In this document: piece by piece, positions 1 through 64,000 of the stretch
How the letters are laid out: the number at the start of each line of letters is the position of its first letter
Numbering within the stretch: the first letter of the stretch is position 1
From: Burkholderiaceae bacterium
GTDB taxonomy: Bacteria; Pseudomonadota; Gammaproteobacteria; Burkholderiales; Burkholderiaceae_C
Direction: 5' to 3'
DNA: 64,000 nucleotides
NCBI GenBank assembly: GCA_041912595.1
Contig: JAYRMR010000013.1
Location: forward strand, 1-64,000
The notes under the pieces: generated by a model
The model's input: only the letters and a program-made list of their open reading frames with translations
What the model was told of the DNA's origin: nothing
Databases searched by the model: none
Made by a program: the position numbers and the translations under genes

Positions 1-337
1 TGCGCGAGCCTTCGGCGATGCGCATGATCTCCTTGGTGGCGGCCACGTCTTCCGTCAGGTCGAAGTAGTGGCAGCCGGCTTCCAGGGCCATGTGGGCGGC
101 GGGGATGGCCAGGTGGTAGGGCAGCGCGTTCACGATGGCATCGAAGCCACGCACCAGGGCGGCGGCACCCGGGCCGATCTCCTGCACGGTCTGAACCTTG
201 ATGCCCTCTTCGGACAGGGCCGCCAGGGCCTTCTCGTTCTTGTCGAAGACGGTCACGTCGTAGTGGCCGGAGTTGCGCAGCAGGCGGGCGATGGTCTCGC
301 CGATGTGGCCGGCGCCGAGCAGTGCGATCTTCATGGA
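1..337 (-). CDS. Saccharopine dehydrogenase-like NAD(P)-binding protein (N-terminal part; gene continues beyond window start)
   Basis: Reverse-strand translation from the ATG at 337 reads MKIALLGAGHIGETIARLL…HYDVTVFD, a Rossmann GxGxxG fold typical of saccharopine/lysine dehydrogenases. RBS GGAGG lies upstream. The forward ORF 68..460 is its antisense shadow. Confidence 0.6.
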
Positions 338-493
338 GGTCTCCTCTTGGAATGCAGTGTGATGGGCCGCAGTCTAGGAAGAGCGATTGACGAAAGAAAG
401 CATGAGTTCGTCATAAACGGCTATGCTTTCGACGATTCGTCATCCAGTCTTGACGAATAGCAAAATTCAAGGGTTTCTCAGGAGTCCCGTTTC

Positions 494-985
494 ATGAGCA
501 CGCGCAAGCCCCCGGCCATGGCCGCCGTCAGCACCTTTGCCGCCCCGCGCGACCAGATCGACCGCGACCTCATCACCCTGCTGCAGGCCCACGCACGCGA
601 GAGCACCGCCAATCTGGCGCGCAAACTCGGCATCGCCCGCACGACCGTGGTGGCGCGACTCGCGCGGCTGGAGTCCGAGGGCGTGGTGGTGGGCTACACG
701 GTCAAGCTGGGCTCGGAGGCCGCGGACCGCGGCGTGCAGGCCTATGTCGGGATCAGCGTGCAGCCGAAGGCGCAGCGGGAGGTGATCAAGCGCCTCTCGC
801 GCCTGCCTGAGCTGCGGCAGCTGGCGTCCGTCAGCGGTGAGTTCGACTACATGGCCCTGCTGCGCGCAGACACCACCATGCGCCTGGATGCCCTGCTGGA
901 CGAGATCGGCGAGATCGAGGGCGTGATCAAGACCACGACGTCCGTCGTGCTCGCCCTGCGCGTGGACCGCAGCGCCGGCGGCTGA
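494..985 (+). CDS. Lrp/AsnC family transcriptional regulator
   Basis: 163 aa with an N-terminal HTH (LARKLGIARTTVVARLARLE) and a C-terminal RAM/AsnC_trans_reg fold. Divergent from the dehydrogenase gene, the classic Lrp arrangement. Confidence 0.85.
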   Translation: MSTRKPPAMAAVSTFAAPRDQIDRDLITLLQAHARESTANLARKLGIARTTVVARLARLESEGVVVGYTVKLGSEAADRGVQAYVGISVQPKAQREVIKRLSRLPELRQLASVSGEFDYMALLRADTTMRLDALLDEIGEIEGVIKTTTSVVLALRVDRSAGG

Positions 986-1074
986 GCCCGCAAGCACCCC
1001 GGCGGCCGCCGTCAACCTGGCATGCGGCTTGCACGTTGTCCGCAGCATCAGCCCTCATTCTTGCGGAGTGCACC

Positions 1075-1212
1075 ATGAAGCTGCAGACCCTGCCCCATCG
1101 CGGACACCGCCTGAGCACCGCGCTCAAGGCCGTGGTCCTCATCGCCCTGGTTTGGGGCGTCGCCTACCCGGCGCTGCTGTGGGGTCTGCAGCACGCGCTG
1201 CCTGCGGCCTGA
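1075..1212 (+). CDS. Possible small membrane protein (45 aa)
   Basis: MKLQTLPHRGHRLSTALKAVVLIALVWGVAYPALLWGL… has one hydrophobic helix and very high GC3. Too short for the ORF track. Confidence 0.25.
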   Translation: MKLQTLPHRGHRLSTALKAVVLIALVWGVAYPALLWGLQHALPAA

Positions 1213-1257
1213 GCGGCCGTCGCTCCGCCTGATCTTCCATCGCCCAGGAGTTCCGCG

Positions 1258-1431
1258 ATGTCCTACCGCCCGCTTCCCGTCTCTTCCGTGGCTCGCCCGT
1301 CGGCCTGGCGCGCGCTGCTCCTGTGGGCCGTGCTGACGGCCCTGGCCCTGGGTGGCTTCTCGATGCTGCGCCAGCTGGAGGGCGACGCGAACATCGTGCA
1401 GTCGCCCGCGCCTCACGCCGCGCGGGCCTGA
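1258..1431 (+). CDS. Possible small membrane protein (57 aa)
   Basis: MSYRPLPVSSVARPSAWRALLLWAVLTALALGGFSML… has a single TM segment and high GC3. Confidence 0.25.
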   Translation: MSYRPLPVSSVARPSAWRALLLWAVLTALALGGFSMLRQLEGDANIVQSPAPHAARA

Positions 1432-1440
1432 GGTCCGTGC

Positions 1441-2658
1441 TCAGCCGAGGCCGAAGGGGTCGTCCAGCGACTTCATCGGCGGCGTGAACCAGCGCGGGCC
1501 GTCGGCGCTCATGAACATGTGGTCCTCGTGCCGCACGCCGAATTCGCCGGGGCAGACGATCATGGGCTCGTTGCTGAAGCACATGCCCACGTCCAGCGGC
1601 GTCAGGTCCCCCTCGACCATGTAGGGCCACTCGTGGATGTCCAGCCCGCAGCCGTGCCCGGTGCGGTGCGGCAAGCCCGGCAGGCGATAGCCCGGGCCCA
1701 GCCCGGCGGCCTCCAGCACGCGGCGCGCGGCGCGGTCCACCTCTTGGCAGGCCCGCCCCAGCTGCGCCGCCTCGAAGGCCGCAGCCTGCGCGGCCTGCTC
1801 CAGGTTCCAGATCTCGCGCTGGCGCGCCGTGGGCGTGCCGAAGACGTAGCTGCGCGTGATGTCCGACATATAGCCCTCCACCAGACAGCCGGTGTCGATC
1901 AGCACCATGTCGCCCTCGCGCAGGGTCTGCGGCTCCTTCACGCCATGCGGGAATGAGCTGGCGACGCCGAAGAGCACGATCTTGAAGTAGGAGCCCGGCG
2001 CGCCGACGCGGCGGTGCGCCTCGTCGAGGAAGGCGGCCACCTCGGTCGTGGTGATGCCCTCGTGCAGGATGCTGGCGGCGGCGCGGTGCACGGCCAGCGT
2101 CATGTCATGGGCGCGCTGCATCAGCGCAAGCTCCGCCGCGGACTTGCGCATGCGGCAGGCCGCCGTCATCGGGCGGGCGTTGATCCACTGCAGCGTCGGC
2201 GCGACCTGGCGAAGGCCATCGGCCACGAAGAAGGGGCAGTCTTCCGACAGCCCCACCGTCGCCCCCGGGCCCACGCCCATCTCGCCCAGGACGCCGGCCA
2301 GCAGCGCATAGGGGCTCTCGTGCTCCTCCCACAGGCGCAGCTCGCCGGGCAGCAGCCAGTAGTCCCGCAGCGTGCCCTCCTCGAAGGCTGGGGCGAGGTA
2401 CTGCAGCGCGCCCTGCGCAGGCACCAGCGCGCCCACGAGGCGCTCGCTGGCCGGCCAGGCGAGGCCCGTGAAATAGCGCAGGTTCGTGCCGGCATGCAGA
2501 TACACGGCCGCCACGCCCGCCTCGCGCATCAGGCCTTGCAGGCGTCGCAGGCGCGTCTCGTACTCACCCACGCCGATGGGCTCGACGCCCGCCGTCATGA
2601 CCTGCAACTCAGCCAGCGCCTCCGCACGGGAGCGCCCGCCCACACCGATTGCCTTCAT
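1441..2658 (-). CDS. M24 family metallopeptidase (Xaa-Pro dipeptidase/creatinase-like)
   Basis: 405 aa with a creatinase N-terminal domain and the pita-bread fold metal ligands (DTGC…, HRTGHGCGLDIHE…, NEPMIV…, HEDHM). Confidence 0.85.
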   Translation of the reverse strand: MKAIGVGGRSRAEALAELQVMTAGVEPIGVGEYETRLRRLQGLMREAGVAAVYLHAGTNLRYFTGLAWPASERLVGALVPAQGALQYLAPAFEEGTLRDYWLLPGELRLWEEHESPYALLAGVLGEMGVGPGATVGLSEDCPFFVADGLRQVAPTLQWINARPMTAACRMRKSAAELALMQRAHDMTLAVHRAAASILHEGITTTEVAAFLDEAHRRVGAPGSYFKIVLFGVASSFPHGVKEPQTLREGDMVLIDTGCLVEGYMSDITRSYVFGTPTARQREIWNLEQAAQAAAFEAAQLGRACQEVDRAARRVLEAAGLGPGYRLPGLPHRTGHGCGLDIHEWPYMVEGDLTPLDVGMCFSNEPMIVCPGEFGVRHEDHMFMSADGPRWFTPPMKSLDDPFGLG

Positions 2659-2677
2659 GATTCGCCTCGCAGTTCTT

Positions 2678-2689
2678 TTGATATATCAA
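2678..2689. promoter_or_regulatory. Perfect 12-bp palindrome TTGATATATCAA in divergent promoter region (peptidase / OmpA-like paralog 1)
   Basis: Seen directly in the sequence, in an AT-richer intergenic stretch 20 bp upstream of the minus-strand start at 2658. Confidence 0.3.
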
Positions 2690-2824
2690 CAGAATACCAC
2701 CGCATTACATGAGCCGATGTCACCGCTGCTTGCAATTTCCCACCGCTCGGGGGATGGGCGCATCCACGCGCGACTCCTATCGTGCGCGGGCGCCAATCGG
2801 GCGTACCTTCCACCAACGATCGAT

Positions 2825-3667
2825 ATGCGTCGAGCCCTGCCCCGCGTTCTGCTGCCCCTGACCCTTGCCCTCAGCGCCCTGTCGAGCCACGCACTCGAGG
2901 TCTCGCCCGTCAAGGGCTACGCCGGCAATGGCGAGAAGACCAAGGCGATGGACGTGGTCAAGGTGTGGGCCGTCTGCGGCACCAGCTACTGCGAGGACAC
3001 TCCGGCCGGCAAGCGCCGGGACATCGAGCTGGTCGGCCGAGTCCGCGAGCAGACGCTCTTCAACCGCGACAAGGCCCTGATGGTGGGGCCGTCCATCGTG
3101 GCGCGGGAGTACGCGGACGTGGCCAAGCGTCAGGGCGGCAAGCTCATCAATCAGCTGGAAGGCTCCAGCGGCCCCTTCATCTACCGCTTCGCGCGTGCGG
3201 ATGGCGGTGCCGACTGGCTGGTGCTCAAGGACAACTTCGAGGGCTACTACACCCTCATCGTGGTCGAGGAAGCCCAGCGCGAGAGCACCGTCACCATCTC
3301 GGCGCAGGACATGTCCAATGCGCTGAAGGCCGAAGGCGACGTGGCCCTGTACATCGAGTTCGAGACCGCCAAGGCCGAGATCCTGCCGGCCGGCCAGGGC
3401 CTGGTGAAGGAGATCGTCACCCTGCTGCGCAACGAGCCGACGCTGAAGGTTTCGATCGAGGGCCACACCGACAACACCGGCAATGCCGCCGAGAATCAGC
3501 GTCTCTCGCAGGCCCGGGCCGAGGCGGTCATGAAGGCCGTGATCGCGCAGGGCATCGATGCCAAGCGGCTGAAGTCCGCCGGCCACGGCGCGACCTACCC
3601 GATCGCGGACAACCGCAAGGAGGCAGGCCGCAGCAAGAACCGCCGCGTTGAGCTGGTCAAGCTGTGA
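2825..3667 (+). CDS. Periplasmic OmpA-family protein, paralog 1 (signal peptide + uncharacterised ~170-aa N-domain + OmpA C-like domain)
   Basis: Signal peptide MRRALPRVLLPLTLALSALSSHA. C-terminus carries the OmpA/MotB peptidoglycan-binding motif IEGHTDNTGNAAENQRLSQARAEAV…NRRVELV. Start chosen at the Met followed by a signal peptide within ORF 2486..3667. Confidence 0.8.
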   Translation: MRRALPRVLLPLTLALSALSSHALEVSPVKGYAGNGEKTKAMDVVKVWAVCGTSYCEDTPAGKRRDIELVGRVREQTLFNRDKALMVGPSIVAREYADVAKRQGGKLINQLEGSSGPFIYRFARADGGADWLVLKDNFEGYYTLIVVEEAQRESTVTISAQDMSNALKAEGDVALYIEFETAKAEILPAGQGLVKEIVTLLRNEPTLKVSIEGHTDNTGNAAENQRLSQARAEAVMKAVIAQGIDAKRLKSAGHGATYPIADNRKEAGRSKNRRVELVKL

Positions 3668-4533
3668 TGCAGGCGCCCCACCAGATGTCACTGCACCGCC
3701 GCTCCCTGCTCGCCCTGCTCGCCAGCGCGGGTCTGCCCGGCTTCGCCCGAGCCGCCGAAAGCGAGATGACCGATCACCCGCTGCTGTCCGGCATGAGCGG
3801 CTTCGCCCTGCGCAGCAAGACGGCGCGGGAGGCAGATACCTTCGTCCTCGAGAAGGTCTGCGGCAAGCTGCCCTCGCAGGCCCTGCCCTGGCTGGTGGAC
3901 GGCAAGGTCACCCGCATGGAATACCGGCCGCAGGGGAAGGGCAGCGGGCCGCTGGCCATCCTGCGCAGCTACCAGCAGGCCATCGCCAAGGCGGGTGGCC
4001 AGCAGCTCAACACCGGCTTCAGCCTCAGCGACGACGGCGTGCAGTACATGCCGCACGTCTTCCGTCTGCAGGTCGACAAGACCCCGGTGGTGGTGGTCCT
4101 CCTCCTCGACACGAGCAACTACCAGCTGACGATCATCGAGCAGCAGCCCTTGGGCGAGCTGGTGACAGCCTCAAAGCTGGCGGCCGACCTGAAGGCCGCG
4201 GGCGTGGCCACGCTGCACATCGAGTTCGAGACCGGCAAGTCCCAGCTGCCCTCCGCCGGGCAGGCGATGGTCAAGGAGATTGCCACGCTGTTGCGCAATG
4301 CGCCGGAGCTTCAGCTGTCCATCGAGGGGCACACCGACCGCGTCGGGCAGGCCGCGGACAACTTGCGACTGTCCCAGGAGCGCGCGGAGGCCGTGATGAA
4401 GGCGGTGGTGGCCCAGGGCATCGAGGCCAAGCGCCTGAAGGCCGTGGGGCACGGCCAGAACGAGCCCGTGGCGGACAACCGCACCGAGGAAGGCCGCGCC
4501 AAGAACCGCCGGGTCGAACTGGTCAAGAGATAA
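3664..4533 (+). CDS. Periplasmic OmpA-family protein, paralog 2
   Basis: Same architecture as paralog 1 (IEGHTDRVGQAADNLRLSQERAEAV…NRRVELVKR). Start overlaps the upstream stop (ATGA). Confidence 0.8.
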   Translation: MMQAPHQMSLHRRSLLALLASAGLPGFARAAESEMTDHPLLSGMSGFALRSKTAREADTFVLEKVCGKLPSQALPWLVDGKVTRMEYRPQGKGSGPLAILRSYQQAIAKAGGQQLNTGFSLSDDGVQYMPHVFRLQVDKTPVVVVLLLDTSNYQLTIIEQQPLGELVTASKLAADLKAAGVATLHIEFETGKSQLPSAGQAMVKEIATLLRNAPELQLSIEGHTDRVGQAADNLRLSQERAEAVMKAVVAQGIEAKRLKAVGHGQNEPVADNRTEEGRAKNRRVELVKR

Positions 4534-4560
4534 GGCCCGGACCGGCGCTCAGGCGGTCAG

Positions 4561-4974
4561 TCAGGGCGCCAGGCGCGCCAGCTCCCGCTCCAGCGCGATG
4601 ACGTCCTGCCGCGCGCGCTGCAGGGCCTCGGCCGCTCCCGGCTCGCGGCCGGCCAGCTGCAGCGCGGCCAGGCGCGCGCGTTCTTGGTCGAGTTCCTGCT
4701 GAAGGATCTGGCGCCGCCCTTCGTCGTTGCTGCGGGACGGTACCGTGCTGACCGTTCGGACCACCCCCGCGGCAGACGCCGTCGCGATCTCGCCGCCGGG
4801 TGCGCGCGCCGCGACCGGGCAGGCCTTGCCGCCCGATCCCAGCCATTCCACGCCACCTTGCCGGCAGGACGCGCCCGTGGCGGCCTGCGCGCGCTCCAGG
4901 ATGACGCCGCCGGCCTGCACGTCCAGCGCGCAGGCCAGCACAGCGAGCCCCGTCAGGAGTCGCCCGCCGCGCAT
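4561..4974 (-). CDS. Hypothetical secreted protein with coiled-coil C-terminus
   Basis: Start taken at MRGGRLLTGLAVLACALDVQA (signal peptide). C-terminus is a heptad-like stretch QQELDQERARLAALQLAG…IALERELARL. Last gene of the divergent minus-strand trio next to the tad locus. Confidence 0.45.
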   Translation of the reverse strand: MRGGRLLTGLAVLACALDVQAGGVILERAQAATGASCRQGGVEWLGSGGKACPVAARAPGGEIATASAAGVVRTVSTVPSRSNDEGRRQILQQELDQERARLAALQLAGREPGAAEALQRARQDVIALERELARLAP

Positions 4975-4984
4975 GCGGTGCTCA

Positions 4985-5356
4985 TCAGCCGCCGCTACTG
5001 CTGCCATTGTTGACAGTCACCCGCGCCAGGCGCCCCATGTCGTCTTCCACGGTCACCACCATGCTGGTCATGCAGATGCCGCCCACGAAGTTGATCTGGA
5101 AGGCGTCACCACTGGCCGGCACCACCGAGCGACTAAAGGACAGGCCCACCGGCAAGGGATTGCTGACCCGGTAGGGCGGCGTGCCGCCAAACACATGCAC
5201 CTGCGGTCCGTTGCCGATATAGCAGCCACCGTCGCCCTTGGAGACGGTCACGGTGCTCATGGACACCTCGATCGAATCGGCCGGGCCGGACTCGTTGCCG
5301 CCACCGCCACAGCCGCTCAGCGCCAGCAGGGCCGCGGCACACCACATCATCTTCAT
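4985..5356 (-). CDS. Small lipoprotein
   Basis: MKMMWCAAALLALSGCGGGG has a lipobox LSGC. 123 aa, Gly/Ser rich. Confidence 0.5.
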   Translation of the reverse strand: MKMMWCAAALLALSGCGGGGNESGPADSIEVSMSTVTVSKGDGGCYIGNGPQVHVFGGTPPYRVSNPLPVGLSFSRSVVPASGDAFQINFVGGICMTSMVVTVEDDMGRLARVTVNNGSSSGG

Positions 5357-5388
5357 CAGGACTCCCTCTTCATTTTTCAAAAACGAAT

Positions 5389-6096
5389 TCACCGCTCGGC
5401 GCGGGTCTGCATCTCCACGATTGCGAAGCTCTCGATGGGCAGACGACCGCGAAGGTAGTAACGGACACATTCATCGGACGCGATCAGGTACTTGGACTCG
5501 AGCACACTCACGTTCCCGAAGGCATCCACACCCGAGTTGCCGCTGCACATGACACGTCGCAGCACACCGGCCATCAGGGGCACCTTGAGTTCATAGCCGT
5601 AGACAACGCGGATCTTCAGGAGGTTGGCATCCCGCAGACGCTGCTGCGAGGAGGCCCCGGGCTTGTCCAGCCGCCACTCCAGGTTGTCATTCGGGATGTA
5701 GGTCTTGCCGGTCGTGGGGTCCTTGACCCCGAAGTCATCGAAGGACTGGGCCGATGGATTCAGGCGTTCCAGCTTCACCGGATGCAGGACCTGATCGAGC
5801 TCCGTGTCCACCTTGGCCTTGGCCAGGCGCACGCTGTCGTTCGTCTCGAAGTTGTTTTGATAGAAGGGGCTGAGCGAGCGCAGCAGGGCGGTCTTCATGA
5901 CCCCTTCGTCCGCGTTGTGCAGGGAGCCCAGGCGCGCGGCCTGGAAGGTCGCGTGGTTGACCTGCAGCTTCGCCATGTAGATGAAGCCGGCCTGCACCAG
6001 GCCCAGCACGAACACGATGGCCACGGGCAGGACGATCACGAACTCGACCAGACCCAGGCCTCTGGGCGACCTGCCATGACGATGCCTGACGCGCAT
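5389..6096 (-). CDS. TadE/TadG-like pseudopilin (Flp pilus assembly)
   Basis: N-terminus MRVRHRHGRSPRGLGLVEFVIVLPVAIVFVLGLVQ matches the TadE-like motif. GGAGGAGG RBS precedes the ATG at 6096. Divergent from flp. Confidence 0.65.
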   Translation of the reverse strand: MRVRHRHGRSPRGLGLVEFVIVLPVAIVFVLGLVQAGFIYMAKLQVNHATFQAARLGSLHNADEGVMKTALLRSLSPFYQNNFETNDSVRLAKAKVDTELDQVLHPVKLERLNPSAQSFDDFGVKDPTTGKTYIPNDNLEWRLDKPGASSQQRLRDANLLKIRVVYGYELKVPLMAGVLRRVMCSGNSGVDAFGNVSVLESKYLIASDECVRYYLRGRLPIESFAIVEMQTRAER

Positions 6097-6474
6097 CTCG
6101 CGCCTCCTCCACTTGAACTCTGTTGATGGGCCCGCCGTACATGGGCGGACCTGCATGAATGCGGGGCGGCGAGCGCCTGTGCAGCCGGGAAGCCCCATGG
6201 AATGGGCCTTGCGGCGGGGCCGGGTCGGGCAGCTTCTCCCCTTTCGGCGGCGCGAGTCTGGCCGGCGTCCGTGACAACGTCAACAAATTCCGTGCATTTT
6301 TAACAATGCAACAGACGCCTTACCTTGACTTACAAACGACCAGCCTTTAGGGGGTGGTGCGCTGCAGCAAACATCGAATAACGTGCCGACCTGTGATGCG
6401 ATGGCCACTGAGTCTCGCGTCCAGACAGGGCCTCAGGAGGAGGCTCGCCATCCACACATCCATGCGAGGAAACC
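6097..6474. promoter_or_regulatory. Divergent promoter/5'-UTR region between tadE/G-like gene and flp pilin
   Basis: A 378-bp noncoding stretch with locally lower GC (TTTTTAACAATGCAACAGACGCCTTACCTTGACTTACAAAC contains a TTGACT -35-like hexamer). Implies a long flp leader. Confidence 0.4.
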
Positions 6475-6771
6475 ATGCTGCAAATGCAACAACGCGCCCT
6501 GAACAAGTCCAAGATCCGCGGTCAGGGCATGACCGAGTACATCATCATCGTGGCGCTGATCGCCATCGCCGCCATCGGCGTCTACAGCCTGTTCGGTGAC
6601 GTGGTGAAGAAGCAGACCGGCGCCATGGCCGCTGGCCTGGCGGGTGACAACGGCAATGCCGTGACCTGGAACGGCAAGGCCAAGGAGAAGACCGAGAACG
6701 AGAAGAAGAAGGTCGAGAACGTGAAGGGCCTGAACGACTTCACGAAGGACAACGACCTGGGTTCGAAGTAA
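6475..6771 (+). CDS. flp: Flp/Fap family type IVc pilin (Flp-1) with extended Lys/Glu-rich C-terminal tail
   Basis: IRGQGMTEYIIIVALIAIAAIGV fits the Flp prepilin motif G/XXXXEY followed by a hydrophobic helix. 98 aa against the typical 50–70. The tail reads KAKEKTENEKKKVENVKGLNDFTKDNDLGSK. Confidence 0.8.
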   Translation: MLQMQQRALNKSKIRGQGMTEYIIIVALIAIAAIGVYSLFGDVVKKQTGAMAAGLAGDNGNAVTWNGKAKEKTENEKKKVENVKGLNDFTKDNDLGSK

Positions 6772-6786
6772 GCACTCTGAGTGCAA

Positions 6787-6835
6787 GGGTGGGGCGCCTG
6801 CGCCTGCACCCTACACTTTGATCCCCACTTTCTTC
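6787..6835 (+). terminator. Putative intrinsic terminator/attenuator downstream of flp
   Basis: GC hairpin GGGTGGGGCGCC-TGCGCC-TGCACCC followed by a T-rich tract (TACACTTTGATCCCCACTTTCTTCT). Sits between flp and the next operon gene. Confidence 0.4.
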
Positions 6836-6845
6836 TACGCACACC

Positions 6846-7694
6846 ATGTCCTCGAGTTCTTCCCGTTTCTTGCTGTCCGCCCTTTGCCTGCTCTCACTGG
6901 CCTCGGCCCATGCGCTGGAGGTGACTCCGCCGCGTGGCTACCAGTTCAGCAAGCCGCCGGAAGTGAAGCAGCACGGGATCTACACGGTCTACATCCGGTG
7001 TGCGTCGAAGTTCTGCGGAAGCATCGCTACTGGCAAGACCGGTGACCTGGAACTGGAGGGCAAGACCTCCCGCTATACGGTCAACGCCATCAGCGACCAG
7101 AACGAGATGGACAGCCGCGCCATCAACAAGGAATACCTGGCGCTGGCCGCGAAAGCGGGTGGTGCACAGGTGGATGAAGGCAATTCGATCGGTCCGAACG
7201 TGTACCGCATCCCTCGTGCCAACGGCAAGGGCGCGGACTGGATCGTGATCGAGCACAACTACGGTCGCCGCTTCGAGATGACCGTCATCGAGGAAGCGGC
7301 CCAGGAACTGACGGCCACGATCACGGCCTCCCAGATGGGCCAGTCGATCGATGCCACCGGCAGCGTCGCGCTCTATATCGAGTTCGACACCGCCAAGGCC
7401 ACGATCAAGCCTGCGGGCGAGGCCACCGTGAAGGAGATCGCCGCGCTGCTCAAGAGCCAGCCGGCGCTGCGCCTCTCGGTGGAAGGCCACACGGACAACG
7501 TCGGCCAGGCCGCCGACAACAAGCGCCTCTCGCAGGCGCGCGCTGAAGCCGTCATGAAGGCCGTGGTCGCCCAGGGCATCGATGCCAAGCGACTCAAGGC
7601 CGTCGGCCAGGGGCAGGAGTACCCCATCGCCGACAACCGGACCGAGGAAGGCCGCGGCAAGAACCGCCGGGTCGAACTCGTCAAGATGAAGTGA
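6846..7694 (+). CDS. Periplasmic OmpA-family protein, paralog 3 (embedded in tad operon)
   Basis: Signal peptide MSSSSSRFLLSALCLLSLASAHA. Same N-domain as paralogs 1 and 2 (ADWLVLKDNFEGYY vs ADWIVIEHNYGRRF). C-terminal OmpA motif VEGHTDNVGQAADNKRLSQARAEAV…NRRVELVK. Confidence 0.85.
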   Translation: MSSSSSRFLLSALCLLSLASAHALEVTPPRGYQFSKPPEVKQHGIYTVYIRCASKFCGSIATGKTGDLELEGKTSRYTVNAISDQNEMDSRAINKEYLALAAKAGGAQVDEGNSIGPNVYRIPRANGKGADWIVIEHNYGRRFEMTVIEEAAQELTATITASQMGQSIDATGSVALYIEFDTAKATIKPAGEATVKEIAALLKSQPALRLSVEGHTDNVGQAADNKRLSQARAEAVMKAVVAQGIDAKRLKAVGQGQEYPIADNRTEEGRGKNRRVELVKMK

Positions 7695-7743
7695 AGCAGG
7701 GGCGGCACGAGCCCGCCCCCTGAACGAGAACGAGGGAGTCGCC

Positions 7744-9270
7744 ATGGTTTGCGAGATGGCCACCGTGCGTGGCCCGGGCAGCGCTTTGCCCAAACACCGC
7801 CGGCCGACCGGCGCCAAGCCCCAGCGGGGCCAGGCCATGATCTGGATGCTGGGCATGCTGGCAGCCAGTGGCGCGGTCATGTTCGCGCTGTTCAACACCT
7901 CGCAGACCACGGTGAGCAAGGAGCGCACCATCAATGCCGCCGATGCCGCGGCATTGGCAGGGGCGACGGCCGAGGCCCGCCTGCTCAACCTGATGGCCTA
8001 CAACAACCGCGCCATCATCGCCAACGAAGCCTTCCTGATCCAGTTGCTCAGCCTGGAGGGCTGGACGCAGTATGTGGGCAAGACCGCGAAGACGTTCGGC
8101 ACGATCCTGCACATCCTGAGCTTGATCCCGCCGATCTCGGCACCCGCCAATGCCGCTGCCACGGCGCTGGACAAGGCAAGCACCGCCGCAGACAAAGCCC
8201 ACGATGCGGTGAGCAGCGGGGCCACGCCCGTCGTCATCACGATGCTCGAGACAGCCAAGAGCGTCGCCAAGTTGTCTCATGGCGCCATCCGTGAAACCGG
8301 CAGCTTCCTGGCTGCCGACGCGGCACGCGCCATCGCCTCCGCCAACCGCACGGACTTCGGCGGACGCCACGACCCGGGCCAGAGCGTTCTGGAGACGCCC
8401 GCGATGATGGGCGTCACGCTGGGCATGAACCTCACGGACTGGCGCAACTTCACCAAGATCTACGAAGGCTCCGAACGCGGCGACGCCAAGCAGGTGCTGC
8501 TGGACTCGCGGGATGCCTTCACCACGAGCCGGCCCGGCCGCTCGTGGCTCAACTTCAAGTTCGATGTCATCCCCCTGGTGCGGCGCGTCGGCCTCGAGAA
8601 GAACGGCGGCTCCCAACTGGTCGGCTTCGACCGCTGGGAGACGCAGGACACCCTGGAGCTGCTGACCTGGACCAAACGGCGCCCGTGGAGCGGCTGGCGA
8701 CTGAATCCCAGCGACGGCCTCCCCCTCGGCTGGGGCCGCGCCACGGCGGATGACACCGAGAACAAGGGCAATGTCTGGTCGCCCTCCCGCCTGGCCCAGC
8801 GTCGGGCGCGCAACGACGGCGACGCGCACGGCGGCTGGTCCGGCGTGCCATCGCTCTACAACGTCGCGGACACCAGCGAGCCGGCCCGCGCTGGCCTGGG
8901 CGTGGACTTCCTCGTGGCCGTCGGACGCCCGCAGGGCAATGACATCACGACTACCTCGCTGAAGATGGGCAGCACGAGCACCAGCGTCCTGGGCGCGACG
9001 GACATGCCGCAGGCTCAGGATGCGGGCCGCCATACGGCATTCGCCAAGGCCCGCGTGAGCTTCGAGCGGCCCCAACGGGGACTTGCCGGTGACACCACCG
9101 CAGCGCCTCTGTGGCGTCGCGACACCGCGAAGGAATATGGCTCGCTCTACAGCCCTTACTGGCAGGCGCGCCTCGCCGACCTGACGGTGGGCGAGAAGAC
9201 GGCCATGCTGGCCGCCGTCGGACTGACGCCGGACTACCTCGTCTACACGCCGGGAGCGCAGTCCAAATGA
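7744..9270 (+). CDS. TadG-like Flp pilus assembly protein
   Basis: N-terminus …KPQRGQAMIWMLGMLAASGAVMFALFNTSQ matches the TadE/G-like N-terminal motif. 508 aa, no obvious vWA MIDAS motif. GAGGGAG RBS. Confidence 0.7.
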   Translation: MVCEMATVRGPGSALPKHRRPTGAKPQRGQAMIWMLGMLAASGAVMFALFNTSQTTVSKERTINAADAAALAGATAEARLLNLMAYNNRAIIANEAFLIQLLSLEGWTQYVGKTAKTFGTILHILSLIPPISAPANAAATALDKASTAADKAHDAVSSGATPVVITMLETAKSVAKLSHGAIRETGSFLAADAARAIASANRTDFGGRHDPGQSVLETPAMMGVTLGMNLTDWRNFTKIYEGSERGDAKQVLLDSRDAFTTSRPGRSWLNFKFDVIPLVRRVGLEKNGGSQLVGFDRWETQDTLELLTWTKRRPWSGWRLNPSDGLPLGWGRATADDTENKGNVWSPSRLAQRRARNDGDAHGGWSGVPSLYNVADTSEPARAGLGVDFLVAVGRPQGNDITTTSLKMGSTSTSVLGATDMPQAQDAGRHTAFAKARVSFERPQRGLAGDTTAAPLWRRDTAKEYGSLYSPYWQARLADLTVGEKTAMLAAVGLTPDYLVYTPGAQSK

Positions 9271-10268
9271 AGGCGTTCAGCCGCGGCACCGCCGCTCCGG
9301 CCGCAAGTCGTGAACTTGACGGCGTGTGCCCCATGAGTCCGCCCCCCCGGCGTAAGCGCTGGCCGTTCCCTGGCAGGTCCTTTGCTGCGGCCGCCCTGAT
9401 GGCCCTGTTGGCCGGCGGCCTGCATGCCGCAGGCCAGAAGGAGGGCCGTGTGCCGGCGGTCCGCGTCGTGACGGCCGGTCACGCGCCCGCGAGCCAGTTG
9501 CGGGATCAGCTCGAGCCCCTGCTCATGCTGTGTCGCAAGCAGCTGAACCTCCCGCCCGAACCCAGCGGCATGCCCAGCGACGCCGCGCTGGCGCGTGTCG
9601 CCAGCATCGAGACCGAGGTGCTGCTCGATGGCCCCCGCTATGCGAAGTACCAGACCACCCGCAATCTCCTGCCGGATGACAAGGACGGCTGCAAGGTGAA
9701 GGTGCTCCGGCAGTTCACGGTGGAGCTCGAGAGCAGTTGCGACCGGCGCTGGTCCGCCACGTCCGGTGGGCCTGGCTTCAAGGCCGCACCCATGAAAAGT
9801 AGCGAGCTCGTCTACACCCAGGACGCTGAGCAAGCCCGATCCTCGCCGTGCCAGGTCCGCGTGGAGCCCACGCCCGATCTGGTCGCCGCCTGGAAGAAGA
9901 CGTCCCGTCAGCCGGCTGGCCTGGGTGCCCAATGCCTGTGGAGCAACGAGCTCGGTCTGCACCTGGGCGGCAGCAAGGCATCGGCCCATCCCGACCCGCT
10001 CAGCGGCAGCTGCTATGCCGCGGACCTGCCGGACTACCCCTTCACCACCTATCAAGGCAACCGGCGCTCCGTGTCCCTGAAGTTCCGCATGGCACGACTG
10101 CCGGGAGACACCTTCCGGCCGCCGGGCATCGTGGCCGGCCTGCTCGACCAGGAACTGAAGGAATTCAGCATGGATGCCGCAATCCCGGAAGGCCGCTTCA
10201 GTCGCGCGCAGGCCGAGGCCTTCCTGAAGCAGCCCGCCATCGTTCCTCTTGCGGAGCCCAGCAAATGA
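9267..10268 (+). CDS. Hypothetical secreted Cys-containing protein (tad operon)
   Basis: ATGA overlap with the tadG stop. Signal-like segment RSFAAAALMALLAGGLHAAG. No recognisable domain. Alternative start at Met 9333. Confidence 0.5.
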   Translation: MKAFSRGTAAPAASRELDGVCPMSPPPRRKRWPFPGRSFAAAALMALLAGGLHAAGQKEGRVPAVRVVTAGHAPASQLRDQLEPLLMLCRKQLNLPPEPSGMPSDAALARVASIETEVLLDGPRYAKYQTTRNLLPDDKDGCKVKVLRQFTVELESSCDRRWSATSGGPGFKAAPMKSSELVYTQDAEQARSSPCQVRVEPTPDLVAAWKKTSRQPAGLGAQCLWSNELGLHLGGSKASAHPDPLSGSCYAADLPDYPFTTYQGNRRSVSLKFRMARLPGDTFRPPGIVAGLLDQELKEFSMDAAIPEGRFSRAQAEAFLKQPAIVPLAEPSK

Positions 10269-11083
10269 AGCACGCCCTGCCTCTCCCGGACGCCTGCACA
10301 CAGCGCACAGCCCCCGCCACGCGTCGTGCGAGGCAGCGTGGCCAGTCCATCTCCGAGTTCCTGGTGTCGCTGATCGCCCTGGTGCCGGTCTTTCTGGCCA
10401 TCACCTACCTGGGCCGCTATGCCGACCTGCACCAGCGGGCCACGCAGGCCAGCCGGTACGCCGCCTTCCAGCGCACCATGCAGCCGAACACCGCCATCCT
10501 GTCCGACGCGGATCTGCAGGACCAGATGCGCGCACGCTTCTTCCTGGCGCCCAAGGCCCTGCACGATGGCCGCATCCAGTCGGACGACTCCGTGGCAGGC
10601 ATCACCGATGCGAAGAAGTCCCCGGCCATCTGGAGCGACCTGAGCGGCAAGGCGCTGCTGGCCAAGCCGGGCGACGTCACCATGACCTGGGACAGCAAGG
10701 CCATGGGCAACAAATCGGTGGTCAGCGGTCTGGACAAGGCCTTCGGCCTCGTGGGCAAGGACTACACGCCGGGGCACCGCGCCATGGTTGAACTGACGCT
10801 GCTGAACCGTCTGGACCAGACGGAAGCCACGCCCAAGGCGCTGAAACTCGCGGCGGCGACGACCGCCCCCGGGGAGTCCCTCGTCGCCAAAGGCGGCGAC
10901 GGGACCGCCGATGCCGCCCGCCGGCTGGTCCCGGCGACCCTCATCCCGTCCGTTGTCGAATCAGTGCTGGGCTTTGTGATCTCGCTGTTCGAGCAGGATT
11001 CGCCGGACATCGGCTGCATCAAGGCAGACACCGTCCCCACGAATCGACTCAAAGGCGCCACACAGCAAGACGTGTGCCGCTGA
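10265..11083 (+). CDS. TadE-like pseudopilin
   Basis: ATGA-coupled start. RGQSISEFLVSLIALVPVFLAITYLG is the TadE-like domain. Confidence 0.7.
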   Translation: MKHALPLPDACTQRTAPATRRARQRGQSISEFLVSLIALVPVFLAITYLGRYADLHQRATQASRYAAFQRTMQPNTAILSDADLQDQMRARFFLAPKALHDGRIQSDDSVAGITDAKKSPAIWSDLSGKALLAKPGDVTMTWDSKAMGNKSVVSGLDKAFGLVGKDYTPGHRAMVELTLLNRLDQTEATPKALKLAAATTAPGESLVAKGGDGTADAARRLVPATLIPSVVESVLGFVISLFEQDSPDIGCIKADTVPTNRLKGATQQDVCR

Positions 11084-11781
11084 TCATGGCCCCCTATCTG
11101 TCTCCTCGGCTGCTGCCGCTCCTGCTGGGCATCGTCTGGGTGTCCGCGCAGGCCACCGACTGGCGATCGCTGGCGCTGCCGGATCGCACCCAGGGCGAAT
11201 GGGTGCTGGGCGAAGCCCGCGTCAACGGCGTCCCGATGCAGACCCAGCGGCTGACGTCACGGCTGACGGTCGAGCAACTGCTCGCGCATTTCGAGGACCA
11301 GTGGAAGCGCTGGGGTTCCGTGCGCCGCGCCACCACCGCGGGCTGGCAGACGCTCAGCGTCAACACGGGTCCGGTGCAACTGACCCTGCAGGCCAAGGCG
11401 GCCCAGGACGGTAGCGAGGGCATCCTGACCCAGGCGGCCTGGCCCGAGCGGCAGCGGGACTTCCTTCCCCCGGAACTCCCTGACCTGCCCCGCACCGACG
11501 CCCAGCAGGTCACCGAGTCCCGCGACGGCCCGCGCCGCAGCCGCCTCGTGCATCTGCTATCCCAGGACAACCTGGAACTCAACCGCCAGCGCTGGCAGGC
11601 CTATGCCCGCCGCAAGGGCTGGGCGCTGACCACCGAGAAGCTGCTCAAGCAGTCCGGGCAGCAGCACTGGCTGGCGAGCTTCACCAGCGGCGGCGCCCTG
11701 ACGCTGGACCTCGTCCTGTCCCAGTCCGACGCCGCTGCCAAAACCAGCATCACCGCCAACTTCCTGGACACCGTGCCATGA
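11074..11781 (+). CDS. Hypothetical secreted protein (tad operon)
   Basis: Signal peptide MPLIMAPYLSPRLLPLLLGIVWVSAQA. 235 aa with no recognisable domain. Overlaps its neighbours. Confidence 0.5.
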   Translation: MPLIMAPYLSPRLLPLLLGIVWVSAQATDWRSLALPDRTQGEWVLGEARVNGVPMQTQRLTSRLTVEQLLAHFEDQWKRWGSVRRATTAGWQTLSVNTGPVQLTLQAKAAQDGSEGILTQAAWPERQRDFLPPELPDLPRTDAQQVTESRDGPRRSRLVHLLSQDNLELNRQRWQAYARRKGWALTTEKLLKQSGQQHWLASFTSGGALTLDLVLSQSDAAAKTSITANFLDTVP

Positions 11782-11960
11782 CACCGATCCACCGCCGCCG
11801 CCAGCGCGGCCAGGCCACCCTCGAATACGCCATCGCCGCCAGCGCGCTGGTCATGGCGCTGTTCGTCGTCGAGTTCAGCGGCAAGACCGCCGCACAGTAC
11901 CTCGCAGAAGCCGTCCGCGTCTTCTACAAGAACCTCAGCTATTTCCTCTCCCTGCCCTGA
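11778..11960 (+). CDS. Second Flp-family pilin/minor pilin (Flp-2), 60 aa
   Basis: RRQRGQATLEYAIAASALVMALFVV carries a G/XXXXEY prepilin motif. ATGA-coupled to the upstream gene and sits immediately before cpaB. Confidence 0.55.
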   Translation: MTPIHRRRQRGQATLEYAIAASALVMALFVVEFSGKTAAQYLAEAVRVFYKNLSYFLSLP

Positions 11961-11962
11961 CC

Positions 11963-12847
11963 ATGGCCCTCTCCCTGAAAAAGATCAACAGCAACTGGCT
12001 GCTCCTCGGCGCCGCGATTCTCCTGGGCGGCGGCGCAGCCTATCTCGGGGGTGCCGCGCTGAAGCAGCGGATGCACGAGCTGGACGAGCAGGCCAATGCG
12101 GGCAAGGACATGGTCTCCGTCGTCGTCGCGCGGCGTGACATGCAGCGCGGCGAACCCGTCGAGCCCGACTCCTTCGCCGTGCGCAAGGTGCCCAGCGAGT
12201 ACCTCAACGCCGACGCGGTGAAGCCCGGCGACTTCGAGCCCTACGTGACGCAGCGCCTGATCGTCGGCCTCAAGCGCGGCGACGTCCTGCTGCCCGTGCA
12301 CACCGAGGGCAACGGGAACAAGGTGTTCTCGTCCACCCTGGGCGTCGGCAAGCGCGCCCTGACCTTCGAGGTGGACACCGTCAACTCCGTCTCCGGGATG
12401 CTGCGCCCGGGCGACCGCATCGACCTGCTCTACACCGCCAAGGGCCTGGACTCGGTCGATGTCACCCAGCCCCTGCTCTCCAACCTGGAGATCCTGGCCA
12501 CCGACCAGAACCAGACCCGCCGTGACGAGAACGGCAAGGAACGCAACTTCTCGACCATCACCATGGAGCTGTCGCCCCAGGACGCCCAGCGCGTGATCGT
12601 CGCCAAGCAGGCTGGCCGCCTGACCGCCCTGCTCCGCCACCCGGACGACAAGGCCGCCAACCCGAGCGGCGCCATGGACCCCACCGTGCTGCTGAGCGGT
12701 CGCGTGCGTCGCGCCAACGGCGAGCGCCAGGGCATCGAGTACCTGGTCGGCGGAGGCGGCGGCCCGGCTGACATCAAGACCCAGCTCAGCCGCCTGGCGC
12801 TGAGCGGCGAGCTCGGCGCTCCCGCCGCGGCCCCTGCCAAGCCCTGA
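11963..12847 (+). CDS. cpaB: Flp pilus assembly protein CpaB/RcpC
   Basis: 294 aa. N-terminal TM helix, then SAF-like β domains (VVVARRDMQRGEPV…, RPGDRIDLLYT). Position matches the canonical tad order. Confidence 0.85.
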   Translation: MALSLKKINSNWLLLGAAILLGGGAAYLGGAALKQRMHELDEQANAGKDMVSVVVARRDMQRGEPVEPDSFAVRKVPSEYLNADAVKPGDFEPYVTQRLIVGLKRGDVLLPVHTEGNGNKVFSSTLGVGKRALTFEVDTVNSVSGMLRPGDRIDLLYTAKGLDSVDVTQPLLSNLEILATDQNQTRRDENGKERNFSTITMELSPQDAQRVIVAKQAGRLTALLRHPDDKAANPSGAMDPTVLLSGRVRRANGERQGIEYLVGGGGGPADIKTQLSRLALSGELGAPAAAPAKP

Positions 12848-12855
12848 TCGCCGCC

Positions 12856-14376
12856 ATGTCCATCGCATTCAATCTCACGTTCCCCATGTCCTCGACTCCT
12901 ACCCTCGGTCTGGCGCGTCCGCTCGTCCTGCTCGCCTGTCTCACGCTCTGCGCCACGGCCCATGCCGACCCGGCCGGCGACACCCCCGCGGCCGGCCCCG
13001 GCGCGGGCCGCGGCGCGGTGAACCCCGCGGCCGTGCAGTCCACGCTGATCGAGACGGCCAAGCCGGCCCGCGGTGCGGCCAAGCCCGCCCCGGGCCCGGT
13101 CGCCATCGAGTCCGGCCCCACCCGGACCCTGGCCGTGGGCGACGTCTCCACGATCAACCTGCCCGGCGTCGTGCGCATCGCCATCGGCAATGGCGGCCTG
13201 CTGAAGGCCACCGTGGTCGATGACCGCGAGATCGTGCTGATCGCCGAACAGTCCGGCCGCACGACCATGCATGTCTGGCTGAAGAACGGTCGGCAGCTGA
13301 GCTACGAGATCGAGGTGCTGGCCTCGCGCCCCAACCGCGTGCTGGACGAACTCCAGGGCCTGTTGAAGGAGACGCCGGGCCTCACTGCCCGCGTGGTGGG
13401 CGAGCGCGTCGTGATCGAGGGCCGCTACCAGGACAGCACCGTCGCCCAGCGCATCAAGCGCCTGGCGAGCAACTTCCCGCAGATCCTCAACCTCGTGCCT
13501 GACCGCCCGGTGGACGCCGACCCCCTGCAGCTCGAACGCATGGTGCAGATCGACCTGCGCGTGATCGAGGTGAAGAAGCGCGCGCTGGACCAGCTGGGCA
13601 TCAAGTGGGCCAGCGGTGCCGCAGGCCCCACCTTCGCCACCAACGCCCTCGTGTACAGCAACACCCCGTGGCGTCCGGAGACGACCAACGGCTACCCGCC
13701 CGTCAACACCAGCAACCCGATCTACAGCTACCTCGGCATGGCGACGCAGATCACCAGTGCCCTGCGCTTCCTCGAGACCCGCGGCGAAGCCTGGACCCTG
13801 GCCGAACCGCGCCTGAGCTGCCGCAGCGGCGGCGAGGCCAACTTCCTGGCCGGTGGCGAGATTCCCATCCCCGTCGGCCAGGGCAATGGCGCGATCGGCG
13901 TGATCTACAAGCAGTACGGCGTGCGCATCGAGTTCAAGCCCCAGGCCGATGGCCACGGCAACATCGACTCCGGTCTGATGGTCGAGGTGAGCGAGCCCGA
14001 CGGCCGCAACTCCAACGCCGGCTTCATCGCCTTCACGACGAACCGCACCGACACGCAGGTCGCCATGAAGGAAGGGGAACCGCTGGTGATCTCGGGCCTG
14101 CTGCGCCAGCGCACCGAGCGCAGCACCGACGCCGTGCCGGGCCTGGGCCGCATCCCCATCATCAGCAATCTGTTCAAGTCGCGCGACCACACGAACGAGC
14201 AGACCGAGCTCATCGTGATCGCCACGCCGCGCATCATCACGCCCGACTCCGCCCTCACCCGCCTGAGCGTCGACAAGGCCGCCAGCCTGGCGGAGCAGGT
14301 CAACGAACGCGTGACGAGCAAGCTCAAGCCCGAGTCCGGCAGCAACGGCGCCGAGTCGGGCCAGGAGGCACGCTGA
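12856..14376 (+). CDS. cpaC: Flp pilus secretin CpaC/RcpA
   Basis: 506 aa. BON-like N-domain, then secretin C-domain (…ISGLLRQRTERSTDAVPGLGRIPIISNLFKSRDHTNEQTELIVIATPRII). Confidence 0.9.
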   Translation: MSIAFNLTFPMSSTPTLGLARPLVLLACLTLCATAHADPAGDTPAAGPGAGRGAVNPAAVQSTLIETAKPARGAAKPAPGPVAIESGPTRTLAVGDVSTINLPGVVRIAIGNGGLLKATVVDDREIVLIAEQSGRTTMHVWLKNGRQLSYEIEVLASRPNRVLDELQGLLKETPGLTARVVGERVVIEGRYQDSTVAQRIKRLASNFPQILNLVPDRPVDADPLQLERMVQIDLRVIEVKKRALDQLGIKWASGAAGPTFATNALVYSNTPWRPETTNGYPPVNTSNPIYSYLGMATQITSALRFLETRGEAWTLAEPRLSCRSGGEANFLAGGEIPIPVGQGNGAIGVIYKQYGVRIEFKPQADGHGNIDSGLMVEVSEPDGRNSNAGFIAFTTNRTDTQVAMKEGEPLVISGLLRQRTERSTDAVPGLGRIPIISNLFKSRDHTNEQTELIVIATPRIITPDSALTRLSVDKAASLAEQVNERVTSKLKPESGSNGAESGQEAR

Positions 14377-16133
14377 TGCTGCACATCCAGATCGAGGGCC
14401 GTGACGGCCTGCAGCAGCTGGCCAGCACCCGCTGCATCGTCGGCAAGGACAGCGAGTGCGACCTCGTGCTGTCCGGCTGGAAGGTCAGCCGGCGGCATGC
14501 CGAGCTGTTCGTGTCGAACGAGCGCGTCTATGTGCGCGACCTGGACTCCAGCTTCGGCACGTGGCTGGGCGAGCAGCGCGTGGGAGACACGATGCCCGTG
14601 CCCACGGGCGCCACGCTGCGCATCGGCGGCCACAGCATCCGCGCGCACTGGGCCCGCCAGGACGCCGAGGCCACGGCCCCCGCGCCCGCGCCCGCGGGCT
14701 CCACGCCTCAGGCCGGCGCCGCGGCGGGCATCGAGCTCCGCCCGCCGAACGCGGCCACCCCGCCTGCAGCCGCACCGGCCGCGGCGTCGCCCGTGATGGC
14801 CCCCGCCACGGCCCCGGTGGCCCCGACCGAGGCCACCGATGTCAGCTTCAAGTACCGCCGCCTGCTGCATGAGCGCCTGCTCGAGTCCTTCGACCTGCGC
14901 CGCACCGACACGCACCGCATGGCGGACGACGAGCTGCAGGAGCTCACCGAGAAGCTGATCTCCGAGCAGATCGACAAGCTGGGCAAGGAGCTGCCCGCCG
15001 GCATCGACAAGCGCGCGCTGCTCGAGCAGGTCCGTGACGAGGCCATCGGCCTGGGCCCGCTGGAGCCGCTGCTGGCGGATCCGTCCATCACCGAAATCAT
15101 GGTGAACAAGGCGGACGAGGTCTTCGTCGAGCAGGGCGGCCAGCTGACGCGCTGGCCCGTGGCCTTCACCAGCGACCGCGCGGTGCAGGGCATCATCGAG
15201 CGCATCGTCGCGCCCATCGGCCGGCGCATCGACGAAAGCTCGCCGATGGTGGACGCCCGCCTGAAGGACGGCTCGCGCGTGAACGCCGTGATCCCGCCGC
15301 TGGCGCTGAAGGGCCCGTCCATCACGATCCGGAAGTTCTCCAAGCGCAAGCTCAACTCCGACGACCTGCTGCGCTTCGGCTCCGCGAGCCCAGCCATGAT
15401 CGAGTTCCTGAAGGTCTGCGTGGAGCACCACCGCAACATGCTGATCTCCGGCGGTACGGGTTCGGGCAAGACGACCTTGCTGAACATCATGTCGAACTTC
15501 ATCCCCGAGGGCGACCGCATCGTCACCATCGAGGATGCGGCCGAGCTGCAGCTGCACCACCCGAACGTGGTCTCGCTGGAAGCCCGCCCGGCCAATATCG
15601 AGGGCAAGGGCCTGGTCGCCATCCGCGACCTCGTGAAGAACTCGCTGCGGATGCGCCCGGACCGCATCGTGGTCGGTGAATGCCGGGGCGGCGAGGCCCT
15701 GGACATGCTGCAGGCCATGAACACGGGCCACGACGGCTCGCTCACCACCGCCCACGCCAACAGCCCGCGCGACATGCTCGCCCGTCTGGAGGTGATGGTG
15801 CTGATGGCCGGCATGGACCTGCCCGTGACGGCCATCCGCGAGCAGATCGCCTCCGCGGTGCAGATCGTCGTGCAGCAGACCCGCTTCGCCTGCGGCACCC
15901 GCAAGGTCACCAGCATCACCGAGGTCACCGGCGTCGAAAGCGGCAAGATCCAGCTGCAGGAGATCTTCGGCTTCGTGCAGACCGGCCGGGACGCCCGCGG
16001 CAAGACGCAGGGCTACTTCACCGGGCGGGGCTTCGTTCCCGAGTTCTATGAGGAGCTGGCGGCCATCGGCATTCCGCTGCGCATGGACATCTTCGACGAG
16101 ACCCCGCCGGAGCAGCGGGGAGCCCGCGCATGA
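14376..16133 (+). CDS. cpaF: CpaF/TadA pilus ATPase with N-terminal FHA domain and Pro/Ala-rich linker
   Basis: Start overlaps the cpaC stop by 1 nt. Residues 1–100 form an FHA domain (GRDGLQ…CDLVL…VSRRHAEL…YVRDLDSSFGTWLGEQRV). The linker is APAPAPAGSTPQAGAAAG…APTEATD. The ATPase has Walker A GGTGSGKTT, Walker B/Asp box and His box. Confidence 0.9.
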   Translation: MLHIQIEGRDGLQQLASTRCIVGKDSECDLVLSGWKVSRRHAELFVSNERVYVRDLDSSFGTWLGEQRVGDTMPVPTGATLRIGGHSIRAHWARQDAEATAPAPAPAGSTPQAGAAAGIELRPPNAATPPAAAPAAASPVMAPATAPVAPTEATDVSFKYRRLLHERLLESFDLRRTDTHRMADDELQELTEKLISEQIDKLGKELPAGIDKRALLEQVRDEAIGLGPLEPLLADPSITEIMVNKADEVFVEQGGQLTRWPVAFTSDRAVQGIIERIVAPIGRRIDESSPMVDARLKDGSRVNAVIPPLALKGPSITIRKFSKRKLNSDDLLRFGSASPAMIEFLKVCVEHHRNMLISGGTGSGKTTLLNIMSNFIPEGDRIVTIEDAAELQLHHPNVVSLEARPANIEGKGLVAIRDLVKNSLRMRPDRIVVGECRGGEALDMLQAMNTGHDGSLTTAHANSPRDMLARLEVMVLMAGMDLPVTAIREQIASAVQIVVQQTRFACGTRKVTSITEVTGVESGKIQLQEIFGFVQTGRDARGKTQGYFTGRGFVPEFYEELAAIGIPLRMDIFDETPPEQRGARA

Positions 16134-16972
16134 CGTCCCAGCTGCTCCTGGTCGGGCTGATGCTCTTCGGCGCGACGGCCGTGCTGCTCCTGCTGGCGCG
16201 GCGCGCGCTGCTGAGCTGGCAGGCGCGCTTCACCGAGACGGCCAAGGTGTCGCTGGAGGACATGTTCGTCTTCATCGACCCGGGCTCGCTCTTCAAGCTG
16301 AACCTGGCGCTGTTCATCCTGGTGCCGCTGCTGCTGTGGGTCTTCACGGGCTCGCCCGTGCTGGCCGTGCTGGGCGGCCTGGGCGGCGCCATCCTGCCGC
16401 GCGCCAGCTGGATCATCCTGCGCCGCCGGCGCATGGCGCTGCTGGTCGAGCAGCTGCCGGACGGCCTCACCATGATGGCCGGCGCCATGCGCGCCGGTGC
16501 CAGCCTGCAGATCGCGCTGGACCTCGTGGTCAAGGAGTCGCCGGCGCCGCTGTCCCAGGAGTTCTCGGTCCTGCTGCGCGAGCAGCGCCTGGGCCTGGCC
16601 CTGGAGGACTCGCTGCGCGGCCTCTCGCAGCGCCTCAAGCAGGAGGACATCGACCTCTTCGTCTCGGCGCTCACCATCGCCAAGGAAGTCGGCGGCAATC
16701 TGTCCGAGATCCTGGAGCGGCTGTCCTCCACGCTGCGCGCCAAGGCCGTCATGGAGGGCAAGATCAAGGCCCTCACCTCGCAGGGCAAGCTGCAGGGCAT
16801 CGTCGTGGGCATGCTGCCGGTCCTGCTGGCCGGCGTGCTCTATGCCATGGACCCGCGGGCCATGACGCCCTTGTTCACCACCATCTACGGCTGGGGCACC
16901 ATGAGCGTGATCTTCATCCTGATCACCATGGGCGCCTTCTTCATCAAGAAGATCGTCACGATCGACGTCTGA
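16130..16972 (+). CDS. tadB: Flp pilus assembly membrane protein TadB
   Basis: 280 aa polytopic protein with a T2SS-F domain (…LSQRLKQEDIDLFVSALTIAKEVGGNLSEILERLS…). Confidence 0.85.
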   Translation: MTSQLLLVGLMLFGATAVLLLLARRALLSWQARFTETAKVSLEDMFVFIDPGSLFKLNLALFILVPLLLWVFTGSPVLAVLGGLGGAILPRASWIILRRRRMALLVEQLPDGLTMMAGAMRAGASLQIALDLVVKESPAPLSQEFSVLLREQRLGLALEDSLRGLSQRLKQEDIDLFVSALTIAKEVGGNLSEILERLSSTLRAKAVMEGKIKALTSQGKLQGIVVGMLPVLLAGVLYAMDPRAMTPLFTTIYGWGTMSVIFILITMGAFFIKKIVTIDV

Positions 16973-16975
16973 ACC

Positions 16976-17842
16976 ATGTCCATGGTCTATCTCTTCGCCG
17001 CCTTCTCGGGCCTGGCCACGCTGCTGCTGATCTATGCGGTGTATCGCCTCTACACCGAGCTGGGCAGCGCCAACACGCAGTACCGCGACAAGCCGCCGCG
17101 CGGCTTCCAGTACGTCTGGCCGCTGATCAACATCCTGGCCAACAGCTTCGGCTTCCTCATCAGCGAGGGGCGGGTGCAGGCCTGCCTGCTGAGGCTGCGC
17201 CGCGCCGGCCAGGACTACGCCCTGACCCCGCACCAGTTCTACGCCGGGAAGTGGGTCGCCGCACTCGGCTTTGCCGGCGTCGGCGTCGTCCTCGCGGGCA
17301 AGGGCGGCGGCACCATGGGCGCGCTGCTCGGCGCGCTACTGGGCTTCCACTACCCCGACATCTGGCTGCGCGACCACACCAAGATCCGCAACCTCGCGCT
17401 GCTCAAGGCCCTGCCCTTCTTCCTGGACATCGTCACGCTGTCCGTCGAGTCCGGCCTCAACCTCACCGGCGCCCTGCAGAAGGCCGTGGACCGCTGCCCG
17501 CCCGGGCCGCTGATGGTGGAGGTCAACCGCGTGCTGCGCGAGATCCGCGGCGGCAAGCCCCGGATCGAGGCCCTGCGCGCGTTGGCCGACCGCCTGGACT
17601 ACGCGCCCATCTCCAGCCTCGTCAGTGCGCTGATCCAGGGCGAGCTCATGGGCTCGAGCCTCGGCCCCATCCTGCGCGCACAGAGCGACCAGCGCCGCAC
17701 CGAGCGCTTCCTGCGGGCCGAGAAGCTCGCCATGGAAGCCCCCGTGAAGATGCTGGGCCCGCTGATCATGTTCATCTTTCCCTGCACCTTCATCGTCCTG
17801 GGCTTCCCCATCGTCATGAAGTTCATGCAGTCGGGGATCTGA
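16976..17842 (+). CDS. tadC: Flp pilus assembly membrane protein TadC
   Basis: 288 aa, second T2SS-F-like platform protein (ALPFFLDIVTLSVESGLNLTGALQK…). Confidence 0.85.
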   Translation: MSMVYLFAAFSGLATLLLIYAVYRLYTELGSANTQYRDKPPRGFQYVWPLINILANSFGFLISEGRVQACLLRLRRAGQDYALTPHQFYAGKWVAALGFAGVGVVLAGKGGGTMGALLGALLGFHYPDIWLRDHTKIRNLALLKALPFFLDIVTLSVESGLNLTGALQKAVDRCPPGPLMVEVNRVLREIRGGKPRIEALRALADRLDYAPISSLVSALIQGELMGSSLGPILRAQSDQRRTERFLRAEKLAMEAPVKMLGPLIMFIFPCTFIVLGFPIVMKFMQSGI

Positions 17843-18199
17843 ATGGGCTGGCCGCAAGCCCGCCTGCATCTGCAGGGCATCGCCACCCATGTGCGGATCG
17901 GCCTCGCGCTGCGCTGGTGGGAGCGCGCCCGCGGCCTGCTGTTCCACGGGCAGCTGCAGGACGCCCCCGCCGGGCTGTGGATCGCGCCGTGCAACAGCGT
18001 GCACATGCTCGGCATGCGCCAGGCGCTGGACATCGTCTACCTCGACCGCGACGGCGTGATCCTCAAGTGCGTGCCGACGCTGCGCCCCTGGCGCCTGAGC
18101 GCCTGCCCGGGCGCGCATGTGGCGCTCGAGCTGCGCACCGGGCTGATCGCGGAGCTCGGCCTCAAGCCGGGCCTGCGGCTCCAGGCGCGCGGCGGCTAG
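17843..18199 (+). CDS. DUF192 domain protein (tad-associated)
   Basis: 118 aa (…WIAPCNSVHMLGMRQALDIVYLDRDGVI…) immediately after tadC. Confidence 0.65.
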   Translation: MGWPQARLHLQGIATHVRIGLALRWWERARGLLFHGQLQDAPAGLWIAPCNSVHMLGMRQALDIVYLDRDGVILKCVPTLRPWRLSACPGAHVALELRTGLIAELGLKPGLRLQARGG

Positions 18200-18214
18200 A
18201 CCGCCGACCGGCGC

Positions 18215-19216
18215 TCACAGCAGGCCGCGCGTCCGGGCCATCAGCCGCGTCAGGCCCAGCATCGCGTCGATGCTGGGCGTCGGCTGGCCGATGTGCTGGC
18301 CGATCTCCCGGACGACCGTCACGAGCGCATCGAGCTCGATCTTCCGGCCCGCCTCCACGTCCTGCAGCATCGAGGTCTTGAAGGCGCCCAGCTTGCGCGT
18401 CACCTCGTGGCGCTGTTCGGGCGTCTGTCCGACGGGGCAGCCGATGACGTCGCCGATGGCCGAGGCCTCGCGCATCACGGCGCTCACGAAGCCGCGCACC
18501 AGTTCGTCATCGAGGATCCGATCGCAGGTGGCCCCCGTCAGCGCCGAGATGGGGTTCATCGTCATATTGCCCCAGAGCTTGTACCAGATGTCCTTCTGGA
18601 TGCGCGGGGACACGGTGGCACTGAAGCCGGCCCGCTGGAACAACGCGGCCCACTCGCCGAGGTAGGCCGGCTCGCCACCCGCGGGGTCGCCGAGGATCAG
18701 GCCCATGCCCATCACATGCTTGACGAGGCCGGGCTCCGGCGTGGCGCAGCTGGCATGCACCACCGAGCCGATCACGCGGTCCGCCGGGATCAGGCCGGCC
18801 ACCTGGCCTCCCGGGTCCACCGACTGCAGCGCCAGCCCGCGGCAGGGGCCGTCGAGCTGCTGGAAGAACCACCAGGGCACGCCGTTCATGGCCACGAGCA
18901 CGCGGGTCTGCTGCCCCAGCAGGCGCTGCACCAGCGGGGCGACGTCCGGCAGCGCCGGGCCCTTGACGGCCAGCACCACGAGATCCTGCGGGCCGAGGTC
19001 CTCGGGCCGGTCCGAGGCCGTCAGCGGCACCGTCACGCGGGTGGGGGTGCCGTCGATCACCGTGTCCATGCGCAGGCCGTGCGTCCGCAGTGCCTCTAGC
19101 GTCGCGCCCCGGGCCACGGCGCTGAGCCGGACCTCCTCGCCCAGCCGATGCCCCAGATGCGCCGCCACCCAACCGCCGATGGCGCCCATGCCCACGATGC
19201 AGATCTTCTTCATCAC
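18215..19216 (-). CDS. panE: 2-dehydropantoate 2-reductase (ketopantoate reductase family)
   Basis: MMKKICIVGMGAIGGWVAAHL has a GxGxxG Rossmann motif. ApbA N- and C-domains present, 333 aa. Confidence 0.8.
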   Translation of the reverse strand: MMKKICIVGMGAIGGWVAAHLGHRLGEEVRLSAVARGATLEALRTHGLRMDTVIDGTPTRVTVPLTASDRPEDLGPQDLVVLAVKGPALPDVAPLVQRLLGQQTRVLVAMNGVPWWFFQQLDGPCRGLALQSVDPGGQVAGLIPADRVIGSVVHASCATPEPGLVKHVMGMGLILGDPAGGEPAYLGEWAALFQRAGFSATVSPRIQKDIWYKLWGNMTMNPISALTGATCDRILDDELVRGFVSAVMREASAIGDVIGCPVGQTPEQRHEVTRKLGAFKTSMLQDVEAGRKIELDALVTVVREIGQHIGQPTPSIDAMLGLTRLMARTRGLL

Positions 19217-19310
19217 CTGTCCTGCTGCTGAAATGCTGCCCGCAGTCTACGCGCGGCCCGCCACTCGCACGCCCGTGGGACCAAGCGGCCCGCCCCTGGG
19301 GTGAACCGCC

Positions 19311-20435
19311 TTGGCAGCACGCGCGGCGCTGCTATCGTGGCCGCCCATGCCTCACGACGCTCCTCCCGACGTTCCCGTCCTTCCCCGCCGCTTCTGGTGG
19401 ATCTACGCCGGCCTGCTGGCCGGGGTGGCGCTCTTCTTCGCCCTGGCCGAGCTGCAGCACTACCTGCGCAATGGCGGCCAGCATCCGTGGGAGCCCTTCC
19501 TGTGGGAGTTCAGCTCGGTGATGGTCGTGGCGGGGCTGCTGCCGCCTCTCTTTCGCTGGCACCGGCGCAGCGTCGGGCGCGGCGCGGGCGTGCTGCTCGC
19601 GCGCCATGCCGCCGGCTATGCCGCCTACACGGTGCTGCATGTGCTGGGCATGTTCGGCCTGCGCTTCGCCGTGTATGCCCTGACCGACGTCCGCTACGAG
19701 CCGGGCAATGCCTGGCAGGTGCTGGGCTACGAGGCGGCCAAGGACCTGGTCTTCTACGTGACCAACGTCCTCCTGTGCCAGGCCTGGCTGATCCATCTGA
19801 AGGGCCAGCAGTCGGCGCTGGAGATGGCCCGCATGCGCACCGAGCTGGCCCAGGCGCAGCTCGCGCGCCTGGCCGAGCAGGTGCAGCCGCACTTCCTCTT
19901 CAACAGCCTGAACCTGATCGCCTCGGTGATGTACGAGGACGTCGCCCGCGCCGACCGGCTGCTGTGCCAGCTCTCGGAGCTGCTGCGCGCCTCGCTGTCG
20001 GCGCAGCAGCGCGGCTGGCAGACGCTCGGCGAGGAGATGGCGCTGATCGAGCCCTATCTCGCGCTGATGCAGGCGCGCTTCGGCGAGCGGCTGCAGGTGC
20101 GGGTCGAGATGCCGCCGGAGGCCGCGCGGTGGCCGCTCCCGGCGCTGTTGCTGCTGAACCCGGTGGAGAACGCCGTCAAGCATGACGTGGCGCTCAGCCG
20201 GGGCGCGGTCGAGGTCTCGGTGCGGGCCCAACCGCTGGCGGACGGGCTGCAGGTGGAGATCCGCAACAGCGGCGTGAGCGCCGAGCAGATCGAGCGCGCC
20301 GGCGGGCTCGGCCTGAGCAACCTGCGCGAGCGACTGCGCGTGGCCTATGGCGACGCGGCCACGCTGTGGATCGGTCCGGACCAGGGCGGCACGCTGCTGC
20401 GCCTGCAGCTGCCGGCGCGAGGAGACGCCGCATGA
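19311..20435 (+). CDS. LytS/AlgZ-type sensor histidine kinase
   Basis: Four or five N-terminal TM segments, then the His_kinase (PF06580) motif QVQPHFLFNSLNLIASVMYED and a reduced ATP-binding region (LLLNPVENAVKHD…). Coupled to the downstream LytTR regulator. Confidence 0.8.
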   Translation: MAARAALLSWPPMPHDAPPDVPVLPRRFWWIYAGLLAGVALFFALAELQHYLRNGGQHPWEPFLWEFSSVMVVAGLLPPLFRWHRRSVGRGAGVLLARHAAGYAAYTVLHVLGMFGLRFAVYALTDVRYEPGNAWQVLGYEAAKDLVFYVTNVLLCQAWLIHLKGQQSALEMARMRTELAQAQLARLAEQVQPHFLFNSLNLIASVMYEDVARADRLLCQLSELLRASLSAQQRGWQTLGEEMALIEPYLALMQARFGERLQVRVEMPPEAARWPLPALLLLNPVENAVKHDVALSRGAVEVSVRAQPLADGLQVEIRNSGVSAEQIERAGGLGLSNLRERLRVAYGDAATLWIGPDQGGTLLRLQLPARGDAA

Positions 20436-21172
20436 GACTGCTGATCGTGGACGACGAAGCCCCGGCGCGCGCGCGCCTGCGCCGCCTGCTGGCCGATCAG
20501 CCCGGCGTGCAGTGGGTCGGCGAGGCCGCGCACGCCGACGAGGCGCTGGAGCAGCTGCAGCGCCACCCCGACATCCAGGCCCTGATCCTCGACATCCAGA
20601 TGCCCGGCCAGAGCGGCCTGGACCTGGCACTGCAGCTGCCTCCGCAGCTGCCGGTGATCTTCTGCACGGCCTTCGACCAGCACGCCATCCAGGCCTTCGA
20701 TCTGCATGCCGTGGACTACCTGCTCAAGCCTTGCAGCCCGGAGCGTCTGGCGACGGCCCTGCAGCGTCTTCAGGGGCGGCTGCTGCCAGCGCAGCCTGCG
20801 CACGGGGCCGCGCGCGGCGGCCTCATCGCGGCGCTGCAGCAGCTGCAGCCGGCCTCCGGCCACTGGCTGGTGCAGCGCCAGGGTCGGCTGCACAAGCTGC
20901 CGCTGGCCGAGCTGCAGTGGGTCTCGGCGGCCGACAACTACATCGAGCTGCACGCTCCGCCGCAAAGCTACCTGGAGCGGCGCACGCTGGGCGCCTTCCT
21001 GGAGCATCCGGCGGTGGCCGGCCAGTTCCTGCGCATCCACCGCAGCCATGCGGTCAACCCCGCCCACATCGACAGCATCGAGGCCCTGCCCCACGGCGAG
21101 GCGCTGCTGACGCTGCGCGGGGGGCAGCAGCTGCGGGTCTCGCGCAACTACCGCGATCAGCTGCGCGGCTGA
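20432..21172 (+). CDS. LytTR-family response regulator (AlgR-like)
   Basis: MRLLIVDDEAPAR…ILDIQMPGQSGLDL is a REC domain. The C-terminal LytTR DNA-binding domain reads LPLAELQWVSAADNYIELHAP…FLRIHRSHAVN. ATGA overlap with the kinase. Confidence 0.85.
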   Translation: MRLLIVDDEAPARARLRRLLADQPGVQWVGEAAHADEALEQLQRHPDIQALILDIQMPGQSGLDLALQLPPQLPVIFCTAFDQHAIQAFDLHAVDYLLKPCSPERLATALQRLQGRLLPAQPAHGAARGGLIAALQQLQPASGHWLVQRQGRLHKLPLAELQWVSAADNYIELHAPPQSYLERRTLGAFLEHPAVAGQFLRIHRSHAVNPAHIDSIEALPHGEALLTLRGGQQLRVSRNYRDQLRG

Positions 21173-23120
21173 GCGGGCAGCGCGCCGCCTTCCAGCTCGC
21201 GGGCCTTGAGCGCCGTCATCAGGCCCAGCAGCGTGCCGAAGGCATTGCCGCCCTCGCCGCCCTGCGCGCCCAGCTGGATCTGCGGCACCAGCGGCACGCG
21301 GGCCGTCTCGAAGGCCTCGGCCAGACGCAGCATGACGGTCTGCATCAGCTGCTTGTCGGCGCCCTCGCCCTCCAGCGCTTCCGACTTGGCCCGGATCGCC
21401 GCGCCCTCGGCCTCGCCCACGCTGCGGATGGCGGCGGCGCGGCCCTGGCCCTCGGCCTCCTGGCGGTAGCGCTCGCCCTGCGCCAGCGCCTCGACCTCCT
21501 GCCGGCGCTTCTCGGCGGCCTTCACCGCGCGGCGCCGTGGTTCTCCTTGATCGAGATGTCCACCAGCGAGGCCGTCAGCTCCGCCTGCTTCTCGGCGCGT
21601 TTCTCGGCCTCGTTCAGCTCGCGCTGCTTGTTGGCGGCGATCTCCTTCTGCGCAAAGGTCTCGACCTGCTCGCGGGCGATCTGGCGGTCCCGCAGCTGGG
21701 CCATGATGGCCTCGATCTTGTGGTCGCCGGCCTGCGGGCGCGGCGTGCCGATCAGCACCTCCTGGAACTCGAGCGAGTAGGCCAGGAAGCGCTGGCGCAT
21801 GTCCCGCGACGCATTGGTCTGCAGCTCCGAGCGCGACTGGATCAGCTCGATGAAGGTGTGCGTCTGCGACACGTTCTTGAAGTAGCTCGACACCATCGGG
21901 TCCAGCGTCTGCTCCACCAGCTGCTTCACGTTGCCGAAGCGCTGCACCACCATCGGCGCCTTGCGGTAGTCGATGTGCACGACGACGGACAGCGGCAGCT
22001 GCGGCTCGAAGGCGTCCTTGGTGATGAGCGTGATCTCGCGCAGGTTGGAGTCGAAGCTGGAGCCGCTCTCGCCGCTCTGCCACATCAGCACGAAGTTGGT
22101 GGTGGGCACCAGCTCGATCTTGCCGGCGTAGGTGTTGAACGCGTACTTGCCGGGCATGAGCGGCTCGCGCCACACGCCGCGGCAGCCGGCATTGACCAGC
22201 TCGCCGTGGCTGTACTCCCTGCCCGAGACATCCTCGCCCCGCGCGCCGGTGTAGGACACGACCACGCCGACGAAGCCCACGGGGATGATGGTCTTGCTGA
22301 TGAACTCGACCGTCGCGAAGAGGCGGTTGATGTAGTAGGTGCCTTCCACGAGCACGCGCTCCTGCCGGCCGCGGCGGCCGCCGGCGGCGAGGAAGCGCTC
22401 GGGCTCCTGGAAACTGTTGTGCGCGTCGCCGACATCGGGCGCGAGCAGCTCGTCGCGCGAGAGCGCCGGGCCGTCCTGCACCGTGACCACGGCGAGCTGG
22501 TCGGAGTCGTGGCTGCCGCTCTTCTCCTTGATCACCACCGGCGAGAAGGCGTTGCGCTCCTCCAGCAGGCCGCGCATGCGCTCGTAGTAGCTGCGCTCGT
22601 GCGCGTCCATGTTGAGCGCGTAGGTCGCCTCCTCGGTCATCACGACGAAGAGCGCCGGGTTGATCACGTGCGTGCCCTCGCGCAGCACCTTGCGCTGCGG
22701 GCCCTTCTGGCCGCCGTGCTGCAGGAAGCTGCGCACGTCGAGGAAGTCGTCCACCTCGGCGTTGCTGGCCAGCGTCTGCCCGGCGGGCAGGTCCACGCCA
22801 TCGCGGGCGAAGACGTAGCCGATCTTGCCCTGCGTCACCGAGACCATCGGATGGATGTGCACCCGGTACTGGAAGGGCGTGAAGAAATGGAAGCCGCCGC
22901 GGCGCAGCGCGGGCTGGAAGCCGGCCTCGCCGTCCAGCGCCAGCAGGCCGGACTGCACGGAGCCCTTGGCGCTCCAGAGCTTCTCGACCACGCCGACGCG
23001 GTCATTGGGGATGTAGCGGACGATGGCCGCGGCATACAGCAGCAGGGCGAAGGCGCCGATGCTGCCGAAGCCGATCAGCAGAGACAGCAGCACGGAGCCG
23101 GACAGGTCAGACCAGGACAT
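21157..23120 (-). pseudogene. Flotillin-like (SPFH/Band 7) protein, apparently frameshifted near ~21535
   Basis: Frame A (21522..23120) encodes an N-terminal TM helix, an SPFH domain and a flotillin coiled-coil, ending abruptly (…SLVDISIKENHGAAR*). Frame B (21157..~21560) continues with a typical flotillin C-terminus (AVKAAEKRRQEVEALAQGERYRQEAEG…AIRAKSEALEGEGADKQLMQTVMLRLAEAFE…). This indicates either a genuine frameshift or a sequencing indel. Confidence 0.6.
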
Positions 23121-23337
23121 GGATTCCTCCTCTTTCTTTTGCCTGGCGGCAGGCCCTCGGCCCGCGTCGCCAGGGCTTGTTTATCCGCCGGCCGGCATCA
23201 GGAACGCATATGGGCCCAGGCCAGGACACGCCCCCGGAGCGCCCCTCATGGTCCTCCCTATGGACGACTGCCCGCACGCTCACTAAGCTCGGCCCGCAAA
23301 AAACGGGAGGCGGCTCAGGGCCGCGCGAGGAGAACGT

Positions 23338-25947
23338 TTGATGAAGACACCCCGCCTGCGCCTGGCAAAGACCTGCGCCCTCATGCTCATGCTCGTCCTC
23401 TCCGGCTGCGGTGGCGGCGGTGGCGGGGGCGGTGGCAGCAACCCCGGCAGCAACGGCAACGGCACGTCCCCCGGCGGCAACGGCCAGCCCGCGGATGTAC
23501 TGGATGCCACCCTTCATCCGCTTAACGTTGGCGATATCCGTGCCTGGCGCGCCGCCGACGACGCGGACGGCCGGCGGCTCCGCATCGAGCGCGTGGACGG
23601 CCCGCTGGCCGTGCCTGGTGGCCAGGCCTTCGCCGTCAGGAGCTCGGCGGACCAGGGCACCCATGTGGAGGTGGAATACCTGCAGGTCCGTAGCGGCGGG
23701 GTCTACAGCGTGGCGGGCCCCGGCAGCGACCCGCTCACTGCCGCCGCGGGAAGCGTGCAGGTCTTCCGCCCCGGACTCGGGCTGGGGCAGACCGCCGTCC
23801 TGCTCGACCAGACACTCAGTGCCGACGTGAATGGCGACGGTCGGGCCGACGGCGTCGAGATGCATGCCGAGAGCACCTTCGTCGCCCGCGAGAACCTGAC
23901 GACGCGGCTGGGCAGCTTCTCCGGTACCGCCCACGTCCGCACGGTGGCCCGCAGCGTGATCCGGCCGGCCGGCAGCTCGAGCAGCGCGACGGTGGTCTTC
24001 ACGGAAGACCGCTGGTATGCGCCAGGCATCGGTCCCGTCCGGGCCCGGTCCACCACCGAGCAGAACGGCACGCGCACCGCCAGCAGCGACGAAGACGTGG
24101 TGGCCTACGGCGTCGGCAATGCCCACCAGCCCGCCACGGCGGCCCGGCTGCTGCGCGTGACGCCTGCTGCCACCGAGCGGCTGGCGCCGCAGGGCGTGGT
24201 CACACTGACCTTCGACCGCCCCGTGGATCCGTTCGCGCTGTGGGGCGAGGGCGGCCTGGTGCTGGTGGACGCCAGCGGCAAGACCGTGCCGGTGGCACCG
24301 TACGGTCCGGATGCCACGCTGACCGAGGTCCGCTTCATGGCGCAGACCCCGCTGGCTGACGGCAGCTATATCCTGCGCAATGGCGGCAGGGCGACAGACA
24401 TCAGCGGCCTGCCGCTGAGCAGCCCCGTGGCGACCGTCACCGTGGACGAGCACGGCCCCACCCTGATCAGCTCCCAGCCGGCGGACCACGCGGTCGACGT
24501 CGCCCTCACCGGCACGGTGCGCCTGGGGTTCAGCACGGAACTGCTCGCCAGGCCTGACACCGAAGCCTACATCGCGGTGTGGAACAGCCGCACGTGGAGC
24601 ACCCAGAACCTGCCGGCCCGCATCGAGGGCAAGGACCTGGTCGCCGCGCTGCCGGCAGCGCTGTACACGAGCGCCACCTATGCCTTGGAAGCCGGCAACG
24701 TCGTGGACCGACTCGGGCAGCCCCCCGCTTTCCACCGCGTGACCTTCACCACCAGCAACGGCGCCCTGCGGCAACCGCAGTCCATGATGGATGGCTGGCG
24801 GGTGGGCACCGTCCGTGAGCTGAACCTCGGCGGGCCCAACAGCCGGGACCTGGTCTTCCTGGCTCTTGACGGCAGCGACCGCATGAGCCTCTTCACCCGT
24901 GCGCGGCAGGCGGATGGGCGCTGGGCTGCGCCCATCCGGCGCCATGACTTCGCGGAGGGCCACGCCCGCCACGAGAGCCCGCTCATGGCCGCCGACTTCA
25001 ACGGCGACGGTCGCGCGGACCTGCTGCTGCGGTCGTCCTTCGGGGCCTGCACCCTGCTGCTCCAGCAGGCCGATGGCAGCTTCGTTCCGGAGAGCGTGAG
25101 CGAGCCGGGGCTCGTCTACGGCCCGCCCATGCTCGCCAGCGGCACCGACCCGGACGGCCGCGCCTGGGTGGCCCTCGCAAGCACCCAGATGAGCTTGTGG
25201 CGCCGCCTGGGGCCGCAGTCCTGGGTGGCGACCGTGGCGCTGCCCGTGGGCGCCCCGCCGGACATGTCCGCCCGCGACGCCACGATGGCCGACCTCAACG
25301 GCGACGGCCAGCAGGACTGGGTCTGGATCCGCGACGCCGCCGACGGGTCGGCCAGGCAGGAGCTGGCGTGGGCCATGCGGGACGGGGTCGCGTTCGGCGC
25401 CGAGCGCAAGCTCGTCCTGCCGGACGTGTGGTCGGCGCGACGGATCACCGTCGCTGACTTCAACAACGACGGGCGGCCCGACCTGGCGATCATGAGCGAC
25501 GGCGCCGGGGCGAGCCACCAGTTCCAGCTCTGGAGCCAGACGGCCGCCGGCAGCTTCGAGCCGGCCGCCACACCGTCGATCGACATGGCCTACGAGGTGA
25601 CCCGCTTTGCCGACATGAACCTCGACGGCCGGCAGGACATCATCCTGTGCCAGCCCTATACCGCCGATGTGCTCCTGCGCAGCGCCGATGGTGGCTGGCA
25701 AGGCCGCCAGAGCTTCCACCTCGACCAGCCCTGCACAGGCCTTCAGGCCCTGGACTGGAATGGCGACGGGGCCGTCGACCTCATCGCGGCCGGTCGGGTG
25801 CTGCTGGGCAGTAGCGGCCCGGATGCATGGGCGCAAGGCAGCGCCGCCCCGCGCAGCCGGGCGATGGCCATGCCGGCGAGCAAGCCGCAGCCGGGTGCCA
25901 CCTGGTGGTACCGCCTGAGCAGGCAGCCCTCGGGCATGCACCCCTGA
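23338..25947 (+). CDS. Large lipoprotein with Ig-like (SbsA/Big-type) domains and C-terminal FG-GAP/VCBS β-propeller repeats
   Basis: Lipobox LVLSGCGGGGGGGGGS. Mid-region shows LRVTPAATE…VTLTFDRPVD Ig-like repeats. The C-terminal half has at least five Dx[DN]GDG[RQ]xD FG-GAP motifs (ADFNGDGRADLL, ADLNGDGQQDWV, ADFNNDGRPDLAI, ADMNLDGRQDII, LDWNGDGAVDLI). Confidence 0.75.
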   Translation: MMKTPRLRLAKTCALMLMLVLSGCGGGGGGGGGSNPGSNGNGTSPGGNGQPADVLDATLHPLNVGDIRAWRAADDADGRRLRIERVDGPLAVPGGQAFAVRSSADQGTHVEVEYLQVRSGGVYSVAGPGSDPLTAAAGSVQVFRPGLGLGQTAVLLDQTLSADVNGDGRADGVEMHAESTFVARENLTTRLGSFSGTAHVRTVARSVIRPAGSSSSATVVFTEDRWYAPGIGPVRARSTTEQNGTRTASSDEDVVAYGVGNAHQPATAARLLRVTPAATERLAPQGVVTLTFDRPVDPFALWGEGGLVLVDASGKTVPVAPYGPDATLTEVRFMAQTPLADGSYILRNGGRATDISGLPLSSPVATVTVDEHGPTLISSQPADHAVDVALTGTVRLGFSTELLARPDTEAYIAVWNSRTWSTQNLPARIEGKDLVAALPAALYTSATYALEAGNVVDRLGQPPAFHRVTFTTSNGALRQPQSMMDGWRVGTVRELNLGGPNSRDLVFLALDGSDRMSLFTRARQADGRWAAPIRRHDFAEGHARHESPLMAADFNGDGRADLLLRSSFGACTLLLQQADGSFVPESVSEPGLVYGPPMLASGTDPDGRAWVALASTQMSLWRRLGPQSWVATVALPVGAPPDMSARDATMADLNGDGQQDWVWIRDAADGSARQELAWAMRDGVAFGAERKLVLPDVWSARRITVADFNNDGRPDLAIMSDGAGASHQFQLWSQTAAGSFEPAATPSIDMAYEVTRFADMNLDGRQDIILCQPYTADVLLRSADGGWQGRQSFHLDQPCTGLQALDWNGDGAVDLIAAGRVLLGSSGPDAWAQGSAAPRSRAMAMPASKPQPGATWWYRLSRQPSGMHP

Positions 25948-26069
25948 CTCGGCGTATTCCCGAACCGCAAGGGGCGGGGCGCAGCCGGCACCCGGCATCT
26001 CGCCCCAGCGGCGGTGCGCTTCGCCCCGGCCGGACCGTATCGTCTGGCCAGGCCCCTCATCATCCCGGC

Positions 26070-27290
26070 ATGAACACCACCCCCTCCCGCCTCCTCTTCA
26101 TCGACTGGCTGCGCATCGCCGCCTTCGCGCTGCTGATCCCCTATCACGTGGGCATGTACTACGTGAGCTGGGGCTGGCACGTGAAGAACCCGGTGATCCA
26201 CGAGTCGCTCGAGCCCCTCATGCTGCTGAGCAATCCCTGGCGCATGGGGCTGCTGTTCCTGATCGGCGGCGTCGCCGCCAGCCAGCTGATGGGCAAGCTG
26301 CAGAGCCGCTGGAAGTTCGTGCGCGAGCGCAGCAGCCGCCTGCTGTGGCCGCTGCTGTTCGGCATGGCCGTGGTGGTGCCCATCCAGCCCTACCTGGAGG
26401 TGGTGCAGAAGATGGGCTACGCGGGCAGCTACCTCGACTTCCTGGGGCTCTACTTCAAGGCCTACCACGGCTTCTGCGAGGGCGACAAATGCCTGACGCT
26501 GCCCACCTGGAACCACCTCTGGTTCCTGCCCTACCTCTGGATCTACTGCCTGCTGGGCGCCCTGCTGGCCAAGCCCCTGGCACGCGGGGGTCAGGTCTTG
26601 CAGCGCGGCCTGCAGGGCCCGCGCGGGGCGCTGTGGCTGCTCGGTCTGGGCGTGCCGCTGATGGTGGCCCGCTGCTTCTACGGCCTCTTCCCCGTCACCC
26701 ACAACCTCACCGCCGACTGGTACAACCACATGGTCTCGCTGTGGCTGTTCCTGGTGGGCTGGATGGCAGCCTCCCAGGCCCCGGCGCTGTGGACCTGGGC
26801 CGAGCGCCTGCGCTGGCCGGCCTTGGTGGTCTTCCTGGCGGGCTGGGTGGGCTTCGGGCTCTACATGCGCCACTACGCCGACCACGACCCCTCGCAGTTC
26901 GTGCTTTACACCCAGCGCCTGCTCTACGGCCTGAAGCAGGGCGCCGCCCTGCTGGCCGTGCTGGGCTTCGGCAAGCGCCACCTGGACCGTGACCACCGCT
27001 GGCGCGCCGGCCTGAGCGCCGCCGTCTTCTGCGCCTATGTGCTGCACCAGAGCGTGATCGTGGGCCTGACGCCCCTGCTGGAGCCGCTGCAGCTGCCCGA
27101 CGGCCTGGAGGCCCTGCTCCTGATCGGACTGACTTTCCTGGCCTGCGCCGTGGCCTACCGCCTGGCAAGACCCGTCCCCGGCCTGCGCCGCCTGCTGGGC
27201 ATCGCCGCGCCCAAGACCCCTGCCCGGCAGACGGCGCGGGACGGGGCCACAATGCAGCTCCCTCAAGCCTCCGCCGCACAGCAGCCATGA
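26070..27290 (+). CDS. Acyltransferase family 3 (OpgC/MdoC-like) membrane protein
   Basis: [31 protein letters not shown]… with about 10 TM helices, the acyl_transf_3 signature. Confidence 0.75.
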
Positions 27291-27733
27291 AGTACCTGCA
27301 CACGATGGTCCGCGTGACCGACCTGGACCAGTCCCTGAAGTTCTACCGCGACGCCCTGGGCCTGCGCGAGGTGCGCCGCACCGAGCACGAGGCCGGCCGC
27401 TTCACGCTGGTCTACCTGGCCGCCCCGGGCGATGCCGACGGCCCCTTCCAGCCGCAGGTCGAGCTGACCTACAACTGGCCCGCCCCGGACGGCACGGCCG
27501 AGGCCTACACCGGCGGGCGCAACTTCGGCCACCTGGCCTTTGCGGTGGACGACATCTACGCGGCCTGCCAGCGCCTGGCCGAGCACGGCGTGACGATTTC
27601 CCGCCCGCCCCGGGACGGCCGCATGGCCTTTGTGCGCTCGCCCGACAACATTTCCATCGAGTTGCTGCAGAATGGACCCGCCCTGGCTCCCGCCGAGCCC
27701 TGGGCGTCCATGCCCAATACCGGCAGCTGGTGA
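27287..27733 (+). CDS. gloA: Lactoylglutathione lyase (glyoxalase I)
   Basis: [26 protein letters not shown]…[17 protein letters not shown]…ISIELLQ is the canonical GloA sequence. Confidence 0.85.
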
Positions 27734-27778
27734 TCGACCGGCGCCGGATGGGGCCCCGAGCCGCATCCCAGGAGCGCC

Positions 27779-28717
27779 ATGTCCGCACGCCGCCCCCGAT
27801 CGCCCCTCGCCTCGCCCCGCCGCGCCCCGCGCGCGGCCTCGATCCTGCTGGCCGCCTGCCTGGCGGTGCCGGGCGCGACCTTCGCGCAGGGGCAGGGCAA
27901 GCTCCTGCTCACGGGAGGCGTCAGCAGCATTGACGGCGCCGCCGGTGGCGGGCTCACGCCCTGGGCCCTGATCGGCAGCTATGCCGCGCCGGGCGAGGTC
28001 GGCGCCACCGCGTTCGCCACGCGGGTCCATACCCAGGACTACGGCCTGACGGTCGTCGGAGCGGCGCTGGGCCTGCACGACCGCTTCGAGCTGAGCCTCG
28101 CCCGCCAGGACTTCGCCACCGGCCCCACGGGCACGGCGCTCGGACTGCCGGGCTTGCATCTGAAGCAGGACATCTTCGGCGCCAAATGGCGGCTGGCCGG
28201 AGACGCGATCCTCGACAGCGACCGCTGGATGCCCCAGATCGCGTTCGGGCTCGAGCACAAGCGCAGCCATGCCGGCGCGCTGGCGCCCACGCTGGCCAGC
28301 CTCGGCGCGCGCTCGAGCGACACGGAGCTCTACCTCAGCGCCACCAAGCTGCTGCTGCGGCACAGCACGCTGCTGAGCCTGACGCTGCGCGCCACCCGCG
28401 CCAACCAGAACGGGCTGCTCGGCTACGGCGGCACCGCCAGCGGCCGCTACGGCCTGCATCCCGAGCTGTCCGTGGCCTACCTGATCAACCGCCATCTGGC
28501 CGTGGGCGCCGAGTACCGCGCCAAGCCGGACAAGCTCAACCCGTCCGCGCTGGGCCAGGGTCTGGCCGAGCAGGACTGGAAGGACGTCTACATCGCCTGG
28601 GCGCCGAGCAAGCAGTTCTCGCTGACCGCGGCGTGGGTGGACCTGGGCGCCATCGTGCCCGGCGTCGTGCCGCGGCGTCAGACGGGGCTGTACCTCTCGG
28701 CCCAGATCGCCTACTGA
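27779..28717 (+). CDS. Hypothetical secreted/outer-membrane protein (β-strand rich; DUF3034-like)
   Basis: Arg-rich signal region, alternating amphipathic β-strand pattern, C-terminal aromatic residue (…LYLSAQIAY). Confidence 0.55.
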   Translation: MSARRPRSPLASPRRAPRAASILLAACLAVPGATFAQGQGKLLLTGGVSSIDGAAGGGLTPWALIGSYAAPGEVGATAFATRVHTQDYGLTVVGAALGLHDRFELSLARQDFATGPTGTALGLPGLHLKQDIFGAKWRLAGDAILDSDRWMPQIAFGLEHKRSHAGALAPTLASLGARSSDTELYLSATKLLLRHSTLLSLTLRATRANQNGLLGYGGTASGRYGLHPELSVAYLINRHLAVGAEYRAKPDKLNPSALGQGLAEQDWKDVYIAWAPSKQFSLTAAWVDLGAIVPGVVPRRQTGLYLSAQIAY

Positions 28718-28761
28718 CCGGCCCCGCACGAAGCGCACCGGATGCCCCGAGGAGCCCGCCC

Positions 28762-29178
28762 ATGAACGCCAACGTCCTCATCCTGGCCCTGGTCCTCGCC
28801 GCCCCCGCGAGCGCGTGGGCGGACGAGAGCCTGTATGCCCGCCTGGGCGGCCAGGCCGCGCTGGAGACGGTCGTCGACGGCCTGCTGCAACGAGCCACGC
28901 GGGACCCACGCATCCAGGAGTTCTTCAAGGACACCAATGTCCGGCACCTGCGCACGCAGCTCGTGGAGCAGCTGTGCGCAGCGTCCGGCGGCCCTTGCCG
29001 CTACGAAGGCGAGACCATGAAGAACGCGCACGCCGCCATGGGCCTGCGGATGGCCCACTTCAATGCGCTGGTCGAGGACCTGCAGGACGCGCTGGACGCC
29101 GCCGGCGTGCCCTTCGCGCTGCAGGGCGAGCTGCTGGCGCTGCTCGCGCCCATGCACCGGGACATCGTCACCCGCTGA
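28762..29178 (+). CDS. Group I truncated haemoglobin (trHbN-type) with N-terminal signal peptide
   Basis: After signal peptide MNANVLILALVLAAPASAWA comes SLYARLGGQAALETVVDGLL…HLRTQLVEQLCAASGGPCRYEGETMKNAH…, the 2/2-globin fold signature. Confidence 0.75.
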   Translation: MNANVLILALVLAAPASAWADESLYARLGGQAALETVVDGLLQRATRDPRIQEFFKDTNVRHLRTQLVEQLCAASGGPCRYEGETMKNAHAAMGLRMAHFNALVEDLQDALDAAGVPFALQGELLALLAPMHRDIVTR

Positions 29179-29228
29179 GCGCCCTCATGCAGCGCCCCGC
29201 CCTGCCGGCCCCCACGAAGGCGACTGCC

Positions 29229-29375
29229 TCAGCGGCGGGCCTGCGCGGCGGTGTCGTCCTTCACGTGCTTGAGGAAGTAGCGCAGATAGAAGCCGCCCAT
29301 GCTGAGGGTGATGGCCAGCACGGCCAGGCTCATCAGGCCCACATCGCTGGTGAACAGCAGTTCGATGGCTTTCAT
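29229..29375 (-). CDS. Small membrane protein (DUF3149-like, 49 aa)
   Basis: MKAIELLFTSDVGLMSLAVLAITLSMGGFYLRYFLKHVKDDTAAAQARR. Too short for the ORF track, found by manual translation. Confidence 0.45.
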   Translation of the reverse strand: MKAIELLFTSDVGLMSLAVLAITLSMGGFYLRYFLKHVKDDTAAQARR

Positions 29376-29504
29376 GGTGGAGTCCGGAAGTCGTTGATGG
29401 AGCCTTCATTGAACGGCGCCGCCCCGCCCCTGTCCTTGCCCTGGCGCAAAGTGGCACCGCCAGGCGCGCCCCAGTGCGCGGCGTCTCTGCGCTGGCGCAA
29501 AACC

Positions 29505-29858
29505 ATGCTGCCAGCGCTGCTCCTGGCCGTGTGGCCGCCCGCACCGGCGGCCCCGCGCGAGCCGCCGGCGCCGCCGGGTCTCGTGGAGGTGGCGCAGGCC
29601 TACCGGCGGCATGTGGAGGAAAGCAATGCCGCGCTCATCGAGACCCTCGGGCCGGCACGCGCCCGCGAGCAGATGGTGCGCATCGTGGAGCTGGAGGCCG
29701 TGCGCTGCGAGTACCACTCGGGCCGCAGCCATGTGTGCCGCATCGTCGTCGTCACCGAGGTCAACGGCCGGGTGGGGCAGCGGCGCGGCGGGGACATCCT
29801 CATGATCCCCGACGGCGAGGATGGCTGGCGGGTGCGCCTCGTGCGCCGCCCGCGCTAG
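29505..29858 (+). CDS. Hypothetical secreted protein
   Basis: MLPALLLAVWPPAPAAP signal-like N-terminus, 117 aa. This region is read differently by overlapping frames. Confidence 0.35.
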   Translation: MLPALLLAVWPPAPAAPREPPAPPGLVEVAQAYRRHVEESNAALIETLGPARAREQMVRIVELEAVRCEYHSGRSHVCRIVVVTEVNGRVGQRRGGDILMIPDGEDGWRVRLVRRPR

Positions 29859-30772
29859 CCCTCGGCCGCGATCCAGCGGTCTCCCGGCCGCTCGGTGCAG
29901 GGCTCGTCAGGCCCGAAGCCGCCCTCGCGCACCAGCAGCCCCTCCGCGCGCTCGCAGAAGTCCACGCGACGGGCGTCGGGAAAGCGCCGCAGCAGCCAGT
30001 CCATCAGGCCCTGGGGCAGGCTGATGCGCTGGCGTGCGGCGGCGAGGTCCTCCTGCGGATGCTCCTGCAGATGCAGCCAGGGGCTGAACGCCGCCAGCCA
30101 GAGCCAGGGGCGACCGGGCAGCTGGATCACGGTGCCCTCGTAGCCCTGCCCGCGCAGCCATTGCTGGGCCTCGGGGCGATCCTGCGCATCGCCCCAGGCG
30201 GCCGCGAGCAGCTCCGCCAGCCATTGATTGCAGTTCTGGAAACGCAGGCCATAGACGTAGGCATTGGCGCTGTAGGCCGGATGCAGCAGCTGCAGGGCCC
30301 GCGCGTTGTCCAGCGCGACGTCGCGCAGCGCCTGCGCGGCTGGCGCCGGCAGCAACAGCAGGGCGACGAAGCCCTGCCCGGCGCGCTGCCCGCCCTGCAC
30401 GAAGGCGGCCAGGCCCTGGTCGAAGAGACGTGGGTGGCCGCTGTCGCAGTCGAAATAGAGCTGGCGCACGGCCCAGGGGCCCGCCGGGTTGTCGCGCAGG
30501 GCGAGGCCGGCATGCGAGTAGCGCTGGCCGAAACGCCGAAGGTCCAGGCCGTCGCGGGCGACGAGGGCCAGGTCTTGCCCACTCTGCGTCAGGAGCTCGC
30601 GCAGGGCCGCGCTGAAGCGCAGGGCGCGGGCCTGCTGGGCCACGGTCGGCTCGCGCTCGGCGGCACACAGCAGCTCGGCGCCTGCCCATGCGGGCGCCAG
30701 CGCGGCCAGGCTCAGCCCCGCGGCCAGCAGCACGCGGATCGCCCCGCGGGACAGCCGCCGAGGCGGGCTCAA
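29855..30772 (-). CDS. Hypothetical secreted protein (DUF2145-like)
   Basis: Signal peptide MSPPRRLSRGAIRVLLAAGLSLAALAPAWA. 305 aa. Confidence 0.55.
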   Translation of the reverse strand: MSPPRRLSRGAIRVLLAAGLSLAALAPAWAGAELLCAAEREPTVAQQARALRFSAALRELLTQSGQDLALVARDGLDLRRFGQRYSHAGLALRDNPAGPWAVRQLYFDCDSGHPRLFDQGLAAFVQGGQRAGQGFVALLLLPAPAAQALRDVALDNARALQLLHPAYSANAYVYGLRFQNCNQWLAELLAAAWGDAQDRPEAQQWLRGQGYEGTVIQLPGRPWLWLAAFSPWLHLQEHPQEDLAAARQRISLPQGLMDWLLRRFPDARRVDFCERAEGLLVREGGFGPDEPCTERPGDRWIAAEG

Positions 30773-31221
30773 CGCGTCACGGCCTGGCGCTGAAATTCGT
30801 GGCGCCAGGCGTCGTCCAGGGCCAGGAAGAAGGGCTCGGCGGCGCCCTCGCGGACAAAAGCCACGCCATAGGCCGGCGTGCTCACGGCGACGCGGTCGCC
30901 GGCCTGCAGCGCCGCGCGCTGCCGCACCTCGGCGGGCAGCAGCAGCGTGAACTGCTCGGCGTCGCCCTGCAGCTGCACGCGCTCCATGCCCGGGCGGCCG
31001 TCGGCTGCGGCGATCTCCACCACGCGGTAGGGGCCGGCCGCGACACGGCGGTCCGCCGAGCTGTTGCTCGAGCCCTGGATCGAGTCCGAGACGCTGCCCA
31101 CGGCCTTGGACACGCTGGCCGAGATCGACGCCACCGAGCTGCTGTCCGCTCGCGCCGCCAGGGGCGGCAGGGCAAGCAGCATGAGGGCGATGGCGGCGGG
31201 CAGGCGGCGGGGGTGTGTCAT
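30769..31221 (-). CDS. Hypothetical secreted protein
   Basis: MTHPRRLPAAIALMLLALPPLAARA signal peptide. Stop overlaps the downstream gene's start. Confidence 0.5.
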   Translation of the reverse strand: MTHPRRLPAAIALMLLALPPLAARADSSSVASISASVSKAVGSVSDSIQGSSNSSADRRVAAGPYRVVEIAAADGRPGMERVQLQGDAEQFTLLLPAEVRQRAALQAGDRVAVSTPAYGVAFVREGAAEPFFLALDDAWRHEFQRQAVTR

Positions 31222-31324
31222 GGCGGGGATGGGGTCAGCGTGAGGGGGCCGCGTGAGGGGGCGGCAGGCCCGGGCGAACGGCGTCCGCCCGTCCCGCAGC
31301 ATAGCGCCCCACCGTTCCCCAGCC

Positions 31325-33877
31325 TCAGACCGGCAGGTCGGCAAACTGCCAGCGGTTGCGCCCGCCGGCCTTGGCGGCATACATGGCGAGATCGGCCGCG
31401 CGCATCAGCGTCTCCACGCTGCGCCCGTCCTGCGGGAAGCGGGCGATGCCCACGGAGACACCCACCACCACGCTCTGCCCCGCGAGCACCACCGGCTGGC
31501 TGACGGCCTCGATGAGCCGCCCCGCCACCTGCTCCAGCTCCTGCACGCCGGCCGCCTGGTCCAGCAGCAGCACGAACTCGTCGCCGCCCAGGCGGGCCAG
31601 GGTGTCGGTGTCGCGCACCAGCGGCGTCATGCGGGCCGCCACGAGGCGCAGCAGCGCATCGCCCTGGGCGTGGCCCACGCTGTCGTTGACCGCCTTGAAG
31701 CCGTCCAGGTCCATGTACATGAGCGCCAGCTCGCGGCGCTCGCGGTGCGTCTGGCCCAGGAGCCGGCTCAGGCGCTCCATCAGCAGGCTGCGGTTGGCCA
31801 GGCCGGTGAGCGCGTCGTGGAAGGCCAGGTGGCGCAGGCGCTCGTCGCGCTGGCGGCGCTCGGTGCCATCGCTGAACACATGCAGCAGGCGCTCGCCCGC
31901 GCCGTCCTCGTCGGGGATGAGACTCACGTCCAGCCACTGCAGGAAGGCCTCGCCGCTCTTGCGACGCCGCCAGAGCTCGCCCTGCCAGTGACGCTGCGCG
32001 CGCAGCGCCAGCCGGGCCTGCGCTTCCAGGGCCGGGTCGTCGCGGCCCAGCAGGTCCAGGGTGCGCCCGAGCACCTCCTGCGCCTCGAAGCCCGTGATGG
32101 CCGTGAAGGCCGGGTTGACGGACAGGATCACGCCCTGGGCATCCGTCACCATGATGGCATCCACCGTGGCCTCCAGGACGGTGGCCGCCAGCATCAGCTC
32201 GCGCTGGGCGAGCTTCAGGCTCGTGACGTCGTTGGCGACGGCAAAGATGCCGCGCACCTCGCCCCGCGCGTCGGTGTCGGGCACGTAGTGGACCAGCATG
32301 TGGCCCAGGCGCCCGTCGGGCCGGCGGATGCTGCGCTCGAAGGCCTGCACCTGACCGGCCAGCACACCGTCGAGGTAGGGCTGCGTGCGCTCGAAGGCGT
32401 CCGCGCCGAGCACCTCGGGCATGCTCAGGGTCAGCATCTCCTCGCGGCTGCGGCCGTACCAGTCCAGGAAGGAGCGGCTCGCGAAGCGACAGCTGAGGTC
32501 CCGCCGCCAGTACGCGACCAGCCCCGGCACCGCATCGGCGATGTTGCGCAGCAGGCGGGCGTTCTCGAGCGCCTCCTGCGCCGCCGCGCGCGCCTGGTCC
32601 CGCGCCTGCACGAGCTGGCTTTCGAAGGCGCGCCGCTCGGTGATGTCCTCCACCATGCCGACGAAGCCCAGGGGCTCGCCGCGCAGGCTCTGCAGCTCCT
32701 GCGCGCGGCTGCGCACGTGGCGGATCTCGCCGCTGGGCCACACCACGCGGTAGACCTCGTCGAAGGGCACATTGCCGCCCTGGCTGAGGTGCGAGGCCTC
32801 GCGGACACGCTCGCGGTCCTCCGGGTGGACGCGTGAGAGCCAGGTCTCGTGGCTCACCTGGGCCGGCGTGATCTGGTAGATCTGCCGCCACTGCTCGTTC
32901 GTGTAGCCCGACAGCCCGCCGCGGTCGACATGGAACACGCCCACCGGCACGCAGTCGCTGAGGCTGCGGAAGCGCTCGGCACTCACGGCCAGGGCCTGGG
33001 CGGCCTCCTCGCGGGCGGTGATGTCGCGGATGAATTCCGTGGCGCCGGCCTCTTCGGGATGCGCGCCGGACTCCGCCACCAGCGTCACGGACACCAGCAG
33101 CCGCTGCCCGTCGAGGCGCAGGCGTTCGCTCTCATGGCTGAAGGCCTCGCCCGCGCCGAGCGCCTGCCGGTTGTTGAGCTCGCGGGCGCGCAGCGGCGCC
33201 GGCACCAGCTCGGCATGCGGCCGGCCCAGCAGCTGCAGCGGCGCGGCGCCGAAGAGGCGCTCGGCCGCCGCGTTCGCCCGGCAGATGAGCCCCTGCCGGT
33301 CGATGCTGAGGATGGCGTCGGCGCTGTGCTGCAGCAGTGCTGCGGCCCGCGTGGCCTCGGCCATGGCGTGGCGCTCGATGCGCCGCGCGCGCCGGCCTTC
33401 CAGCAGCTGGCTGGCGGCCACGGCGAGCTGCTGCAGGACCTCGCGCTGCGCCGCGTCGAGCTCGCGCGGCTCGCGGTCCACCACGCACAGCGTGCCGATG
33501 TGCTCCCCGCCACTCAGGCGCACCGGCGCCCCGGCATAGAAGCGGATGTGGGGCTCGCCGAGCACCAGCGGGTTGTCCGCGAAACGGTGGTCCAGCCGCG
33601 CATCGGGCACGACGAACAGCGCATCGCCCAGCACCGCATGGGCACAGAAGGCGGTGTCGCGCGGGCCTTCGAGCAGGCCCGGCATGCCCTGCTGCGCCTT
33701 GAACCACTGGCGGTGCGCGTCGATCAGCGTGAGCATGGACACCGGCACCCCGCAGACCAGCGAGGCCGTGCGGACCAGCGCATCGAACTCGGGCTCGGGC
33801 GCACTGTCCAGCACCTGCAGGGCGCGCAGGGCGGCCAGGGCACGGTCCTCGTCATCTCGCAGGGGCGCAGCCATCAT
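31325..33877 (-). CDS. Cytoplasmic sensor diguanylate cyclase (GAF–PAS×4–GGDEF)
   Basis: 850 aa. N-terminal GAF domain, four PAS/PAC repeats and a C-terminal GGDEF domain (…RLGGDEFVLLL… with RxxD I-site context). Confidence 0.9.
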   Translation of the reverse strand: MMAAPLRDDEDRALAALRALQVLDSAPEPEFDALVRTASLVCGVPVSMLTLIDAHRQWFKAQQGMPGLLEGPRDTAFCAHAVLGDALFVVPDARLDHRFADNPLVLGEPHIRFYAGAPVRLSGGEHIGTLCVVDREPRELDAAQREVLQQLAVAASQLLEGRRARRIERHAMAEATRAAALLQHSADAILSIDRQGLICRANAAAERLFGAAPLQLLGRPHAELVPAPLRARELNNRQALGAGEAFSHESERLRLDGQRLLVSVTLVAESGAHPEEAGATEFIRDITAREEAAQALAVSAERFRSLSDCVPVGVFHVDRGGLSGYTNEQWRQIYQITPAQVSHETWLSRVHPEDRERVREASHLSQGGNVPFDEVYRVVWPSGEIRHVRSRAQELQSLRGEPLGFVGMVEDITERRAFESQLVQARDQARAAAQEALENARLLRNIADAVPGLVAYWRRDLSCRFASRSFLDWYGRSREEMLTLSMPEVLGADAFERTQPYLDGVLAGQVQAFERSIRRPDGRLGHMLVHYVPDTDARGEVRGIFAVANDVTSLKLAQRELMLAATVLEATVDAIMVTDAQGVILSVNPAFTAITGFEAQEVLGRTLDLLGRDDPALEAQARLALRAQRHWQGELWRRRKSGEAFLQWLDVSLIPDEDGAGERLLHVFSDGTERRQRDERLRHLAFHDALTGLANRSLLMERLSRLLGQTHRERRELALMYMDLDGFKAVNDSVGHAQGDALLRLVAARMTPLVRDTDTLARLGGDEFVLLLDQAAGVQELEQVAGRLIEAVSQPVVLAGQSVVVGVSVGIARFPQDGRSVETLMRAADLAMYAAKAGGRNRWQFADLPV

Positions 33878-33943
33878 GGGCGGAGTCTTCCGTCAGATCG
33901 GACAGGCGTCATGGCAGCGGACGACCCCGCCGCGCAGCGCGGA

Positions 33944-35020
33944 TCAGGGCTTGGCGGCATCCGGCCAAAGGGTCTGCAGCAGCTGCGCCAGCCGCGCGCC
34001 GGCGCGGGCCAGCTGCTGGCGGATCAGCGCCTGGTTGCGGGCGTCGTAGTCCGCCGGCAGCGTCACCACCCAGCGCGAGCCGCGCAGGCTGGACTGGCGC
34101 TCGCCGAACTGGACGTTGGCGTAGGCGCTCTCGGCCTCGGCCATGGTCTCGCTGGCCCACAGGGCGGGCCACTGCGCCACCGGGCCGGCCGTGCCGGGCA
34201 CCTGGCGCGCGGCGGCCGGCAGGGCGGCCAGCTGCTCGGCGCTGAGCTTGCCCGGCAGGTTGTCCCAGTAGGCATGCAGATTGCCGCCAGGGCCGTTCGG
34301 GCCGTTGATCACGAGGGCATTGCCCCCGACGGTGCGGGCCTGGGGATCGTCGCCCTGCACGTCGGGGTCGCGGCGCTGGCCCTTCTCGTCGAGGTAGACG
34401 GAGCCCACGTGCAGCGGCTGGTGCAGGTCGCCCAGGTCGTGGACGAGCAGTGCCAGCGCCTCGCGCTCGGTCTGCAGCGCGAAGGGCGCCGGCGGGGTGC
34501 CGCCAGCGAGGCGCACCCGGGCGGCGTCGATCGCGGCGACGATGTCGTGGTCGCTCGTGCCCACCGAGCCCGCCTTGTAGCGGCCGCGCTCGAGGGCAGG
34601 ATTGGTGTAGTGGTACTGCTTGTGGCAGTTCTCCTCGCCGGGCTTCGGCGAGCAGCCGTCGTTGTTGCGCTTCACGTAGTCGCGCATGAGGGCCTCTTCC
34701 TCCGGCTTGTTCTCGAAGGGCGCGCACTCGGGGTAGCGGCCGGTCACCGTGTAGGCGAAGCCCTTGGACGGATCGATGCCCTTCACGCAGTCGGCCCAGA
34801 CGGCGATGTCGTGCAGGCTGGTCGTGCCGAGGATGCGGGCCACCTCGCGCTCGGCGCGCGTGCCCTTGATGAGCGTCGCGGCGATGTCCCCGACCGCCGA
34901 ATGACCGGTGGCGCCGAAGGCATGAGCGGCCTGGTGCGGCAGGGCCGCGAGGGCCAGGGTGGCCAGCGCGGTGGCGATCGAGCCGAGGGCCGGCTTGCGG
35001 GTGAGGGAGATGAACTGCAT
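33944..35020 (-). CDS. S1/P1 family nuclease (secreted)
   Basis: Signal peptide, then Zn ligands WADCV…, HYTN…, LVHDLGDLHQPLH typical of S1-P1 nuclease/3'-nucleotidase. Confidence 0.8.
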   Translation of the reverse strand: MQFISLTRKPALGSIATALATLALAALPHQAAHAFGATGHSAVGDIAATLIKGTRAEREVARILGTTSLHDIAVWADCVKGIDPSKGFAYTVTGRYPECAPFENKPEEEALMRDYVKRNNDGCSPKPGEENCHKQYHYTNPALERGRYKAGSVGTSDHDIVAAIDAARVRLAGGTPPAPFALQTEREALALLVHDLGDLHQPLHVGSVYLDEKGQRRDPDVQGDDPQARTVGGNALVINGPNGPGGNLHAYWDNLPGKLSAEQLAALPAAARQVPGTAGPVAQWPALWASETMAEAESAYANVQFGERQSSLRGSRWVVTLPADYDARNQALIRQQLARAGARLAQLLQTLWPDAAKP

Positions 35021-35156
35021 GGCGTGAGGTCGGTGACAGCTGATGGCCGATTCTCGATCAAGTCCATGACTGCGCCAGGGCTGGTGATTGCCCGGACGGC
35101 ACGGCGTGGCGCCCGGCGCACAATCCGCCATCCTTTCACCTGCCCCGAGCCGCCCC

Positions 35157-35513
35157 ATGAGCTATCTGCTGCTGATCCTCGAACCCCACGGCCAACGCGC
35201 CGAGCGCGGCCGGGAGGCCGGCGAGCAGGTCTACGAGCGCATGCTGCAGTTCGGCGCCGAGCTGCAGGCGCAGGGGCAGCTGCTGGCCAGCAACTCCCTG
35301 GCGGCGCGCGGCAGCCGCGTGCAGAAGCGCGACGGCCAGCTCAGCATCACCGACGGCCCCTTCGCCGAGAGCAAGGAGCTGGTGGGCGGCTTCTTCCTGC
35401 TGGACGTCCCCACGCGCGAGGCCGCGCTGGAGATCGCCGCCCGCTGCCCCGCCGCCGAATGGGCGACGGTGGAGGTGCGCGGCGTGGGCCCCTGCTTCGA
35501 CGACGCTCAGTAA
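35157..35513 (+). CDS. YciI-like (DGPF/YCII domain) protein
   Basis: MSYLLLILEP…GPFAESKELVGGFFLLDVPTREAALEIAARCP is the YCII-related fold. Confidence 0.75.
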   Translation: MSYLLLILEPHGQRAERGREAGEQVYERMLQFGAELQAQGQLLASNSLAARGSRVQKRDGQLSITDGPFAESKELVGGFFLLDVPTREAALEIAARCPAAEWATVEVRGVGPCFDDAQ

Positions 35514-35608
35514 AAACCCGGATCGCCGCGCCGCGTGTCGAAATTCCGCCGCGCCGATCGTCGTACCGGCATGGGGCTGCAAGGCGCAGCCCGTCACAGG
35601 AGGACGAC

Positions 35609-36034
35609 ATGCGATTCATGATCATGGTGCGCGCCAACGCCACCAGCGAGGCGGGCGGCCTGCCCGAGCCGGCGCTGATGCAGCAGATGGCGGATTTCCA
35701 CGAGGCGCTGGCCCGCGCGGGCGTGCTGCTGGACGCCGCGGGCCTGAAGCCCAGCCGCGAGGGCTGGCGCATCGAGCACGGCCCGCAGGGCGCCCGGCTG
35801 CTGGATGGCCCCTTCACCGAGACGAAGGAGCTGATCGCCGGCTACACGCTGATCCAGGTCCGCAACCGCGAGGAGGCCCTGGAGTGGGCACGCCGCTTCC
35901 CGGCGCCCTTCGGCCCGGGGCAGGACGGCTGCATCGAGGTGCGGCCGCTGTATGACCTGGAGGACTTCGACGCCGTCGAAGGCATCGACCGATTCAAGGC
36001 CCTGGAGGCGGGCCGCCAAGGAGAAGGCGCATGA
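35609..36034 (+). CDS. YciI-like (DGPF/YCII domain) protein, second copy
   Basis: MRFMIMVRANATSEAG…GPFTETKELIAGYTLIQVRNREEALEWARRFP. Confidence 0.75.
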   Translation: MRFMIMVRANATSEAGGLPEPALMQQMADFHEALARAGVLLDAAGLKPSREGWRIEHGPQGARLLDGPFTETKELIAGYTLIQVRNREEALEWARRFPAPFGPGQDGCIEVRPLYDLEDFDAVEGIDRFKALEAGRQGEGA

Positions 36035-36561
36035 TCAAGACCCTCGGACTTCTCGCACTGCTGCTGATCGTCGGCGTGCTCGTCGTCGCGGCCTTCCGGC
36101 CGGACACCTTCCGCGTGGAGCGCCGGCTGCGCATCCAGGCCCCGCCCACCACCATCTACGGGCTCATCCAGGACCTGCACCAGTTCAACCGCTGGAACCC
36201 CTGGCTGCGCAAGGAGCCGAGCGCCAAGGGCGAGTACGGCGGCCCCGCGGCCGGCGTCGGCGCCCGCTACGGCTGGGAAGGCAAGGAACTGGGCCAGGGC
36301 AGCATGGAGATCACCGCCCTGAAGCCCGCCGAGGAGGTCCACCTGCGCCTGGACTTCATCAAGCCCTTCGAGGCCCACAACCAGGCGATCTTCCAGATCC
36401 GCCCGCAGCCCGACGGCAGCAGCGAGCTGAGCTGGGCGATGGAGGGCCCGAGCCCCTACCTCAGCAAGCTGATGGGCCTGGTCTTCAACATGGACCGCAT
36501 GGTCGGCAACGATTTCGAGCAGGGCCTGAAGAACCTGCAGCAACTGGCGGAGACCCCCTGA
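36031..36561 (+). CDS. SRPBCC family protein (polyketide cyclase/START-like)
   Basis: N-terminal TM anchor, then Bet v1-like fold; 176 aa. Confidence 0.65.
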   Translation: MIKTLGLLALLLIVGVLVVAAFRPDTFRVERRLRIQAPPTTIYGLIQDLHQFNRWNPWLRKEPSAKGEYGGPAAGVGARYGWEGKELGQGSMEITALKPAEEVHLRLDFIKPFEAHNQAIFQIRPQPDGSSELSWAMEGPSPYLSKLMGLVFNMDRMVGNDFEQGLKNLQQLAETP

Positions 36562-36562
36562 C

Positions 36563-36970
36563 ATGCAGATCAAGTTCAGCCCCCTGCTGGTCGACGACCA
36601 GGACGCGGCCCTGCGCTTCTACACCCAGCAGCTGGGTTTCGAGACCTGCGCCGACATCCCCATGGGCCCCTACCGCTTCCTGACCGTGCGCTCGCCCGAG
36701 GGCCTGCCGGGCGTGGAGCTGGTCCTGCAGCCCCTGGGTTTCGAGCCCGCGCGGACCTACCAGCGCGCGCTGTACGAGGCCGGCATGCCGGCTGCCGCCT
36801 TCACCACGCCCGACATCGCCGCCGAGCATGCGCGCCTGCAGGCCCGCGGCGTGCGCTTCCGGGGCGAGCCGCAGGCCATGGGCCCCATCATCGGCGTCCT
36901 GTTCGAGGACGGCTGCGGCAATCTCATCCACCTCGTCCAGCCGCTCGTGGCGCCGCCGGACGCCGCCTGA
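36563..36970 (+). CDS. VOC (glyoxalase/bleomycin-resistance) family protein
   Basis: 135 aa βαβββ module. Confidence 0.65.
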   Translation: MQIKFSPLLVDDQDAALRFYTQQLGFETCADIPMGPYRFLTVRSPEGLPGVELVLQPLGFEPARTYQRALYEAGMPAAAFTTPDIAAEHARLQARGVRFRGEPQAMGPIIGVLFEDGCGNLIHLVQPLVAPPDAA

Positions 36971-36985
36971 GCGAAGGAGCTCTCC

Positions 36986-37411
36986 ATGCATCGCCAGATC
37001 TTCGTCAACCTGCCCATCGTCGACATGAAGCGCTCCCGCGCCTTCTTCGAGGCCCTGGGCTATGCCTTCAATCCGCAGTTCAGCAACGATCAGGGCGCCT
37101 GCCTCGTGCTGGGCGAGAACCTCCACGCCATGCTGCTGGTGCACCCCTTCTTCCAGGGCTTCATCGACAAGCGCATCGCCGACGCTCATGAGAGCACCGA
37201 GGTGCTCGTCTGCCTCTCCTGCGACAGCCGCGAGGAGGTCGACCAGCTGGTGGCCCGCGCCCTCGCCGCCGGGGGCCGCGCGCCCCGACCGCCGCAGGAC
37301 CACGGCTTCATGTACGCCCACAGCTTCGAGGACCTCGACGGCCATCTGTGGGAGCTGGTCCACATGGCAGACCCGAGCCAGATCAACGCGGGTGGTGCCG
37401 CCGGCGCATGA
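36986..37411 (+). CDS. VOC family protein, second copy
   Basis: 141 aa. Confidence 0.6.
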   Translation: MHRQIFVNLPIVDMKRSRAFFEALGYAFNPQFSNDQGACLVLGENLHAMLLVHPFFQGFIDKRIADAHESTEVLVCLSCDSREEVDQLVARALAAGGRAPRPPQDHGFMYAHSFEDLDGHLWELVHMADPSQINAGGAAGA

Positions 37412-38781
37412 GTGGGCCCCCGCGCGACGGCAGCGGCGGGGATGACGACGCCGCCCTGCGCGCCCGCGTGGCGGCGCTGTGGCGGCTGGAGTCGCCCGTC
37501 GTCATCGGGGCAGTGCGGCGCCTGCTGCGGGACCTGGACGAGGCCGAGGAGATCGCGCAGGAGGCGCTGCTCGCGGCGCTGGAGCACTGGCCGCGCGAGG
37601 GCTTTCCCGACCGGCCGGGCGCCTGGCTCACGACCACCGCCCGCCACCGCGCGCTCGACCGCCTGCGCCAGCAGCGCATGCAGGAGCGCCACCACGAGGC
37701 GCTGGCCCAGGACCTGGAGGCGCGGCAGGAGCACGTCGTGCCGGACCTCAGCGACAGCCTGGACGAGCGCCGCGCCGACGACATCGGGGACGACCTGCTG
37801 CGCCTGATCTTCACGGCCTGCCACCCGCTGCTCTCGCCCGAGGCGCGCGCCGCGCTGACGCTGCGGCTCCTGGGCGGCCTGAGCACGGCGGAGATCGCCC
37901 GCGCCTACCTGTGCCCCGAGCCCACCGTCGCGCAGCGCATCAGCCGTGCCAAGCGCACGCTCAGCGAGGCGCAGGTGCCCTTCGAGCTGCCCGGCCCGGC
38001 CGAGCGCCTGCAGCGCCTGGGCGCGGTGCTGGAGGTGGTCTATCTGATCTTCAACGAGGGCTATGCCGCGAGCTCCGGCAGCGACTGGCTGCGGCCGGAC
38101 CTCATGGCCGAGGCCCAGCGCCTGGCGCGCCTGCTGGCCTCGCAACTGCCGCAGGAGCCCGAGGTGCAGGGGCTGCTCGCCCTCGTCGAGATCCAGGCGT
38201 CGCGGCAGGCCGCGCGTCTCGACGCCCGCGGGGACCCGGTCCTGCTGATGGACCAGGACCGCCGGCGCTGGGACAGCCTGCTCATCCGCCGCGGCCTCTC
38301 GGCGCTCGCGGCCGGCGAGGCCGCGTGCCGCACACAGGGCGCGGCGCCGGGCTACTACCTGCTGCAGGCGGGCATCGCCGCCTGCCATGCCCGCGCCACG
38401 CGGCCCGAGGACACGGACTGGTCACTGATCCTCGCGCTCTACACCCGGCTGCTGGCGGGCTGGCCCTCGCCCGTCGTCGCGCTCAACCGGGCCGTGGCCC
38501 TCAGCCGCGCGCCGCAAGGCAGTGCCGCCGAGGCGCTGCTGCTGGTCGACGCCCTCGGCGCGGACGGCCCGATGCAGCGCTACCCCTGGTGGCACAGCGT
38601 GCGCGGCGACCTGCTGGAGCGCCAGCAGCGCTGGGCGGAGGCGGCCGTGGCCTTCGAGCAGGCGGCCGGCCTGAGCCTCAATGAAAAAGAGCGCGCTCTG
38701 CTGCTGCAGCGCGCGCTCAAAGGGAGGAGCAAGGACGAAGAAAAGGGTCGCGGGGCTCAGACGCCCAGGCCGAGCGAGTAG
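37408..38781 (+). CDS. ECF-like sigma-70 family RNA polymerase sigma factor with long C-terminal extension
   Basis: σ2 region (…DLDEAEEIAQEALLAALEHW…) and σ4 HTH (LGGLSTAEIARAYLCPEPTVAQRISRAKRTL), then about 230 extra residues. This type is commonly paired with YciI genes. Confidence 0.8.
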   Translation: MSGPPRDGSGGDDDAALRARVAALWRLESPVVIGAVRRLLRDLDEAEEIAQEALLAALEHWPREGFPDRPGAWLTTTARHRALDRLRQQRMQERHHEALAQDLEARQEHVVPDLSDSLDERRADDIGDDLLRLIFTACHPLLSPEARAALTLRLLGGLSTAEIARAYLCPEPTVAQRISRAKRTLSEAQVPFELPGPAERLQRLGAVLEVVYLIFNEGYAASSGSDWLRPDLMAEAQRLARLLASQLPQEPEVQGLLALVEIQASRQAARLDARGDPVLLMDQDRRRWDSLLIRRGLSALAAGEAACRTQGAAPGYYLLQAGIAACHARATRPEDTDWSLILALYTRLLAGWPSPVVALNRAVALSRAPQGSAAEALLLVDALGADGPMQRYPWWHSVRGDLLERQQRWAEAAVAFEQAAGLSLNEKERALLLQRALKGRSKDEEKGRGAQTPRPSE

Positions 38782-40610
38782 CCGCCCGTGGTGCCGGTGG
38801 TCCGCAGCACGCGCAGCACCACCGTCACGGCCGACGAGCCGGTGTTCGTGATCTGCAGCACCTGCGTCGCCCCCAGCACGCCGTTGGAAAGCACAAGCTG
38901 CACGCCACTGGTGGTGTACGCCCCGAGGCCGAAGCCGGAGCTCGCACCCGCGGTGAGCGTGGCCTTCATGGTCTTGCCGGCGGGGATGCTGTAGCGGTAG
39001 TAGTCGTTGTCCGTGTTGCTGGCCATCGAACCACTGATGGCGGCGCTGGTGACGCTGATGAGCTGGGCCGTGGCCACGCTGTCATTGGGCTCGGCTTCCT
39101 TGATGGCCGTCGGCGTGGGGGTCGGCGTCGGGGTGGGCGTGGGTGTCGGGGTAGGCGTCGGGGTAGGCGTCGGGGTGGGGGTGGGGGTGGGGGTGGGGGT
39201 GGGCGTGGGCGTCGGCGTGCCGGCCGCGGCCAGAGCGGCGTTCACGGCGGCATTGGCATCCACGAGACCGGCGCCGCAGCCCGTGCAGGAGGCGGGGAAG
39301 GCGCGGGCGCTGCTCTTGAGCAGCGTGCTCACCTGGTCCGGCGTGAGGTTCTTGTTGGCCTGCAGCATCAGGGCCACGACGCCGCTGACCACCGGCGTGG
39401 CCATGGAGGTGCCCATCATGCCGGCGTAGGTGTCGGCGCCCGGCGTGGTGGTGCCGGTGTTCCAGGTGGACAGGATGGCGCCGTTGCTGTCGCCGCCCGG
39501 AGCGGCCAGCGTGACCTTGACGCCGAAGTTCGAATAGGAGGCGCGCGCGCCGGTCTTGCCCGTCGCGGCGACGGTGATGACGCCGCTGCAGCTGGCCGGG
39601 GAGAAGCCCGAGGCCTCCTGCGCGCTGTTCCCGGCGGCCACGACGACGACCGCGCCCTTGGCCCGGGCCGCGTTGATCGCGTTCTGCGTGGTGATGTCGC
39701 AGGCGCCCGCACCGCCCAGCGAGAGGTTGATGACCTTGGCCGGGTTGGCATTCGCGGGCACGCCCGTCACCGTGCCGCCCGCGGCCCAGACCATGGCGTC
39801 GGCGATGTCGGAGGTGTAGCCGCCGCACTTGCCCAGCGCGCGCACCGGCAGCAGGCGGGCCTTGAAGGCGACGCCGCTCACGCCGATGCCGTTGTTGGCG
39901 GCGGCGCCGATGATGCCGCTCACGTGCGTGCCGTGCCACGAGCTGTTCGCGGCCTTGGAACCCGTGCCGCAGGCGCCCGCGGCCACGAAGTCGCCGGGGT
40001 CGCTGGCGTCGGCGTCGCGCCCGCCGCCGTCGCCGGCCGTGCTCGTGTTCAGGATGAAGTCATAGCCCGGCAGCAGCTTGGCCGAAAAGTCGGCATGCGG
40101 GCGCACGCCGGTGTCGATCACGGCCACGGTGACGCCATCGCCGGTGGCCTTGTTCCAGGCGTCGGGGGCGCGGATGCCGCCCACGGTGTCGAAGAGGCTC
40201 CATTGCTGGCTGTACATCGGGTCGGTGGGCGTCAGCTGCGGCTGCAGCAGGCGGTCGGGCTCCACGTACTCGATGTTGGCGTCGCCCGCGCGGAAGCTGG
40301 CGGCCAGGGCGTCGATGTCTCCCTTGGCCAGGCGCCGGCTGATCTTGAAGACCTGCGCGCCGCTGGCCATCTGGCGCAGCGGGCTCAGCTGCACGCCATG
40401 CCGGTTGCCGGCCACCTGGGCGGCCAGGCGGGCGTTCTCGGTCGGGAAGGCGCCCTTGCCGGACTTGTATTTGACGATCAGCCGGTCCGTCTGGCTGGCC
40501 TGCACGATCAGGCCCTCGGGGCCGACGGCGGCGCCCTGGTAGGCGGCGTGGGCCGTGGGGATCGCGGCCAGCAGGGCCAGGGCCAGGGCGGAAGGAAGGG
40601 GCGTCTTCAT
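38757..40610 (-). CDS. Secreted S8 (subtilisin-like) serine peptidase with (Pro-Thr)n linker and C-terminal pre-peptidase domain
   Basis: Signal peptide. Catalytic triad context DTGV…, HGTHVSG…, GTSMATP. About 19 Pro-Thr repeats. C-terminal β-sandwich domain. Confidence 0.9.
   Translation of the reverse strand: MKTPLPSALALALLAAIPTAHAAYQGAAVGPEGLIVQASQTDRLIVKYKSGKGAFPTENARLAAQVAGNRHGVQLSPLRQMASGAQVFKISRRLAKGDIDALAASFRAGDANIEYVEPDRLLQPQLTPTDPMYSQQWSLFDTVGGIRAPDAWNKATGDGVTVAVIDTGVRPHADFSAKLLPGYDFILNTSTAGDGGGRDADASDPGDFVAAGACGTGSKAANSSWHGTHVSGIIGAAANNGIGVSGVAFKARLLPVRALGKCGGYTSDIADAMVWAAGGTVTGVPANANPAKVINLSLGGAGACDITTQNAINAARAKGAVVVVAAGNSAQEASGFSPASCSGVITVAATGKTGARASYSNFGVKVTLAAPGGDSNGAILSTWNTGTTTPGADTYAGMMGTSMATPVVSGVVALMLQANKNLTPDQVSTLLKSSARAFPASCTGCGAGLVDANAAVNAALAAAGTPTPTPTPTPTPTPTPTPTPTPTPTPTPTPTPTPTPTAIKEAEPNDSVATAQLISVTSAAISGSMASNTDNDYYRYSIPAGKTMKATLTAGASSGFGLGAYTTSGVQLVLSNGVLGATQVLQITNTGSSAVTVVLRVLRTTGTTGGYSLGLGV
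39106..39222. repeat. Tandem hexanucleotide repeat (GGCGTSGGGGTG-type) encoding the (Pro-Thr)~19 linker of the S8 protease
   Basis: Direct repeat visible in the sequence (ggcgtgggggtcggcgtcggggtgggcgtgggtgtcggggtaggc…). Confidence 0.8.
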
Positions 40611-40932
40611 GCGTGTTTGCCTCGTGCTGCGTTCATCGAGGCCAGTCGCGTGCCGGGAGCACGGCGGCTGGCGGCCCCGCTACCCTGGCCGGCGTCACGG
40701 GGGCGCTGGCGGTAGGCCGGAGGCTTTGCGTCCCGCGCTTTCGCGCGGTTTGCCGATCACGGGAAATCCCGTAGATAGAACGGTAGGGGATCGCGCGGCG
40801 CTTGACCAGCCGCGCGCGGCAGCCGGCGGCCGTCCGTGCGACTTTGTACGCATCCGGTCGCCCCGCCGCCGCCGCGGCGGCCGTCAGCGATTGACGCGCA
40901 TCAAGCCGGCGCCGCGACGCGCCCCGGACGGG

Positions 40933-42723
40933 TCATGGCAAGGCCCGCTCCAGGCGCAGCACGGGGTAGAGCCGGTAGCGCTCGTCCCACGAGCTGTGGC
41001 GGCGGGCGAAGAAGGCGAGCCGGGCGCGCGGGTCGGCGGCGAAGGCGGCGTCCTCGGCCAGGCGGCGCTGGAACTCCGCCGCCAGCGCGGGATCCGCCGC
41101 CAACTGCTGGCGGGCGACGTCCTCCGCCACGTAGTCCTCCATGTACTCCTTCAGCTCGAAGGCATTGTTGAAGGCGCCCCAGGCGAGCAGCGAGTCCGAC
41201 GCCTGCGGCTCGAGCAGGGCCATCACGAGCCGGGCGCCCGGTTGCGCGATGGGCACGAAGAGGCTGCCCGCCGGCACCTCGCGCGGCTCGTCGCGCCACG
41301 CGCCCTTCACGTCGAGGCGCTGATGCCCCTCGACCGACTGCGCCCCGAAGCGCGCCTGCTCGGCCCGGAAGGTCTGCACCGGCAGCGCGGCCTGGGCCCG
41401 GGCCAGCCGCTCGAAACGCAGGCCATGGCGGCGCAGCACCTCGCTCACCTGCGCGGCGTGGGCGGCGGGCACGAGATAGCCGGCGCCCGGCGCGCGGACG
41501 CTCAGGACCGGCTGGATGTCGTCCCGCAGCGGCACTCGCCAGATCTCGGGGCGGGTCTCGTCGTAGCGCGTCATCAGCGCCCCGGAGATCTCGGACGGCG
41601 TGCGCGTGTAGGCATAGCCCCGGAAGTCGATCAGGCGGCTGCGCGCGCTTGCCTCGAAAGCCAGGGGCTGCTCGGTGCCGGCCAGCCCGGCCGCGCGGCG
41701 GTCCGCCGCCAGTGCCTCGGTGCGCCACTGCGCGCCGTGCCGGGCGATCTGCGTCAGCACCGCCACGATGGTGTTGCGGGTGATGCGCACGCGGGTGGGG
41801 TAGTCCTTCCACGAGTGCGTCTCGACCAGCATGCCGAAGCGGTTGCGCAGCCAGAAGTAGCCCGTGGAGAAGCGCGGCGGCGGCACGCCGTCGGCAAAGC
41901 CCGAGGATGGATCGTCCATCTTCTCGAAGGACATGTAGAAAGGCTGCGGCAGCGAGCCCTGCGCGGCCAGCGCCTGGATCACGCCATCGCGCAGCGCCTG
42001 GCCGCTGCGGCGCTGGGCCTCGTCACCGGCATGCACCGGCTCGACCTGGATGGAGACGTCGTGCTCGAACTGCGCGCCGTCGGTGACGTGCAGATCGATC
42101 GTCGCGAGCGGGTCCCAGGCCTGGACGAGGCGCAGCATGGCCTGCATCTCCGGCGCATCGGCCTTGGCGTAGTCGCGGTTGAGGTTGTAGTTCTGCGCCG
42201 TGGTCCGCCAGCCCATGGCCTCCGGGCCCCGCTGGTTGGGGCGGTTCCAGGCACCGAAGCGCTCGTGGCCGTCCTCGTTGAAGACCGGCACGAACACGAG
42301 CACCTGCCGCTTCAGCACGCCGGGCGTGGCCTCGCCGTCGAGCACCTGGCGAAGCGCGAGGAAGCCGGCATCCTTGCCGTCGATCTCGCCGGCGTGAATG
42401 CCGCCCTGGATCAGCGTCACGGGCAGGCCGCGGCGGCGAGCCTCGGCCGGCGTCAGGGCCCCGCTCTGGCTCGCCACGATCGCCCACTGCGGCCGCCCTT
42501 CCGGCGTGGTGCCGAAGCGCGTGCAGCGCACGGCCCGGGGGTAGCGCTGCTGGAAGTCGCGGCACAGACGGCCGACCTCCTCGAGGCGGCCGGTGCGCTG
42601 GAAGCCGCTGCGCTCGGCCTCGGTGCGCAGCACAGGTGCGGCCTGGACAGAAGACAGGCCGGCCAGCGCCAGCAGACAGGACGTCAGCAAGGACGGCAAG
42701 GAGGCGGAATGGGGCAGTGACAT
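40933..42723 (-). CDS. M14 family zinc carboxypeptidase (secreted)
   Basis: Signal peptide. Zn-binding motif …GGIHAGEIDG…, then NEDGHE…, HSW…. Confidence 0.8.
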   Translation of the reverse strand: MSLPHSASLPSLLTSCLLALAGLSSVQAAPVLRTEAERSGFQRTGRLEEVGRLCRDFQQRYPRAVRCTRFGTTPEGRPQWAIVASQSGALTPAEARRRGLPVTLIQGGIHAGEIDGKDAGFLALRQVLDGEATPGVLKRQVLVFVPVFNEDGHERFGAWNRPNQRGPEAMGWRTTAQNYNLNRDYAKADAPEMQAMLRLVQAWDPLATIDLHVTDGAQFEHDVSIQVEPVHAGDEAQRRSGQALRDGVIQALAAQGSLPQPFYMSFEKMDDPSSGFADGVPPPRFSTGYFWLRNRFGMLVETHSWKDYPTRVRITRNTIVAVLTQIARHGAQWRTEALAADRRAAGLAGTEQPLAFEASARSRLIDFRGYAYTRTPSEISGALMTRYDETRPEIWRVPLRDDIQPVLSVRAPGAGYLVPAAHAAQVSEVLRRHGLRFERLARAQAALPVQTFRAEQARFGAQSVEGHQRLDVKGAWRDEPREVPAGSLFVPIAQPGARLVMALLEPQASDSLLAWGAFNNAFELKEYMEDYVAEDVARQQLAADPALAAEFQRRLAEDAAFAADPRARLAFFARRHSSWDERYRLYPVLRLERALP

Positions 42724-42872
42724 GGCAGGCGAGGGCTTCAGAGGCAAGACCTGGCACTGTAGCCAGCCCCTGCCCCCGACGCTGCTGCGGATGCCCCGGG
42801 GTGCCTTCCGTCACCCTCCCCCGCCGGCCCGCATACTGCGCCGACCCCATTTCCGCCCGATCGGAGGACTCC

Positions 42873-43709
42873 ATGCGCCTGACCCGCCGCGGCTTTGCCG
42901 CTCTCGCCAGCCTGCCCCTGATGACCGCCGCCTGGGGTGCCCAGGCCGCCGAGGCCCCGGCCGACACGGCCCTGCAGGCCGCCATCGCCGGCAGCCACCG
43001 CACCCCCGCCTTCGCGGCCCGCGACGCCGCGCGCCACCCCTACGAGACGCTGCGCTTCTTCGGCATCCAGCCCGGCATGACCGTCGTGGAGCTGAGCCCC
43101 GGCGGCGGCTGGTACACCGAGATCCTGGCGCCCTATCTGCACGACCGCGGCCAGCTGATCCTGGGCGCGGACGATCCGCAGTCCACCAACGCCTATCGCC
43201 AGCGCAGCGGCCAGCGCCTCAAGGACAAGCTCGCGGCCGCCCCCGCGGTCTACGGCAAGGTCCGCATGAACGTCTTCGAGGTGCCCGCCCGCCTGCAGTA
43301 CGCCGAGCCCGGCTCGGCCGACCTCGTGCTGACCTTCCGCAATGTGCACAACTGGATCGACGCCGGCGGTGACGCCGCCGTGCAGGCCGTCTTCCGCAGC
43401 GCCTTCGAGGCCCTGAAGAAGGGCGGCAGCTTCGGCGTGGTGGAGCACCGCCGCCCGGCCGCGCAGGCGCAGGACGAGAAGGCCAGCAGCGGCTACGTGC
43501 ACGAGGCCTACGTGATCCGCCTGGCCGAGGCCGTGGGCTTCAAGCTGGCGGGCCGCAGCGAGGTCAACGCCAATCCCAAGGACACGGCGGACCACGAGAA
43601 CGGCGTCTGGGCGCTGCCGCCCACCTTCACCAACAAGGACAAGGACCGCGAGCGCTATGCCGCCATCGGCGAGAGCGACCGCATGACGCTGCGCTTCGTG
43701 AAGCCCTGA
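42873..43709 (+). CDS. Periplasmic class I SAM-dependent methyltransferase-like protein (Tat signal)
   Basis: MRLTRRGFAALASLPLMTAAWGAQA twin-arginine signal. VVELSPGGGWYTEIL matches the methyltransferase motif I. Confidence 0.6.
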   Translation: MRLTRRGFAALASLPLMTAAWGAQAAEAPADTALQAAIAGSHRTPAFAARDAARHPYETLRFFGIQPGMTVVELSPGGGWYTEILAPYLHDRGQLILGADDPQSTNAYRQRSGQRLKDKLAAAPAVYGKVRMNVFEVPARLQYAEPGSADLVLTFRNVHNWIDAGGDAAVQAVFRSAFEALKKGGSFGVVEHRRPAAQAQDEKASSGYVHEAYVIRLAEAVGFKLAGRSEVNANPKDTADHENGVWALPPTFTNKDKDRERYAAIGESDRMTLRFVKP

Positions 43710-43744
43710 GCGACATCGGGCGCTGCCGGGCGCGGCCGGCGGCG

Positions 43745-44095
43745 TCAGCCCCCGGCGCGCTTGGCCGGATGCCCCTGGGCGATGAGCCAGGCCGTCACGC
43801 GTTCGGCGTGGTCGCCCTGGATCTCGATGACGCCGCCCTTGGCCGTGCCGCCGCTCCCGCAGGCGCTGCGCAACTGCTTGCCCAGGGCCTGCAGGGCCGT
43901 GTCGTCCAGGGGCAGCCCCTTGACGAGCGTGACGGTCTTGCCGCCGCGGCCCTTGCTCTCGCGCCACACGCGGGCGATGCCGTCCCCCGCGGGCCGCGCG
44001 GCCGGCTGGCCGCAGCGGCAGGCCGCCAGCGCGGCGCGGCACTGCGGGCAGGTCCGACCGACGTCGGTCGAATAGACGAGGCGGCTGTGGCTCAT
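43745..44095 (-). CDS. yciH: Translation initiation factor SUI1/YciH family protein
   Basis: C4 zinc knuckle CPQCRAALAACRCG plus the SUI1 domain (…KTVTLVKGLP…GGVIEIQGDHAERV…). Confidence 0.85.
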   Translation of the reverse strand: MSHSRLVYSTDVGRTCPQCRAALAACRCGQPAARPAGDGIARVWRESKGRGGKTVTLVKGLPLDDTALQALGKQLRSACGSGGTAKGGVIEIQGDHAERVTAWLIAQGHPAKRAGG

Positions 44096-44111
44096 CGGGC
44101 GGCGGCCGGCC

Positions 44112-44711
44112 TCAGCGCTGCTTCATCACGGCCGCGGTGCTCGCGCCCGTGCCCTCGCCGGTCTGCTCGCTGAGCATGCGGTGCATGAGGGCGAAGAAGC
44201 GGTCGTAGAACTCCCCGGCCGGGATGGTCTCGGAGGCCACCTTGACCATGGAGTCCTGCGAGGCCGACATCGGCACCGAGATCGAGCCGATCGCGCTCAC
44301 GCCGATGCTGGTGGAATTGGCGCTCTTCTTGATGGCGTAGCGGTCCTGCTGGGCCGAGACGAAGGCCGTGGCCAGCTGGGCGTTCTTGCCGTCGGGCACG
44401 CAGACGATGTTGAAGTTGATCTCCACGTGCACCTCGCCCTCCGGCTGGAAGCGCTTGGTGCCGCTCACGGCGCCCACCTTGCCCGGGTTGATCAGGTAGC
44501 CCTGGCTCAGCAGCGCGCGGCGCGCGGCCTCGCAGGTGTCCTCGAGCGAGGCATCGAACAGGCGCGAGTAGGTCTCCTCGGCCTGGAACTTCTCGTTCTG
44601 GTAGACGGACACCTTGGGCGGCTCGCGGCCCGGCACGGCGATCGCACAGCCCGCCAGCAGGCAGACCCCGGCCAGGCTGGCCCAGGTGGTGGCTGTCCTC
44701 GTTCTGTTCAT
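44112..44711 (-). CDS. Lipoprotein of unknown function (DUF2242-like)
   Basis: Lipobox LLAGCA, 199 aa. Confidence 0.6.
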   Translation of the reverse strand: MNRTRTATTWASLAGVCLLAGCAIAVPGREPPKVSVYQNEKFQAEETYSRLFDASLEDTCEAARRALLSQGYLINPGKVGAVSGTKRFQPEGEVHVEINFNIVCVPDGKNAQLATAFVSAQQDRYAIKKSANSTSIGVSAIGSISVPMSASQDSMVKVASETIPAGEFYDRFFALMHRMLSEQTGEGTGASTAAVMKQR

Positions 44712-44927
44712 CGATCCCTCGCAATGCCGTGTCGTGTCCCGTGGCCGGCCCTCGCGTGAGGCGGCGCTGTCCCCGCATTATCCAGATCCCGCCTGGCTTG
44801 CCCAGGAAGACACCCCACCCGGCGTCGGGCCGGCACACGGCCACGCCCTGGCGGGAGCGGCATCGCGCGTGCGCTGATCGCCCATCGTGGCAAAGCACCG
44901 CTTTGCGCACGCGGCCGGCGTCACGGC

Positions 44928-46109
44928 GTGCGGCACATCAGGCCGCCGAGCGCGCGGCCGGCGCACAATGCGCAGGTCATGCCCGATGCCTTCGTCCCCT
45001 CACGACGCCACCTGGTCGGTCTGCTCACCGTGCTCGGCCTGGGCGTTACGCGCGCCCGCGCGCACGCCGCGACGCCCGGGGCCGAGAACGAATGGCGCAT
45101 CGGCAGCTCCGCCGCCCTGAGCGGCCCCGCGGCCCAGCTGGGGCTGCGCTACCACGCCGGCATCCGCGCGCAGTTCGCCCTCGTCAACCAGCAGGGCGGC
45201 ATCCAGGGGCGCAAGGTGGTGCTCGACCTGCGCGACGACGGCTACGAGCCCGAGCGGGCCGAGATCAACACGCGCCAGCTGGTCGAGGACGAGCGCGTGC
45301 TGCTGCTCTTCGGCTACGTGGGCACGCCCACCAGCCGCGCCGCCCTGCCCTACCTCAAGCGCCACGGCATCAGCTTCATGGGCGCGTACACCGGGGCCGG
45401 CATGCTCTACGAACCCTCGCTGGGGCGCATCTTCAGCATCCGTGCGAGCTACCAGGACGAGTCGCTGGCGCTGGCCGATGCCATGAAGCGCGACGGCGTG
45501 AAGCGCTTCAACGTCCTGCTGCAGGCCGATCTCTTCGGCCGCGCCGGGCTGGAGGCGATGCGCGACGCGGCGCAGGGCCGGCAGCTGACCCTGCAGGCCT
45601 CCGCCACCGTGCGCCGCAATTCCACCGACGTGGACGAGGCGCTGGACGCCCTGGTCACCCGTGCGCCGGCCGACGCCATCTTCATGATCAGCACCTACGA
45701 GACCTGCGCGGCCTTCATCCGCCAGGCGCGCAAGCGGGGCTACACCGGCCGCTTCTACCTGCTGTCCTTCGCCGGCCTGGAGCCGCTGCAGCAGGCGCTG
45801 CAGGGCGACATGCGCCAGGTCCGCATCGCGCAGGTGGTGCCGGACCCGCGCGACGCCATCCTCCCCGTCACCGCCGCCTACCAGAAGGCCATGCTGGCCC
45901 AGGGCGACCGGCAGTTCGATTCGATCAGCTTCGAGGGGTATATTGCGGCGCGCGTGCTCTGCGAAGGCCTGCTCCGCGCGCAGCGGTCCTTGGGCCGCGA
46001 TGGGGTGCAGCAGGCGCTGGAGCGCGTGGGCGAGCTGGATCTCGGCGGCTTCCGCGTGCGTTACGCCGAGAGCTCGCACCGCGGCAGCTCGCTGGTCCTG
46101 ATCCGCTGA
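44928..46109 (+). CDS. Orphan ABC-transporter substrate-binding protein (branched-chain amino acid/LivK-type)
   Basis: Peripla_BP_6 fold. No adjacent permease or ATPase genes. Likely start at an internal Met (~44979). Confidence 0.75.
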   Translation: MRHIRPPSARPAHNAQVMPDAFVPSRRHLVGLLTVLGLGVTRARAHAATPGAENEWRIGSSAALSGPAAQLGLRYHAGIRAQFALVNQQGGIQGRKVVLDLRDDGYEPERAEINTRQLVEDERVLLLFGYVGTPTSRAALPYLKRHGISFMGAYTGAGMLYEPSLGRIFSIRASYQDESLALADAMKRDGVKRFNVLLQADLFGRAGLEAMRDAAQGRQLTLQASATVRRNSTDVDEALDALVTRAPADAIFMISTYETCAAFIRQARKRGYTGRFYLLSFAGLEPLQQALQGDMRQVRIAQVVPDPRDAILPVTAAYQKAMLAQGDRQFDSISFEGYIAARVLCEGLLRAQRSLGRDGVQQALERVGELDLGGFRVRYAESSHRGSSLVLIR

Positions 46110-46152
46110 GACCAGCCGGCCCGCCCGCCGGACTCAACGCCTGGAACTGCCG

Positions 46153-46980
46153 ATGACCGCCTTCCCGCTCCTGACTGATCGCCCCGGGCGCCGCCTGGCC
46201 TGCCTCTGCGCAGGCCTGACGCTGACCGCCGCCGCCCTCGCGGGCCCCGAGCCCTGGGTCGGCACGGCCTATCTGCGCCAGGAGATCCGCCACACCTTCG
46301 AGGGCCAGACCTACGGCCTGGGCCGCCAGACCCTGGAAGGGCTCGTCGCCCAGTGCAATCTGGCGCGCAAGGAGGCCGGCCTGCCGGAGGTGCGCCCGCC
46401 GGAAGCGCTCATGGCCGGGCTCGATGTCGAGACGGTCGAGCGCTACTTCGACAACGGCCGCGCCCTGACCCGCCGCCAGGCTTACGGCCTCGTGCTGACC
46501 GACATGCGCCGCTGGATGGACGAGCGCTCCGCCCGGCCCGCGGTCCTCCCCGCCGTGCCGCCGGACTGCAGCGTCACCCGCAAGGTGGACAGCATCAGCA
46601 CCCTGCTCTGGAAGGACGGCATTCGCTACGAGCTGCGGGCCGACCGCAAGGACAGCGGCAGCCGCCGCCACGCCTCCCTCACCCCACGGCCGATGGGCCC
46701 GGCGCCGGACGGCAGCAGCCCCGACAGCGTCCATGGCCAGCCCTGCCTGCGCGTGCGGGTCAGCAGCCCGGTCGGCCAGGGCGACAGCTGCCTCTGGACC
46801 GGCTACCCGCTGCAGGACTACCTGAACTTCCCCTGGGCGCTCGCCTCGCACCGCGTCATCGGCATGGGCCCGCAGCCCATGGTCGAGGACGTCAAGACGC
46901 TGGAGATGACGGTCGGCCGGGCCAGCCCGCGCGGCCTGTTCGAGCTGCCCGCCGACGTCGACATCAAGATCCTGCCCTGA
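46153..46980 (+). CDS. Hypothetical secreted protein
   Basis: Signal peptide with Cys, 275 aa. Confidence 0.5.
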   Translation: MTAFPLLTDRPGRRLACLCAGLTLTAAALAGPEPWVGTAYLRQEIRHTFEGQTYGLGRQTLEGLVAQCNLARKEAGLPEVRPPEALMAGLDVETVERYFDNGRALTRRQAYGLVLTDMRRWMDERSARPAVLPAVPPDCSVTRKVDSISTLLWKDGIRYELRADRKDSGSRRHASLTPRPMGPAPDGSSPDSVHGQPCLRVRVSSPVGQGDSCLWTGYPLQDYLNFPWALASHRVIGMGPQPMVEDVKTLEMTVGRASPRGLFELPADVDIKILP

Positions 46981-46996
46981 GCGCCGCGCGCCGGGC

Positions 46997-47485
46997 TCAG
47001 TCCGGCCGCACCGCTTCCCAGACGCCGACCCACTCCTGCCGGGCGTCCGCGTGGTGCCCGACGAGGCGGAAGCCGGCCTTGGTGAGCACGCGCTGGGACG
47101 GCAGGTTCTCGGGCAGCACCTCGGCCCGCACGACCTGCACGCCGGCGGCCCAGGCCTCCTCGAGCATCAGGCGCACGGCGGCGGTGGCCAGGCCCTGGCC
47201 CTGCTGGCCGGGCGCGACCTGGTAGCCGATCTCCACGCGGCCCTCGCACGGCGCCCCCTTGAAGCTGATGTTGCCCAGGTAGCGGCCGTCGCTCGGCCGG
47301 CACATCATGCGGCTCGTGGCCCAGCAGGCATCGCAGCCCTGAGCCAGCAGGGCCAGGGCGCGCACATGCACGCGCTCGGGCGGCAGGGCGCCGGGCTCGA
47401 CGCGGTCCAGCCAGCCCTCGGGCCAGTCACCGGCCTCCAGCACGCGCAGCTGTTCCTGCGTCAGTCGTTCCAGTACGAGATCCAT
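46997..47485 (-). CDS. GNAT family N-acetyltransferase
   Basis: Motif A …QGQGLATAAVRLMLEEAW…. Confidence 0.7.
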   Translation of the reverse strand: MDLVLERLTQEQLRVLEAGDWPEGWLDRVEPGALPPERVHVRALALLAQGCDACWATSRMMCRPSDGRYLGNISFKGAPCEGRVEIGYQVAPGQQGQGLATAAVRLMLEEAWAAGVQVVRAEVLPENLPSQRVLTKAGFRLVGHHADARQEWVGVWEAVRPD

Positions 47486-47854
47486 GCCCGCATTGTGCGG
47501 CCCACGGCGCGACGGCCCGGAAGGCATGCGGGGGACGCGCATCCCGGCGGTCAGGCCGGCGGCCGGTTGCGGCGTGATCAGCCGCATGATCGGCCGCATG
47601 AATCGCCGCACGGACCGCCGCACGGACCGCCGTCCGAAATGGCCGCCCGAAATGGCCCAGGCCCCAGCACGCTTGTGGCGGCTGGGGCCTGGACTGCAGG
47701 GGGAAGGGCCTTCGTGGGCCGGGCCTGCTCCGCGGGGTCTTGGCCGGGCGGTGAGGAGGCTGCTGTTTGCAGTGAATCCAGTGTAGGCAGCCGCGTCGGG
47801 CAGAAAATTGCGAAGATGGCTCAATTTCAAGTCAGTTTGGCAGTAAATTCCAAT

Positions 47855-47868
47855 CAATCAACTGATTG
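47855..47868. promoter_or_regulatory. Inverted repeat CAATCA-N2-TGATTG in AT-rich promoter of the downstream Lrp/AsnC regulator gene
   Basis: Seen directly in the sequence. Sits about 10 bp upstream of the ATG at 47879, inside a locally low-GC stretch. Confidence 0.35.
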
Positions 47869-47878
47869 CGCAATCGAC

Positions 47879-48355
47879 ATGGAACTCGACCGCATTGACC
47901 GCCAGATTCTGGAGATCCTGCAGCAGGAAGGGCGCATCGCCAACCAGGACCTCGCGGACCGCGTCGGCCTCTCGCCCTCCCCCTGCCTGCGCCGCGTGCG
48001 GGCCCTGGAGGACAGCGGCCTGATCGCGGGCTACCGGGCCCTGCTCGACGCCCGCAAGCTCGGCCTGAGCCTGATGGCACTGGTGCACATCTCCATGGAC
48101 CAGCACACGCCGGAGCGCTTCGAGAACTTCGAGGCGTCCATCCGCGTGCTGCCCGAGGTGCTGGAATGCCTGCTGATCACCGGGCAGGCGGCGGACTACC
48201 AGCTCAAGGTCTGGGTCCGCGACATGGATCATTTCCAGAGCCTGCTGCTGGGCAAGCTGACCCGCATCGCGGGCGTCACGGGCGTGCACTCGAGCTTCGT
48301 GCTGCAGCACGTGATCACCCGCACGGCCCTGCCGCTCGATGCGGCGCAGGGCTGA
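47879..48355 (+). CDS. Lrp/AsnC family transcriptional regulator
   Basis: MELDRIDRQILEILQQEGRIANQDLADRVGLSPSPCLRRVRALE…, 158 aa. Confidence 0.85.
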   Translation: MELDRIDRQILEILQQEGRIANQDLADRVGLSPSPCLRRVRALEDSGLIAGYRALLDARKLGLSLMALVHISMDQHTPERFENFEASIRVLPEVLECLLITGQAADYQLKVWVRDMDHFQSLLLGKLTRIAGVTGVHSSFVLQHVITRTALPLDAAQG

Positions 48356-48459
48356 GGCGCGCCCGGTTCCCCCTTGACTGGGAGGGCTCCCCGGCGTCCG
48401 CGGGGCGCGGCGGCCTCTAGACTGCCGTCCGACACCCGTTCGTTCACCCAAGGATGCCC

Positions 48460-49308
48460 ATGCCGCCTTCTGCGACCGCCCTGCTGCCCGCCCGTCCCCT
48501 CCTGCGCCGCGCCGCCCGCGGCCTCGCCCGGACCCTCGGGGCCCTGGCCCTGTTCGGTGCCGGGATCGGCGGCACGGCCGCGGCCCAGGCACCCGTCCAG
48601 GCCCTGGCGCCCGAGCAGCTGCCGGACTTCCTCGCGGCCCATGAGATCGCCGTGGTGCAGTTCACCTCGCCGGATCCCAAGTGCGGCTACTGCGTCGGTG
48701 CGGACCGGCCCTTCGACCAGGTCGCCGCGCTCTCGGTCGATCCCCGGCGCGCCTATGCCCGGGTGCAGTGGCAGCCCTGGCGGCAGTTCCCGGCCTTCCC
48801 CGCCGGCATCCAGATCACCAAGATCCCCCTGATGCAGGTCTACGTGCGGGGGCAACTCGCCGGCCAGTACGACGGGCGGCCGAGCCATCCGAGCGACCTG
48901 TCGATGCGGGTGTGGGAGTCCGTGATGACGCTGCGCGCGGAGCAAAGCCCGCTGGAGCCGGGCAAGCCGCTCACGCCGGCCCAGCGGCGCCAGACCCAGG
49001 CCTTCGTCCGGGCCAGCCACCTGCATTCCCTGCTGATCGACTGCGCCCATCGCAGTCCGGAGCAGCTGCCGCTGTACCAGTCCGCGATGAAGCGGGGGCT
49101 CAAGCCCGTGCAGGCGGACCTGGAGGGCGCCATGCGCCTGAGCGACACGAACCCGGACCGCTGGCCCGAGCTGCCGGAGATTGCCCAGGCCTTGCTGAAG
49201 CAGCGCCAGGCCTGGATCAGCCGCACGCTGGGTCAGGCCGAGGCGCCGATGAACGAGCAGCGCTGCGTCAAGCTGGCGCAGGCCATCGACCAGTGGCCGA
49301 TGCCTTGA
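48460..49308 (+). CDS. Hypothetical secreted protein with thioredoxin-like CxxC (CGYC)
   Basis: Signal peptide; …VVQFTSPDPKCGYCVG…. Confidence 0.5.
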   Translation: MPPSATALLPARPLLRRAARGLARTLGALALFGAGIGGTAAAQAPVQALAPEQLPDFLAAHEIAVVQFTSPDPKCGYCVGADRPFDQVAALSVDPRRAYARVQWQPWRQFPAFPAGIQITKIPLMQVYVRGQLAGQYDGRPSHPSDLSMRVWESVMTLRAEQSPLEPGKPLTPAQRRQTQAFVRASHLHSLLIDCAHRSPEQLPLYQSAMKRGLKPVQADLEGAMRLSDTNPDRWPELPEIAQALLKQRQAWISRTLGQAEAPMNEQRCVKLAQAIDQWPMP

Positions 49309-49326
49309 CGGCATCAGCGCCCGGGG

Positions 49327-50664
49327 TCAGGTCTTGAGCTCGCCCCCGGCGGACGGGGCCGGCTCCACCACCACGCGGGCGTAGCGCTGGAAGCTCCAGT
49401 AGGCCCAGGCCCAGTCCATCAGCACGACCAGGCGGTTGCGGAAGCCGATCAGGAAGTAGATGTGGACGAAGAGCCAGAACAGCCAGGCCGCGTAGCCCGA
49501 GAACTGCAGCCAGCCGAGGTCGGCCACCGCCGCCTTGCGGCCGATGGTGGCCAGCGCGCCGTAGTCGCGGTAGCGGAAGGGGCGCAGCTGGGCCTCGCGG
49601 CCGCGCAGGCGGGCGAGGATGCTGGCGGCGGCATGGGCGCCCATCTGCTTGGCGGCGGGGCTCACGCCGGGCACGGGCCGGGTGCGGCCATCGGTCTCTT
49701 GGCTCTGCGCGGCGGCCAGATCGCCGATGACGAAGACCTCCGGATGCCCGGGAATGCCCAGCAGGCCGTCGACCGTCACCCGGCCGGCCCGGTCCAGCGG
49801 CACGTCCAGCAGGCGTCCGAGCGGCGAGGCCGCCACGCCCGCGGCCCAGACCACCGTGTGCGCCGGGATGCGCCAAGGCGCGCCGCCGCCGTCCGGCTGC
49901 ACGTCCACGCCCTCGGCGTCGATGCCCACCACGCGGCAGCGCGTCCGCACCTCGACGCCCAGCCCCTGCAGCTGCTGCTCCGCCCGGGCCGACAGCGCCG
50001 GGGGCAGCGCCTGCAGCACGCGCTCCGAGCCCTCCAGCAGCAGCACGCGCGCGCCCGCCGGATCGATGCGGCGGAACTCGTCCCGCAGCGTGTGGTGGGC
50101 GATCTCCGCCAGCGTGCCGGCCATCTCCACGCCCGTCGGGCCACCGCCGATGACGACGAAGCTCAGCAGGGCCGCCTGCCGCGCCGGATCGGGCGCCAGC
50201 TCGGCCTGCTCGAAGGCCTTGAGCACGCGGGCGCGCAGCCGGAAGGCATCCTCCAGCGTCTTCAGCCCCGGCGCGTGGGCCGCCCACTCGTCGCGCCCGA
50301 AGTAGCTGTGCGTGGCACCGGCGGCGAGGATCAGGAAGTCGTAGCCCAGCACCTGCCCGTCGGCCAGCGTCACGCAGCGCCGGGTCTTGTCGATGCCGCT
50401 GACTTCCGCCATCAGCACCGTGACGTTGCGCTGGCGGCGCAGCATGTGACGGATGGGCGCCGCGATCGACGGCGCCGACAGCCCCGCCGTCGCGACCTGG
50501 TACAGCAGCGGCTGGAACAGGTGGTGGTTGCTGCGGTCCACCAGGGTGATGTCGACCGGCGCCCCGGCCAGCGCGCGCGTCGCCGCGAGGCCCCCGAAGC
50601 CACAACCGACGATGAGCACCCGAGGGCGGGTGGACGAAGTGGAGCCTGCGAGATGGGTGTCCAT
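49327..50664 (-). CDS. ndh: Type II NADH:quinone oxidoreductase (NDH-2)
   Basis: Two GxGxxG dinucleotide-binding motifs (VLIVGCGFGGLAA, VVIGGGPTGVEMAG) and a C-terminal amphipathic membrane anchor. Confidence 0.85.
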   Translation of the reverse strand: MDTHLAGSTSSTRPRVLIVGCGFGGLAATRALAGAPVDITLVDRSNHHLFQPLLYQVATAGLSAPSIAAPIRHMLRRQRNVTVLMAEVSGIDKTRRCVTLADGQVLGYDFLILAAGATHSYFGRDEWAAHAPGLKTLEDAFRLRARVLKAFEQAELAPDPARQAALLSFVVIGGGPTGVEMAGTLAEIAHHTLRDEFRRIDPAGARVLLLEGSERVLQALPPALSARAEQQLQGLGVEVRTRCRVVGIDAEGVDVQPDGGGAPWRIPAHTVVWAAGVAASPLGRLLDVPLDRAGRVTVDGLLGIPGHPEVFVIGDLAAAQSQETDGRTRPVPGVSPAAKQMGAHAAASILARLRGREAQLRPFRYRDYGALATIGRKAAVADLGWLQFSGYAAWLFWLFVHIYFLIGFRNRLVVLMDWAWAYWSFQRYARVVVEPAPSAGGELKT

Positions 50665-50768
50665 GCGGCACATTGTGCGCCGCAGCAATCGCCCGTGCCC
50701 GCGCCCGGACATGCCGGGTCGGCATGGGCGCGCAGCCGGCGTGCATGGGCGGGCCGGCCCGCCGCTCG

Positions 50769-51602
50769 CTAGGGCGCGGACGCCGGGGGCGGGTTCGCTG
50801 GAGAATGTGCCGGCGGATGCGCCTGTGCCCAGCCCATCCAGGCCCTCGCCAGGGCCAGCACCGCCGTGGGGCGGCCGTCCAGGCCCTGCAGGGGCAGGGC
50901 GACGTCCGCGCCGTCGCCGTCCCAGCGGATGGCCAGCGCCGTCCACCGCGCCCCCGCGCCCCGCCGCTTCAGCACGGCCGCGCGTCGCGCGGGGTGCAGC
51001 GCCACCAGCAGGCGCGCGCCTTCGAGCTGCACCTCCTGGATGTCGGTCCAGGCGATCGGCGGGCGGCCGCCGCGCACGTCCTGCAGCCCGTCGGGGCCGA
51101 GCACGAGGCGCGGGTCACGGTGCGGGCGCCAGAGCAGCCAGCGCAGCAGGGCGAGCAGCACGAACAGCATCGGCAGACCGGTGAGCATCCAGCGCACGCG
51201 GCCCAGCACCGGCTCCAGGGTGACGTGCATCAGCGCCACGGACGCGCCACAGGCCAGCAGCGCCGCCAGGCCCGCCAGGCGCCGGCCCATCCCGCGCGGC
51301 CGCTCGTGCAGTTGCAGGCGGGGCGGCTGCTCGCGCGGCAGCGGGGCGGTGTCCTGCCACTGCCGGGCGTCGGGGGCCAGCGTGATGCGCCACAGGGACC
51401 AGGCCCCCCACAGGCAGAAGCCGCCGCCCAGCATCCAGCCCACGAAGCGCAAGGCAAAGCCCAGCGGCTGCGCCTGCCAGGTGACGACGTGGTCGAAGTG
51501 CCCCTGGTGCAGCCCGCGCAGACCGATGAAGCCCAGGCACAGCCCGAAGACCGCGATCGTGAGCAAGCCCACGGCGTCACGCGCCGGCGCGGCACTGCTC
51601 AT
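50769..51602 (-). CDS. Hypothetical membrane protein
   Basis: Four predicted TM helices. Confidence 0.45.
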   Translation of the reverse strand: MSSAAPARDAVGLLTIAVFGLCLGFIGLRGLHQGHFDHVVTWQAQPLGFALRFVGWMLGGGFCLWGAWSLWRITLAPDARQWQDTAPLPREQPPRLQLHERPRGMGRRLAGLAALLACGASVALMHVTLEPVLGRVRWMLTGLPMLFVLLALLRWLLWRPHRDPRLVLGPDGLQDVRGGRPPIAWTDIQEVQLEGARLLVALHPARRAAVLKRRGAGARWTALAIRWDGDGADVALPLQGLDGRPTAVLALARAWMGWAQAHPPAHSPANPPPASAP

Positions 51603-52300
51603 GGCGCCCGCCCGATCACCGCCACCTGCACGTCCGCCCGCCAGCGGAAGCCCAGGCTCTCGTACAGGGCGATCGCGGCGGTATTGCTCCGCCAGGCATG
51701 CAGAAACGGGCGCTCGCCGCGCGCCTCGATCTGCCGGGCCACCGCCGCGGACAGCTGCCGCGCCAGCCCCCGGCCGCGGAAGTCGGGGTGGGTGCAGACG
51801 CCGCTGACTTCCGTGTGCCCGTCGAGGCGCATGCGCTCGCCCGCCATCGCGGCCAGCCGGCCGTCGATGCGCACCCCGAGGAAGCGGCCCATGCGATGCG
51901 TCTGGGCGAGGAAGGGGCCGGGCTGGGTGAGCTCGGCGAGCGCAAGCATCTCGGCGGCATCGGCCTCCCCGAGCGCCTGCAGACCGGGCGGTGCGGGCTC
52001 GTCCTGCAGCGAGCGGGTGGCCAGCATCTGGACGCCCGCGGCCTCCTTGAGCGCCACGGCGCCCGGCGGCAGGCAGATCGCCGGCACCTGCAGCAGGTAC
52101 AGGGTGCCCGTCGGCGGCTGCAGCGCGGCCAACGCCTGCAGGGCCGGCGGGCTGTCGTCGGCGGCGGCCGCGAAGAGGTGGATCGCCGGCTGGTAGCGGC
52201 GCGCCAGGGCACCGCCGAGGGCCAGGTCTTGCTGGGGTCCCATCAGGCTGTGCCAGACGGGCCGATCCAGCGGATGCTCGGCAGACGGAGACGAGGACAT
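51599..52300 (-). CDS. GNAT family N-acetyltransferase
   Basis: C-terminal GNAT motif …RGRGLARQLSAAVARQIEARGERPFLH…. Confidence 0.7.
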   Translation of the reverse strand: MSSSPSAEHPLDRPVWHSLMGPQQDLALGGALARRYQPAIHLFAAAADDSPPALQALAALQPPTGTLYLLQVPAICLPPGAVALKEAAGVQMLATRSLQDEPAPPGLQALGEADAAEMLALAELTQPGPFLAQTHRMGRFLGVRIDGRLAAMAGERMRLDGHTEVSGVCTHPDFRGRGLARQLSAAVARQIEARGERPFLHAWRSNTAAIALYESLGFRWRADVQVAVIGRAP

Positions 52301-52390
52301 GCGGCGAGGCTCCAGAGGTGGCGGTCTGCGCCGCAGCCTAGCAGAGCGCGACGCAACCGGCCCTGGAGCCAGCCCGGGGCGGGGCGCGTT

Positions 52391-55300
52391 TCAGCTGCCG
52401 AGCCGGTCCCGGCTGCGCCGCACGGCCAGGCCGGCAGGCGGCTGGCCCAGCCACCAGTCCTTGGGCAGGCGCATCGGCGTCAGGCCATCGGCCCGCTCGA
52501 CGCCGACGTGGCCGTCGCGCCCCTGCGCCTTGGCGGCGTAGAGCGCCACATCGGTGAGGGCCAGCGTGGCGGCCCAGTCCCAGGCCCGCGGCTGCCGCGG
52601 ATCCAGCGGGAAGGCGCACCAGCCCAGCGACACGGTCACGGGGATCTGCCGGCCGTCGCCGATGTCGAAGGGGCGCTCGCGCATGACGGCGCAGGCGCGC
52701 TCGGCGAGCTCGGCGGCCTTGGCCCGGCTGCTGTCGCGCACGACGACGAGCACCTCCTCGCCGCCCCAGCGCACGAGCGAGTCCGTGCCCCGGAAGACGC
52801 GGCGCAGGCGCTCGGCCAGCTGCACGAGCACCGCATCGCCGGCCCCGTGGCCGTAGATGTCGTTCACGCGCTTGAAGTAGTCGAGGTCCAGCAGCATCAG
52901 CAGTAAGTCGCTGTCCGGGCCCGGCTCGACGCCCTCGGTCTCGAAGCGGCGCAGGCACAGGTTGAGGTCGTCCTGCAGGCGCAGGGCCAGGTAGCGGCGG
53001 TTGCGCAGGCCGGTCAGCGTGTCGGTGAGGCTGGCCTCGCGCAGCTCCGAGGTGCGGGCATCCACCAGGGCGCGCAGCTCGACCTCGCGGTGGCGCAGCC
53101 GGCGCGTGCGCCACTGCACAAAGCCCCAGAAGGACAGCAGCACCAGCACACCGGCGCCGGCCCGCGCCCACCACGTCTGCCACCAGGCCGGCAGCAGCTC
53201 GAGGGGCAGGTCCAGCGTGCCGACGAGCCCTGGGCCCTGCACCGGCGTCGCGCGCACCTGCAGCACGTAGCGGCCCGGCTTGAGCGGCCCGAAGCTGGGG
53301 CTGCGGGCGCTGGCGTCCACGCGGGTCCAGTCGGCATCCTGACCCTGCAGGCGGTACTGGTAGCGCAGGCGCTGCGGGTCGGCGTAGTCCAGCCCCGCGA
53401 ACTCGACGGTCAGCGTCCGCAGGTCCGGCTTCAGCACCAGGCCGTCCTGCAGGCGCTCGGGGTGGTAGGGCTGGCCGTTGACCCGCAGACCGCTGATGAC
53501 CATGGGCAGCGAGCCCTGGGCCGGCGCATAGGCCTCCGGCTGGATGCGCAGCAGGCCGCGGCTGCCGCCGAAGAGCAGCCCGCCGCCCGGCAGCTCGCAG
53601 GAGGCGAAGAACCAGAAGCTGCCGAAGAAGGCGCCCTCCGCAGGGCCGAAGGCGTCGATACGGTCGGCGCGCGGGTCATAGACGTAGAGCTGACTCCAGA
53701 TGCGGCCCTGCGCGTCCTCGTGCAGATTGCCGCCGAACACGCCGTCGAGCTCGTGCCGCTCGCTGATGCGCTCGAAGCGCGAGCGGCCCTGGGCATCCAG
53801 GCCGACGCGGCGGTGCAGGCCGCTCACGGGGGTGTCCACCCACAGCGTGCCATCGCGCGCCCACAGCAGGCCCATCACGATGGGGCTGCCCAGCGATGCC
53901 TCGGGCGCCTGCGCCAGCCGCTGCAGGCCCTGCGGCCCTTCGGCAAACAGGCCCTGCTGCCCGCCGACCCACAGCGCCCGGCGGCCCGGCTCCTCGCGCA
54001 GTGCATAGATGCCGCCCTGCAGCGCCTCGCCTCCGGCCAGGGTCACGCGCTCCAGCCCGGCGGCCTGCGGCGACGCGAGGCGGTACAGCCCTTCCTGCAT
54101 GCCCAGCCACACCTCGCCCGTCGAGCGGATCAGCAGCTGCTGCGCCCGCCCGCCGTCCAGCGGCCAGTCCCGCAGCAGGCGGCCCTCCGCGGTGCGATGC
54201 TCCAGCCGGCCGGCCGAGGCCAGCCAGACGCTGCCGTCCGGCGCCTGGTTCAGGGACTCCACCACGCCGCTGCGCTCCCGGGGCCAGACGCCCCGCGTCG
54301 CCAGCGACTGCCCGGGGCGGCCATCGAGCCGCGCGACCGGGCCGAGCTGCGTGGGCGCCAGGATCTCGCCGTTCTGCAGGCGCAGCAGGGCGCGCACGTC
54401 CGCCTCGCGCAGCGGGCTGTCCGGGGTCGTGTCCGGGCCGCGCACCGCCAGGGCGGGATGCCCCTGGTGGCGCTGCAGGCCCAGGCCGTAGCCGCTCACC
54501 CACATCACGCCCCACTGGTCGCGCAAGAGGCCGCTGATGTCATTGCCGGCCAGACCGCGCAGATGCCGCGGGTCGTGGCGCAGCCAGGTCTCGATGCTGC
54601 CGCGGTTCGGATCCACCCACAGCAGCCCCGCCTTGCCGCCGACCCAGATGCGGCCGTCCTCGGCCTGCGCCAGCGCCTGGATCGGCGCCTTCAGGTCCTG
54701 CACCCAGCGCAGCTGGCCCTGCTCGACCACGCCCAGGCGCCCGTCCTGCGTGCCGAACCACAGGCGGCCGTCGCGGTCCTCGGCGAGCGCGAGCACCGTG
54801 CCCTCGTCCCGCCCGCCCGGCAGCGGCACCGTCACCCAGGCGTCGCCCTGGCGGCGCGCCAGACCCCGCCAGTGCCCGGCCCAGACCGTGCCGTCCCGTG
54901 TGATGGCGAGTGCCGTCACGCGCGGCTCCGGCTCGCCCTTGAATCGCAGGTCCTGGCGCTCGAAGCGCTGCTGCTGCGGAAGATAGTGCTGCAGGCCCTG
55001 GCCCACCGTGCCCATCCAGACGCTGCCATCCGGGGCCTCGGCCAGCGCCCGGATCGGCGCATGGGCGCGCCCCTGCCCCTGGGCGCTGCCCAGCGGATGC
55101 AGGCGGTCCTGCTGCGGGTCATAGACCATCAGCCCCTGGAACTCGGTGCCGATCCACATGCGCCCGTCACGGGACGCGGCCAGCGCGCGCACCCAGCCCA
55201 GGTTGCGCTCGGCCGTGGTGTGGCCGTCCTGCTCGATGGGGCGCAGCCGGTAGCCGTCGTAGCGGGCCAGCCCCTTGACCGTCGCCACCCAGATGAAGCC

Positions 55301-55468
55301 GGCGCGGTCCTGTGCCAGCGTGGGCACGGAGTTCTGAGGCACCTCGATGCTGCGGAACTGCGCGTCAAGCACCTCCCCCGCGAAAGCGGGCGAGGCCAGC
55401 AGACCGGTCCCCTGAAGGCCCATCCACAGGAACAGCAGCGCGGACAGGCGCAGAACAGCTCGGTGCAT
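52391..55468 (-). CDS. Membrane sensor diguanylate cyclase (periplasmic two-component-regulator β-propeller + Y_Y_Y domain + TM + GGDEF)
   Basis: 1026 aa. Repeated Reg_prop motifs (IWVATVKGLARYDG, MWIGTEFQGLMVYD, VWMGTVGQGLQHY…), one TM helix, then a GGDEF domain (…RWGGEEVLVVV…). Confidence 0.85.
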   Translation of the reverse strand: MHRAVLRLSALLFLWMGLQGTGLLASPAFAGEVLDAQFRSIEVPQNSVPTLAQDRAGFIWVATVKGLARYDGYRLRPIEQDGHTTAERNLGWVRALAASRDGRMWIGTEFQGLMVYDPQQDRLHPLGSAQGQGRAHAPIRALAEAPDGSVWMGTVGQGLQHYLPQQQRFERQDLRFKGEPEPRVTALAITRDGTVWAGHWRGLARRQGDAWVTVPLPGGRDEGTVLALAEDRDGRLWFGTQDGRLGVVEQGQLRWVQDLKAPIQALAQAEDGRIWVGGKAGLLWVDPNRGSIETWLRHDPRHLRGLAGNDISGLLRDQWGVMWVSGYGLGLQRHQGHPALAVRGPDTTPDSPLREADVRALLRLQNGEILAPTQLGPVARLDGRPGQSLATRGVWPRERSGVVESLNQAPDGSVWLASAGRLEHRTAEGRLLRDWPLDGGRAQQLLIRSTGEVWLGMQEGLYRLASPQAAGLERVTLAGGEALQGGIYALREEPGRRALWVGGQQGLFAEGPQGLQRLAQAPEASLGSPIVMGLLWARDGTLWVDTPVSGLHRRVGLDAQGRSRFERISERHELDGVFGGNLHEDAQGRIWSQLYVYDPRADRIDAFGPAEGAFFGSFWFFASCELPGGGLLFGGSRGLLRIQPEAYAPAQGSLPMVISGLRVNGQPYHPERLQDGLVLKPDLRTLTVEFAGLDYADPQRLRYQYRLQGQDADWTRVDASARSPSFGPLKPGRYVLQVRATPVQGPGLVGTLDLPLELLPAWWQTWWARAGAGVLVLLSFWGFVQWRTRRLRHREVELRALVDARTSELREASLTDTLTGLRNRRYLALRLQDDLNLCLRRFETEGVEPGPDSDLLLMLLDLDYFKRVNDIYGHGAGDAVLVQLAERLRRVFRGTDSLVRWGGEEVLVVVRDSSRAKAAELAERACAVMRERPFDIGDGRQIPVTVSLGWCAFPLDPRQPRAWDWAATLALTDVALYAAKAQGRDGHVGVERADGLTPMRLPKDWWLGQPPAGLAVRRSRDRLGS

Positions 55469-55662
55469 GGGGGCGGATGATAAGCAAGCGACGTGGCCGG
55501 CGCCGGCGCGCGCCCGATTGCCCTGCGAAGAATTCCGCGGGACGGCGGGGCGGCCCGGCCGGCCGGCGCGGGCAGGGTCGCTCTTCGCACGGGCTTGTCC
55601 GGGATTCGCACAGATCGGCTGCCGGGCGCGGCGCCCGGAGCGGCCGGCGCTCACACCGGGAT

Positions 55663-58125
55663 TCAGCGCCCGAGCAGCTTCATCAGCAGCCACAGCGGCA
55701 GGCCGGCATACAGCAGCGCCAGGCCGGCCTGCTCGAGGCCCAGCCGCAGCCGCAGGGCGGCCTGAGGCTGCCACCACAGGCCGAGCCACGCCCCGCCCTC
55801 GATCAGCAGGCGCAGCACCGCCGCCGTCACCGCCACCCCGAGCGCCCAGGCCGCCCACCACAGCGCGAAGGCGCGCAGATAGGCCACGAGACCGTAGCTG
55901 TAGAGCTCGCCCAGGAAGCCGCCGTAGGCGATGTGCTGGTGCAGGGCGAAGGCCGGCAGGGCCAGCACCAGCGGCAGCAGCACGAACTTCCACAGCGGCC
56001 GCGCCAGCCGCAGCCGGGGACGCCACTGGCGAGCCCAGGCGTACCAGTCCGCCCGGCTGCGCTCGCGCGGGGGCGTTGCGGGCGCGCCGGCCCGCGCGGC
56101 CTCCAGCGCCTCCTGCAAGGCCTGGGGCCGGGCCGTCACCAGGTGCCAGGTCTTGCCTTCGGCCGACGACAGCGTCAGGCCCGGCCCCGGCCAGGGCAGG
56201 CGCCACACGTCCAGGCCCTGCAGCGCGCCCAGCGGCTCGCCCTGCGCGGGCGTTCCGCGGCCCCGGATTTCCAGCCACTCCCCGGCGAGACGCAGCTCGG
56301 CGGCCCACGCGGCCAGCAGCAGCCCCGCCGCGAGCTCCGGCGCCACGACGAGCGCCCCAAAGAGTCGCAGCTGCTGCAGGCCCTGGCTGCGGAAGCCCTC
56401 GTCGAGCCCCCAGGCCAGGCCCAGCCCGAGCAGGCTCAGGCGGGCGATCCCGCGCAGGGCCGCCAGCGGCCAGCGCAGGCCGGCGGGCAGAACGCGCACC
56501 CGCACCGGCCAGGCGAAGGACGGCACCACGGGGGCCGCCGGCAGCACGCGACGCAGCAGCACCGCGGCGCCCAGCAGGGCGAGCAGCAAGGTGCTCGCGG
56601 CGCCGACCCAGTCGCCCCAGCGCACCATCAGCGTCGGCGCGGCCTCGGGCACCGGCAGCGCGCCGACCACCAGCGTGCGCTGGCCGAAGTCCCCCCGCGC
56701 ATGCACCGTGCCGCGCGCGTCGATGACGGCGCTGTAGCCATTGGTCGTCACGCGGAACTGGGGCAGACCGGTCTCGATGCTGCGAAAGGCCGCCGCGGCC
56801 TCGTGGAGCCGGGCGCCGAGCGGATCGGCGCTGAACCAGGCGTCGTTGGACATCGTCAGCATCGCCCGCGCCCCGAGCCGCGCGCCGGCGAGCGCCAGGG
56901 CGCTGTCCGTGTCGTCGCGACAGATCAGCGGCTGCACGGGCACCTCGCGCCCGTCCCGCAGGCGCAGCGGGAAGACGCGCGCCCCGCTGCCCGGCTGCCA
57001 GCGCCCCGCCCAGGGCAGCCAGCGCTGCAGCAGCGGCCCATCCAGCCAGGCGGGCACGGACTCGGTGAAGGGGAAGAGCCGCGTCTTGCGATACATGCCG
57101 AGCAGGCCCTGCTGCGGCTGGACGAAGGCGGCGGCGTTGTACTCGCCCGCGCCGTCACGGTCGTAGGTGCCGAAGACAAAGGGCACGCCGGCGGCGTTGA
57201 CGATGGAGACGATCTCCTGGTCCATCTGCGCCCCGGCCTCGCTCTTGGGCTGGCCGAAGGTCGTGGGATAGATCGTCTCGGACCACAGCACGGCGTTGGC
57301 GCGCTGGCGCTCGACGGCGTCGTAGCTCATGGCGTAGTGCGTGTCGAGCACCTCGCGGACCACGGCATAGCTGCCCTGCGCCTCGCGGCGGCGCTCGTAG
57401 TCGGCGATATTGGCCTGCACGAGGCCCACGCGCAGCAGGGGCGTGCCCGCCGCCAGGGCGGGTGCCTCGCGCTGGCTGCCATAGAGAACGGCCGCCAGCG
57501 GCAGCAGCAGCGCGATCGCGGCCGGACCGGCCAGCGCGCGCACCTGCAGGCGACGGGGGGCCGAGCGCTGGCTCAGGCCGTGAGCCAGCAGCGCGGCGAG
57601 CGCCTCGTTGACCAGCAGCAGCAGCAAGGTCAGCCCGGCGGCGCCGCCCAGCGCGGCGGCCTGGCGCAGCTGCGCGGCGGGGTAGAGCCCGTGGCCGAGC
57701 GTGTCGCCCAGGACCTTGGGCACCGCCCATTCCACGCTGACCCAGGTGGCCGAGGCCACCACCGCCCGCAGCACCGGACGCGCGCCGAAGCCCTGACGCA
57801 CGAGCGCCCAGGCCAGCAGCTGCGGCTGCAGCAGCGGTGCGATCAGCAGCAGCACGAGCCAGCCCACCGGCTGCGGCCATTGGGCGTAGTGCGCCATGGC
57901 CGTGCCGAACCAGCCGTAGCCGGCCAGGGCGAGCGCCAGGCACAGGAGCCAGGCCCGCAGCAGGCGGCGGCCCCAGGTCGCGGGCGTGTCCAGCCACATC
58001 AGCCACGGAAGCAGGGCCACGAAGCCCAGCCACCACTGCCCGCGGGCATAGAGCGCCAGCAGCAGGGCGCCACCGCCCAGCATCGCGCTCGCGCGGAGGC
58101 CGGGCCTCGTCAGGAAAGCAGTCAT
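55663..58125 (-). CDS. Apolipoprotein N-acyltransferase (Lnt)-like CN-hydrolase with ~300-aa hydrophobic C-terminal extension
   Basis: N-terminal polytopic region, then a CN-hydrolase with E/K/C triad contexts (WSETIYP, YRKTRLFPFTE, LICRDDT). 820 aa against about 510 for canonical Lnt. Confidence 0.7.
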   Translation of the reverse strand: MTAFLTRPGLRASAMLGGGALLLALYARGQWWLGFVALLPWLMWLDTPATWGRRLLRAWLLCLALALAGYGWFGTAMAHYAQWPQPVGWLVLLLIAPLLQPQLLAWALVRQGFGARPVLRAVVASATWVSVEWAVPKVLGDTLGHGLYPAAQLRQAAALGGAAGLTLLLLLVNEALAALLAHGLSQRSAPRRLQVRALAGPAAIALLLPLAAVLYGSQREAPALAAGTPLLRVGLVQANIADYERRREAQGSYAVVREVLDTHYAMSYDAVERQRANAVLWSETIYPTTFGQPKSEAGAQMDQEIVSIVNAAGVPFVFGTYDRDGAGEYNAAAFVQPQQGLLGMYRKTRLFPFTESVPAWLDGPLLQRWLPWAGRWQPGSGARVFPLRLRDGREVPVQPLICRDDTDSALALAGARLGARAMLTMSNDAWFSADPLGARLHEAAAAFRSIETGLPQFRVTTNGYSAVIDARGTVHARGDFGQRTLVVGALPVPEAAPTLMVRWGDWVGAASTLLLALLGAAVLLRRVLPAAPVVPSFAWPVRVRVLPAGLRWPLAALRGIARLSLLGLGLAWGLDEGFRSQGLQQLRLFGALVVAPELAAGLLLAAWAAELRLAGEWLEIRGRGTPAQGEPLGALQGLDVWRLPWPGPGLTLSSAEGKTWHLVTARPQALQEALEAARAGAPATPPRERSRADWYAWARQWRPRLRLARPLWKFVLLPLVLALPAFALHQHIAYGGFLGELYSYGLVAYLRAFALWWAAWALGVAVTAAVLRLLIEGGAWLGLWWQPQAALRLRLGLEQAGLALLYAGLPLWLLMKLLGR

Positions 58126-58148
58126 GGAGATCCGAAGAAGGGAAAGGT

Positions 58149-58775
58149 TCAGGGCGCGCCCGCGGCGTCGGCGCCCGGCTCCTGCGGCCGGGGAATCACG
58201 ACGTAGCGGATGGGGAAGCCCGCCGGGGCGAGCGCCGGTGTCACCACGCGGTCGGCCGGCACCGCCAGCGGGCGACCGGCGGCATCCCGCGGCGGCTGGT
58301 CGGGCGAGAACATCAGGATGGCCTCGATGCGCTGGCCGTCGTCGGTGGCCTGGTGGTGCCGCACATAGCCGGGCGGCAGCACGTAGTCCTCGGGCACGGC
58401 CAGGCCCACGACGGGCGGGCGCGTGCCGGGCGGCTGGAAGGCGCCCAGGCCCGTGCGCACGCCGGCCTTGTGCAGACGCTCGATCACCTCGCGCATGGAC
58501 GGCGCGGTGCCGGGGGGCACATGGTCGGCGAGGTCATCACTCGCCGCGGCGCCCGTCGTGCCGACCATCAGCCAGGGATGCGGCGCGGCACCGGACGCCG
58601 CCGCGCTGGCGCTCGCCGTCACCGCGGTCGCACCGGCCGAGGGCGCCCCGCCCGCCGACGCCGCCGGCATCGCCACGGGCGTGGGGTCGTCCGGCGGCCA
58701 CAGCAGCGCCAGGCCCGCCGCGAGGCACAGCAGTGCCGTCGCGACGTAGCCCAGCGTGGCCAGGCGCGGTTTCAT
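58149..58775 (-). CDS. Hypothetical membrane-anchored Ala/Pro-rich protein
   Basis: N-terminal TM, low-complexity middle region. Confidence 0.45.
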   Translation of the reverse strand: MKPRLATLGYVATALLCLAAGLALLWPPDDPTPVAMPAASAGGAPSAGATAVTASASAAASGAAPHPWLMVGTTGAAASDDLADHVPPGTAPSMREVIERLHKAGVRTGLGAFQPPGTRPPVVGLAVPEDYVLPPGYVRHHQATDDGQRIEAILMFSPDQPPRDAAGRPLAVPADRVVTPALAPAGFPIRYVVIPRPQEPGADAAGAP

Positions 58776-58803
58776 GACGGGGACCCGCCGAGGCCGCAGC
58801 GCC

Positions 58804-59919
58804 TCAGGGCGCCGCCGGGTTCGAGACCGACAGGGCCCAGCCCATGCGCTCGTGCCCGTACTGGTTCCAGATCGGGTTCTTGCCGCCCGTGAAGCTGGTG
58901 TAGCGCGGCGCGCCCGAGCCCGTGCTGCCGCCGAAGAGGCCGGCCGTCACCGTGCCGCCGTTGTAGGTCGGGTGGGTGTCATCGGACTGGATGTAGTCGT
59001 AGCTGCTGCTGGCCGAGACGAAGTGCGTGTTGGCATCGCGCAGGGTGCTGCGGTACGTCGAGGTGATGCGGGTCACGTACGCCGCCTCGGTGTCGCCGGC
59101 CACATAGCGGATGGCGTCGGAGTCGATCTGGCCATCGCCGTTGCTGTCGTAGTCCGCGGCCATGTACTGCGCGAAGTTGTCGGCGCAGCGGAAGCCCTTC
59201 TGGCGGGCGTACTCGCACATCCAGTAGTTCATCTTCGTCAGCGCCGGCAGGAACTTGTCGCGCAGGTTGACGGTCGCACCGGTGCCGGCGTCCTTGCAGC
59301 TGCTCTGCACGTTGTCGGCCGCGTAGCCGGGGTAGTGCAGGTTGGAGATGATCTTGAGCTTGGTGCCGGCGTAGGCATTGGCGTTGATGTAGTCCATCGC
59401 CTTGGCCACATAGGTCTTGCAGCTGGCCAGGGCGTTGTCCAGCACGCTGTAGTCGCAGGTGCCGCTCTGGCCCTTGAAGGCGGTGCGGGCCTGCAGACCG
59501 TCGTTGCCGCACATCTCGAAGGTGACGACGCGCGTGCTGCTGGCCTGCATGTAGCTGGCCTCGCCGACGATCTTGTTGTTGTAGACGTCCGAGGCCACGG
59601 CGCCGGACTTGGCGCGGCGCACGCTCTCGATGTCGGCGTTCCACAGCGCGGAGAGGTACTCGGCATCCACCGTGGGCGCCGAGTACTTGGCCGCGTTCAG
59701 CGTCGAGCCGTTGTAGCCGGCGTAGATCGAGTCACCGTAGGCCACGACGCGGTACTTCGTCGTGGTCCCGGCGCGGTCGATGGTCCAGGACACGTTCTGG
59801 TTGAGCGTGCTGGCCGTGGCGGGGAGCACGCTGGCGGCCAGGGCCAGGGCCGTGGCGCAGCGGACCAGGGCGCGGCGCGGCGTGCGCTGGCCCAGGAGGA
59901 TGGACGAGAACTTGTTCAT
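58804..59919 (-). CDS. Secreted SGNH/GDSL family hydrolase (lipase/esterase)
   Basis: Signal peptide. GDS motif VVAYGDSIYAGYNG, and a C-terminal DxxHP (DDTHPT). Confidence 0.75.
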   Translation of the reverse strand: MNKFSSILLGQRTPRRALVRCATALALAASVLPATASTLNQNVSWTIDRAGTTTKYRVVAYGDSIYAGYNGSTLNAAKYSAPTVDAEYLSALWNADIESVRRAKSGAVASDVYNNKIVGEASYMQASSTRVVTFEMCGNDGLQARTAFKGQSGTCDYSVLDNALASCKTYVAKAMDYINANAYAGTKLKIISNLHYPGYAADNVQSSCKDAGTGATVNLRDKFLPALTKMNYWMCEYARQKGFRCADNFAQYMAADYDSNGDGQIDSDAIRYVAGDTEAAYVTRITSTYRSTLRDANTHFVSASSSYDYIQSDDTHPTYNGGTVTAGLFGGSTGSGAPRYTSFTGGKNPIWNQYGHERMGWALSVSNPAAP

Positions 59920-60191
59920 GCTTGTCTCCGTTGGGGGTGAGAGTCGTCGGCAAGTCGTGCACGCGAATCCACAGGCTGTCTTGTTGCAGCTCGTTGCACG
60001 ATCCGGCAAAAGCCGGCGGGGCTCCACCCCAGCAAACCCTAGGGCGCGGGGTCCGCCTGTGTCAGCGTGGGCCACGGCTGTCCCGCAGGTGACAATGCCG
60101 CCGCACGCGCTCGCGCCGCGCGCCTCTGCACGCGACGTCCATTCCCGGGCAAGATCCTGCCCGAGCCGCCCATGACCTTGCCCTCACGCCC

Positions 60192-60869
60192 ATGATCTCG
60201 CCCTCTCCCGCCCGCTGCCGGCCCCTCGGCGAGCGGGCCGTGCAGCTGGACTTTCCCGGCCAGTCGCCGAGCCTCGCGCTGCAGCAGTCGCTGTGGTGTC
60301 TGCGCGACCAATTGCTGGCGGCGGGCGACGTCCTCGACTGCGTGCCGGGCATGGGCAATCTCACCTGGATCTTCGACCCCGACCGCCTCGACAGCACGGA
60401 GGCCGCCGAGCGCCTGCTGCGGCACTGGCAGACGGTCCAGGAGCGCCCGGCCCCGGCGCCCGGCGAGGGACGGCTCGTGGAGGTCCCGGTGCACTACGGC
60501 GGCGAGGCCGGTCCGGACCTCGCGGACGTGGCGGCGCACCACGGCCTCGCGCCGCGCGAGCTGGTGCGCCTGCACAGCGAGGCGGCGTACCGGGTCTTCT
60601 TCCTGGGATTCCTGCCGGGCTTTGCCTATCTGGACGGCCTGCCGCCGGCGCTGCACACGCCCCGGCGCGCGACGCCGCGCACGGCGGTGCCGGCCGGGTC
60701 CGTGGGCATCGGCGGCGCGCAGACCGGCATCTATCCCAGCGCCAGCCCCGGCGGCTGGCAGCTGATCGGCCGGACCTCGCTGCCGCTGTTCGATGCCGGC
60801 GCCGAGCCTCCGACGCTGCTGCAGCCAGGCGACCGCCTGCGATTCGTGGTGGAGCGCTGCGATGGCTGA
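60192..60869 (+). CDS. pxpB: 5-oxoprolinase subunit B (KipI/allophanate hydrolase subunit 1 family)
   Basis: 225 aa cyclophilin-like fold. Confidence 0.8.
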   Translation: MISPSPARCRPLGERAVQLDFPGQSPSLALQQSLWCLRDQLLAAGDVLDCVPGMGNLTWIFDPDRLDSTEAAERLLRHWQTVQERPAPAPGEGRLVEVPVHYGGEAGPDLADVAAHHGLAPRELVRLHSEAAYRVFFLGFLPGFAYLDGLPPALHTPRRATPRTAVPAGSVGIGGAQTGIYPSASPGGWQLIGRTSLPLFDAGAEPPTLLQPGDRLRFVVERCDG

Positions 60870-61830
60870 GCGCCCCACGCTGCGCGTCATCAAGCCCGGC
60901 CTGCAGAGCAGCGTGCAGGACCTGGGGCGATCGGGGTGGCGGCACCTGGGCATCGGCCAGGCCGGCGCCATGGATGCCCTCGCCCTGCAGCAGGCCAATG
61001 CGCTGCTTTGGCAAGACCTGACCCTGCCCGCGCTGGAGATCAGCGGCGGGCCCCTGGAGCTGTTCGTCGAGCAGGACACGCTCTTCGCGCTGGCCGGCGC
61101 CGACGGCGAGGTCCTGCTGGACGGCGTGCCCTGCCCGGTGGGCTGGGTCCACCTGGCCCGTGCCGGCCAGCGCCTGCGCCTGCGCGGGCTGCGCGCGGGG
61201 CGATTCGCCTACCTCGCCTTACCCGGGGGCATCGTCACGGCGGCGCACCTGGGCGCCTGCAGCACCGACCTCGCCGGCGGCTTCGGCGGCCCGCAGGGGC
61301 GTGCGCTGCAGGCCGGGGACGCGCTGCAGGCCGCCGCCGCAAGGGCCACGCTGCCCGAGGGGCGCCGCCGCGGCCTGCCTCCCTTTGTCGCACCCGACGT
61401 GCTCGAGCTGCGGGTGCTGCCCGGCCCCGAGGCCGAAGGCTTCCACCCCGAGGCCATGGCCGCGTTCTGGCAGGCCGACTGGCGCGTGAGCCCGCGCAGC
61501 AACCGCATGGGCAGCCGCCTCGACGGCCCCGCGCTGCGCCGCGCCGAGCGGCCCGATGGCCTCGGCGAGCTGCTGTCGCACGCTGTCTTGCCGGGCGTGG
61601 TGCAGGTGCCGCCCGACGGCCTGCCCATCGTGCTGGCGGCCGATGCCCAGGCGACCGGCGGCTACCCCCGGCTGGCCGTCGTCATCGAGGCCGACCTCCC
61701 CCGCCTCGCGCAGGCGGGGGCCGGCCAGCGCCTGCGCTTCCAGCCCGTCGACGAGCCCGAGGCACGCGCCGCGCGCCGCCAGGCCCGGGACGCCCTGCAC
61801 GTGCAATGCCTCGCTTTGCGGGGCCGCTGA
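60862..61830 (+). CDS. pxpC: 5-oxoprolinase subunit C (KipA/allophanate hydrolase subunit 2 family)
   Basis: Overlaps the pxpB stop. MAERPTLRVIKPGLQSSVQDLGR…. Confidence 0.8.
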   Translation: MAERPTLRVIKPGLQSSVQDLGRSGWRHLGIGQAGAMDALALQQANALLWQDLTLPALEISGGPLELFVEQDTLFALAGADGEVLLDGVPCPVGWVHLARAGQRLRLRGLRAGRFAYLALPGGIVTAAHLGACSTDLAGGFGGPQGRALQAGDALQAAAARATLPEGRRRGLPPFVAPDVLELRVLPGPEAEGFHPEAMAAFWQADWRVSPRSNRMGSRLDGPALRRAERPDGLGELLSHAVLPGVVQVPPDGLPIVLAADAQATGGYPRLAVVIEADLPRLAQAGAGQRLRFQPVDEPEARAARRQARDALHVQCLALRGR

Positions 61831-61846
61831 CATCGACAATCTCCCC

Positions 61847-62629
61847 ATGCACGCACGCCCCCCAACGACCTCGCTGGATCTCAACGCGGACCTCGGCGAA
61901 GGCTGCCCGGACGAGGCGCTCATCCTGCCCTGGATCAGCTCCGCCAACATCGCCTGCGGCGGGCACGCAGGCGATGCGGCCAGCCTCCGGGCCTCGATCG
62001 CCCGGGCCCGGGCGCAGGGCGTGGCCGTCGGCGCGCATCCCAGCTTCGCGGACCGCGCCGGCTTCGGCCGCCGGGCCCAGACGCTCGATGCCGCCGGGCT
62101 GACGGCGCTGCAAAGCGCGCTGGCCCGCCAGCTGCAGGACTTCCAGCAGGCGGCCTCGGCCGAAGGCGCCACGCCCGCGCATGTGAAGCCGCATGGCGCG
62201 CTCTACAACCAGGCCGCGCAGGACCCGCGCCTGATCGAGCTCCTGCTGACGCTGCTGCCGCGCGAGGCGCCGGGGCTGGCGCTCGTGGCGCTGGCCGGCA
62301 GTCCGCTGGTGGCCGCCGCGCGTGACGCCGGCCTGCCCGTGCGCGAGGAAGGCTTCGCGGACCGCCGCTACACCGCCGCCGGCACGCTTCAGCCCCGCAG
62401 CGAAGCCGGCGCCGTCCTGCATGAGATCGCCGACGGCGTGGCGCAAGGCCTGGCGCTGGCCCGCGGCGAGGCGGTCACGACCGCCGACGGCTCCCCGCTG
62501 CGCCTGCGCATCGACACGCTGTGCGTGCATGGGGACGGCCTCGCCGCCCTGCCGCTGGTGCGCGCCCTGCATGAACACCTGAACGCCGCCGGGATCGCCG
62601 TGCGCGCCCCCGCCTCACGCAAGACCTGA
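61847..62629 (+). CDS. pxpA: 5-oxoprolinase subunit A (LamB/YcsF family)
   Basis: …LDLNADLGEG…ANIACGGHAGD… is the LamB_YcsF signature. Confidence 0.85.
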   Translation: MHARPPTTSLDLNADLGEGCPDEALILPWISSANIACGGHAGDAASLRASIARARAQGVAVGAHPSFADRAGFGRRAQTLDAAGLTALQSALARQLQDFQQAASAEGATPAHVKPHGALYNQAAQDPRLIELLLTLLPREAPGLALVALAGSPLVAAARDAGLPVREEGFADRRYTAAGTLQPRSEAGAVLHEIADGVAQGLALARGEAVTTADGSPLRLRIDTLCVHGDGLAALPLVRALHEHLNAAGIAVRAPASRKT

Positions 62630-62633
62630 CCCC

Positions 62634-63344
62634 ATGGAACTGTCCTCCCTCCTGCCGCTGGTCGGCATCCCTCTGATCGTGGCCGGCTTCGCGCTGCGCA
62701 TCAACGCGCTGCTCGTGGTGCTGGTGGCCGGCGCCGTCACGGGCCTGTGTGCCGGCCTGCAGCCGCTGGCCCTGCTGGCGCTCTTCGGCGAGAAGTTCAT
62801 GGCGAGCCGCTCGCTCGCGGCCGTGGTGCTGCTGCTGCCGGTCGTGGCACTGGTGGAGAAGCACGGCCTGCGCGAGCACGCCCAGGCCTGGGTGGGGCGC
62901 CTGCGCGGGGCCAGCACCGGCCGCCTGCTGATGCTCTATTACCTGCTGCGCCAGGGCACCGCCGCGCTGGGGCTGACCAGCCTCGGCGGCCCGGCCCAGA
63001 CGGTGCGCCCGCTGCTGGCGCCCATGGCCGAGGGCCTGGCCGTGCACCGCCACGGTCCGCTGCCGCCGGCCCTGCGCGAGCGCATCCTCGCGCACGCCGC
63101 GGCCTGCGACAACGTGGCCCTCTTCTTCGGCGAGGACATCTTCATCGCCTTCGGTGCCGTGCTGCTCATCCACAGCTTCATGCAGCAAAGCGGCATTCCC
63201 GTGGCCGAGCCGCTGGTGATCGGGCTCTGGGCGATACCCACCGCCCTGTGCGCCGCCGTCGTGCACCTGGCCCGCCTGTCACGGCTGGATGCGCAGATCG
63301 CCGCCGCCATGCCGCTCGAGTCCAGCACCTGGGAGGCCGCATGA
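62634..63344 (+). CDS. DUF969 family membrane protein (pxp-associated putative transporter subunit)
   Basis: Polytopic, 236 aa, immediately after pxpA. Confidence 0.65.
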   Translation: MELSSLLPLVGIPLIVAGFALRINALLVVLVAGAVTGLCAGLQPLALLALFGEKFMASRSLAAVVLLLPVVALVEKHGLREHAQAWVGRLRGASTGRLLMLYYLLRQGTAALGLTSLGGPAQTVRPLLAPMAEGLAVHRHGPLPPALRERILAHAAACDNVALFFGEDIFIAFGAVLLIHSFMQQSGIPVAEPLVIGLWAIPTALCAAVVHLARLSRLDAQIAAAMPLESSTWEAA

Positions 63345-64000
63345 GCACGCCCGCCGCTGCCGAGGACAGCACCGCCGTGCAGGCACTGATCAGCCCGGGC
63401 CTGACGCTGCCGCTGGTGGGCGTCGTGCTGATGTGGGTCGCCTTCGCCTGCTGGCGTGACACGGGCACGCCGCGGCGCTTCTGGCGCGGCCTGTTCTGGG
63501 CGCTGTTCGGGCTGCCCTTCCTCGCCGGGGACCTGATGCTGGTGCAGCTGGGCCAGGCGCTGACCTACCGCCTGGTGGGCGGGCTGGTGCTCCTGCTCGG
63601 GCTCATCGCCGGGCTGGGTCTGAGCCGCGGGCTGAGCGCCGCGCCCTCGCCCCGGGCCTTCGCCCTGCGCCAGCAGCGCGCGGGCCTTCTCGGTCACCGC
63701 CTCTTCCTGCCGGTGCTGGCGATCCCGGTGCTGACGGTGGCCGGCGTGCTCGCCGGGCCCTGGCTGCGGGTGTCGCACTGGAGCCTGCTGGCCCCGCAGG
63801 CCCTGACGCTCGGCGCGCTGACCCTGGCCTGCCTGGGCGCGGTGCTGCTGGCCTGGCGCATCACCGGTGAGTCGCCCCGGCACGCCCTCGCCGCCTCGCA
63901 GGGCGTGATCGAGTCCATCGGCTGGCCCCTGGTGCTGCCGCTGATGCTGGCCATGCTCGGCGGCGTCTTCCTGGCGAGCCACACCGGGCAGGCCGTGGAG
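63341..64000 (+). CDS. DUF979 family membrane protein (partial; continues beyond window)
   Basis: ATGA-coupled to the DUF969 gene. Polytopic. Confidence 0.6.
   Translation, partial: MSTPAAAEDSTAVQALISPGLTLPLVGVVLMWVAFACWRDTGTPRRFWRGLFWALFGLPFLAGDLMLVQLGQALTYRLVGGLVLLLGLIAGLGLSRGLSAAPSPRAFALRQQRAGLLGHRLFLPVLAIPVLTVAGVLAGPWLRVSHWSLLAPQALTLGALTLACLGAVLLAWRITGESPRHALAASQGVIESIGWPLVLPLMLAMLGGVFLASHTGQAVE

Follow-up and report, generated by a model that had tools for sequence, protein, structure and literature searches.

What do OmpA-family proteins do in and beside an operon for a Tad (type IVc) pilus, and are they part of the pilus machine at all? The question is raised by a 64,000-nucleotide stretch of Burkholderiaceae DNA (assembly GCA_041912595.1, contig JAYRMR010000013.1; hereafter the window), in which three open reading frames of the plus strand, p1 (2825..3667), p2 (3664..4533, or from 3667) and p3 (6846..7694), encode proteins of similar layout. 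They are the only copies of this family in the window; p3 lies within a tad operon, and p1 and p2 are found outside the flp operon, adjoining a gene for an M24 peptidase.

Three paralogs with an OmpA domain and a PsbP-like N-domain

Judged by sequence comparison, p1, p2 and p3 are real paralogs, as the initial annotation had proposed, each consisting of a putative signal peptide, an N-domain of about 150 residues and a canonical OmpA peptidoglycan-binding C-domain (in p3, N-domain ~25-171 and OmpA domain ~173-282). The N-domain of p3 matches that of p1 with 35% identity (E 6e-29) and that of p2 with 27% identity (E 1e-7), while p1 and p2 match each other at E 1e-3; the N-domain HMM finds p1 at E 1e-32. 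The N-domains of p1 and p3 belong to one clade (A), that of p1 carrying a C-x4-C hairpin, and p2 belongs to a second clade (B) with the motif DHPLLSGMSGF. The conserved blocks quoted earlier for the family (ADWLVLKDNF/ADWIVIEHNY and TLIVVEEAQRE/MTVIEEAAQE) occur in both p1 and p3, but not fully in p2, whose more divergent N-domain has no ADW block. Read by eye, the signal peptides look like Sec type I, with AXA sites SHA/LE, AHA/LE and ARA/AE (slash, cleavage site), and no lipobox is seen in any of the three. Translational coupling of p1 and p2, suggested previously, is plausible because the TGA stop of p1 (3665-3667) overlaps the start of p2, whether this is ATG 3667 or GTG 3664.

The C-domains match Pfam OmpA (PF00691) at E 9e-23 to 6e-25 (8.9e-23 for p1), with 81-88 bits against a gathering cut-off of 27.2, and have the C-terminal beta/alpha fold of OmpA. 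The GHTD...LSxxRA motif, with its Asp and Arg, is invariant in p1-p3 and nearly so in 57 family members; it aligns to OprF, YiaD and OmpA, and the PDB sequence matches carry the same motif. These Asp and Arg residues contact the diaminopimelate of peptidoglycan in structures of Acinetobacter baumannii OmpA and of Pal. We infer that the OmpA domain keeps p1-p3 on the cell wall. Identity among the three copies is 68-73% in the C-domains and only 24-35% in the N-domains, a pattern that suggests different partners and one common wall anchor.

The N-domain had been presented as novel, a view that no longer holds for its fold. No direct Pfam or NCBIfam match was found for it; in an AlphaFold model (pLDDT 89.8), it is Mog1p/PsbP-like, with an antiparallel sheet and flanking helices that can be superposed on structures of DcrB, PsbP-like proteins and mycobacterial lipoproteins. 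Domains with this type of fold generally serve to bind other proteins. Among solved structures the nearest is that of PA1624 from Pseudomonas aeruginosa, a protein of the Pfam family DUF4892 (PDB 6TD9; Foldseek E 6e-11 over both domains), which has the same fold and the same two-domain layout, and a comparison of the family profile with PA1624 by hhalign gives a weak match (E 7e-4, probability 26%). Neither p1-p3 nor the 57 aligned members match DUF4892 (PF16234, gathering score 28.8 bits) at E <= 0.01. However, bridging metagenomic proteins of two loci (L030 and L032) score 31.9 and 32.5 bits against DUF4892, above the gathering score, and match the N-domain HMM at about 2e-20, so that the family is linked with DUF4892 by transitive sequence homology. 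The model, the PA1624 match and these bridges together rule out a new fold. Among the top structural matches are also the OmpA-like domains of TagL and DotK.

Two other assignments were considered and rejected. The N-terminal domains of p1-p3 are not of the MotY type, and the proteins are not CpaD, as they have no Pilus_CpaD (PF09476) match and no lipobox; one of 57 relatives gives a weak Pilus_CpaD match (E 0.0064).

The flp-to-tadC operon and its left arm

The left arm of the locus consists of three genes on the minus strand. A small exported or coiled-coil protein without Pfam match (m148, 4561..5007) is encoded convergently with p2 and is kept beside the lipoprotein gene in L004 and L006 (tblastn, 39-42% identity). 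The small lipoprotein itself (4985..5356, lipobox LSGC), conserved on this arm, has homologs of 40-54% identity in L004, L006 and L018, and the TadE-like pseudopilin TadE1 (5389..6096; Pfam TadE E 5e-11), divergent from flp, is 62-65% identical in L006 and L018.

On the plus strand, the operon begins with a long Flp-type prepilin of 98 residues (6475..6771; RG/QGMTEYIIIVALIA) that has a K/N/D-rich C-terminal extension and no Pfam match; it is conserved in L006, L007, L012 and L018 and has at least 460 metagenome relatives. The gap between flp and p3 contains a GC-rich hairpin (6779..6820, plus strand; RNA fold of 6765-6850: -26.9 kcal/mol, z -1.65), which was not called by a terminator scan and could possibly, if only tentatively, be read as a partial terminator or attenuator. 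In agreement with the initial annotation, p3 directly follows flp: it starts 74 nt past the flp end, as second gene of the operon, and is followed by a TadG-like gene (7744..9270; Pfam Tad, PF13400, E 6e-7) that is colinear in all related loci. The following genes, all on the plus strand, encode an exported protein X (9267..10268, start overlapping the tadG stop; no Pfam or NCBIfam match), the TadE-like pseudopilin TadE2 (10265..11083; Pfam TadE E 1.8e-4, just below the gathering score, with colinear homologs), a second exported protein, Y (11086..11781; no Pfam match, conserved in this operon type), and a second, short Flp-like prepilin of 60 residues found by motif scan (11778..11960; RG/QATLEYAIAASALV), conserved in L012 and L018. 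They are succeeded by RcpC/CpaB (11963..12847; Pfam RcpC E 3e-25), an RcpA/CpaC-type secretin (12856..14376; Pfam Secretin E 6.5e-34, T2SS-T3SS_pil_N E 2e-12), a TadA/CpaF ATPase fused to an FHA domain at its N-terminus (14376..16133; Pfam T2SSE E 2.5e-65, FHA E 1.7e-15), the platform proteins TadB (16130-16972) and TadC (16976-17842), both matching Pfam T2SSF, and, as last gene of the packed operon, a DUF192 protein (17843..18199; Pfam DUF192 E 4e-15). From flp to tadC, gene boundaries overlap or nearly abut. Recognisable TadD, RcpB, CpaD or CpaO pilotin/anchor genes were not found in this operon type, TadZ was not found in the locus of the window, and a motif scan of the whole window, a weak test, did not find the peptidase motif G.GD.K.

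The position of p3 had been taken as that usually held by tadV or rcpC. A replacement of this kind is not borne out as a fixed feature: p3 matches OmpA only, and neither TadV/CpaA (Peptidase_A24) nor RcpC/CpaB, RcpC is encoded further down the same operon, and the place of the family gene varies between loci, as described below.

Partial linkage of the family to variant Tad loci

Matches to the N-domain profile are very rare, with only 90 among 1.84 billion cluster representatives. All six informative contexts of clades A and B lie in or beside a variant Tad operon comprising long Flp, TadG-like and TadE-like proteins, RcpC, secretin, FHA-fused TadA and TadB/C, in divergent genomes of 49-70% GC. 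Linkage is observed in L004, L005, L006, L007/L008, L012-L014, L018/L019 and L022, and likewise in L030, L032, L037, L044, L056 and L061. From flp to tadC, every gene of the window has its counterpart in the same order in L012-L014 (P0030, 50-53% GC), with TadA 65% and p3 41% identical, and the order flp, OmpA protein, TadG is found in L006 (P0010) and L007/L008 (P0014); relatives of p3 hold its position in L006, L007, L012 and L022. A p2-like gene of clade B occupies the left flank in L018/L019 (P0036), where it converges on the arm that encodes the lipoprotein and TadE1, and the family gene of L004 (P0008) adjoins m148-like and lipoprotein-like genes. In L005 a p2-like gene lies directly 3' of an flp remnant, and the DUF192 gene still stands beside the decayed locus. 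Co-occurrence with tad loci elsewhere, on which a Tad-related role had been made to depend, thus holds for the clades of p1-p3.

Seen from the Tad side, the link is real but partial. A family gene is present (within +/-6 kb) in 7/80 Flp-anchored metagenome loci of this operon type and in 4/22 of those of at least 8 kb, and it takes five positions, among them after flp, upstream on either strand, and between TadE2 and Y. TadG-like directly follows flp in 52/59 informative loci, and therefore the machine needs no family gene in cis. Members are absent from most loci of the system, so that the p1-p3 family constitutes accessory and not core Tad components; because most operons of this type are without a family gene, an accessory or modulatory role is indicated rather than an essential one.

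These figures bear on the possibility, also raised in the initial annotation, that p1-p3 are general peptidoglycan-associated housekeeping or stress proteins of the envelope (of the YiaD, YfiB or Pal type), an unrelated duplicated family beside tad. In its favour, most Tad operons of this type do without the family, p1 and p2 lie beside the M24 peptidase gene, the C-domain is most similar among NCBIfam models to YiaD, LptF and YfiB, each under its cut-off, and two members of the typical third clade (C) occur in non-Tad contexts (L015, L017). Yet p3 sits within a tightly packed operon, the informative clade A and B contexts are uniformly Tad-linked across a wide range of GC content, the left-flank position of p2 recurs in L018 and L004, and a very rare family is nevertheless carried by several Tad loci. 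We consider this explanation quite improbable.

A second alternative is that p1-p3 are periplasmic handlers of pilins. The PsbP-like domain could bind the long C-terminal extension of Flp or a minor pilin, with OmpA at the wall, and p1-p3 would then regulate pilin supply, extension/retraction or assembly of a tip complex instead of anchoring the machine. That p3-type genes most often stand right after long flp (the window, L006, L007, L012, L022, L005), that the extended C-terminus is conserved in this Flp subtype and that the family gene of L056 lies among minor-pilin genes is consistent with such handling of pilins. The idea is rather unlikely all the same, considering that at least 52 loci have the same long Flp and no family gene, that Flp is 93-99% identical between close strains while the p3 N-domain differs by 35%, and that a wall-bound chaperone for a pilin pool in the inner membrane is topologically awkward.

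Alternatively, p1-p3 might act only transiently, as ExeA/GspA- or pilotin-like factors that bind peptidoglycan and help RcpA to form multimers across the wall, but are no stable part of the finished machine. Peptidoglycan-binding assembly factors do exist in type II secretion systems (T2SS), accessory status suits a helper replaceable by other factors, and recognisable TadD, RcpB, CpaD or CpaO components are missing from the operon type. Against this, no similarity to ExeA/GspA or pilotins was found, the small lipoprotein conserved on the left arm (4985-5356) is more plausible as a pilotin, and it is difficult to see why one secretin should have three diverged helpers; we therefore hold a purely transient function to be unlikely.

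A putative wall adaptor compared with known systems

In our preferred reading, which we give an even chance of being correct, p1-p3 are soluble periplasmic two-domain adaptors and functionally part of the variant Tad pilus system, in which they probably have an optional role, either as anchors on the cell wall or as helpers in pilus assembly. The OmpA domain would bind the cell wall and the N-domain would bind a component of the pilus machine in the periplasm, such as the secretin N-domains, the RcpC ring, a pilin or a minor pilin; the proteins would thereby anchor or align the machine in peptidoglycan, or aid secretin assembly through it. The models are analogical: MotY of the flagellar T-ring, TsaP on PilQ, TagL of the type VI secretion system (T6SS), DotK of the Dot/Icm type IV secretion system (T4SS) and the proposal made for CpaD. 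Against this reading stand the absence of the gene from most loci of the operon type, its varying position, the unrelated contexts of clade C and the lack of peptidoglycan-binding motifs in PA1624. In addition, divergence of the p3 N-domain between close strains does not track that of TadG, X or the secretin, and no co-evolving partner is evident.

The likeness to MotY is one of functional logic. This soluble periplasmic protein of the Vibrio flagellar T-ring (~290 residues) docks with its N-domain on a trans-envelope machine and binds peptidoglycan with its C-terminal OmpA-like domain. TsaP (type IVa pili), TagL/TssL (T6SS), DotK (T4SS) and ExeA (T2SS) are likewise wall-binding modules on envelope-spanning machines, although TsaP uses LysM and ExeA uses PF01471, and the machines and partner-binding domains differ from those of p1-p3; to our knowledge, none of them is known in Tad systems. 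As regards the fold, DcrB of Salmonella and Escherichia coli is also Mog1p/PsbP-like, but it is a single-domain inner-membrane lipoprotein without OmpA domain and has only 8% identity. PA1624, for which neither a function nor a Tad link is reported, has a degenerate C-domain without peptidoglycan-binding motifs (PMC7716261), whereas p1-p3 keep these motifs and themselves fall below the DUF4892 HMM.

Anchoring to peptidoglycan had been described as a role assigned to no classical Tad component. This needs correction, since a link between secretin and peptidoglycan has already been proposed for CpaD of Caulobacter crescentus, on the basis of a predicted OmpA-like fold and of peptidoglycan-linked density in cryo-ET of the Caulobacter Tad machine (PMC13170226). 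This outer-membrane lipoprotein of 225 residues, whose gene follows that of the secretin, is needed for piliation; unlike CpaD, p1-p3 have a PsbP-like domain and no lipobox, and are accessory. A parallel to the operon itself is the Tad-like Kil system of Myxococcus, whose ATPase KilF has an N-terminal FHA domain (PMC8460266). The window locus shares with Kil the FHA-bearing ATPase and a reduced set of components, from which TadD and RcpB are missing. Kil has no TadG, a short secretin without N0 domain and no reported OmpA-family accessory, in contrast to the operon of the window with its TadG-like gene and its secretin with a pilus-N domain.

Architecture and fold of the three paralogs

The initial annotation described three genes, p1 (2825-3667), p2 (3664 or 3667 to 4533) and p3 (6846-7694), each encoding a signal peptide, an N-terminal domain (N-domain) and an OmpA C-terminal domain, and an ORF check of the window recovered all three on the forward strand. 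The p1 stop codon (TGA, 3665-3667) overlaps the p2 start, be it the ATG at 3667 or the GTG at 3664, in agreement with the coupling arrangement described there. The C-domains score far above the Pfam gathering score for OmpA, match solved OmpA-like domains and carry an intact GHTD...N..LSxxRA...NRRVE signature; by every sequence and fold criterion the three proteins are OmpA-like domain family members. They are targeted to the periplasm by Sec-type signal peptides with an AXA end (judged by eye). Since the same inspection revealed no lipobox, lipoprotein nature was rejected. A Tat signal for p2 (HRRSLL) was considered but is not claimed, its motif not being conserved in the family proteins P0007 or P0036.

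The proposed homology of the N-terminal ~150 residues is borne out by pairwise comparison (p3/p1, 35% identity, E 6e-29; p3/p2, E 1e-7; p1/p2, E 1e-3). Identity among p1-p3 reaches 68-73% in the C-domains and only 24-35% in the N-domains. Recent gene conversion was considered as the cause of C-domain conservation and set aside, because the fraction of identical codons among identical residues is ~0.6 in N- and C-domains alike. The three proteins are not MotY, CpaD, TadV or RcpC, and a MotY-like architecture was rejected because the match is limited to the OmpA domain. No fourth family member was detected when the 64-kb window was searched with the N-domain HMM.

The N-domain of p1-p3, like that of 57 relatives, is matched by no Pfam or NCBIfam model. 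When the three-paralog profile was run exhaustively with HMMER against 1.84 billion cluster representatives (E <= 1e-3), 90 of them matched, most being 275-295 aa long with the same N-domain and OmpA layout and some ~420-440 aa long with a second N-domain; word-indexed protein searches gave 4, 1 and 25 matches. AlphaFold2 modeling of p3 with a 57-sequence alignment gave a confident model (pLDDT 89.8, against 39 in a single-sequence run), which Foldseek aligns over both domains (E 6e-11) to PA1624, the structural type of Pfam DUF4892. PA1624 was described by its authors as a protein of unknown function with a Mog1p/PsbP-like N-domain and a degenerate OmpA-like C-domain (PMC7716261). In addition, two metagenomic, Tad-adjacent proteins (loci L030 and L032) exceed the gathering score of DUF4892 and are matched by the N-domain HMM as well (~2e-20). 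The fold match and these bridging proteins therefore identify the N-domain, which had been called novel, as a divergent lineage within the DUF4892 superfamily; p1-p3 are remote relatives of DUF4892/PA1624 and not HMM-level members. Differently from PA1624, they keep the peptidoglycan-binding motif. Some family members (~420-495 aa) have a tandem pair of DUF4892-like N-domains preceding a single OmpA domain, namely those of L030 (2715-4199) and L032 (969-2447), both Tad-adjacent, and P0011-P0013, P0015, P0017 and P0021.

The tad operon and its neighborhood

p3 stands second in a packed flp operon, whose neighboring genes mostly overlap or abut. The order, with forward-strand coordinates, is flp (6475-6771), p3, a TadG-like gene (7744-9270), X (9267-10268), the TadE-like gene TadE2 (10265-11083), Y (11086-11781), a short Flp-like gene (11778-11960), RcpC, secretin, FHA-TadA (14376-16133), TadB, TadC and a DUF192 (COG1430) gene (17843-18199), which abuts tadC and ends the operon; X and Y encode exported proteins. 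The flp product is a 98-aa Flp-type prepilin (RG|QGMTEY) of a widespread long subtype having a GQGMTEYIIIVALIA core and a K/N/D-rich C-terminal extension. Directly before rcpC lies a second prepilin gene (60 aa, RRQRG|QATLEYAIAASALV), also kept in the compared loci L012 and L018, so that two Flp-type pilins are encoded in the operon, neither of them matched by Pfam Flp_Fap. The TadA/CpaF ATPase has an N-terminal FHA domain, as does KilF of the Myxococcus Kil system. Homologs of TadV, TadZ/CpaE, TadD, RcpB and CpaD were not recognized in the cluster, and a regex scan of the 64-kb window detected no prepilin-peptidase (TadV) motif.

Divergently from flp, an arm of three reverse-strand genes converges on p2: a TadE-like gene (TadE1, 5389-6096), a small lipoprotein gene (LSGC, 4985-5356) and m148 (4561-5007), whose product has a coiled-coil tail. 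L006, L018 and L004 have kept this arm (4561-6096) together with the locus, and the lipoprotein is a candidate pilotin. Several related loci contain an Lnt-like gene (LNT_N and CN_hydrolase; apolipoprotein N-acyltransferase) between TadE1 and flp (L006, 3762-5429; L018, 13646-15223; L035; L062). This gap holds no such gene in the window, where an Lnt-like protein is encoded ~50 kb away (55663-58125, reverse strand).

Between flp and p3 lies a GC-rich hairpin (6779-6820, forward strand; fold of 6765-6850, -26.9 kcal/mol, z -1.65), a marginal element that could attenuate read-through from flp. Within 2400-8000, no sigma-70-like promoter was called, and the two terminator-like sites (4662-4679, forward; 7539-7523, reverse), neither of them after flp, do not exceed the 3.1 expected in shuffled sequences.

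Downstream of the tad locus, the reverse strand encodes an SPFH/Band-7 protein (21522-23120), a 963-aa ORF with no Pfam match (23107-25998), an S8 subtilase (38757-40610) and two large GGDEF proteins, one with PAS/GAF and one with Reg_prop/Y_Y_Y domains (31325-33877 and 52391-56308). A GGDEF gene is also found in L018, two genes upstream of the p2-like gene; a c-di-GMP connection to the pilus locus is possible.

Linkage to Tad loci and mosaic evolution

A rough neighbor-joining tree separates the family into clade A, which includes p1 and p3 and has a conserved C-x4-5-C hairpin, clade B, which includes p2, and a larger "typical" clade C with the motif GSKDHPLFSRMPGY. Clades A and B are associated with Tad in all informative contexts. 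Three loci of 50-53% GC (L012-L014, protein P0030) are colinear with the window gene for gene from flp to tadC, at 65% identity for TadA, 48% for RcpC, 44% for the secretin and 41% for p3. The order flp, OmpA protein, TadG recurs in L006 (P0010) and in L007/L008 (P0014; 49% GC). In L018/L019 (P0036, clade B) the family gene occupies exactly the position of p2, at the left flank, where it converges with the arm of lipoprotein and TadE1 genes, and no family copy follows flp. The gene in L004 (P0008) adjoins m148-like and lipoprotein-like genes, and the decayed locus L005, taken up below, is a further Tad-associated context. A tblastn search of plasmids found no match.

Viewed from the operon side, a metagenome scan with a long Flp alignment found at least 460 relatives, of which the best 80 loci were mapped. 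Nearly all of these long Flp relatives precede a TadG-like gene and keep the same operon order: where 1 kb or more is available downstream of flp, a TadG-like gene is the next one recognized in 52/59 loci and a family gene in 1/59 (L022). Elsewhere the family gene lies upstream, on the flp strand in L030 and L032 and on the other strand in L037 and L044; in L056 it separates TadE2 from Y, and in L061 it is present upstream as frameshifted fragments. In all, 7 of the best 80 Flp-anchored loci and 4/22 of those of at least 8 kb carry it. Since the family is so rare (90 of 1.84 billion clusters), seven occurrences in ~450 kb are far above chance (estimated expectation well below 0.01). Presence in 7/80 loci likewise shows that the gene is accessory, and not core, in this Tad operon type. 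The co-occurrence with tad loci at issue in the initial annotation thus holds as recurrent linkage for clades A and B and fails for the clade C members L015 and L017, on whose long contigs no tad gene lies within 10 kb.

The source of the window (GC ~69%) is closely related to Roseateles subflavus APW6 (Betaproteobacteria, Burkholderiales, Sphaerotilaceae). A genome search with the single p3 N-domain sequence found a 97% identical gene on NZ_JASVDS010000001 (L001); L002, a Burkholderiaceae MAG, shares synteny with the window throughout. Flanking genes, flp, p3, rcpC, secretin and tadA are 91-99% identical to those of R. subflavus, whereas the segment 7744-11781 (L001 10833-14690) has diverged (TadG 60%, X 35%, TadE2 58%, Y 50%). 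The pattern is reversed against L002 (TadG 94%; p3 78%, its N-domain 65%). The locus evolves as a mosaic, and these opposite patterns suggest that p3 and the minor-pilin module have recombined and diversified. In close strains, p3 N-domain divergence does not track that of TadG, X, Flp or secretin. In another close relative (L005, Logan SRR33468578, 2916-7702), with 90-98% identity in the flanks, the locus is decayed: it comprises p1, an flp remnant of 74 aa, a p2-like gene, TadG in split fragments, an X-like gene and TadE2 reduced to 62 aa, and then DUF192, still in place with rcpC through tadC absent. Either a true deletion or rearrangement or an artefact of assembly could account for this state.

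A putative peptidoglycan-binding accessory

Wall retention of Tad pili is a question only now being addressed, and in the searchable literature no protein of the OmpA family or of DUF4892 was found described as part of a Tad system. Peptidoglycan-binding accessories are common in other trans-envelope machines. With p3 a member of the operon and clades A and B recurrently linked to this operon type, p1-p3 would be such an accessory, new for Tad, with an optional, putative role. The OmpA domain would fix the protein to the cell wall and the PsbP-like domain would bind a periplasmic part of the pilus machine, acting as anchor, alignment brace or assembly helper. Less likely rival readings are a general envelope role, a role in pilin handling and a transient one in secretin assembly. 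A bolder proposal, which we regard as unlikely, is that clades A and B form an unrecognized structural module of the widespread long-Flp/FHA-TadA Tad subtype, a peptidoglycan-anchored periplasmic ring or brace resembling the MotY T-ring, which bears load or gates the machine, the three diverged Roseateles N-domains docking on different machine parts; it would be the first function for the PA1624/DUF4892 superfamily.

If the accessory role is true, Tad would possess a second, unrelated peptidoglycan-binding accessory, wall anchoring having been solved more than once, and a superfamily known by crystal structure without function would gain a concrete genomic context, in a Tad operon type that is widespread (at least 460 metagenomic Flp relatives) and unstudied. 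The same logic as proposed for p1-p3 is found in MotY, TsaP, TagL and DotK. It also applies to Caulobacter, where cryo-ET revealed a peptidoglycan-linked density at the Tad machine and CpaD was recently proposed as the peptidoglycan anchor of the secretin (PMC13170226).

What the first reader, a model, noticed from the sequence alone, without database searches (positions are those of the whole stretch)
4561..18199. Atypical Tad/Flp pilus locus: no TadZ/CpaE, TadD or prepilin peptidase, with extra uncharacterised components
The plus-strand operon (6475–18199) encodes the core machinery: Flp pilin, TadG-like and TadE-like pseudopilins, CpaB, the CpaC secretin, the CpaF ATPase, and the TadB/TadC platform proteins. 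Three accessory genes that are near-universal in described tad loci are not recognisable: the ParA/MinD-like TadZ/CpaE, the TPR lipoprotein TadD, and the TadV/CpaA prepilin peptidase. In their place the locus carries other genes. The ATPase is fused to an FHA domain. An OmpA-domain protein follows the pilin directly. Two secreted proteins of unknown function (9267–10268, 11074–11781) and a second Flp-like pilin sit between the pseudopilin genes and cpaB. A divergent trio (TadE/G-like 5389–6096, lipoprotein 4985–5356, secreted coiled-coil protein 4561–4974) lies upstream. Eight consecutive gene junctions are ATGA or 1-nt overlaps, indicating tight translational coupling.
Basis: partly seen in the sequence, partly recalled or inferred. 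Interest (0 to 1): 0.75.

Follow-up and report, generated by a model that had tools for sequence, protein, structure and literature searches.

The report
Tad pilus locus lacking TadZ
This is an intact adhesion-pilus (Tad/Flp) gene cluster of a conserved but apparently undescribed subtype that has none of the usual positioning ATPase, pilotin or prepilin peptidase genes, and instead carries an FHA-fused motor, a DUF192 protein and a swappable four-gene "tip" cassette.

Summary
Window 4561-18199 holds a complete Tad/type IVc machine: Flp, TadG, two TadE, CpaB, CpaC, FHA-CpaF, TadB and TadC. No TadZ/CpaE, TadD, CpaD/RcpB or A24 peptidase was found in the locus, in the 64-kb window, or in 10 kb beyond either end.

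It is not a one-off. The same gene order occurs in 58 species-representative genomes (Roseateles, Ideonella, Pelomonas, other Burkholderiales, Steroidobacteraceae) and on a Moraxella bovis plasmid. None of these has TadZ or TadV within 10 kb.

Core genes are under purifying selection (pN/pS 0.03-0.19). TadG-g7-TadE-g9 is a 3.9-kb hypervariable cassette: 36-61% protein identity against 96-99% in the flanks in the closest named relative.

Five proteins keep the G/XXXXE(Y/F) prepilin motif, so a peptidase must act in trans. The FHA fusion ("class III CpaF") was noted in 2025. I found no description of this locus type.

Best reading: a conserved TadZ-independent Tad variant.

Corrections: only 5 of 10 junctions overlap; cpaF starts at 14376; two further OmpA paralogues lie upstream.

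The parts
2825..3667 (+). OmpA-domain paralogue 1. Secreted; its N-terminal domain resembles that of the in-operon OmpA.
   Evidence: PF00691, 2e-22. Start at 2825 inferred from the signal peptide and from the 280-aa gene call in relatives.
3664..4533 (+). OmpA-domain paralogue 2.
   Evidence: PF00691, 2e-24. 41-48% identical to the in-operon OmpA of relatives.
4561..4974 (-). g1: secreted protein with a conserved C.xGxVEW motif and a C-terminal coiled coil. Last gene of the divergent trio.
   Evidence: No Pfam or NCBIfam hit. Conserved in 19 loci. Not TPR-like (HHalign 0.3%).
4985..5356 (-). g2: small lipoprotein with a conserved lipobox and CGGGGNESGP.
   Evidence: No family hit. Conserved in 26 loci. 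Not RcpB-like (HHalign 7.8%).
5389..6096 (-). Divergently transcribed TadE-like pseudopilin, motif PRG|LGLVEF.
   Evidence: PF07811, 4e-11. Present in about 50 related loci.
6475..6771 (+). Long Flp-type prepilin. Motif IRG|QGMTEY; mature length about 82 aa, with a variable hydrophilic tail.
   Evidence: Motif read from the sequence. PF04964 weak, E = 0.06. N-terminus GQGMTEYIIIVAL is near-invariant in 62 homologues.
6846..7694 (+). In-operon OmpA-domain (peptidoglycan-binding) protein.
   Evidence: PF00691, 6e-25. Conserved at this position in the Sphaerotilaceae-type clade.
7744..9270 (+). TadG-like large pseudopilin. The body after its N-terminal helix begins the variable cassette.
   Evidence: PF13400, 6e-7. 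61% identity to R. subflavus against 96-99% in the flanks.
9267..10268 (+). g7: secreted protein of unknown fold with six invariant cysteines. Specific to this clade.
   Evidence: No family hit. 13 homologues found. AF2 model poor, pLDDT 40. Invariant Cys listed.
10265..11083 (+). TadE-like pseudopilin of 272 aa, motif RG|QSISEF.
   Evidence: PF07811, 9e-5, just above the cut-off. Conserved in 51 loci.
11086..11781 (+). g9: periplasmic protein with tandem Mog1/PsbP/DcrB-like domains. Relatives carry PF27226.
11778..11960 (+). g10: second, short Flp-type prepilin. Motif RG|QATLEY; conserved C-terminus FF(L/I)SLP.
   Evidence: HHalign to the Flp family 97.6%, E = 3e-12. Present in 46 loci.
11963..12847 (+). 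CpaB/RcpC.
   Evidence: PF16976, 3e-25. TIGR03177 at 147 bits, above its cut-off.
12856..14376 (+). CpaC/RcpA secretin.
   Evidence: PF00263, 7e-34, and PF13629, 2e-12.
14376..16133 (+). FHA-fused CpaF/TadA ATPase ("class III"). FHA at residues about 22-85, an Ala/Pro-rich linker, then the T2SSE core.
   Evidence: PF00498, 2e-16, and PF00437, 1e-65. Identical 585-aa protein P0001. Start codon checked.
16130..16972 (+). TadB platform protein.
   Evidence: PF00482, 4e-17.
16976..17842 (+). TadC platform protein.
   Evidence: PF00482, 2e-15. Subtype-specific conserved blocks shown.
17843..18199 (+). DUF192 protein without a signal peptide. Terminal gene of the operon.
   Evidence: PF02643, 4e-15. 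PDB 3M7A, 7e-5. At this position in 46 related loci.
7900..11800 (.). Hypervariable cassette: TadG body, g7, TadE and g9.
   Evidence: Nucleotide identity to R. subflavus is 38-67% here and at least 93% on both sides. pS is 0.48-0.69 here and 0.06-0.17 in the plus-strand flanks.

Best explanation
The locus encodes a working member of a conserved, distinct lineage of Tad (type IVc) pilus machines. I call it the FHA-CpaF/DUF192 type.

**Shown**
- All core parts are present and intact: two Flp-type prepilins, TadG, two TadE, CpaB, the CpaC secretin, the CpaF ATPase, TadB and TadC. Core genes are under purifying selection.
- cpaC overlaps cpaF by 1 nt. The canonical cpaD and cpaE (tadZ) genes that normally sit between them are absent.
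- No TadZ, TadD, CpaD or TadV is found within about 84 kb here, or within 10 kb of any of 58 related loci.
- An N-terminal FHA domain on the ATPase is universal in this lineage. A cytoplasmic DUF192 after tadC is present in nearly all complete copies.

**Inferred**
- Flp, g10, TadG and both TadE proteins keep a prepilin cleavage motif. They must therefore be processed by an A24 peptidase encoded elsewhere.
- The docking and positioning role of TadZ is taken over by the FHA domain of CpaF, possibly together with DUF192. Assembly would then be driven by protein-protein or signal-dependent recruitment rather than by a ParA-like polar hub.
- The OmpA-domain proteins anchor the envelope-spanning part to peptidoglycan.
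- The g2 lipoprotein and g1 act as outer-membrane or secretin helpers in place of TadD and RcpB.
- TadG-g7-TadE-g9 is one exchangeable module. It most likely forms the priming or tip complex that determines what the pilus binds. g9 would be a periplasmic chaperone-like partner.
For: **Domain assignments:**

**Absences:**

**Conserved synteny**
- Five loci fetched through FHA-CpaF homologues.
- 58 genome loci plus their presence/absence matrix.
- Every CpaF sequence in these loci (59, some truncated) and the Moraxella plasmid ATPase carry FHA.

**Purifying selection on the core:** pN/pS 0.03-0.19.

**Hypervariable cassette:** sharp borders and elevated pS.

**Pilin-like features**
- Prepilin motifs read from the sequence.
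- g10 matches Flp at 97.6%.

**g9 fold:**

**Literature**
- TadZ is treated as part of even the minimal Tad machinery and as the recruitment hub (PMC11300603, PMC6668835).
- CpaE is required for any machine density in Caulobacter (PMC12637624).
- FHA-CpaF is recognised as class III, mostly in betaproteobacteria (PMC12019362).
- The FHA-fused KilF of Myxococcus assembles at non-polar contact sites, and prepilin peptidases can act promiscuously in trans (PMC8460266).

**Sister clade:** a Hanks-type kinase is adjacent in 8 distinct loci, and a double-FHA protein in two of them.
Against: - No experiment exists for any member.
- Whole genomes could not be scanned. A trans-encoded TadZ, TadD or TadV is not excluded, and TadV is in fact required.
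- The FHA domain lacks part of the canonical phosphothreonine-binding set. In this clade Arg is replaced by Lys and Asn by Phe; other clades lose the Ser and the Asn. Phospho-dependent control is therefore doubtful, and no kinase is near this locus.
- The roles given to DUF192, g1, g2, g7, g9 and OmpA rest on position, conservation and fold only.
- g7 could not be modelled.
- The 58-locus count comes from two strict peptide patterns. It is a lower bound with unknown sampling bias.
Confidence: 0.7

Rival explanations
1. It is a split but otherwise canonical Tad system. TadZ, TadD/RcpB and TadV are all encoded at a second site and work with this operon as usual, so nothing is mechanistically different.
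For: - Prepilin motifs prove that at least the peptidase acts in trans.
- Whole genomes were not searchable here.
Against: - The absence is conserved in all 58 related loci and in a self-contained Moraxella plasmid copy.
- cpaC and cpaF overlap by 1 nt exactly where cpaD and cpaE normally sit.
- Loss of TadZ coincides in every case with gain of FHA, and in nearly every complete copy with DUF192.
- A canonical Burkholderia locus keeps tadV and tadZ in cis.
Confidence: 0.2
2. It is a Kil-like contact-dependent killing or protein-delivery apparatus rather than an adhesive pilus. A Tad-derived machine with an FHA-ATPase would assemble on contact and deliver toxins.
For: - The FHA-fused ATPase and lack of TadZ parallel Myxococcus KilF (PMC8460266).
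- The Moraxella bovis plasmid copy is followed, 18 nt downstream on the same strand, by an Rhs toxin with a Sec signal and an orphan-CT/immunity array. It is preceded by a DUF2235 (Tle1-like) protein.
- Swappable cassettes are common in systems that recognise other cells.
Against: - No toxin, immunity or Rhs gene lies next to this locus or next to any of the 58 genome loci.
- TadG is present here, whereas Kil lacks it.
- Kil-like systems were reported to be restricted to delta-proteobacteria (PMC8460266).
- The link rests on a single plasmid.
Confidence: 0.08
3. It is a decaying or silent remnant that lost essential genes and no longer builds a pilus.
For: Genes considered essential in model systems (tadZ/cpaE, tadV, cpaD) are missing in cis.
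Against: - All 16 ORFs are intact with tight junctions.
- The core has pN/pS of 0.03-0.19.
- The same gene order is kept across beta- and gammaproteobacteria, at 37-96% CpaB identity in all but one of the 58 loci.
Confidence: 0.02

Closest known systems
Canonical Tad/Flp (type IVc) pilus systems: A. actinomycetemcomitans tad, C. crescentus cpa, P. aeruginosa flp-rcp-tad, and Burkholderia plasmid loci (L006, L065)
   Same: - Flp-type prepilins with G/XXXXEY.
- TadE and TadG pseudopilins.
- CpaB/RcpC.
- A secretin with the pilus N-terminal domain.
- A CpaF/TadA ATPase.
- A split TadB and TadC platform.
- One main operon.
   Different: - No TadZ/CpaE, CpaD/RcpB, TadD/CpaO or TadV/CpaA in cis.
- The ATPase carries an FHA domain.
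- DUF192 is the terminal gene.
- The major pilin is about 82 aa mature instead of 45-60 aa.
- Pseudopilin genes lie upstream of cpaB, not downstream of tadC.
- Extra g7, g9, OmpA, g1 and g2 genes.
- A hypervariable cassette.
Class III CpaF orthologues (FHA-IDR-3HB-NTD-CAD), e.g. Achromobacter xylosoxidans E3HIW0 (PMC12019362)
   Same: The same domain order in the ATPase, and the same mainly betaproteobacterial distribution.
   Different: That paper classifies the ATPase only. It does not describe the accompanying gene set or the absence of TadZ. I could not check whether the Achromobacter locus has this architecture.
Myxococcus xanthus Kil Tad-like system (PMC8460266)
   Same: - An FHA-fused hexameric ATPase.
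- TadD and RcpB missing.
- Many genes of unknown function.
- Non-polar assembly on demand.
   Different: - Kil has its own prepilin peptidase (KilA), lacks TadG, is split in two clusters and carries several FHA proteins.
- It is reported only in delta-proteobacteria and kills prey.
- Here TadG is present, and this locus has no extra FHA protein, kinase or toxin.
FHA modules of other envelope machines: T3SS SctD/YscD cytoplasmic domain; T6SS Fha1/TagH with PpkA
   Same: An FHA-fold domain at the cytoplasmic face of a trans-envelope machine. Pfam also matches Yop-YscD_cpl (1e-11). A sister clade has an adjacent Hanks kinase.
   Different: Here the FHA is fused to the motor ATPase itself. The canonical pThr-contact residues are incomplete.

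Membership tests
Tad / type IVc pilus system | CpaF/TadA-type secretion ATPase | tested here: met
   PF00437, 1e-65. 52% identical to Burkholderia CpaF.
Tad / type IVc pilus system | Platform split into two single-domain proteins, TadB and TadC | tested here: met
   Two adjacent PF00482 proteins of 280 and 288 aa.
Tad / type IVc pilus system | CpaB/RcpC plus a secretin with the T2SS-T3SS_pil_N domain | tested here: met
   TIGR03177 above its cut-off. PF00263 and PF13629.
Tad / type IVc pilus system | Flp-family pilin with a G/XXXXEY processing motif | tested here: inconclusive
   The motif is present in two ORFs. PF04964 reaches only E = 0.06, below its cut-off. The mature length of about 82 aa is atypical.
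Tad / type IVc pilus system | TadE/TadF/TadG pseudopilins | tested here: met
   PF07811 twice and PF13400 once.
Tad / type IVc pilus system | TadZ/CpaE ParA-like ATPase encoded with the system | tested here: not met
   No ParA-like protein in the window or 10 kb beyond it. A TadZ HMM gives only noise in 58 loci. The rest of the genome was not testable.
Tad / type IVc pilus system | Dedicated A24 prepilin peptidase TadV/CpaA | tested here: not met
   No PF01478 hit. The A24 HMM gives no hit at E <= 10. A trans-encoded enzyme is required by the motifs but could not be searched for.
Tad / type IVc pilus system | TadD/CpaO TPR pilotin and RcpB/CpaD lipoprotein | tested here: not met
   No TPR lipoprotein or CpaD domain. 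g1 is not TPR-like and g2 is not RcpB-like. A small TPR protein does occur at this position in sister clades.
Class III CpaF | N-terminal FHA domain, disordered linker, then the CpaF core | tested here: met
   FHA at residues 22-85, an Ala/Pro-rich stretch at about 95-185, T2SSE at 226-512.
Canonical phosphothreonine-binding FHA domain | Conserved Gly-Arg, Ser-x-x-His and Asn-Gly contact residues | tested here: not met
   This clade has GK, SRRH and SSFGT. Other clades have S to A/G and N to G/A. The fold matches, but the full binding set does not.
Myxococcus Kil system | FHA-ATPase with several FHA proteins, its own peptidase, no TadG, and a predatory delta-proteobacterial host | tested here: not met
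   Only the FHA-ATPase is shared. TadG is present. The window has no other FHA protein or kinase. The host is a Burkholderiales bacterium.

The most novel reading that the evidence does not exclude
This lineage would be a TadZ-independent Tad machine. The FHA domain fused to the motor, together with cytoplasmic DUF192, would replace the ParA-like hub, so the machine could assemble wherever a signal or partner recruits the ATPase. The swappable TadG-g7-TadE-g9 cassette would be a specificity-determining tip complex. In some carriers, such as the Moraxella bovis plasmid, the machine would have been co-opted to present or export an Rhs toxin.
Probability: 0.3. Interest if true: 0.75.

Novelty: new variant of a known kind. 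Interest (0 to 1): 0.55.

Why it matters
TadZ/CpaE is treated as an indispensable organiser of Tad pili and as a marker in detection models. A conserved lineage that does without it says two things:
1. The motor can be docked in another way.
2. Genome surveys that require tadZ may under-count Tad systems.

The lineage offers a natural experiment for what the FHA extension of class III CpaF does. It also gives DUF192, a widespread family with a solved structure but no function, a testable context.

The sharply bounded hypervariable cassette points to which proteins face the outside world. It also places two unknown proteins, g7 and g9, with the pseudopilins. That bears on the open question of what sits at the tip of a Tad pilus.

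Tried and rejected
- **Exact look-up of the 586-aa CpaF failed.** The true start is one codon later; the 585-aa form was found.
- **Structure prediction with my own 23-sequence g9 alignment was refused.** It was redone with database homologues.
- **The g7 model was unusable** (pLDDT 40), so no fold search was run on it.
- **The g9 profile has no sequence match in the PDB**.
- **The afdb50 fold library was unavailable**.
- **g1 as a degenerate TadD/TPR protein: rejected** (HHalign 0.3%).
- **g2 as RcpB-like: rejected** (HHalign 7.8%).
- **The LNT-like gene at 55663-58125 as the orthologue of the locus-linked LNT of relatives: rejected.** It shares only about 29% identity, over the hydrolase domain alone.
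- **Promoter and terminator scan of 4400-7800:** nothing above the shuffled expectation.
- **PLSDB search:** no place covers at least 80% of the FHA-CpaF query at the tblastn level. The Moraxella plasmid ATPase nevertheless does carry an FHA domain.
- **Rhs, patatin and kinase seeds** found no toxin next to any genome locus. Kinases appear only in one sister clade.
- **Literature searches** for FHA with TadZ, for DUF192 with Tad, and for TadZ-less Tad systems returned no description of this architecture.

Full report
**1. What is there**

The window has about 70% G+C, so genes were called by third-position GC and then checked by profile searches.

A plus-strand operon runs from 6475 to 18199:
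- a 98-aa Flp-like prepilin, 6475-6771;
- an OmpA-domain protein, 6846-7694;
- a 508-aa TadG-like protein, 7744-9270;
- an unknown secreted protein g7, 9267-10268;
- a 272-aa TadE-like protein, 10265-11083;
- an unknown secreted protein g9, 11086-11781;
- a 60-aa pilin-like protein g10, 11778-11960;
- CpaB, 11963-12847;
- the CpaC secretin, 12856-14376;
- an FHA-fused CpaF ATPase, 14376-16133;
- TadB, 16130-16972;
- TadC, 16976-17842;
- a DUF192 protein, 17843-18199.

A divergent trio lies upstream on the minus strand: a TadE-like protein (5389-6096), a lipoprotein g2 (4985-5356) and a secreted coiled-coil protein g1 (4561-4974). Two further OmpA paralogues sit at 2825-3667 and 3664-4533.

Five products carry a prepilin motif:

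| Product | Motif |
|---|---|
| Flp | IRG\|QGMTEY |
| g10 | RG\|QATLEY |
| TadE | RG\|QSISEF |
| Divergent TadE | RG\|LGLVEF |
| TadG | RG\|QAMIW |

These were read from the sequence. An HHalign comparison puts g10 with the Flp family at 97.6% probability.

**2. Check of the observation**

- From TadG to DUF192 there are four ATGA overlaps, one single-base TGATG overlap and five gaps of 0-8 nt. These are not eight consecutive overlaps.
- cpaF starts at ATG 14376. This matches an identical 585-aa database protein.

The absences hold.
- Pfam scans of every plausible gene in the 64-kb window found no Peptidase_A24, no ParA/CpaE-like ATPase, no TPR lipoprotein, no CpaD, and no Ser/Thr kinase or further FHA protein.
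- I built HMMs for A24 and TadZ from three canonical tad loci taken from annotated plasmids. They gave no A24 hit at E <= 10 and only receiver-domain noise for TadZ, in all six-frame ORFs of the window and of 58 related loci.
- Contigs of the same species that extend 10 kb beyond each end of the window are also negative.

**3. It is a lineage, not an accident**

Homologues of the FHA-CpaF are abundant. All 120 best hits have at least 64% identity, and all but three carry precomputed FHA and T2SSE domains. Their neighbourhoods show the same gene order in Ideonella, an unnamed Burkholderiales bacterium, a Steroidobacteraceae MAG and another proteobacterial MAG.

A scan of one genome per species, using two CpaB peptide patterns specific to this type, returned 58 loci. 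The closest are Roseateles subflavus APW6 (96% CpaB identity) and a Burkholderiaceae MAG (95%). The source is therefore a Roseateles-like member of the Burkholderiales.

A presence/absence matrix shows an invariant core: long Flp, TadG, TadE, g10, CpaB, CpaC, CpaF, TadB, TadC and DUF192. g9 belongs with this core in two of the three clades.

| Clade | Loci | Distinguishing features |
|---|---|---|
| Sphaerotilaceae-type | window, L007-L030 | Adds OmpA and g7. Has the divergent unit g1-g2-TadE. Outside the R. subflavus group an Lnt-like acyltransferase follows this unit. |
| Steroidobacteraceae-rich | L031-L048 | Has TPR plus TadE upstream. A Hanks kinase lies downstream in 8 distinct loci, with a double-FHA protein in two of them. 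|
| Third clade, and a Moraxella bovis plasmid | L049-L063; L066 | Places TadE after DUF192. |

Every CpaF sequence in these loci (59, some truncated) and the Moraxella ATPase carry the FHA domain. None of the loci has TadZ or an A24 peptidase within 10 kb.

**4. It is functional**

Against R. subflavus, the core genes have pN/pS of 0.03-0.19. Protein identity is 96-99% for Flp, CpaB, CpaC, CpaF, TadB and TadC, and 95% for DUF192.

**5. A hypervariable cassette**

In the same comparison, nucleotide identity falls from at least 93% to 38-67% between about 7900 and 11800, with sharp borders. This stretch covers the TadG body, g7, TadE and g9.

Protein identities there are 61, 36, 58 and 50%. Synonymous divergence is 0.48-0.69, against 0.06-0.17 in the plus-strand flanks. 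So this is allelic replacement, not only fast evolution in place.

A second MAG (L007) carries the window-type allele and an extra g7 copy. The four genes behave as one exchangeable unit. I read this as evidence that g7 and g9 work with the pseudopilins, probably in the exposed priming or tip complex.

**6. The unknown proteins**

- **g7** has six invariant cysteines but could not be modelled.
- **g1** is not TPR-like, and **g2** is not RcpB-like.
- **DUF192** here has no signal peptide. It keeps the motif PC...H..GMR...D. Its only solved relative is the uncharacterised 3M7A.

**7. The FHA domain**

Pfam matches both FHA (2e-16) and the T3SS YscD cytoplasmic domain (1e-11).

The canonical phosphothreonine-contact set is incomplete. 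This clade has Gly-Lys instead of Gly-Arg and Phe in place of the Asn. Other clades lose the Ser and the Asn. The domain may therefore act as a phospho-independent docking module. The kinase linkage in one sister clade keeps a signalling role possible.

**8. Mechanism proposed**

Shown:
- a complete Tad core without TadZ, CpaD, TadD or TadV in cis;
- cpaC overlapping cpaF where cpaD and cpaE normally lie;
- FHA in every related locus and DUF192 in nearly every complete one.

Inferred:
- the prepilins are cut by a peptidase encoded elsewhere;
- FHA, perhaps with DUF192, docks the motor to TadB and TadC in place of TadZ;
- OmpA proteins tie the machine to peptidoglycan;
- TadG-g7-TadE-g9 sets binding specificity.

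Supporting literature:
- TadZ is considered part of the minimal machinery and the recruiting hub (PMC11300603, PMC6668835).
- No machine density forms without CpaE in Caulobacter (PMC12637624).
- The only studied FHA-fused Tad ATPase, Myxococcus KilF, assembles at non-polar contact sites. Its pilins may be processed by a foreign peptidase (PMC8460266).

**9. Comparison and novelty**

The FHA-CpaF fusion is already on record as "class III CpaF, mostly betaproteobacteria" (PMC12019362). I found no paper describing the accompanying gene set, the loss of TadZ, the DUF192 link or the cassette. The searchable library excludes most subscription journals.

The system fails the TadZ and TadV membership features of the canonical Tad definition but meets all the others. 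It is not a Kil system. I rate it a new variant of a known kind.

**10. Limits**

- No whole genome could be scanned.
- The 58-locus count is a lower bound from strict patterns.
- All functional roles beyond the domain assignments are inference.

Noticed in passing
window 7900-11800: The TadG body, g7, TadE and g9 form a sharply bounded hypervariable cassette. Nucleotide identity to Roseateles subflavus is 38-67% here and at least 93% in the flanks. Synonymous divergence is several-fold higher than in the flanks, which indicates allelic replacement by recombination.
   Followed up: yes
L012-L030, e.g. L002:384-2240(-); window 55663-58125(-): In Ideonella, Pelomonas and related genomes, an Lnt-like acyltransferase (LNT_N + CN_hydrolase, 535-635 aa) sits between the divergent TadE gene and flp. 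It is absent from that position in the window and its closest relatives. The distant Lnt-like gene in the window is only about 29% identical and is not its orthologue.
   Followed up: partly
L004:13880-17621, L005:11875-13658, and L031, L033, L040, L042, L045, L046: In the Steroidobacteraceae-rich sister clade a Hanks-type Ser/Thr kinase directly follows DUF192 on the opposite strand. A double-FHA protein accompanies it in two of these loci, and one locus also has a cNMP-patatin protein. No kinase is near the window locus.
   Followed up: partly
L066 (Moraxella bovis plasmid NZ_CP087831.1) 4000-20853: The plasmid carries the same Tad subtype, with an identical Flp RGQGMTEY motif, an FHA-ATPase and DUF192. 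An Rhs core protein with a Sec signal follows 18 nt downstream, together with an array of orphan C-terminal and immunity-like genes. A DUF2235 (Tle1-like) protein precedes the locus.
   Followed up: partly
window 14376-14680 (FHA of CpaF): The FHA domain lacks part of the canonical phosphothreonine-contact residues (Arg to Lys, Asn to Phe). Pfam also matches the phospho-independent T3SS YscD cytoplasmic domain.
   Followed up: partly
window 2825-4533 and 6846-7694: Three paralogous OmpA-domain proteins share a similar unknown N-terminal domain. The number of upstream copies varies between close relatives from 0 to 2.
   Followed up: partly
L007 (MAG SZ_szas3bin.22): This MAG has the window-type cassette allele and a second, 46%-identical copy of g7 in tandem.
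   Followed up: no
window 19311-21172: A LytS-type histidine kinase and a LytTR response regulator lie about 1 kb downstream of the operon, after a convergent panE-like gene. No link to the pilus locus was tested.
   Followed up: no
window 31325-33877(-), 52391-56308(-); L068:2014-4143: Several c-di-GMP turnover proteins surround the locus: a GAF-PAS-GGDEF protein, a Reg_prop/Y_Y_Y-GGDEF protein, and a PAS-GGDEF-EAL protein just upstream of the window. No link was tested.
   Followed up: no
window 23338-25947: A large secreted protein of 869 aa carries FG-GAP, Big_5 and dockerin-like repeats. It is possibly an adhesin and lies 5 kb downstream of the pilus operon.
   Followed up: no

What the first reader, a model, noticed from the sequence alone, without database searches (positions are those of the whole stretch)
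6475..6771. Flp-1 pilin with an unusually long, Lys/Glu-rich C-terminal tail
The prepilin motif G/QGMTEY and hydrophobic helix are canonical. The mature pilin would be about 75 aa, ending in KAKEKTENEKKKVENVKGLNDFTKDNDLGSK. This highly charged, low-complexity tail would decorate the pilus surface. Typical Flp pilins are 40–60 aa with short C-termini. The tail could mediate adhesion, DNA or ion binding, or serve as a modification site. The gene is also locally lower in GC than its neighbours.
Basis: seen in the sequence. Interest (0 to 1): 0.6.

Follow-up and report, generated by a model that had tools for sequence, protein, structure and literature searches.

The report
Long-tailed Flp pilin, typical of its family
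This is a real pilin gene at the head of a Tad-type pilus operon; its mature product (82 residues) is well above the 40-60 usual for Tad pilins, but the long tail is standard in a large, apparently unstudied family, and only the Lys/Glu-richness is special to this lineage.

Summary
The ORF 6475..6771(+) is real. It encodes a 98-aa Flp-type prepilin, and the exact protein occurs on at least 24 independently assembled contigs. Cleavage at G16|Q17 gives an 82-aa mature protein, not about 75.

The low GC comes from amino-acid composition (GC3 0.90, like the neighbours), not from foreign origin.

The long tail is not an outlier. The protein belongs to a family of 5,933 clusters at 90% identity and 853 at 50%. 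Mature length there has a median of 77-80 aa. The family shares invariant G41, Q47, G57 and L86, F/Y89, and a heptad-like alanine stripe in the tail. No member tested reaches the Pfam Flp_Fap threshold.

The family leads a conserved Tad-like operon in Beta- and Gammaproteobacteria: TadG-like, TadE-like, a short 49-aa Flp-like protein, CpaB, secretin, FHA-fused CpaF, TadB, TadC, DUF192. The window holds no TadV and the genes scanned include no TadZ.

AlphaFold predicts helix through about residue 83 and a poorly defined C-terminus. Whether it is a hairpin or a straight helix is unresolved.

K/E-richness is confined to the Roseateles-like clade. The tail's net charge is about +2, so DNA binding is not favoured.

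Best reading: it is the major subunit, and the extra helix forms the filament surface. This is a new structural variant of a known kind, of modest interest.

The parts
6466..6471 (+). GAGGAA ribosome-binding site, 3 nt upstream of the ATG
   Evidence: Read directly from the sequence. GAGGAAACC precedes the ATG in window, L001 and L002 of the six aligned relatives.
6475..6771 (+). Long Flp-type prepilin gene (98 aa plus stop)
6475..6522 (+). Class III leader peptide, residues 1-16, ending in R-G. Predicted cleavage is G16|Q17.
   Evidence: The G|QGMTEY motif is found in 234 of 258 family members that carry a G|xxxxE[YF] motif. Leader length varies between 8 and 61 residues. Cleavage itself is inferred, not shown.
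6523..6645 (+). Mature residues 1-41, the canonical Flp core. It holds E5/Y6, the hydrophobic alpha1N, invariant G25, Q31 and G41. It corresponds to a whole conventional Tad pilin.
   Evidence: Conservation. dN/dS is 0.04.
6646..6726 (+). Tail helix, prepilin residues 58-84. It is K/E-rich in this clade and carries an Ala/small stripe at positions 62, 65, 69, 73, 76 and 80 in the family.
   Evidence: AF2 predicts helix 59-81, or a continuous helix up to residue 83. Stripe. There are 9 attractive i,i+3/i+4 charge pairs against 4.7 in shuffles, P = 0.017.
6727..6768 (+). C-terminal segment, residues 85-98, with the conserved G-L-x-x-F motif (L86, F89) followed by a variable polar end
   Evidence: L86 occurs in 214 of 235 sequences and F/Y89 in 231 of 235. 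AF2 gives coil with pLDDT 43-60.
6786..6812 (+). GC-rich hairpin just after the stop codon, a possible attenuator between the pilin gene and the downstream genes
   Evidence: Fold of -26.9 kcal/mol but z only -1.65. It is not called by the terminator scan. Weak evidence.
5389..6096 (-). Divergent TadE-like pseudopilin gene (235 aa)
   Evidence: Pfam TadE, E 5e-11. Called as 235 aa in other assemblies.
6846..7694 (+). OmpA-family protein directly downstream of the pilin. This position is specific to the window's clade.
   Evidence: Pfam OmpA, E 5.6e-25. Found downstream of the pilin in L001-L004, L007 and L072 only.
7837..9270 (+). TadG-like protein (PF13400)
10265..11083 (+). Second TadE-like pseudopilin
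   Evidence: Pfam TadE, 22.0 bits, E 1.8e-4, just below the 22.9 cut-off. A tblastn match to this protein (E<=1e-5) lies in this position in most related loci.
11778..11960 (+). Short Flp-like gene: 60 aa, MTPIHRRRQRG|QATLEY..., mature 49 aa. It is translationally coupled and lies immediately upstream of cpaB.
   Evidence: The same kind of gene lies upstream of cpaB in at least 51 of 81 loci.
11963..12847 (+). CpaB/RcpC
   Evidence: Pfam RcpC, E 2.9e-25.
12856..14376 (+). CpaC/RcpA secretin
   Evidence: Pfam Secretin, E 6.5e-34.
14376..16133 (+). CpaF/TadA ATPase with an N-terminal FHA domain
   Evidence: Pfam T2SSE, E 1e-65, and FHA, E 2.4e-16.
16130..17842 (+). TadB and TadC platform proteins (16130..16972 and 16976..17842)
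   Evidence: Pfam T2SSF.
17843..18199 (+). DUF192 protein that closes the operon
   Evidence: Pfam DUF192, E 3.9e-15. A tblastn match to it lies after tadC in about 36 of the 80 loci, i.e. in most of those whose sequence extends past tadC.

Best explanation
The gene encodes the major structural subunit of a Tad-like (type IVc) pilus. It belongs to a distinct, widespread family of 'long Flp' pilins.

Proposed steps:
1. A prepilin peptidase encoded elsewhere removes the 16-residue leader at G16|Q17 (inferred).
2. Mature residues 1-41 are equivalent to a complete conventional Flp pilin: E5/Y6, hydrophobic alpha1 and G25. They would build the helical core of the filament, as in the Caulobacter Tad pilus (inferred by homology).
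3. After the invariant G41 (prepilin G57), about 25 further helical residues plus a conserved K-G-L-x-x-F C-terminal motif form an extra outer layer. In ordinary Tad pili this layer is absent and the surface is just the polar end of alpha1. In most family members the extra helix has a heptad-like alanine stripe suited to tight helix-helix packing.
4. In this Roseateles-like clade the exposed positions are filled with Lys and Glu, arranged as i,i+3 and i,i+4 salt-bridge pairs. This gives a stiff, strongly hydrated and nearly charge-neutral surface.
5. The surface face evolves quickly while the core is frozen, as expected for the exposed part of a pilin.

Shown here: gene reality, family membership, tail conservation, operon association, helix propensity and the selection pattern. 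Inferred: processing, filament assembly, major-subunit status and the geometry of the extra helix.
For: - Motif and core: G|QGMTEY plus a hydrophobic helix. 50 of 56 family members give sub-threshold Flp_Fap hits and 23 hit the archaeal class III signal model. hhalign against Caulobacter PilA gives probability 75%, E 2.5e-5, over alpha1.
- Position: the gene is first in a conserved operon (TadG-like, TadE-like, CpaB, secretin, FHA-CpaF, TadB, TadC, DUF192), and that order recurs in nearly all of the 80 genomes whose locus extends far enough.
- Duplication: 15 of 80 loci carry 2-3 matches to the Q[GA][MLI]xE[YF] pilin pattern; where both copies are of the long QGM type (for example L004, L005, L006, L008, L043, L050, L067) they lie in tandem, as is usual for major pilins, but several of the extra matches are the short QAM-type gene before cpaB.
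- Family tail architecture: mature length median 77-80 aa. G41, Q47 and G57 are invariant or nearly so, L86 occurs in 214/235, F/Y89 is nearly invariant, and there is an alanine stripe at positions 62, 65, 69, 73, 76 and 80.
- AF2: helical through residues 81-83 in two runs, with mean pLDDT 73-75.5.
- Charge pattern: 9 attractive i,i+3/i+4 pairs against 4.7 expected, P = 0.017.
- Selection: window against L001 gives dN/dS 0.04 for the core and about 0.9 for the tail. In other clades the tail dN/dS is 0.02-0.3 at dS 0.5-1.6, so the tail is functional.
- All differences within the 90% cluster beyond the leader and I31V lie in residues 64-98.
Against: - There is no expression or proteomic evidence that this is the major subunit.
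- The same operon has a second Flp-like gene of canonical size (11778..11960) that could be the major subunit instead.
- No prepilin peptidase is present in the 64-kb window or among the Pfam-scanned genes of the Shewanella locus, so processing is assumed.
- The two AF2 runs disagree on a helix-turn-helix against one continuous helix. pTM is low (0.32-0.44).
- The query's own tail helix has no significant hydrophobic moment (P = 0.68), so close packing of that helix is less clear in this clade than in the family consensus.
- The tail dN/dS of about 0.9 rests on a single pair and few substitutions (15.2 non-synonymous, 3.8 synonymous).
- Foldseek gave no significant structural match.
Confidence: 0.6

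Rival explanations
1. The long Flp is a minor, tip or priming pilin, or a regulatory decoy. The short 49-aa Flp-like protein encoded just before cpaB is the true major subunit.
For: - The short gene has the canonical Tad-pilin size and a G|QxxxEY motif.
- It is conserved immediately upstream of cpaB in at least 51 of 81 loci.
- It is translationally coupled within the machinery operon.
Against: [quoted passage not shown] This is unlike the polar surface patch described for Caulobacter PilA (PMC10710030).
- The short protein is never first in the operon. The only duplicated genes seen were of the long type, though the short type was not counted.
- The long pilin has the operon-head position and an almost invariant N-terminal 25 residues, as expected of a homopolymer core.
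Confidence: 0.2
2. The tail is an intrinsically disordered, highly charged brush on the filament rather than a structured second helix.
For: - The composition is low-complexity K/E/N/D.
- pLDDT falls to 43-62 over the last 25 or so residues.
- Tail sequence varies strongly between clades.
- The query's hydrophobic moment is not significant.
Against: - Both AF2 runs predict helix through residue 81-83.
- The family-wide heptad-like alanine stripe and the near-invariant G57, L86 and F/Y89 argue for a defined packing.
- Charges are ordered into i,i+3/i+4 pairs beyond chance (P = 0.017).
- Tail length is tightly conserved, and in several clades the tail is under strong purifying selection (dN/dS 0.02-0.15).
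Confidence: 0.15
3. The apparatus is not an adhesive pilus. It is a Kil-like Tad-derived contact or secretion machine, in which the long Flp forms only a short pseudopilus.
For: - The ATPase carries an N-terminal FHA domain, as reported for Myxococcus KilF (PMC8460266).
- No TadV is in the window and none of the operon genes scanned is TadZ, TadD or RcpB.
- The accessory genes of unknown function are conserved.
Against: - The hosts are ordinary non-predatory Beta- and Gammaproteobacteria, such as Roseateles, Ideonella, Paraburkholderia, Massilia and Shewanella.
- The operon is a single contiguous cluster with TadG- and TadE-like pseudopilins, unlike the split kil clusters.
- No toxin or effector gene was recognised next to it.
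- This reading concerns the machine and is compatible with the structural description of the pilin.
Confidence: 0.1
4. The long tail is an artefact: a sequencing error removed an earlier stop, or the ORF arose by chance in GC-rich DNA.
For: None was found. GC-rich genomes do produce many spurious ORFs.
Against: - The identical 98-aa product is found on at least 24 independent contigs.
- The seven members of the 90% cluster are 95 or 98 aa; the 95-aa records begin at Met4, and all have a full-length tail.
- Tail length and the C-terminal motif are conserved across 235 aligned relatives.
- GC3 is 0.90.
Confidence: 0.01

Closest known systems
Canonical Flp/Tad (type IVc) major pilins: Aggregatibacter Flp1, Caulobacter PilA (PDB 8u1k, 8u2b), Pfam PF04964
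   Same: - Class III leader ending in Gly, with a G|xxxxEY processing motif and E5/Y6.
- A hydrophobic alpha1 with no Pro22, and a Gly at mature position 25.
- Encoded with CpaB, a secretin, CpaF, TadB, TadC and TadE/TadG-like pseudopilins.
   Different: - The mature protein is 82 aa, against 40-60 aa in general (PMC10710030) and 45 aa in the solved structures.
- It has about 40 extra C-terminal residues, predicted helical, with their own conserved motif.
- It scores below the Pfam gathering threshold: 13.6 bits against 32.2, and no family member tested reaches it.
- The operon has an FHA-fused ATPase and DUF192. No TadV is in the window and no TadZ among the operon genes scanned.
Myxococcus xanthus Kil Tad-like apparatus (PMC8460266)
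   Same: It is a Tad-derived machine whose CpaF-type ATPase carries an N-terminal FHA domain. It has a single ATPase and lacks several classical Tad accessory proteins.
   Different: - Kil genes are split into two clusters in a predator and include many FHA proteins.
- Here there is one contiguous operon in non-predatory proteobacteria.
- No comparison of KilK with this pilin was made.
Geobacter PilA-N / PilA-C split pilin, and type IV pilins with all-helical C-terminal domains (discussed in PMC10710030)
   Same: These are examples in which the outer surface of a filament with a short alpha1 pilin is supplied by extra polypeptide rather than by the end of alpha1.
   Different: - Those are T4a-type systems with Phe1 and Pro22, or a separate second protein.
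- Here the extra segment is a short fused helix on an Flp-type pilin.
- The hit to 7tgg is insignificant (E 0.29).

Membership tests
Flp/Fap Tad pilin (Pfam PF04964; type IVc major pilin) | Class III signal peptide with a G|XXXXEY cleavage motif (Glu5, Tyr6 of the mature protein) | tested here: met
   The protein has RG|QGMTEY. QGMTEY occurs in 234 of 258 relatives. G16, Q17, G18, T20, E21 and Y22 are invariant.
Flp/Fap Tad pilin (Pfam PF04964; type IVc major pilin) | Hydrophobic alpha1N of about 20 residues following Glu5, without Pro22 | tested here: met
   The segment is IIIVALIAIAAIGVYSLFG, which has no proline.
Flp/Fap Tad pilin (Pfam PF04964; type IVc major pilin) | Score at or above the curated Pfam gathering threshold (32.2 bits) | tested here: not met
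   The score is 13.6 bits, E 0.062. 50 of 56 family members hit the model, all below threshold, with a best E of 6.3e-5. There is no NCBIfam hit.
Flp/Fap Tad pilin (Pfam PF04964; type IVc major pilin) | Mature length of 40-60 aa, consisting of alpha1 only with no C-terminal domain (PMC10710030) | tested here: not met
   The mature protein is 82 aa, and the family median is 77-80 aa. There is an additional predicted helical segment, residues 58-83.
Flp/Fap Tad pilin (Pfam PF04964; type IVc major pilin) | Encoded in a tad/cpa locus with CpaB/RcpC, a secretin, the CpaF/TadA ATPase, TadB, TadC and pseudopilins | tested here: met
   Synteny holds in nearly all of the 80 related loci that extend far enough.
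Flp/Fap Tad pilin (Pfam PF04964; type IVc major pilin) | A dedicated prepilin peptidase (TadV/CpaA) in the locus, and actual cleavage of the leader | tested here: not met
   The window has no GxGDxK peptidase motif. No multi-TM ORF in the window is a peptidase A24. None of the ten ORFs scanned in the Shewanella locus L043, which include every gene not matched by tblastn, is an A24 peptidase. A peptidase elsewhere in the genome cannot be excluded, and cleavage itself cannot be tested here.
Flp/Fap Tad pilin (Pfam PF04964; type IVc major pilin) | Polymerises into a surface filament | not testable with these tools
   This needs microscopy or proteomics of sheared pili.
Kil-like Tad apparatus (Myxococcus) | CpaF-type ATPase fused to an N-terminal FHA domain | tested here: met
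   FHA, E 2.4e-16, plus T2SSE, E 1e-65, in 14376..16133. The same architecture is seen in Shewanella L043.
Kil-like Tad apparatus (Myxococcus) | Genes split into two clusters, several further FHA proteins, and a role in contact-dependent prey killing (PMC8460266) | tested here: not met
   Here there is a single contiguous operon, and FHA was found only on the ATPase. The killing function cannot be tested here.
Type IVa pilin (N_methyl, PF07963) | [quoted passage not shown] | tested here: not met
   The mature N-terminus is QGMTEY, there is no Pro22 and no globular domain, and the query has no N_methyl hit.

The most novel reading that the evidence does not exclude
The 'long Flp' family defines a structurally distinct class of Tad (type IVc) filament. 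Each subunit would contribute a second helix and a conserved C-terminal L-x-x-F anchor, forming an outer all-helical layer over the alpha1 core. These filaments would be built by a Tad variant with an FHA-gated ATPase and (as far as the window shows) no dedicated TadV or TadZ. In this picture the outer layer is the evolvable surface: K/E-rich here, and A/T/S/Q/N-rich or acidic elsewhere. That would contradict the current generalisation that Tad pilins consist of alpha1 only.
Probability: 0.35. Interest if true: 0.55.

Novelty: new variant of a known kind. Interest (0 to 1): 0.35.

Why it matters
Tad pili are currently described as built from 40-60-residue pilins that are nothing but alpha1. 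The only solved structures, both from Caulobacter, fit that picture.

A family with hundreds to thousands of members across Beta- and Gammaproteobacteria carries a conserved extension of about 40 residues. It is tied to its own operon type. Its filament surface, diameter and mechanics may therefore differ from the textbook Tad pilus.

The family also escapes the Pfam Flp model, so surveys based on PF04964 would miss it.

For this particular gene the practical message is more modest. The tail is normal for its family, and the Lys/Glu-richness is a lineage-specific surface flavour.

Tried and rejected
- Sequencing error or a spurious ORF: rejected.
- Horizontal transfer as the cause of low GC: rejected, because GC3 is 0.90.
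- Structural homology by Foldseek against the PDB: only non-specific helical hairpins, with E > 2. The afdb50 library was unavailable.
- phmmer of the mature protein against PDB sequences: noise only. The profile search gave just weak hits to Tad pilins 8u1k and 8u2b (E 0.45-1.4) and to Geobacter pilin 7tgg (E 0.29).
- Promoter and terminator scans of 6050..6950: nothing found. The post-gene hairpin is not significant (z = -1.65).
- Amphipathicity of the query's tail helix: not significant.
- Prepilin peptidase in the window: none found by motif scan, TM-rich ORF screen or Pfam.
- Literature searches for the sequence motif, for Tad systems with an FHA ATPase or DUF192, for Flp C-terminal extensions, and for Shewanella or Burkholderia Tad systems found no description of this family. 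The Variovorax and Aeromonas Tad loci that I read about are of the classical type.
- DNA binding by the tail: considered unlikely, because the charge is nearly balanced.

Full report
**Observation.**
The ORF at 6475..6771(+) translates to a 98-residue protein. It has a basic leader ending in R-G, then QGMTEY, a hydrophobic helix, and the quoted Lys/Glu-rich end. A GAGGAA ribosome-binding site precedes the ATG.

The gene is genuine:
- Its third-position GC is 0.90, like its neighbours.
- The identical protein is called on at least 24 independently assembled contigs from NCBI, Logan and ENA data.
- Its 90%-identity cluster contains proteins from Roseateles sp. DB2 and Roseateles subflavus, named 'Flp family type IVb pilin' or 'pilus assembly protein'.

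Two details need correcting.
- Cleavage after G16 gives 82 mature residues, not about 75.
- The local GC dip is fully explained by codon positions 1 and 2 (0.54 and 0.33). It reflects K/N/E/I-rich composition, not foreign DNA.

**Is the tail unusual?**
Against the textbook it is. A structural paper states that Tad pilins are 40-60 residues, comprise only alpha1 and lack a C-terminal domain (PMC10710030). The solved Tad pilins 8u1k and 8u2b are 45 residues.

Against its own relatives it is not.
- A search of 5.8 billion proteins returned 5,933 clusters with E <= 0.01. Nearly all of the 120 listed are 88-100 aa, and none has a precomputed Pfam domain.
- An exhaustive search of 50%-identity representatives gave 853 clusters at E <= 1e-3.
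- Mature length has a median of 77-80 aa and an interquartile range of 74-80.
- In 235 aligned mature sequences the tail carries invariant or near-invariant Q47, G57, L86 and F/Y89.
- The tail also has a heptad-like stripe of Ala or small residues at positions 62, 65, 69, 73, 76 and 80.

So the stop codon is where it should be, and the tail is a conserved family feature.

What is particular to the window's clade is composition. K+E make up 42% of the last 31 residues, against a family median of 19%. Only 4 of 120 relatives reach that level. Other lineages have A/T/S/Q/N-rich or acidic tails, for example Shewanella with a net tail charge of -5 to -7.

**Relation to Flp.**
- The query scores 13.6 bits on Pfam Flp_Fap, against a threshold of 32.2. 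It has no NCBIfam hit.
- Of 56 family members, 50 hit Flp_Fap and 23 hit the archaeal class III signal model, all below threshold.
- A profile comparison with Caulobacter PilA gave 75% probability, E 2.5e-5. It covered only the leader end and alpha1.

By eye, mature residues 1-41 of the query line up with the whole 45-residue Caulobacter pilin, including Gly25. The family therefore looks like a complete Flp core plus an extension of about 40 residues.

**Context.**
The gene heads a Tad-type operon:

| Gene | Coordinates |
|---|---|
| OmpA-family protein | 6846..7694 |
| TadG-like | 7837..9270 |
| Unknown | 9333..10268 |
| TadE-like | 10265..11083 |
| Unknown | 11074..11781 |
| Short Flp-like | 11778..11960 |
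| CpaB | 11963..12847 |
| Secretin | 12856..14376 |
| CpaF with N-terminal FHA domain | 14376..16133 |
| TadB, TadC | 16130..17842 |
| DUF192 | 17843..18199 |
| Divergent TadE-like gene upstream | 5389..6096, minus strand |

In 80 genomes that carry a relative of the pilin, the same gene order recurs wherever the locus extends far enough. The order is pilin, TadG-like, TadE-like, CpaB, secretin, FHA-CpaF, TadB, TadC, DUF192. The hosts include Ideonella, Roseateles, Massilia, Paraburkholderia, Caballeronia, Variovorax, Chitinimonas, Advenella, Shewanella, Idiomarina and Steroidobacteraceae.

The long-pilin family is thus the signature pilin of a distinct Tad-like operon type. No TadZ was found among the operon genes scanned and no TadV anywhere in the window. 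The Pfam-scanned genes of the Shewanella locus include neither. An FHA-fused ATPase is otherwise reported for the Myxococcus Kil system (PMC8460266).

**Structure and evolution of the tail.**
AlphaFold2 gave two somewhat different results.
- With 56 sequences it predicted helices 19-55 and 59-81, with a break at the invariant G57 and an ill-defined C-terminus (mean pLDDT 75.5).
- With 109 sequences on the mature protein it predicted one continuous helix up to prepilin residue 83, with a confidence dip around G57 (mean pLDDT 73).

Helicity is therefore consistent between runs. Hairpin or straight helix is unresolved. Foldseek found only non-specific helical hairpins.

In the query, Lys and Glu are placed to make 9 attractive i,i+3 or i,i+4 pairs, against 4.7 expected by shuffling (P = 0.017). 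The helix has no significant hydrophobic moment. It resembles a salt-bridge-stabilised, solvent-exposed helix. The mature protein is nearly neutral (11 K against 10 D/E).

Between the window and its closest genome relative (L001), dN/dS is 0.04 for residues 1-56 and about 0.9 for residues 57-98. The counts are small: 15.2 non-synonymous and 3.8 synonymous changes. In other clades the tail is strongly constrained, with dN/dS 0.02-0.15 at dS 0.5-1.6. For example, the Limnobacter and Zeimonas pilins are 99% identical. The tail is functional everywhere, and in this clade it is evolving fast at the surface positions.

**Interpretation.**
The best-supported reading is that this is the major subunit of a Tad-like pilus. 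Its first 41 mature residues would form the usual helical core. Its extra helix and L-x-x-F motif would form an additional outer layer, here with a hydrated, zwitterionic Lys/Glu surface. My confidence is about 0.6.

The main rival is that the short, canonical-size Flp-like protein is the major subunit and the long Flp has a minor or specialised role (about 0.2). That short gene lies just before cpaB and is conserved in at least 51 of 81 loci. Against this rival:
- the short protein has a hydrophobic C-terminus;
- the long gene holds the operon-head position;
- the long gene is tandemly duplicated in a number of loci (for example L004, L005, L006, L008, L043, L050, L067);
- the long gene has a frozen N-terminus.

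A disordered-brush model (about 0.15) and a Kil-like non-pilus machine (about 0.1) remain possible. An artefact is excluded.

DNA binding is not favoured by the balanced charge.

**Novelty.**
Individual members are already annotated in public databases as Flp family pilins. I found no paper that describes this long-Flp family or its operon type, but the searchable library is incomplete.

The gene itself is an ordinary member of its family. The family is a structural variant of Tad pilins: it departs from two stated defining features, size and alpha1-only architecture, and escapes the Pfam model. I rate it a new variant of a known kind, with modest interest (0.35).

Noticed in passing
window 11778..11960 (+): A second Flp-like gene of canonical size (60 aa, MTPIHRRRQRG|QATLEY..., mature 49 aa, ending in YFLSLP). 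Its ATG overlaps the stop of the upstream gene, and it ends 2 nt before cpaB. An equivalent small gene lies just upstream of cpaB in at least 51 of 81 loci. It has only weak Pfam hits (DUF4244, TadE, Flp_Fap, Class_IIIsignal).
   Followed up: partly
window 14376..16133 (+) and 17843..18199 (+); loci L001-L080: The operon type is distinctive. The CpaF ATPase carries an N-terminal FHA domain, and a DUF192 gene closes the operon. No TadV is in the window and no TadZ, TadD or RcpB among the operon genes scanned. The arrangement is conserved across Beta- and Gammaproteobacteria. An FHA-fused ATPase is otherwise reported for Myxococcus KilF.
   Followed up: partly
window 2486..3667, 3664..4533 and 6846..7694 (all +): There are three paralogous OmpA-family genes around the pilin: two upstream and one directly downstream. 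OmpA downstream of the pilin is found only in the window's clade (L001-L004, L007, L072). In several other genomes an OmpA gene sits upstream on the opposite strand.
   Followed up: partly
window 6250..6259 and 6320..6326: In the divergent intergenic region between the TadE-like gene and the pilin, the block GCGCGAGTCT is invariant in six related loci that are otherwise poorly alignable. A TTACnTT block nearby is also conserved. This may be a regulator site or promoter element. No sigma-70 consensus was found.
   Followed up: no
loci L014, L023, L035, L037, L044, L045, L055, L074: Long pilins of different genera (Limnobacter, Zeimonas, several Burkholderiaceae MAGs) are 95-99% identical in protein, although synonymous divergence is 0.5-1.6. 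This indicates unusually strong purifying selection on the whole pilin, tail included, or possibly recent transfer with codon amelioration.
   Followed up: partly
loci L004, L005, L006, L008, L043, L050, L067 and others: 15 of 80 loci carry 2-3 matches to the pilin pattern. In the loci named here both copies are of the long type, in tandem, with divergent tails; in others the extra match is the short QAM-type gene before cpaB. In Shewanella the second copy ends in a Gly/Ser-rich extension. The window has a single copy.
   Followed up: partly
window 6786..6812 (+): A GC-rich hairpin lies directly after the pilin stop codon without a clear U-tract. It could attenuate read-through into the machinery genes, but its folding energy is not significantly better than shuffles (z = -1.65).
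   Followed up: partly
window 4561..5007 (-) and 4985..5470 (-): Two small genes without Pfam hits lie downstream of the divergent TadE-like gene. One has a lipoprotein-like signal. They are called as 137 and 123 aa in other assemblies, and tblastn with the 4985..5470 product finds a match beside the TadE-like gene in L001-L007 and L072; the 4561..5007 gene was not searched across those loci.
   Followed up: no
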